DNA of 20,217 bases from Promethearchaeota archaeon (GTDB taxonomy: Archaea > Asgardarchaeota > Lokiarchaeia > Sigyniarchaeales > SOKP01), in assembly GCA_018238625.1 (NCBI GenBank), contig JABCSY010000073.1, forward strand, positions 1 to 20,217, in the 5' to 3' direction. The position numbers and the translations under genes were made by a program. Under the pieces are notes generated by a model. It did no database searches. It was not told the origin of the DNA and was given only the letters and a program-made list of their open reading frames with translations. Of the stretch, positions 1 through 20,217 are shown in pieces. The number at the start of each line of letters is the position of its first letter. Position 1 is the stretch's first letter.

Positions 1-198
1 ATAAATCGAAAATAAATAATGTTATTGATAATTAATGTTTAACCGATGTATTATAAATAATTTCAAGTTTTGGATTATTTTAGACAGATCCAAAAATCTT
101 AAATCAAATTTTTAAATTAAAGAAAATATTTATTTTTAAAATTATTTTAAAAGTTATTCTATTGTAAAAATTTTACGTAAAAACTTTTTGATGGTAAA

Positions 199-885
199 GT
201 GAAACAAAAACATAAAATTATTTGCGCAATTGTTTTATTAAATTTCTTTATATTTGGTTTTTGCCTTAATTCCAATGTTAAGGCACAGGACCCCGTACAT
301 AACATAGGGTTTAACGAGGGAACTGAATTGATTTGGGAAGTAACTCAATTAGATTTAAGCAACTTTAGAGAAGTCTTTGGATTTGATCCCAATTTTGAGT
401 TAGGAGATCAAATAAGAATGATTATTAGAGAAATTCATGATCTTGGTAGTTTTTGGAGAATAAATGTAGAATTTTGGGATTACAAAACTGATTGGGGTTT
501 GAGTGGAGAAGTGAGGGCTATTAATATTGGAAAATACCCCGAAAATTACGACGATTATCTATTCTGCCTTACTCCAATTGACGATTATTTGGACGAAGTT
601 AGTGACATTTTACCATCGGAGTATTATATAAATGGGTATTCGATATTTAAACAAACAAGAAGCGATACTGGAAAGGATTATTTATGGGAAAAAGAATTCG
701 ATACTAGAGGAATTCTTGCAATTGAAACTCATTACGATGATCTTAACCAAGTTATAGTAAGACTGGAAGGAACGTTTAGGATTATTCCTTTTGGCACCTA
801 TTTTATAGGATTTTCGTTTGTGGCTATTATTGCTATAATATTCATTTCTTTGAAAAAGAAAAAAATTAGAACTACTTCTATTTAA
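199..885 (+). CDS. Secreted, C-terminally membrane-anchored hypothetical protein (Loki-CTERM-like sorting signal)
   Basis: GTG start. N-terminal signal peptide (MKQKHK, hydrophobic stretch, VKA|Q cleavage-like site), then an acidic, aromatic-rich ectodomain. Ends with IPFG-x-YF, a TM helix and a KKKK basic tail. Confidence 0.8.
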   Translation: MKQKHKIICAIVLLNFFIFGFCLNSNVKAQDPVHNIGFNEGTELIWEVTQLDLSNFREVFGFDPNFELGDQIRMIIREIHDLGSFWRINVEFWDYKTDWGLSGEVRAINIGKYPENYDDYLFCLTPIDDYLDEVSDILPSEYYINGYSIFKQTRSDTGKDYLWEKEFDTRGILAIETHYDDLNQVIVRLEGTFRIIPFGTYFIGFSFVAIIAIIFISLKKKKIRTTSI

Positions 886-998
886 CATAATCATAATACG
901 ATATTCTTTTTTTAAAAAATTTATAAAAATTTCAATCTAAGGAATTTTTAATTCAAAATGTAAGGTCCAAAAGTTTTACAGGAATTAACCCTGCTAAG

Positions 999-1406
999 TC
1001 AAAATTTAAAGTCTTTTTGCCATTTTTTATATCCAATCTGCCAAAGCTTTAGCCTAGGTTTATTTACTTTATTGTCCACTTCAATACCTGGCTGAGGATT
1101 ATCCATCGCTTTATGATAACGAGCGTAATATTCCTCTGCGCTTGAAATCCCTTCAATCAAATATAAAATAGCTTTTTCTGTGAAATATAAAATTAAATCT
1201 GGTTTAATATTAGGCACCTGTTTTGTCATCTCTAAGCTATTTTCATTCTTTTTAAATAAATAATAGTGTAATTTGAAAGTGGTATCCCCAGTGGAATTTT
1301 CAGTGATAAAATACTCCCAGCAGGCATTCACGTGTAGATGTCTCATTAAATCTAATTTATTTGGAAAAAATGTTTCTAATTTTGCGTATAATTCTTCAGA
1401 ATCCAA
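999..1406 (-). CDS. Hypothetical protein, possible SCP2/sterol-carrier-like fold; paralog of 3005..3469
   Basis: 135 aa with TTG start, 20 bp downstream of the ALDH on the same strand. Shares PDL-x-L-x4-KAI-xx-LI...EY...GY-x-K(W/F) with the 154-aa ORF. The SCP2 assignment rests only on the PDLxLx(T/S)xxA motif and the size. Confidence 0.6.
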   Translation of the reverse strand: MDSEELYAKLETFFPNKLDLMRHLHVNACWEYFITENSTGDTTFKLHYYLFKKNENSLEMTKQVPNIKPDLILYFTEKAILYLIEGISSAEEYYARYHKAMDNPQPGIEVDNKVNKPRLKLWQIGYKKWQKDFKF

Positions 1407-1426
1407 ATTAAAACCACTAATTTTGA

Positions 1427-2920
1427 TTATTTGATATTGGATAGATTCTTATGAGTGCCATCGTAAATGTATTTTCCATAAACTAACTCTTGTGGGTAAT
1501 ATTTACAACCTGCGGGATAAGCAGAATCCTTTATTCCCCCTAATGAAACGGTGATATCAACCAACATTGGTTTTGCGTTAATGTAAATATTTGCAGCTTC
1601 TAATTGATTCTTAAAAACCTCAATATTGTTCAAATTAGAAGTGTAAACTACTGCTCTCATACCATAATTACTCGCATTTGCTAATCTAATTGCGTCTTTC
1701 ATATCTTTGGCTTTAGTAATAGAACGGACAGGTCCAAAAGCTTCTTCTCTCCACAAAAACGGCGCTTTTGTTAAATCTTCACACAATTCTGGTTTAATTT
1801 CAACCAGAGTTGGTTTGTAAAACAATCCATAATCCTCGCCAGTATCGATTTTGTCTGCTCCGGTATAGATTTTAACACCATATTCTTTAGCGTCAGCTAT
1901 CATCACTTCCATCATCATTAGTATACGTCGACTTCCTAATGGCCCAATATCAACGGTGGGATCTGTAGGGTCTCCATATTTTAGTTTCTCAATTTCTCTT
2001 ATTAGACATTCTATATATTCATCATATATATCTTGGTGGACTATAATACGCTTCATTGAGAAGCATTGCTGCCCGCTGTTAGTATAGCTGGCTACGGCAT
2101 TCCATTTTGCTACATGCTCTAAATTAACGTCATTCATTACTATTCCAGCATCGTTTCCTGCGCACTCGAAGAAGAATTGTTTGAAAGGTTGAGTATACAT
2201 TGTGACCCCCATTGATTTATCTGCAGTTTTTTTCAGCATCCTTCCATATCTCACAAGAATATCTTTTGCTGTATGCGAAGAGGTAACCGTCATTATAATC
2301 TTGACTAACTGAGAATTAAGAAATTCATCTACGGCCCATTCTCCAGGAGCTATAACCAAATCTAATGCATCTAACCCCGGAAAATCCATATCTTTCATGG
2401 TGGAATAAGCCTCTAACATGGTTAAGGGGCATGCGGTAGATGGTTTAACAATCGCACCATTTCCTACTAAATAATTAGCGCCCATCTGATAAAGGGGAAG
2501 GCTAATAGGTGTGTTACGGGGAGAAATACAAGCAGATAATCCATGGGGGATATTTTTTATTATTACATTTTTCTCTCCATCAATACCAGTTAATGGTTTG
2601 TCTTCAATAAATTGATAATACCAATCGCAAAATTTGAATCCCGTTAGAACGATATTGAGTTCCCATTCCGAATATTTGATCGGAAGTCCACCTTCTGCTA
2701 CAATAAGATCCTTTAATTGATTTTTTTTAAACCGGAGTTTGGCTGCAAATTTTGAAAGAATTTGGGCTCGCTCAAAAAAATCCATTTCTCTTAATAAATG
2801 TTGATTTTTATGTACTTTTTTTATTTTTGCTTGAACTGTTTCCGGTGTGTCAGCAGGGATAGTTCTTATAACTTCACCCGTATATTTATTCTTGATTATT
2901 AATTCTTTTACTTTTGACAT
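1427..2920 (-). CDS. NAD(P)-dependent aldehyde dehydrogenase (ALDH superfamily), divergent
   Basis: Conserved ALDH landmarks: PRNTP (oxyanion Asn), VKPS, ECAGND (general-base Glu), SGQQCFS (catalytic Cys), GDPTDPTVDIGPL, EEAFGPV, ANASNYGM. Confidence 0.93.
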   Translation of the reverse strand: MSKVKELIIKNKYTGEVIRTIPADTPETVQAKIKKVHKNQHLLREMDFFERAQILSKFAAKLRFKKNQLKDLIVAEGGLPIKYSEWELNIVLTGFKFCDWYYQFIEDKPLTGIDGEKNVIIKNIPHGLSACISPRNTPISLPLYQMGANYLVGNGAIVKPSTACPLTMLEAYSTMKDMDFPGLDALDLVIAPGEWAVDEFLNSQLVKIIMTVTSSHTAKDILVRYGRMLKKTADKSMGVTMYTQPFKQFFFECAGNDAGIVMNDVNLEHVAKWNAVASYTNSGQQCFSMKRIIVHQDIYDEYIECLIREIEKLKYGDPTDPTVDIGPLGSRRILMMMEVMIADAKEYGVKIYTGADKIDTGEDYGLFYKPTLVEIKPELCEDLTKAPFLWREEAFGPVRSITKAKDMKDAIRLANASNYGMRAVVYTSNLNNIEVFKNQLEAANIYINAKPMLVDITVSLGGIKDSAYPAGCKYYPQELVYGKYIYDGTHKNLSNIK

Positions 2921-3004
2921 ATTTCCATTTTACCTTTATATTTTAGTATTATTCCAACTTTAAAATTTACCTTAAAAAAAAATTATTACGTAATATTATT
3001 AAGC

Positions 3005-3469
3005 TTAATTCTCATCTTCGAGAATACCAGCAGTTTGAGCAAATTTTCCATAGCCCATATCAATTAAGGTTTGCGTCCTCTTGTGCAAAACAAAATCAAT
3101 CCATCCTTTTTCCTCGTCTGGTTCATTGTAAAAATATCCAAAAAGCTTTGTATATTCCACTTTCGTTTTTGTTTGGATTAATTTTTCAATAGCCTTGCTC
3201 GAGAGCGCTAATTCCAAATCAGGATTAACCGCATTCCCTGGCTTTATTTCGATCCCATGCCCATTACATAATACATTAAAAATATCTACAGGAGATTCAT
3301 CGTCATATGCTCCAAATGAATCATAAATTGCAAAATCAAAGTTTGATCCATGAACTAAATCAGAAAAAATCTCAGGGTATTGTGCCAGAAATGCTGTATA
3401 ATTTTTCGCTATTTCCGTCTTATATTCATTAATATCAGTAATTTGACTTAATAATTCTTTTTCAACCAT
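3005..3469 (-). CDS. Hypothetical protein, possible SCP2/sterol-carrier-like fold; paralog of 999..1406
   Basis: 154 aa with ATG start, 12 bp downstream of the SDR. Contains GIEIKPGNAVNPDLELALSSKAIEKLI, which resembles the SCP2 beta-strand/PD(L/V)T segment. Confidence 0.62.
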   Translation of the reverse strand: MVEKELLSQITDINEYKTEIAKNYTAFLAQYPEIFSDLVHGSNFDFAIYDSFGAYDDESPVDIFNVLCNGHGIEIKPGNAVNPDLELALSSKAIEKLIQTKTKVEYTKLFGYFYNEPDEEKGWIDFVLHKRTQTLIDMGYGKFAQTAGILEDEN

Positions 3470-3481
3470 TTTTTATCATTC

Positions 3482-4471
3482 TTACAATTTTTCTTTTTCA
3501 ATAAAATCTTTATACCATTCAATGGTTTTTATTAAACCTTCTCTTAAAGGCGTTATTTTGTAACCTATTTTTTCAATGGCTTTTTTTGAGGAGTAAGACC
3601 TATGAATTTTAATAGCGGAAACAGTAGGGCGCGTAATATAAGGTATTTTCCCGCTAATTTTTGCTCTAATTTCACACATCCAAGCGTATAACATGGCGCC
3701 CGACATTGGGAAATGTCTAGGCTTTTTAGTTTCCGCAATTTCAGCAATTAAATTGAGATAATCTCCAAAGGATACATTTTCTCCTCCAAGTATGAAATCT
3801 TCACCGCGCACATCATCTTTATCAATTACATTTACCATTCCATCAACAATATCGTTAATATAAGAATAAGTTGCTATCGAATCTCCTTTTCCAGGACACC
3901 CTAAGAATTTTCCTCTCGTGATATCATAAAGCATTTGACCAAAAATGTTGAAATCACCTGGACCATAGACAATACCAGGATAGAAAATTGTCGCATTTAA
4001 CCCTTTACCTATATATTCTTTAACTTTCCATTTTGCAAGGAACTTTGATTTTTCGTATTCCATAGAAAAGTTTTCCTTTTCATAGGTTTCGTCTACGGGC
4101 TCTGGGGTCGTTGGGCCAATAGCAGTAAAAGAACTTACGTAGTTAAATTTTATGTTATTCTTCATTGCGAGACTAGCAATGTTTTCAGTTCCTATAACAT
4201 TCACATCATGATAAAGAGATTTCTTCTTTGCCCAAATTGGAACATACGCTGCAAGATGGTATATAATATCAATATTGTCTACAGCCTTTTCCAAACTACT
4301 GATATCTTGAATATCACCAGTAATATATTCAATATTACTAAGATCTTTAAAAGGAGCTGTGTTACTACTCTCCCTTACTAAAAGTTTTAAGTCATGTCCT
4401 AATTGCTGTAGTTTTTTTACCAATGGAATGCCAATAAATCCCGTACCGCCAGTCACTAATATATTTGCCAT
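3482..4471 (-). CDS. Extended SDR, NAD-dependent epimerase/dehydratase (HpnA / dihydroflavonol reductase / 3-beta-HSD-like)
   Basis: ILVTGGTGFIG Rossmann motif, HLAA, NVIGT, YVSS, catalytic YEKSK and PGIVYGPGD. Start moved from 4519 to the ATG at 4471 (MANILVTGG), directly before the Rossmann strand. Confidence 0.92.
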   Translation of the reverse strand: MANILVTGGTGFIGIPLVKKLQQLGHDLKLLVRESSNTAPFKDLSNIEYITGDIQDISSLEKAVDNIDIIYHLAAYVPIWAKKKSLYHDVNVIGTENIASLAMKNNIKFNYVSSFTAIGPTTPEPVDETYEKENFSMEYEKSKFLAKWKVKEYIGKGLNATIFYPGIVYGPGDFNIFGQMLYDITRGKFLGCPGKGDSIATYSYINDIVDGMVNVIDKDDVRGEDFILGGENVSFGDYLNLIAEIAETKKPRHFPMSGAMLYAWMCEIRAKISGKIPYITRPTVSAIKIHRSYSSKKAIEKIGYKITPLREGLIKTIEWYKDFIEKEKL

Positions 4472-4707
4472 ATCAAAAAGATAAGTATTTTTATTCAAAT
4501 TTTGAATATTTAAAATCATTAAATTTGGTTTTTAAAGCTTCTCAAATCTTAGGGGTTTGTAACACTTAAGAGTATTAAGAATAGGAGAATTAGAATTTTT
4601 CATTTTGTACAAATTGCTTCTTTTTTAGCTTAAATTTTAATTTAAAAAAGTAATAATAAAATTATATTAACTCAAACAAAATTCTTAGTTAATCTGCTAA
4701 ATTTCAC

Positions 4708-5256
4708 ATGTTAAAAATGAATAGAGAGAATTTTCTTTCACAACTTCAATTACCTTTTTTAGCAACACCAAGGCATCTACTGGAAGAAATATTTCATATT
4801 CTTCAAGTTAAATTTGGTTTAACGAGAAACTCTAACCAAAAACTTGTAGATTTGGGGGCGGGGAATGGTCAAATAATCATCTATTCTGTTTTAAATTATG
4901 GAATAAAGTCATTTGGCATTGAAATCAATGAGAATTTAATTATTGAAGCAAGACAAAAAATAAAGAAGTTAAAAAAAGAAAAGAAATATAAGAGAAAGTT
5001 ATTTCGCAAGATTAAATTAAGACAAGAAGATTTTTTTAATATTTCTTTAGAAAAATATAATTTTGTATATATTTATTCCTTGCCTACAATGCAAAAATTA
5101 TTAAATCACGTGTTTTTAACAGCAAAACCAGGAGTAGTCGTCATATCTTTTAAATACCCGCTGAATGATTTTGAGAAGATTCTGAAATTGTCGTATAAAT
5201 TAGAGTTAAAGGGTGATCAGCAAGATTTTAATACCTATTATTATGTTAAATTATAA
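4708..5256 (+). CDS. Class I SAM-dependent methyltransferase, aKMT / FAM173 / DOT1-like protein-lysine methyltransferase
   Basis: LPFLATP pre-motif, motif I VDLGAGNG, post-I GIEIN, QEDFF, VYIY and VVISFKYP follow the pattern recalled for archaeal aKMT/FAM173. Confidence 0.8.
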   Translation: MLKMNRENFLSQLQLPFLATPRHLLEEIFHILQVKFGLTRNSNQKLVDLGAGNGQIIIYSVLNYGIKSFGIEINENLIIEARQKIKKLKKEKKYKRKLFRKIKLRQEDFFNISLEKYNFVYIYSLPTMQKLLNHVFLTAKPGVVVISFKYPLNDFEKILKLSYKLELKGDQQDFNTYYYVKL

Positions 5257-5424
5257 AAAATTAATCAATTTTAATTTCTCTCCGCTTTAATACTAATTAA
5301 GATTATTAAATCGTAATATTCTGATATTACCCTGGTATGTAAGGAATCCCGTGAAATGAGTGTTTCACGATCTGAAATATTAAAAAATCTTTCTCTCTTT
5401 AAAAAAAGTATATAAGTTAGAAGG

Positions 5425-6300
5425 TTAAGTACCATTCCACGATATTACATATTTCAATTCTTCGGGGTTCTCAATATCTGGTTCTGAGAACGCCCACTTT
5501 CCACCCATTCCGACTTCTTTCGCACTCAGATCAAAGTGACATACAGCAATCCCAATATCGAGACCTACAAAATTGTTATAAATCGAACCTTTCTTATCTT
5601 TTGAGAACCTTACGTAAAAATGAAAATTATCAGCATCCAGCTCTTTTATTATTCTCCATGGTTGCTTATTACCCGCAGATGGACCAAGACGAACCATTTC
5701 TAGTAAAGTTGCGTATTTACCAATATTTTCTTGAGAAAGAGTAGTAGAGAAATCTCGTTCAAAAAAAAGCTGATCCCATGGATATCTTGCGTTAGCTTTT
5801 ACGAACGAACGAATTACTTTTTCTTTTGCTCTTCTTGTTTCTGCGGCGTACCCTACAGGTGTAATTGCGGGTACAACTTCGTCAGGTCCGCATTCAACTT
5901 TTTTAGAAAAAAGACTTTGATTAAAAAAACCTCCTAACCAACATGTACCTAAATTCATATCAGTTGCTGATAAAATAATAGCTTCTAAAAGATAACCATA
6001 ATTTTCCCGGGCATAATCAGACTTTTCAGATTTTTCAACTGCTCCAACAATAAATTCTTGGGCACCCTTTATCAATCCATAAGTACCCAACTTTTTTTTT
6101 TCATCCGGATCAAATTCTGGCATACCTATTAAATTAAATCGGCAATTCCCAGCAACCTCGCTAAACGGACTTTTAAAATTACGCAATTTTAATATTTCTA
6201 GCAACTTTTCCTTTACTTGATCTTCAAGTAACCGTTTAGAATAAGTCCTCCAAGAAGTTCGCTGCTTTATAATATCAAATATTGATTTAGAGAATACCAT
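5425..6300 (-). CDS. Nitroreductase-family FMN-binding protein (two-domain TM1586-like)
   Basis: RTSWRTY FMN-binding N-terminus, LGTCWLGG, PSAGNKQPW and DIGIAVCHF. Confidence 0.9.
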   Translation of the reverse strand: MVFSKSIFDIIKQRTSWRTYSKRLLEDQVKEKLLEILKLRNFKSPFSEVAGNCRFNLIGMPEFDPDEKKKLGTYGLIKGAQEFIVGAVEKSEKSDYARENYGYLLEAIILSATDMNLGTCWLGGFFNQSLFSKKVECGPDEVVPAITPVGYAAETRRAKEKVIRSFVKANARYPWDQLFFERDFSTTLSQENIGKYATLLEMVRLGPSAGNKQPWRIIKELDADNFHFYVRFSKDKKGSIYNNFVGLDIGIAVCHFDLSAKEVGMGGKWAFSEPDIENPEELKYVISWNGT

Positions 6301-6642
6301 AACATTTCATAATCATTAACATTATATATAATCATAAGAAAAATTAGGAAAGAAAAAGAAAAAGAAAAAATCACTATATTGAAAAATGCTGAATTACGCA
6401 AACAACTTATCTAAAGCGCACAAAGACAAGATTATCAACTAAAAATGTGATGGAATATTGACCGTAGGCATCGAGTTAAGGCTTTTAAACCGCTATATTG
6501 AATAAACAAAAACTATGTAGAATCAACAAACTTAAATATCATATTTTCTTTTAAGTTATTAACTAAATGATTTGTAGTCTATCTTTTTCGGAATTGCAAA
6601 GTTAGGCTCAATTTTTAAAAATAAAAAACATTCAGGCTAAAA

Positions 6643-8229
6643 ATGAAGATATTATATGTAAATCCGGCTCGTTTACAGTCGGGGTTAGACGCAATAATTA
6701 CGGGTTCTCCCTTAAGCTTAATTTCGATCGCTGCTATGGTACCAGAGCACGAGGCAAAATTGTTTGATTTTAAGGTAGATAAATATCGAGAAAAGCAATT
6801 TCGTAGCGAATTAAATCGTTACGATGTAGTAGCTATTACAAGCATGACGCCTCAAATCTATTCAGCATTGGAGGTTGCAAAAATGGCTAAAGAACAAGGA
6901 TGCACCACAATTATAGGGGGATATCATCCTACACTAGTACCTGAATTCGTAGCTAAGCACGATTACGTAGATTTTACCGTTCGTGGTGAAGGAGAACATA
7001 CCTTTAAAGAGATTATTGATTATATCGATGGCAACAAAAACAATGTTTCGATAAAAGAAATTGACGGAATATCGTACTTGAATAAAGACGGTAAAATAAT
7101 CCACAATAATGAGCGACAGTTGGAATGTAATTTAGATAATTTTCCGTTGCCTCGTAGAGATCTTTTAAAAGGAAAACTTTACACTTATTTAGGAACAACA
7201 ACTCAGCAAGTTGAAACTTCTCGAGGTTGTCCACACAATTGCAAGTTTTGTTGCATAATTAAGATGTGGCGAAATTCGAATCAAAATATTACTTACAGAA
7301 CTAAATCAATTACACGAATTATGCAAGAGATTTACGACGTAGATTGGAAAAACGATTTTATATTCTTTTGCGAAGATAATTTTACCATAAACGCAAAACG
7401 AACGCATAAAATTTTAGATACAATTATAAAGTCGGGTGTCCCAAATAAGATGCACTTTTCCTGCCAATCTCGGGTTGATACTTTGTATAGAAACCCTATA
7501 TTAATCGAAAAACTTTATAAAGCTGGATTTAAGCAAGTATTTCTAGGTATTGAATCAGTACATCAACAAAGTTTAGATGCTATGAATAAGAAAAACACAA
7601 CGCCCGCTATGGTTCAAAAAGTGGTAAAAAGCCTACGAGATAAAGGCATATCCATCTTTGGAGGCGTTATTATTGGCTTCCCGGGAGAAACAAAACGGAT
7701 GGTTCGGCAGAATATCCAGTATGCGATTGATTTAGATTTAGATGTTGTTCAGTTTACACCGATTACCGCTTTTCCTGGGACCGATTTTTACGACGAAGTG
7801 AAAGAAAAGGGCATGATAACTGCTCATAATTATAAATTTTACGATTTGTTCCATCCAATGATGAGAACTGAGGAATTATCGTCTAAAGATTTCCTTCAAT
7901 TAGTTGCTGAAGGTTACGCCGCTTTCTACTTAAGAAGTTGGATCATAAGAAGAGCAAAAGAGTATATGAATCCGTTTGGAAAATTTAATTGGATGCTTTC
8001 ATGTATGGGTAAATTAATCAAACAAGGTGTTTTAGGTGGATTGGGCATGCTATACACCCAAGGAATTACAAGTAAAGTTATATCTGACGAACTAAGGAAC
8101 CCAGAGGAACTAATGAAGGACATTTATATCTCCAGCGAGAACCCAATTGTAAAAGCCTCCGAACCAAATATTAAACCCAAAATTTTTACACACGATAATG
8201 TTAGAGAAGAAATAAGTGAACAAACTTAA
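6643..8229 (+). CDS. Cobalamin-binding radical SAM enzyme
   Basis: N-terminal B12-binding Rossmann domain (IIGGYHPT, VRGEGE), TSRGCPHNCKFC (CxxxCxxC), EDNF, GIES, IIGFPGET and FPGT. Confidence 0.93.
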   Translation: MKILYVNPARLQSGLDAIITGSPLSLISIAAMVPEHEAKLFDFKVDKYREKQFRSELNRYDVVAITSMTPQIYSALEVAKMAKEQGCTTIIGGYHPTLVPEFVAKHDYVDFTVRGEGEHTFKEIIDYIDGNKNNVSIKEIDGISYLNKDGKIIHNNERQLECNLDNFPLPRRDLLKGKLYTYLGTTTQQVETSRGCPHNCKFCCIIKMWRNSNQNITYRTKSITRIMQEIYDVDWKNDFIFFCEDNFTINAKRTHKILDTIIKSGVPNKMHFSCQSRVDTLYRNPILIEKLYKAGFKQVFLGIESVHQQSLDAMNKKNTTPAMVQKVVKSLRDKGISIFGGVIIGFPGETKRMVRQNIQYAIDLDLDVVQFTPITAFPGTDFYDEVKEKGMITAHNYKFYDLFHPMMRTEELSSKDFLQLVAEGYAAFYLRSWIIRRAKEYMNPFGKFNWMLSCMGKLIKQGVLGGLGMLYTQGITSKVISDELRNPEELMKDIYISSENPIVKASEPNIKPKIFTHDNVREEISEQT

Positions 8230-8325
8230 TTTCTTTGATACTATCGGAAATGTTCTTTTTATATCAACCAATTATATACCAAATCTTTTTTTAGATTCGT
8301 TTATTTATTCAAATGATTATTTATC

Positions 8326-9336
8326 ATGGAAGAAGTAATTCCCGGTATATTTTTGATTAAAGAGAAAAGTGGTTTCGAGCGAATTAAGCCTTCAGAAAAC
8401 ATTTTTGTTATAGCAGGTCCTGATGGATTAATCTTTGACGCTGGTTTTGGTAATAAAAAGGTTGTAAAATTCTTTATTAAAGAAATTAACAAAATAGAAC
8501 AGTTGTATAGAGATAACAAAGAAGAATTTAAAATAACGCGAATTCTTGTGTCTCATGGCCACCCTGATCATTTTGCAGGGTTAAAAAAGATAAGAAATTC
8601 ACTTGGAGTTAAAATTGTCCTAACAAAGAAAACAGCTGATATTATAAAGAACAAAAAAAGTTTTATGAAATCGTTTAACTCAGATAGTTATGAAGATTAT
8701 CTAATCATACAAAAAGGGTTTCGGTACAGAATAAGGAGCTTCTTAGAAAAACTTATGTTTAGCTTTTTTTTTAAACGAATATATGGCCTTTCTTTTATCG
8801 CCAAACCTGATAAAATTATTAAAGAAAATACTGAAATTTCAATAAACGGTGAGGATTGGAAGGTGTTTCCATCGCCAGGTCATGCCGTAGACCATATTTC
8901 TTTGTACAACGAAAAAAAGGGGATTCTACTTTCTGGAGATAATGTTTTATCAAAGACTACTTGGCTTGGTCCTCCAAATTGCAACATAAACGATTATATT
9001 GAATCTGTTGAGACGATTCAGAAATTACCAAACCTTAAAATTATATTAGCCGCTCATGGAGCCCTTATAAACAACCCAATAGAGCGAACTATTGAGATAT
9101 TAAAGCATAGAAAGGATCGGACCAAGCAAGTACTAGATATTGTTAAAGATTTTACTGAAAATGGGACATCTCCCGATGAGATCATTCAAAAATTGTATCC
9201 AAATAAAAAGAAAATGCGAACCGAAATCGCTCGTGGATGGGTGTGCCTTACGTTAAAGATGCTTGAAGAACAAAATGTTATAAAACGAATTGAAGGTAAG
9301 AAAGAGATAAAGTTTTACCCAACAAATAAATTATAA
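8326..9336 (+). CDS. Metallo-beta-lactamase-fold hydrolase with C-terminal winged helix (LACTB2-like architecture)
   Basis: FDAG, SHGHPDH, SPGHAVDH, SGDN and AHG metal ligands are all intact. The C-terminal helix-turn-helix ends LKMLEEQNVIKR. Confidence 0.88.
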   Translation: MEEVIPGIFLIKEKSGFERIKPSENIFVIAGPDGLIFDAGFGNKKVVKFFIKEINKIEQLYRDNKEEFKITRILVSHGHPDHFAGLKKIRNSLGVKIVLTKKTADIIKNKKSFMKSFNSDSYEDYLIIQKGFRYRIRSFLEKLMFSFFFKRIYGLSFIAKPDKIIKENTEISINGEDWKVFPSPGHAVDHISLYNEKKGILLSGDNVLSKTTWLGPPNCNINDYIESVETIQKLPNLKIILAAHGALINNPIERTIEILKHRKDRTKQVLDIVKDFTENGTSPDEIIQKLYPNKKKMRTEIARGWVCLTLKMLEEQNVIKRIEGKKEIKFYPTNKL

Positions 9337-9392
9337 TTTGTTAGCTAAATTATTATTATCTTAAATATTGAAAATTTCAATTTAATTTTTTA

Positions 9393-10778
9393 TTGGTGAA
9401 AAATCTGAAAATTACTATGATCGGAGCGGGAAGTATCGTATTTGGACAAAATATCCTAACTGACATCCTTGCACATCCTGCTCTAAGAGAAGATACTCTA
9501 ATTTGTCTCGAAGATATCGATCCGACTCGTTTAGATTTAATGTATAAATTAATGCTAAAGTATAAGGAATCAAATCCAGAAAAGTTGGAGGGCGTATCGT
9601 TTGAGAAGACAACTGATCTAAAGAAATCTATCACTAACGCTAAATATTTAATCAGTGCTATTCACGTGGGTGGATTAGATGCTTTTAAGCACGACATAGA
9701 AATCCCATTTAAGTACGGCGTCACTCAGTGCGTAGGGGATACTCTCGGTCCAGGAGGAATATTTCGATTTTTACGTCAATCCACAGCACTTAAGAAAATA
9801 GTTGAATTAATCAAAGAAGTTGGATATAATTCTGAATTAAAACCCTTATTACTTAACTATGCTAATCCAATGGCAATGAATACTTGGTATTCTAATTCCA
9901 TTTATCCAGATTCAACTGTAGGTTTATGTCATGGCGTACAAGGGACTGCAGCTCTATTACGACATTGGATAGGTGTTAAACGCGTAGATTTCAGTTATTT
10001 ATGTGTGGGAATCAACCATATGGCTTGGTTCTTGAATGCATGCTACAAAAACCCTATTGATTCAAATAAAACTTGGAAAAACATATATCCGCTATTGAAT
10101 GAAGCCTACAAAAACAACCCTGAAATTGTTGGAAGTGAAAAAATCCGTTGGGATATGATGGACGCTACGGGATATTTTATGACTGAATCCTCAGGTCATC
10201 TAAGTGAATACTTACCATATTACAGAAAAAGGAAAGGTTTGCTCGAACAATATAAAGGTGCTGAAACTTTCCATAACAGTCTAATACACGGAGAGGTATT
10301 AAGATTTGATAGCATTGAAGCGGATAAAATAGAAAAACGTCTAATTAGACGAATTAAAAAAAAAAACCTTAAATTAAAAAAAGCCCCCACCGATGAATAC
10401 GCTTCACACATTATAAACGCAATAGAAACGAATAAACCTTTTAGGTTTAATGGTAATGTAATTAACAAAGAAGGCGCTCTAATAACAAATTTACCAAAAG
10501 ATTGCTGTGTCGAGGTACCTGTGTTTGCTGATTATCATGGAATACATCCACAGGGAGGAATAAAATTGCCTACTATCTGTCAAGCGTTGTGTATATCAAA
10601 TGTCATGGTCCAAAAAGCGGCAGTTGAAGGCGCTCTTGAATTAGATCGAGAAAAAATTTATCACGCAGTATTACTCGATCCTAATACAGCAAGCGTGTGT
10701 TCTCCAAAAGAAATTAGAGAAATGGTCGATGATATGTTTGATGCCGAAAAAGAATGGCTCCCTCAGTTTGAAAGTTAA
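9393..10778 (+). CDS. melA: Glycoside hydrolase family 4, NAD+/Mn2+-dependent alpha-galactosidase-like
   Basis: IGAGSIVF, QCVGDTLGPGGIFR, NYANP, GLCHG, GINHMAW, TESSGHLSEYLPYY and LLDP. Start is TTG 9393 or GTG 9396. Confidence 0.9.
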   Translation: MVKNLKITMIGAGSIVFGQNILTDILAHPALREDTLICLEDIDPTRLDLMYKLMLKYKESNPEKLEGVSFEKTTDLKKSITNAKYLISAIHVGGLDAFKHDIEIPFKYGVTQCVGDTLGPGGIFRFLRQSTALKKIVELIKEVGYNSELKPLLLNYANPMAMNTWYSNSIYPDSTVGLCHGVQGTAALLRHWIGVKRVDFSYLCVGINHMAWFLNACYKNPIDSNKTWKNIYPLLNEAYKNNPEIVGSEKIRWDMMDATGYFMTESSGHLSEYLPYYRKRKGLLEQYKGAETFHNSLIHGEVLRFDSIEADKIEKRLIRRIKKKNLKLKKAPTDEYASHIINAIETNKPFRFNGNVINKEGALITNLPKDCCVEVPVFADYHGIHPQGGIKLPTICQALCISNVMVQKAAVEGALELDREKIYHAVLLDPNTASVCSPKEIREMVDDMFDAEKEWLPQFES

Positions 10779-10809
10779 AAAAAAAATAATAATTAGAAAT
10801 AGTTTCTTC

Positions 10810-11025
10810 TTAAATCTTACTTTCTTGTTTTAGACACTCTAAATACGTTTTTTCTTTTTCCGCGTGAATTTATTGTAGCTCCATTCTCTGTTCTTTCCAT
10901 TTAGGACCGCTTAAAGGGAAAAATTTTATAACAAGAGTAGCGAGTAAAATAAGTACCGCGGGGATAATTGTAAAACCAATCATTATTTCTAATTGGGCGT
11001 CTGGTGTTTGAGTTTCTACGAATGG
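10810..11025 (-). pseudogene. 3'-terminal remnant of a GPH-family MFS sugar transporter
   Basis: Manual translation of the minus strand gives PFVETQTPDAQLEIMIGFTIIPAVLILLATLVIKFFPLSGPKWKEQRMELQ*IHAEKEKTYLECLKQESKI*. This matches the last TM helix (QTP...IIPA...FPL) and cytoplasmic tail of GPH transporters. Internal TAA at 10870-10872, and an in-frame stop just upstream, so the first ~11 TMs are missing. Confidence 0.78.
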
Positions 11026-11104
11026 GCAATTAAGTATAAAAATAATAAAGATTTTTTAAGAATAATTTTATAGAAATAAAAATAAAACAATTAAGTTTTT
11101 AATA

Positions 11105-11986
11105 ATGCCTAAAGCGAAAGTTAACAATATTGAAATAGAGTATGATACATTTGGAGATTCCTCATCAAAACCTTTACTTTTGGTAATGGGTTTAGGCGCT
11201 CAGATGATTGCTTATCTTGAGGAGTTTTGTATGATGCTAGTAGATAAAGGATTCTACGTAATTCGATTCGATAATCGAGATGTAGGATTATCTACTAAAT
11301 TTGAAGAAGCTGGCGTACCAAATATTATGAATGATGTTATGGCCCTCCAGCGAGGAGAAACTATATCAGCACCTTATACTGTAGAAGATATGGCTGATGA
11401 TGCTGTTGGGCTATTAGATGTCCTTAACATCGAAAAAGCTCATATTTGCGGTACATCGATGGGAGGGATGATTGTTCAGACAATTGCATTCCGCCATCCA
11501 ACCCGCGTTCTGAGCCTAACTTCAATAATGAGTACAACAGGAAATCCTAATCTTCCTCAAGCTAAGCCAGAAGTTATGCAAGTAATATTAAAACCTGTGC
11601 CCACAGAGCGCGAGGCTTATATTAAGGAATCAGTGAAACGCAAGCGTATTATTTATGGATCTGGCTTTCCTTATCATGAAGATAAAGCGCGCGAACTTGC
11701 CGCAGCCTCATACGACCGTTCATTTTATCCACAAGGAATGGCGCGACAAATGGTTGCAATATTAGCTGATAGAAACCGTAAACCAAAACTTGGATCAATA
11801 AAAGTTCCTACACTTGTAATTCATGGAAGCGATGATCCTTTAGTTCCTGTTGAAGGTGGTAAAGAAACAGCAGAATCTATCCCTGGAGCGGAATTGATAA
11901 TCATTGAGGGCATGGGCCATTCTTTAGCACTTGAAGCTTGGCCTCAAATTGTAGATGCAATTGCTAAAAACGCTAATAAAGTATAA
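11105..11986 (+). CDS. Alpha/beta-fold hydrolase (esterase/lipase, RdmC/LipG-like)
   Basis: LVMGLGAQ oxyanion segment, RFDNRDVGLS, nucleophile GTSMGG, acid in IHGSDDPLVP and His in GMGH. Confidence 0.93.
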   Translation: MPKAKVNNIEIEYDTFGDSSSKPLLLVMGLGAQMIAYLEEFCMMLVDKGFYVIRFDNRDVGLSTKFEEAGVPNIMNDVMALQRGETISAPYTVEDMADDAVGLLDVLNIEKAHICGTSMGGMIVQTIAFRHPTRVLSLTSIMSTTGNPNLPQAKPEVMQVILKPVPTEREAYIKESVKRKRIIYGSGFPYHEDKARELAAASYDRSFYPQGMARQMVAILADRNRKPKLGSIKVPTLVIHGSDDPLVPVEGGKETAESIPGAELIIIEGMGHSLALEAWPQIVDAIAKNANKV

Positions 11987-12033
11987 TACCTAAAAGGCAT
12001 TATACCCAAAAAAATTAAAAATGAATAATACCT

Positions 12034-13284
12034 ATGTCAGAAAATTCGAATAAAGCAACGCCTAAAAAGATTAAGGATATTAGCCCATTTGATGTTCTAA
12101 CATCTCTGGAAGTTAAATTCAAGCATCCTTTGAAAGATGTGCATACTGCTACTTTACCAATTGCTGGTTGCGCTTGGGTAGATACAGATGATGGTGTTTT
12201 ATTAATTGATACTTTACTCAATGTACCCGCTGCTAAGAAGGTATTTAAAAAAATCGATGGCATGATTAAATACATTATTTATACTCATGGACACAATGAT
12301 CATGTGGGTGGGGCTGAAGCCTTCATAGCTGACCAACCAGAAATTATTGCCAATAAGTATCTTCCAGACCGATTGGATAAGTACAAAATGTTGGCTCCAC
12401 ATAGAGCTAGAATATTGGCTCAACAATTCAATATACCTGAGATTAAAAGCACTAGAAAATATATTTATCCGACTAAGACATTTTTAGGGGAGATGACTAT
12501 CTCTCTTGGAGATAAAACCTTCGAGCTTCACACAGCTCGTGCTGAAACCGATGATGCTTGCTGGATCTATGTTCCAGAGCTAAATGCGGTTTTTATAGGT
12601 GATTTGATGATTGGATATTTCCCAAATATTGGTAATCCATGGAAACCTACTCGTTTCGCCCTAGATTGGATAAATGCTTTAGAAGAGATTCGAACTATAG
12701 AACCAAATTACGTTTTTTGTAGCGGTGCAGCGGTTATATATAGAGGTAAAAGAGTTTTAAAGGCTTTGGATGCAAATATCGAGGTTATTCGGTCGATGCA
12801 TGATCAAGTTGTAAAATATATCAATCAAGATATGCACATTTCGGAAATGATCCATGCTGTAAAAATCCCAGATCACCTCAAAAAAAGTCCTTATCTTAAA
12901 TTAGCTTACTCTAGACCTGAGTTTTTCGTTTATAATGTTTACCGCTGGTATCATGGTTATTTTGATCATAACCCAGCTCATCTCTTACCTAGACCTGAAA
13001 GGGAAGTCTGTGCTGAAATCTTCGAGCTTATTGGTGACTCAAATAAAATTATAAACAGAGCAAAACAACTTCTCAATCAAGGACAAGCACAGCTTGGCCT
13101 TCAAGTCTTGGACTTGCTGATCCAATCCGATCCTGAAAATATTGAAGCGCGAAAGTTACGAATTGAGCTTCTTAAGGATTTAGGTAATAGAGATTATTGC
13201 CTTATGTCTCGAAATGCATGGTTTCACTTCATAAATAAAGATAAAGATTTCATCCAAACTAAAATAAAGAAAAAGTCTATTTAA
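12034..13284 (+). CDS. Alkyl-sulfatase-like MBL-fold hydrolase (SdsA1/BDS1 family) with dimerisation domain and no SCP2 C-domain
   Basis: THGHNDHVGG, ETDD, GDL...FPNIGNP-x-K-x-x-R and RWYHGYFDHNPAHL. Helical C-terminus ending MSRNAW. Confidence 0.85.
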   Translation: MSENSNKATPKKIKDISPFDVLTSLEVKFKHPLKDVHTATLPIAGCAWVDTDDGVLLIDTLLNVPAAKKVFKKIDGMIKYIIYTHGHNDHVGGAEAFIADQPEIIANKYLPDRLDKYKMLAPHRARILAQQFNIPEIKSTRKYIYPTKTFLGEMTISLGDKTFELHTARAETDDACWIYVPELNAVFIGDLMIGYFPNIGNPWKPTRFALDWINALEEIRTIEPNYVFCSGAAVIYRGKRVLKALDANIEVIRSMHDQVVKYINQDMHISEMIHAVKIPDHLKKSPYLKLAYSRPEFFVYNVYRWYHGYFDHNPAHLLPRPEREVCAEIFELIGDSNKIINRAKQLLNQGQAQLGLQVLDLLIQSDPENIEARKLRIELLKDLGNRDYCLMSRNAWFHFINKDKDFIQTKIKKKSI

Positions 13285-13436
13285 AAAAAGTTAAGTAAAT
13301 TTTAATCGCAAAAAATTAAAGTATTCATTCAGATTAAACATATTTTAATAAACATATGAAAGAATACGCCTACTGGCATTACCACTGAGAAGAATGCACG
13401 AAAGAAAGTGTATCATTCTTGTCGGGCGGTAGAAAT

Positions 13437-14093
13437 TTATGGAATAATTTTATTTATTAAATCTCTTAATTCTCTAAGGACGAATTTTCTATATTCATCA
13501 GCAAACAATTTTTCTTCTTCTATTATAATAGGTTCCGTAATTTTTGTGTGCAATTTGAGATCTGCTTCTACTTTCGCTACTCCTACGACAATTCCATATA
13601 AATAATAAAGATATCTAATAGCATCAGAGTCTTTTGCATTTCCAGCGCTTAGTGCTTGTTTCATAATTTTCAATAAATATTCTATTATAAAAAAAGGCTT
13701 ATAGGCTTGTTCGAGAGGTCCTATCCGTTTGGATGATGGGGCAGAAACTAAATACATCATTGCAAATCGATTAAAATCGACACTTGCAAATTCTAAGAAG
13801 AATTCTACTATTTTGTAACAAAGAATTCTATAATTTCCTTGATTTTCATTTATAATTATATCTAATCCTGCTTTATACTGATTATAATATCTTATCCGAA
13901 TAGCAATCCAAAGTTCTCTTTTACTCTGGACATAATGATATAGATTTGCTTGGGACATATTCAAATGTTTTACTAATGATCGCATACTGAATTTATAAGG
14001 ACCTTGTTTAACAAACATTTCAGATCCTACATCTAGAATTTTTTCATATTGAATAGCTTTTTTTTCTGATGATCTAGCTCTCGAAGTTCTCAT
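13437..14093 (-). CDS. TetR/AcrR-family transcriptional regulator
   Basis: N-terminal HTH ILDVGSEMFVKQG...SMRSLVKHLNMSQANLYHYVQSKREL. The C-domain FLEFA...RFAMMY resembles the WHG-type TetR C-terminus. Divergent from the MFS gene. Confidence 0.92.
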   Translation of the reverse strand: MRTSRARSSEKKAIQYEKILDVGSEMFVKQGPYKFSMRSLVKHLNMSQANLYHYVQSKRELWIAIRIRYYNQYKAGLDIIINENQGNYRILCYKIVEFFLEFASVDFNRFAMMYLVSAPSSKRIGPLEQAYKPFFIIEYLLKIMKQALSAGNAKDSDAIRYLYYLYGIVVGVAKVEADLKLHTKITEPIIIEEEKLFADEYRKFVLRELRDLINKIIP

Positions 14094-14230
14094 ATTTTTA
14101 ATTCAATTTATTTTCTCATTAAAATTCTCTAATCCATGTTACTATGTTTAATCCACATTTAAACATTATAAAGATCATATTTTTACGCCAATGTCTTTCA
14201 CATCTAAAGTTTTTGTAAAAAATGTTAATC

Positions 14231-14282
14231 TTTAAATATAAGTTATATATTATAACTTAATTAAGTTATCAGTTTTAACTTA
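14231..14282 (+). promoter_or_regulatory. TATA box followed by two tandem palindromic operators (TAAGTTA-N7-TAACTTA), probable TetR sites
   Basis: TTTAAATA at 14231-14238. Operator 1 taagtta-tatatta-taactta at 14239-14259, operator 2 taagtta-tcagttt-taactta at 14262-14282. Lies between the divergent tetR and MFS genes. Confidence 0.72.
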
Positions 14283-14334
14283 ATTTCTTGAATCAAAAAA
14301 TTATTAAAAAAAATTGAATTTGAAGGAAAATATT

Positions 14335-15732
14335 ATGACAGAATCTGAAGAATCCACGAAATATGAACCCTATAGTAATAAAAAAATGGCAATTTTTGGA
14401 ATAGGTGGCATAATCGGCACTTTTATGTGGATAGTACGAGGAAAAATGCAGCTATTTGCTACTATGGCGCTGGGTGTACCAGTGTCAATGATTATTGTAA
14501 TTATAGGAGTATGGGTAATTTGGGATGCAATTAACGATCCGGTTACAGGTTATTTTCTAGATAAATCTAAGCGTTTTACCTCAAAACATGGAAAACGATA
14601 TCCTTTTATTCTGATTGGACAAGTTGGAGCTTTATTATCTCTTATTTTACTTTTCTTGCCTATCGTAGGAAACCCTACATTTGCTATAATATGGTTAATA
14701 ATCGCAATTTGTATTTGGGATCAATTCCAAACTATCTTGGAATTAAGTTCTCATGGGCTAATCGTTGATCTTTTTCGAGATGAAAAACAAAGAGTAAAAT
14801 TGGGATCAATTTTATCTGCTTTAGGTGCAATAGGTACGTTAATTGGATCTATACTAATACCAATAATGCTTGGAATGTTTGGTGGCCAAGATGAACCGAT
14901 GGCTTATATGTTAACAACAACAATAATGGTTGTAGTTTGTTTAGTATTAACTGTACCTTATAGCTTTGCTATCCGAGAACCTGCTGAAATGAAAGAATTA
15001 CGAACAACATTGGATGGAGAAGGAAAGAGCTCATCTCCCTTAATGGAAATAATAGTTCGGGCCTTGAAGGATAGGAATTGGGTTGGGTATATCTTTGGTT
15101 ATGTTTTCTGGGTTGTAGGTATAACTTGTTTAACGGTGGGGATTGATTTCTACATGGTTGATGCCTTAGGTTTACCTATTGGAGCCGCTGCTTTACCATC
15201 ACTTGCACTTCTTAGTGTAAATTTCCTTTTTATACCTGTTTGGATAAAAATATCAAAAAAATTAGGGGCTAGGAAAACATACTTTTGGGCTTTAATAACT
15301 TGTTTTGCTGCTGCCGCCCTTTTCACTTTTTCAACTGATCTCCCTACGACATTAATATTTGCTGGCTTAGCAGGTATAGGTAATAGTGGGCAAGCTGTAG
15401 TTTTTAATGCAGTATATTCTGAAGCGATTGATAATGCTACTGTAAAATCAGGGAAACGCGAGGAAAGTTCCTATCTGGGAGTAATGCGATTTTTTTCTGC
15501 AACAGGGGTTTTATGGCAAACCATAATTTTTGCAGTAGTAGCAGGTATCAGTGGTTATAACCCAGCAGCAGCAATACATAGTGATGCTGCCAAATTAGGG
15601 CTAAGATTACAAATATCAATAATTCCAGCTATGATTCAGTTAATTGGTGCGCTAGTCTTCTTAAAATTGAATACTATAACAAGAGAAGTTGCTATAGGTA
15701 ATAATAAAAAATTAATAGAAATGGGACTTTAA
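14335..15732 (+). CDS. MFS transporter, glycoside-pentoside-hexuronide (GPH/MelB-like) family
   Basis: WDAINDPVTGYFLD, GKRYPF, EAIDNA...SGKREESSYLG and IIPA, with about 12 hydrophobic helices. ATG at 14335 is preferred over TTG 14314. Confidence 0.92.
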   Translation: MTESEESTKYEPYSNKKMAIFGIGGIIGTFMWIVRGKMQLFATMALGVPVSMIIVIIGVWVIWDAINDPVTGYFLDKSKRFTSKHGKRYPFILIGQVGALLSLILLFLPIVGNPTFAIIWLIIAICIWDQFQTILELSSHGLIVDLFRDEKQRVKLGSILSALGAIGTLIGSILIPIMLGMFGGQDEPMAYMLTTTIMVVVCLVLTVPYSFAIREPAEMKELRTTLDGEGKSSSPLMEIIVRALKDRNWVGYIFGYVFWVVGITCLTVGIDFYMVDALGLPIGAAALPSLALLSVNFLFIPVWIKISKKLGARKTYFWALITCFAAAALFTFSTDLPTTLIFAGLAGIGNSGQAVVFNAVYSEAIDNATVKSGKREESSYLGVMRFFSATGVLWQTIIFAVVAGISGYNPAAAIHSDAAKLGLRLQISIIPAMIQLIGALVFLKLNTITREVAIGNNKKLIEMGL

Positions 15733-15882
15733 TTCTAATTCTATTAAACTAATTTTTTTTTATTTAGGAGTTAGTGTTATTTTTAGTTAAAAAAATAAAC
15801 AACTGATTTAGATCTGAAAAAACTATCAGAAATTTTTCAGAGGGCTAGCATTAAAAAGTACTGGTTTCCAAATTTCTTTATA

Positions 15883-18057
15883 TTGCAAAGTGAAGCATTT
15901 GGATATTTTAACGAACCTTTCTTAAAAAAGAATAGAGTATTTTATCGACAATACCAAAGTAATATTATTAAAAAATGTATAGGAAGAAATTCGCTAGTAG
16001 TATTACCAACTGGCTTAGGAAAAACAATTATAGGGATTTTACTTATAGGTAAAGCTCTGGAAAAATATTCAAAATCAAAAGTCATTATTCTTGCCCCAAC
16101 TAGACCTTTAGTTTCGCAACATAAAGCTTCATGTGAGGACTTTTTAAATATTGATTCTAATTTAATTACTTCATTTACAGGCAAGATTTCGCCAGAAAAG
16201 AGAATTGTACTTTTTAACAACTCTAAAATTATAGTATCAACACCTCAAGTAATAAAGAACGATGTAGAAAGAGGGAGATACGACTTAAAACAAGTTTCTC
16301 TAATAATCTTCGACGAAGCACACAGAACGAGAGGTAATTACGCCTATTGTTTTATTTCAAACGAATATCTTAATACTTGTAAAGATCCGCTGGTTTTAGG
16401 GCTAACTGCATCTCCCGGAAAAAGCTATCATCACATTCAACAATTGTGCGATAATTTGTTTATTGAGAATGTTATATTTAAAACCTACGAAGATAAAGAC
16501 GTAAAACAGTACATTTACGATATTGACATGTATTTAGAATTTGTCGATTTGCCTATTAAAGTTTTAGAGTTAAGTGCGATTTGGTATAACTTATTTGAAA
16601 AATTTCTGAGATTCTTTATCGAAAAAAAATTAATTCCACCCAATAAGCGCTATTATTCTAAGTTGGATTTCTTAGGAATATCTCGAGATTTAACGCTCTC
16701 TCTTAGGTATAATAATGGCTATTTACCCGAGTTATCAGAAGAAGAGTACCAAAACGCTCTTTATTTTCAATCTCCACGAATTATAGATTTAGTAAAAGAG
16801 AATTCGCTCAATATCGAATCGATTTATTCTTACAGTTCAAGCTGTATTTCTTTACTACATGGGAAAGATTTGCTAGAATCTCAAAATATCTCGTTATTTG
16901 AAACTTTTTTAGAAAAAATAGAATATAAATCTGGCCATGACATTCTTTCAGCTAAGAGAATTATTAATTCCGACCACTATAAGTTCATTAAAAACATTTT
17001 TGAGCAGGACAACCGTGATAATTACTTACATCCTAAAATTGAAAAGTTATTTTCAATTATAACTGAAGAAACCGAAGAATTTCGTAATAATAAAATCATC
17101 ATTTTTACTCAGTACCGCGAAATGGCAGAATTATTGAAAGGAAAGCTGAAGGAACGCTTTGGAACTCGATTGAGCGTAGAAAAATTTATAGGCCAGTCAA
17201 CCAAGATAAATGATATAGGTTTTTCACAATATCAGCAAGGAGAAATAATAAAACAATTTAAAGCTGGTGAGATAGACGTTCTTGTGGCAACAAGTGTCGC
17301 AGAAGAAGGACTTGATATACCAAATGTCGACGCTATTATTTTTTACGAGCCCGTACCTTCTGAGATAAGGTTAATTCAAAGACGAGGTAGAACCGGACGT
17401 CACGCCCCTGGAAGATGCTATTTGTTAATAGCTAGAGGGACTATAGACATCCCCTTTTACAAAGCTGCTGAACGAAAAGAAATGGCTATGAATTCGGTGC
17501 TATCAGATTCAAAGCAATTGGATTTATGTGATGTAGTTAACCGAGAACAGATATGCTTTAAGACAGTTTCTAATAAAATCTCAGAATTTGATTTAATTAA
17601 AAATTATAAAGAACGGCGTAAAAGAGAAAAAGAACTTCTTGCAAATCGTTCCATCGAAGAAATCATTTCAGAACTTGATAATTTCGTCAAAAGCAACGAG
17701 TTTAAAAAATTTAAAGATTCTGGTGTAACTTTTTATTCAGATATAATAGAGTTGGATAAATTGAAATTGAAATCTTCTATATTAAAACTAAAAGGAAATC
17801 AAAAAGCAAATCAAAAAGTAAAAAATAAGAAAATGACAGAAAGAAAAATTTATATAAATCATAACGTAAAAACATTAATAAGAATTGCTAAAACTTATAG
17901 TGTGGACGGGAAAATGTCTCTTTCGGAATTTAAAGAATATGCTGAAGAAGAAGATATAATTGAAAAAAAGTTTTACGCTCATTTAAATCAAGCCTGCTAT
18001 TTAGGGTACCTTAAAAGAAACGCCAAGGAAGTACATTTCATAAAGGACTACGATTAA
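15883..18057 (+). CDS. Hef/FANCM/Mph1-family SF2 DEAH helicase without an ERCC4 nuclease domain
   Basis: Q motif RQYQ, LPTGLGKT, LAPTRPLV, STPQ, DEAHR, LTASPG, IFTQYR, ATSVAEEGLDIP and IQRRGRTGR. No ERKxxxD nuclease motif in the C-terminal ~190 aa. TTG start. Confidence 0.9.
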   Translation: MQSEAFGYFNEPFLKKNRVFYRQYQSNIIKKCIGRNSLVVLPTGLGKTIIGILLIGKALEKYSKSKVIILAPTRPLVSQHKASCEDFLNIDSNLITSFTGKISPEKRIVLFNNSKIIVSTPQVIKNDVERGRYDLKQVSLIIFDEAHRTRGNYAYCFISNEYLNTCKDPLVLGLTASPGKSYHHIQQLCDNLFIENVIFKTYEDKDVKQYIYDIDMYLEFVDLPIKVLELSAIWYNLFEKFLRFFIEKKLIPPNKRYYSKLDFLGISRDLTLSLRYNNGYLPELSEEEYQNALYFQSPRIIDLVKENSLNIESIYSYSSSCISLLHGKDLLESQNISLFETFLEKIEYKSGHDILSAKRIINSDHYKFIKNIFEQDNRDNYLHPKIEKLFSIITEETEEFRNNKIIIFTQYREMAELLKGKLKERFGTRLSVEKFIGQSTKINDIGFSQYQQGEIIKQFKAGEIDVLVATSVAEEGLDIPNVDAIIFYEPVPSEIRLIQRRGRTGRHAPGRCYLLIARGTIDIPFYKAAERKEMAMNSVLSDSKQLDLCDVVNREQICFKTVSNKISEFDLIKNYKERRKREKELLANRSIEEIISELDNFVKSNEFKKFKDSGVTFYSDIIELDKLKLKSSILKLKGNQKANQKVKNKKMTERKIYINHNVKTLIRIAKTYSVDGKMSLSEFKEYAEEEDIIEKKFYAHLNQACYLGYLKRNAKEVHFIKDYD

Positions 18058-18119
18058 ATTTTTACCAAAATGCTTATTAACAAAAAGTTCGAAGTATTAT
18101 TACATAGTTTAATAAAAAA

Positions 18120-19658
18120 ATGGTAAAAATGGATATCAACTCATTTCTAAGAAGAAAAGGAAAAAAATGGTTGTTCCTTGATTCGGCACTAATAATAAAC
18201 ATGGCTGTTTTAACGTTAATAATGCTTATTTTTCACGTATATTGGGGGGATATTAATATAATTGTTTCTGATTATGTTAATTTTGATATAAACCTCGTAT
18301 TTATAATTATTGTGATCGTACTACTTCCGCTAATTTATGGAGCCGCGATTCTTCATGTGCATCTTAGGAATATTAAAAAACATAACGAAATTAAACCTTG
18401 TATCCTAAACAAAATTTTACCATTAGTTCTAATGTTCATATATTCAAGTTTATTCGCACTATTATTGTTAGAATTAGAACAATACTCCCGATTAATTCCT
18501 CAAGTTATTGAATTTTATAGTATATTTTTAACAATACCACTTTCGCTCTTACTTATTTTGGGCTTATATCCTTTGATAAAATCAATCCCACAGTGGAAAA
18601 ATCATTTATCAAATAGGATATTAAATGTAGAAATAAAATCAAAAGTTATTTTAGGTCTTTTAATTACTGGATATTTTTTTGCTTTCGCATCTCCACTATT
18701 GTTTATCCCCTCAAATGTGATTTCTGGTGATCTTCCACCCAAACCCAACATTATAGCGCATAGAGGCGCATCGCATTTAGCCCCCGAAAACACTATTGTA
18801 GCTGGAGAATTAGCAGTAGAACGCGGAGCTGTAGGTTGGGAAGTCGATATAAGAATTTCTGTTGACGGAGAATTAATTTTGATGCATGACGATACTCTCA
18901 CTCGAACCACTAATGTAGAGGATATTTTTCCAAATCGTAAGAACGATCTCGCTGAAACGTTCACGCTTTCTGAACTCAGACAATTAGACGCTGGTAGTTG
19001 GTTTGCGGATAAAGATCCATATGGTGCTTTAACTTTTGGACGTGTTTCAAAAGAAGACGGAGACAATTACAGAGGGTTACAAATTCCTACATTTGAAGAA
19101 ATCTTAAATTTTACGAGAGATAATGACTTTTTAATAGATTTTGATATTAAATCACCATCATCCAGCCATCTCTATAAGGATGTTTATTTTGAAACAATTT
19201 TGAACGAAACACTCGAATCAGGAATTAATTTGACAAGAGTTATGATTTTCACGAGCGACGCTGAATGGATTGATTTGATCAATCAAAAAAATGCCACTGA
19301 TGTTTTATTAGGCATGGATATGAGATCTAATCCTTCCTTAGAAGAATTCGAAACATCTGAATATAATTATACAATTATCAAAACAGGAGATGAATACTCT
19401 AATGAATTATATAGATCGTTTTATTCAAGTAATATCCCTGTTATGGTCTATACAATCGATAGTATCGAAAGATTCAGTCAACTCTGGTGCTTAGGGACGG
19501 CTTTTGTTATGACTAACGAAGTACACACATTTAACGATCTGAAAAACCCAATCTGGTATCTTAATATAGAAAGTTACATCGTTCTTTGGAGCATTATATA
19601 CGTTGCAGCTTTAAGTTCTTTGCTCATTATAAAATTTGTCTTACTTAAAAAAAGATAA
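18120..19658 (+). CDS. Six-TM membrane glycerophosphodiester phosphodiesterase, GDE2/GDE3/GDE6-like
   Basis: Five N-terminal hydrophobic helices, then a GDPD domain (IAHRGASHLAPENT, EVD, LMHD-x-TLTRTT, LDAGSWF, IPTFEE, YTID, MTN), then one C-terminal TM and a KKR tail. Confidence 0.9.
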   Translation: MVKMDINSFLRRKGKKWLFLDSALIINMAVLTLIMLIFHVYWGDINIIVSDYVNFDINLVFIIIVIVLLPLIYGAAILHVHLRNIKKHNEIKPCILNKILPLVLMFIYSSLFALLLLELEQYSRLIPQVIEFYSIFLTIPLSLLLILGLYPLIKSIPQWKNHLSNRILNVEIKSKVILGLLITGYFFAFASPLLFIPSNVISGDLPPKPNIIAHRGASHLAPENTIVAGELAVERGAVGWEVDIRISVDGELILMHDDTLTRTTNVEDIFPNRKNDLAETFTLSELRQLDAGSWFADKDPYGALTFGRVSKEDGDNYRGLQIPTFEEILNFTRDNDFLIDFDIKSPSSSHLYKDVYFETILNETLESGINLTRVMIFTSDAEWIDLINQKNATDVLLGMDMRSNPSLEEFETSEYNYTIIKTGDEYSNELYRSFYSSNIPVMVYTIDSIERFSQLWCLGTAFVMTNEVHTFNDLKNPIWYLNIESYIVLWSIIYVAALSSLLIIKFVLLKKR

Positions 19659-19681
19659 GAATAAAACAACATTTTATCAAA

Positions 19682-20156
19682 ATCAAATTTTATCTTCCTT
19701 GGATAAAAACAAATTCGTTTATTTTAAAATTCTTATGATTTATTCTAAAATTGATACAATAGAACGATCAGTATGGAATTTTAGTTTCAAAATATAATTA
19801 AAACATCTTTATTGAAATTTGATCTGATACAGTTTTACCAGATTGATTTAAATTAAACAAAAAGAAATTGATATATACTTTATATTAAAAGAAATTTAAC
19901 AATATAAAAGCAATTAAGTTAAAGCGGAAGGTGTTAGATCATTTTTGGTAAAAAAATTAGATTTTTAATATCAACATATGTTTTCATAGTGTCATCCTTT
20001 TTCCTGATATTGATACCTATTTATAAAATGGCTTATTTAAACGTTTTTAGGTAGGTACTACTTAATTTTTACTCTTCTTGAATCTTTAAAATCTTTTTTT
20101 TTTTAATTATATCAAACATAAAATATATGGGATTTCTATCAAATTTTATCTTCCTT
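19682..20156. repeat. Exact 19-bp direct repeat (atcaaattttatcttcctt) at 19682-19700 and 20138-20156
   Basis: Both copies read directly from the sequence; their starts are 456 bp apart. They flank an AT-rich segment with no ORF in the track. Confidence 0.8.
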
Positions 20157-20217
20157 CCTTTTTTTGAAAAAGAAGAAAAAGAATACTATTAACGTCAATA
20201 GAACAGGAATTAAAATT

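Follow-up and report, generated by a model that had tools for sequence, protein, structure and literature searches.

A full-length homolog of the animal six-TM GDEs in an Asgard archaeon, with close relatives in Anaerolineae bacteria

A 512-aa protein of an Asgard archaeon is, judged from alignments that include the TM bundle, a full-length homolog of the animal six-TM GDEs (GDE2/GDPD5, GDE3/GDPD2 and GDE6/GDPD4). From the sequences compared here, the six-TM GDE family is common to Asgard archaea, Anaerolineae bacteria and eukaryotes (animals and Amoebozoa), and it is only possible that the animal enzymes stem from archaea, because the family is present also in one bacterial group. The topology described for six-TM GDEs in PMC10070723 and PMC11314389 is five TM helices, a GDPD ectodomain and one further TM helix, both termini being in the cytoplasm. 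A literature search brought up no description of six-TM GDEs from prokaryotes; the tables of large surveys may list the family.

The gene is located at 18120..19658 on the + strand of the window, by which is meant the whole stretch of 20,217 nucleotides analysed here. It is an open reading frame with an ATG start and a stop codon at 19656-19658. An alternative ATG at 18129 corresponds to M4, an invariant column across 33 sequences of the alignment (Asgard, Anaerolineae and animal rows), and the true start may be this ATG since the first Met of the homologs aligns with M4. On the evidence of its orthologs the host of the contig is an Asgard archaeon, a source which the preliminary description had considered probable: the sequences of 85-92% identity were labelled Promethearchaeota or came from genomes of the same genus. 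The upstream neighbour, a DEAD/DEAH-box helicase gene (15883..18057, +) given here for context only, shows synteny in related contigs, and the helicase-GDPD pair recurs on a contig named 'uncultured archaeon'. A bacterial or misbinned contig is ruled out by the Promethearchaeota orthologs together with this archaeal synteny.

Membrane topology and catalytic domain

Kyte-Doolittle profiles placed five N-terminal hydrophobic segments at about residues 22-40, 59-77, 99-117, 135-153 and 176-194. These are TM1 to TM5 of a five-helix membrane domain (18183..18701, +), which is indicated also by the AF2 model and by the comparison of TM regions described below. A sixth segment at residues 491-509 is followed by the tail KFVLLKKR, and TM6 with this basic, predicted cytoplasmic tail (KKR) occupies 19590..19655 (+) according to the hydropathy window, AF2 and charge statistics. 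In the AF2 model of the 512-aa protein (pLDDT 94.5, pTM 0.91) the long helices match the hydropathy segments, and the TM bundle has a pLDDT above 90. The GDPD domain was detected by Pfam PF03009 (E 2.7e-26) at residues 214-468 (18759..19523, +), and alignment and fold comparison identify it as a TIM-barrel. The order of five N-terminal TMs, GDPD domain, C-terminal TM and basic tail, first read from the letters of the sequence, was thereby borne out by hydropathy, Pfam and AF2 alike.

The orientation in the membrane was assessed in the 108 of 121 close homologs that gave a clean 5+1 call. Their K+R content per residue was 0.29 at the N-terminus, 0.014 in loop 1-2, 0.24 in loop 2-3, 0.048 in loop 3-4, 0.285 in loop 4-5, 0.075 in the GDPD domain and 0.376 in the C-tail. 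Because this pattern is positive-inside, an N-in, C-in arrangement with the GDPD domain outside is predicted. The GDPD part of the same proteins contained 4.38 N-x-S/T sequons compared to 2.44 in shuffled sequences, and the number was above expectation in 100 of the 108; five such sequons (N330, N362, N370, N391 and N416) are located inside the barrel of the archaeal protein. Charge bias and sequon enrichment together predict cytoplasmic termini and a barrel on the outer membrane face, in agreement with the outward-facing catalytic domain suggested previously.

The conserved catalytic and metal positions of the barrel are H214, R215, E241, D243, H256 and D342. H214, E241, D243, H256 and D342 were invariant or nearly so over Asgard, Anaerolineae and animal sequences, and from these alignments the catalytic residues are intact and the barrel is of the metal-dependent GDPD type. 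The barrel is nearest to GlpQ/UgpQ-type enzymes in both sequence and fold, with TMt up to 0.86 against solved GDPD structures; no solved structure with the six-TM GDE architecture was among the matches of the PDB searches. In NCBIfam only generic GDPD models were hit, every one below its cut-off. Soluble or periplasmic GDPDs (GlpQ, UgpQ; PDB 5t91, 2pz0) share the TIM-barrel fold and the catalytic His/Arg/Glu/Asp set, but are without the TM bundle, the linker and the juxtamembrane motifs, and have E at the position of D342. The bacterial GDPDs of the PF10110 (GPDPase_memb) type, of about 600 aa, resemble the archaeal protein in combining a membrane domain with a GDPD domain and were among its distant matches; they differ in that the TM domain of the archaeal protein is homologous to that of GDE2/3/6. 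As PF10110 had no match in the 512-aa protein at E up to 0.1, an identity as a PF10110-type membrane GDPD was ruled out.

Among the conserved columns of the six-TM family, 17 were family-specific and 30 generic, that is, 30 of 47 were in common with soluble GDPDs. The family-specific columns comprise the LPxKP linker, D342, the H-P of 'HPY', W456, P477, Y486 and W490, and the barrel is tethered at each end by a short family-specific linker. The first, LPPKP (residues 205-209; 18732..18746, +), stands directly ahead of the catalytic HRG, and the second, of the form P-x-W...Y...W, connects the barrel to TM6 (P477 ... Y486 ... W490; 19548..19589, +). The preliminary description had listed motifs as specific to the animal subfamily, with animal strings for comparison; the present check was made against database animal sequences. 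The motifs are present and align with real animal sequences, but HRG, PENT, RTT and the W-F pair are common to GDPDs in general.

Relation to the animal enzymes

In an exhaustive search the proteins of Asgard archaea and Anaerolineae were followed next by animal GDPD5-like proteins and GDPD2, and the animal alignments covered TM1 to TM6. The match to Owenia extended over query residues 12-503 (E 6.7e-42), that to Priapulus over 23-511 and that to bird GDPD2 over 56-511. The region before LPxKP was compared separately by hhalign, using 31 Asgard and 23 animal sequences. This TM-only comparison gave a probability of 97.4% (E 1.4e-11, 178 columns), against 1.3% (E 0.04) for the reversed-target control; the match anticipated with the TM region of animal GDPD5/GDPD2 was obtained, and a TM region unrelated to GDE2/3/6 is ruled out. 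The neighbours in the ESM-Atlas were Promethearchaeota (0.98), Chloroflexota (0.95) and Chordata GDPD5 (0.90). Five of the 12 homologs named by JGI bear the label 'glycerophosphoinositol inositolphosphodiesterase', which is the activity of GDE3.

The archaeal and animal proteins are alike in the 5 + GDPD + 1 order, the predicted cytoplasmic termini, the homologous TM bundle, the LPxKP linker, the D in place of the soluble E, the HP of 'HPY', LWC and the P...Y...W stretch. The animal alignment rows have only 24-29% identity to the archaeal protein, which also lacks their long C-terminal tail. The Cys-rich cytoplasmic N-terminal block of the animal GDEs (C..C..G..GC.W) is missing from both the Asgard and the Anaerolineae rows, and the membrane of the archaeal host presumably consists of ether lipids, unlike that of the animal GDEs. 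The Cys-rich N-terminus and the extended C-tail are here treated as animal elaboration and not as family-defining. A full-length homolog with intact catalytic residues is what stands of the earlier wording 'full-length ortholog-like', which overstated the likeness given that the animal Cys-rich N-terminus is absent.

Distribution and phylogeny of the family

The family was detected in 64 of 400 Asgard genomes and in 12 of 41 genomes within the genus of the host, a patchy distribution. Anaerolineae (Chloroflexota) have proteins of equal 5+1 TM architecture that carry the family-specific positions, and 45 of the 80 best prokaryotic loci belonged to Chloroflexota. These copies are not binning errors, since they are found on contigs up to 3.2 Mb. 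Four representatives (P0148, P0151, P0156 and P0168) matched the query with E 1.9e-67 to 4.8e-54, and the TM-only hhalign gave 97.2% (E 4.5e-11). Besides their bacterial host, the Anaerolineae proteins differ in that many have an acidic or Pro-rich C-terminal extension, and they form a clade of their own which groups with the eukaryotes. Three prokaryotic loci that bear the labels Nanopelagicaceae, Deferrimicrobium and Bathyarchaeia fall within Asgard clades on short branches, and these labels are probably binning errors and not evidence of wider spread. Full-length homologs of equal closeness were encountered in one bacterial class, the Anaerolineae, which counts in part against the preliminary description by its own standard, namely that such homologs be widespread in bacteria. 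Among eukaryotes the family is not limited to animals, since Mastigamoeba and Rhizamoeba carry members; with the Rhizamoeba protein as query, no more named non-animal eukaryotes appeared among the 120 matches listed.

Gene neighbourhoods were compared for 76 of the 80 best prokaryotic loci, four fragmentary ones being omitted; the search for related loci was seeded with a narrower alignment than the mixed Asgard/Anaerolineae/animal one. Downstream of the GDPD gene, a PfkB kinase and a C_GCAxxG_C_C gene are conserved in Anaerolineae loci and lacking in archaeal ones; the PfkB sugar kinase is located after it in 21 of the 45 Anaerolineae loci. The 35 non-Chloroflexota (mostly archaeal) loci yielded no functional neighbour that was conserved, and the largest neighbour cluster touching them, a histidine kinase, occurred in six of them and in one Chloroflexota locus.

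The six-TM clade was separated from the soluble GDPDs with a support of 100 in the tree of 152 rows, 100 in that of 100 rows and 100/99 in that of 57 rows, and the query was placed in its Asgard part, outside the animal clade. In every tree the Anaerolineae, not the Asgard archaea, adjoined the eukaryotes. The grouping of Chloroflexota with eukaryotes had a support of 97 in FastTree, 96 in the quick PMSF and 99/99 in the careful PMSF analysis, and was recovered also in the LG+F+G4 tree. One clade with the animal GDEs, apart from other GDPDs, was thus obtained as foreseen, but with the eukaryotes beside Anaerolineae. The prokaryotic homologs were not essentially confined to Asgard archaea, nor were the eukaryotes placed with or within them. 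An AU test did not reject Asgard plus eukaryotes (delta lnL 13.3, p 0.37) or Asgard plus Chloroflexota (p 0.18), although, run under LG+F+G4 on -fast constrained trees, it is weaker than a mixture-model test. Because it rejects no alternative, the Asgard route stays possible, and to this extent the proposal of a eukaryotic signature protein survives; the share of Chloroflexota among the best prokaryotic loci, their well-supported grouping with the eukaryotes and the patchy spread in Asgard archaea speak against it.

The eukaryotic six-TM GDEs may instead have come from Anaerolineae-like bacteria, or been exchanged with them, and not been inherited from an Asgard ancestor, the Asgard copies being a parallel branch linked through transfer between prokaryotes in shared anoxic sediments. 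This we hold tentatively, as having somewhat less than an even chance. It agrees with the position of the eukaryotes in all of the above trees, with the long contigs bearing the Anaerolineae copies, with the small fraction of Asgard genomes that have the gene and with the best BLASTP matches of the eukaryotes, which were Chloroflexota for 11 of 19 and Asgard for 8 of 19 at near-equal scores. It has to be set against the latitude left by the AU test and against the root of the trees, which rests on distant soluble GDPDs without TM columns. The TM region of the animals also matches Asgard (E 1.4e-11) better than Chloroflexota (E 8.5e-6). Finally, the sequences that branch deepest and vary most in the rooted trees are those of Asgard archaea, a pattern which also fits an origin in this group and a later transfer to Anaerolineae.

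Putative function in the archaeal host

In the predicted orientation, a metal-dependent GDPD barrel would be held on the outer side of the membrane by the five-helix bundle and the sixth helix. Since the barrel is fixed to the membrane at both ends, and since archaea and animals have kept the TM bundle conserved, the enzyme would act in cis and cleave phosphodiester bonds of substrates embedded in the membrane, not of free solutes. The most likely substrates would be head groups of the inositol-phosphate type on lipids or lyso-lipids of the cell itself (archaetidylinositol and its glycosylated derivatives), and a PLC- or PLD-like cleavage would release the head group or its attachment. From sequence and by analogy, we regard a cis ecto-phosphodiesterase of the six-TM GDE family, likely acting on inositol-phosphate-type membrane lipids, as a proposal evenly poised between right and wrong. 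PMC11314389 describes GDE3 as an ecto-enzyme that needs mM Ca2+ and has a PLC-type activity on glycerophosphoinositol and lyso-PI, and GPI cleavage of the GDE type as occurring in cis; the same source reports that substrate specificity varies among GDE2, GDE3 and GDE6, which makes it weak to carry a function over from one domain of life to another.

The host genome (97.9% complete) encodes a myo-inositol-1-phosphate synthase, five CDP-alcohol phosphatidyltransferases and, elsewhere, two ordinary soluble GDPDs (both on C150), all of which were counted in favour of the membrane-lipid reading. Given the two soluble enzymes, the six-TM form is not the sole housekeeping diesterase. Inositol-phosphate synthase was present in 374 of 400 Asgard genomes, and its co-occurrence is uninformative for the 64 carriers because it is near-universal. 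Counted against the reading were the lack of a conserved neighbour in the 35 loci and the patchy spread, which suits an accessory or scavenging role too. Such a role, in which the outward GDPD domain would hydrolyse soluble environmental glycerophosphodiesters like periplasmic GlpQ and supply glycerol phosphate, phosphate or inositol, with the helices as a mere anchor, is unlikely, though with an appreciable chance. The affinity of the barrel to GlpQ/UgpQ-type enzymes, the accessory-like spread, the habitat of organic-rich sediment, cold seeps and vents, and the PfkB sugar kinase of the Anaerolineae loci are in line with it. An MFS_2 transporter gene two genes upstream would also suit scavenging, but is not kept in related loci. 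Five conserved helices are not needed for an anchor, and the bundle is conserved from Asgard to animals; the linkers tether the barrel at both ends, and the characterised family members act in cis on membrane lipids or anchors (PMC11314389).

The shedding of GPI-anchored proteins, which the preliminary description had proposed for the host, proved weakly grounded. That the enzyme frees proteins or glycans from glyco-inositol-phospholipid anchors on the archaeal surface, as GDE2, GDE3 and GDE6 do in animals, is improbable. The full-length homology to GPI-cleaving GDEs is consistent with it, as is the Asgard derivation of eukaryotic GPI-anchor synthesis and transamidase reported in a 2026 Nature paper (PMC12872458). 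The inositol-phosphate synthase, a Peptidase_C13 protein (GPI8/legumain family, E 3e-11) and six PIG-L-family deacetylases of the host point the same way, but PIG-L and C13 are broad, non-diagnostic families. GPI2/PIG-C, PIG-M, PIGA, Gaa1, PIG-U and PIG-V had no Pfam match in the host genome, in searches run without a positive control, and no GPI-anchored archaeal protein was identified in this analysis. A still bolder scenario, which we consider very unlikely, is that the six-TM GDE was an Asgard invention, inherited vertically by eukaryotes with Anaerolineae as secondary recipient, and already paired with glyco-inositol-phospholipid anchoring for the regulated release of surface proteins or glycans. 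If true, the shedding of lipid anchors, now familiar as a means of signalling in animals, would be older than eukaryotes.

PMC10070723 and PMC11314389 present the six-TM GDEs as regulators on the animal cell surface, with roles in neural development, in the behaviour of cancer cells and in the supply of endocannabinoids. Asgard archaea and Anaerolineae have compact homologs of full length, and these show the six-TM GDE architecture to be ancient rather than invented by animals. They also call for caution, as the match between Asgard and animals resembled a eukaryotic signature protein until an equally close bacterial clade emerged. At about 500 aa, and with the high pLDDT of the query, the prokaryotic homologs are small proteins for work on structure and mechanism, and the family offers a concrete, testable case of which membrane and lipid functions eukaryotes drew from Asgard archaea and which from bacteria.

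Architecture and membrane orientation

The window is the whole of contig C19 (20,217 bp), from a genome of 4.29 Mb with 97.9% completeness and 7.6% contamination. Its ORF at 18120-19658 (+) encodes a 512-aa protein with a single GDPD domain (Pfam PF03009, E 2.7e-26, residues 214-468). The Pfam membrane domain PF10110 was not matched, and the NCBIfam matches were generic GDPD models alone, every one under its cut-off. Hydropathy placed five TM segments N-terminally and one C-terminally, followed by a KKR tail, and the long helices of an AF2 model made from a 60-sequence alignment (pLDDT 94.5, pTM 0.91) coincided with these positions. A PDB sequence search returned soluble GDPD barrels only (2pz0, E 1.5e-17), as did Foldseek against solved structures (TMt at most 0.86; TMq approximately 0.43, corresponding to half of the protein), and no solved structure with the 5+1 architecture was found in either search. 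Two further GDPDs, encoded in tandem on contig C150 of the same genome (50983-52477, minus strand, equal to L085:1484-2978; 241 and 244 aa), have PF03009 matches of E 1e-50 and 3e-48, lack TM segments and are the conventional cytoplasmic diesterases of this genome.

The preliminary description had proposed a 5+1 TM protein with an outward-facing catalytic domain, and two properties of the 108 of 121 close homologs with a clean 5+1 call agreed with this prediction. K+R per residue was 0.24-0.38 in the N-terminus, loops 2-3 and 4-5 and the C-tail, and 0.014 and 0.048 in loops 1-2 and 3-4, respectively. The ectodomains contained 4.38 N-glycosylation sequons against 2.44 after shuffling, and 100 of the 108 proteins exceeded expectation; the query has five, the two soluble GDPDs of its genome one and none. 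The predicted topology is N-in and C-in with the GDPD domain outside.

Relationship to animal GDE2, GDE3 and GDE6

A word-indexed search gave at least 120 proteins of approximately 500 aa. Among the matches listed, all 20 organism-named ones were from Asgard lineages (Promethearchaeota/Loki, Hod, Hermod, Hel and Heimdall), and 5 of the 12 JGI-named rows carried the label glycerophosphoinositol inositolphosphodiesterase; the GDE3 activity label on some homologs had already been assigned by automatic annotation. Searches of article full texts on GDPDs in Asgard archaea, on GDPD5 and GDPD2 in archaea and on GDE2 in prokaryotes yielded nothing relevant.

An exhaustive HMMER search found 138 representatives at E ≤ 1e-30, nearly all long matches showing the 5+1 pattern. 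Animal GDPD5-like, GDPD2 and GDPD4 proteins were identified among them, from Littorina (1.4e-52), Tubulanus, Anneissia, Owenia and Priapulus and, in vertebrates, as GDPD2 of bird and fish and GDPD5 of fish and whale. The Amoebozoa contributed two Mastigamoeba proteins and one from Rhizamoeba. The best soluble GDPDs reached E ~1e-36, so that E-value alone did not separate the animal six-TM proteins, but coverage did: animal alignments ran from TM1 to TM6, soluble matches only over approximately residues 208-385. When every protein was cut ahead of the LPxKP linker, the TM-only profiles of Asgard and animals matched at 97.4% (E 1.4e-11, 178 columns; reversed control E 0.04), those of Asgard and Chloroflexota at 97.2% (E 4.5e-11), and those of Chloroflexota and animals at 83.4% (E 8.5e-6). 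Of 47 columns conserved across the three membrane groups, 30 were generic to GDPDs and 17 family-specific, the latter including D342, where soluble GDPDs have E. In a 33-sequence alignment the catalytic positions, W456 and P477 were invariant, and the animal rows had an additional Cys-rich block at the N-terminus, missing from the prokaryotic rows. Together with the single six-TM clade described below, these comparisons bear out the proposed homology to GDE2/3/6, also for the TM region alone.

The canonical H-[RK]-G triplet was absent by pattern search from full-length representatives P0135, P0141, P0163, P0186, P0195 and P0216 and from L052 and L063 (Thorarchaeota), and a minority of the family may therefore have an altered catalytic motif. 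In Mastigamoeba balamuthi, the family members P0145 and P0267 are encoded by gene models g12355 and g12357, neighbours on a single scaffold; they sit on a very long branch, and one of the two is 886 aa long with three matched stretches.

Function and the GPI question

The query presents a predicted outward-facing, doubly tethered GDPD barrel with intact catalytic residues on a conserved helix bundle. By analogy with its characterised relatives GDE2, GDE3 and GDE6, it would act in cis, as an ecto-phosphodiesterase, on membrane lipids or anchors of the inositol-phosphate type. In PMC11314389 and PMC10070723, GDE3 is described as a Ca2+-dependent ecto-enzyme cleaving glycerophosphoinositol and lyso-PI in PLC fashion, and GPI anchors as cleaved in cis by all three enzymes. 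The genome has inositol phosphate synthesis capacity and five CDP-alcohol phosphatidyltransferases, although nearly all genomes of the phylum encode inositol-phosphate synthase, which thus has no discriminating value. Scavenging of soluble diesters at the cell surface is the main functional rival.

Shedding of surface proteins, as first suggested for this gene, is possible but less supported. In its favour, a 2026 paper reports that eukaryotic GPI synthesis and transamidase are Asgard-derived (PMC12872458); the main text of that paper contains neither "glycerophospho" nor "phosphodiesterase". Against it, GPI2, PIG-M, the PIGA domain, Gaa1, PIG-U and PIG-V were not detected in this genome, in searches whose control genomes were all prokaryotic, hence without a positive control, and gave only a sub-threshold PIGA match in Methanosarcina. 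The genome does encode a Peptidase_C13 protein and six members of the PIG-L family, neither family being diagnostic. The Peptidase_C13 protein (498 aa; C100:4446-5942, minus strand, equal to L084:1446-2942) has its legumain/GPI8-family domain C-terminally (E 3e-11), behind an N-terminal stretch of approximately 250 aa with no assigned domain.

Distribution and origin of the eukaryotic copies

Matches at E ≤ 1e-30 occurred in 64 of 400 genomes of the phylum, in 12 of 90 high-quality genomes, in 21 of 85 genera and in 12 of 41 genomes of the same genus. The query's genome itself has a single six-TM copy. DNA matches came from metagenomes of marine sediment, cold seeps and vents. Close relatives have a tandem six-TM pair after a helicase gene, the paralog sharing ~53% aa identity (L068:15-1793 and 2453-4008; L073:205-3899 and 4198-5551; also contigs G268:C42 and G255:C45). 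The order helicase, paralog, ortholog in L068 and L073 is helicase, ortholog in the window, which suggests loss of one copy.

Elsewhere in the window, 4708-5256 (+) encodes a 182-aa methyltransferase whose best Pfam match is DOT1, a histone methylation protein (PF08123, E 7e-8), above generic methyltransferase models. A catabolic-looking run (6643-8229, 8326-9336, 9393-10778, 11105-11986, 12034-13284, 13437-14093, 14314-15732) makes up the rest of the contig and comprises a B12-binding radical SAM protein, two metallo-beta-lactamase-fold proteins (one alkyl-sulfatase-like), a GH4 glycosidase, an alpha/beta hydrolase, a TetR regulator and an MFS_2 transporter; no link between these genes and the GDPD gene was found.

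Initially unplaced representatives belonged to Chloroflexota, class Anaerolineae (Brevefilum, Anaerolineaceae, Anaerolineales), four of which matched the query at E 1.9e-67 to 4.8e-54 and whose 5+1 architecture is identical to that of the Asgard proteins. The best 80 prokaryotic loci comprised 45 from Chloroflexota, of which several lie on 1.8-3.2-Mb contigs, 27 Asgard-named, 5 from "uncultured archaeon" and 3 labelled Nanopelagicaceae, Deferrimicrobium and Bathyarchaeia. These last (L073, L045, L055), from one MAG series, sit on short branches within Asgard clades and are probably misbinned Asgard contigs; L073, at 87% identity to the query, also has its helicase synteny. In Anaerolineae, the six-TM GDPD gene has a PfkB-family sugar kinase gene 3′ on the same strand in 21 loci and one for a C_GCAxxG_C_C redox protein in 20, and a sulfate-permease/STAS gene upstream on the opposite strand in 16, with examples among L004-L044 at L006:4856-5782 and L017:5413-6102. 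Relatedness alone may explain this neighbourhood.

All four trees contained a single six-TM clade apart from soluble GDPDs. Chloroflexota joined eukaryotes with support of 97 in FastTree (152 rows), 96 in the quick PMSF IQ-TREE run (100 rows; Asgard side 90) and 99/99 in the careful PMSF run (57 rows; eukaryotes monophyletic 94/93, Chloroflexota 100/100), and were also recovered together by fast IQ-TREE under LG+F+G4 (57 rows). Rooted on soluble GDPDs, a distant outgroup without TM columns, the Asgard proteins formed a sister clade or basal grade. AU tests under LG+F+G4 rejected neither Asgard with eukaryotes (delta lnL 13.3, p 0.37) nor Asgard with Chloroflexota (delta lnL 21.1, p 0.18), and in BLASTP of eukaryotic proteins both prokaryotic groups were equally close, Asgard being best in 8 of 19. 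The phylogeny unites the six-TM forms, and either prokaryotic group may have donated the eukaryotic genes; with Chloroflexota beside eukaryotes in the trees and making up the majority of the best loci, the suggestion of a eukaryotic signature protein is not established. The occurrence of six-TM GDEs in Asgard and Anaerolineae was unexpected; these homologs are of interest to work on structure and mechanism, and the family to the study of eukaryogenesis.
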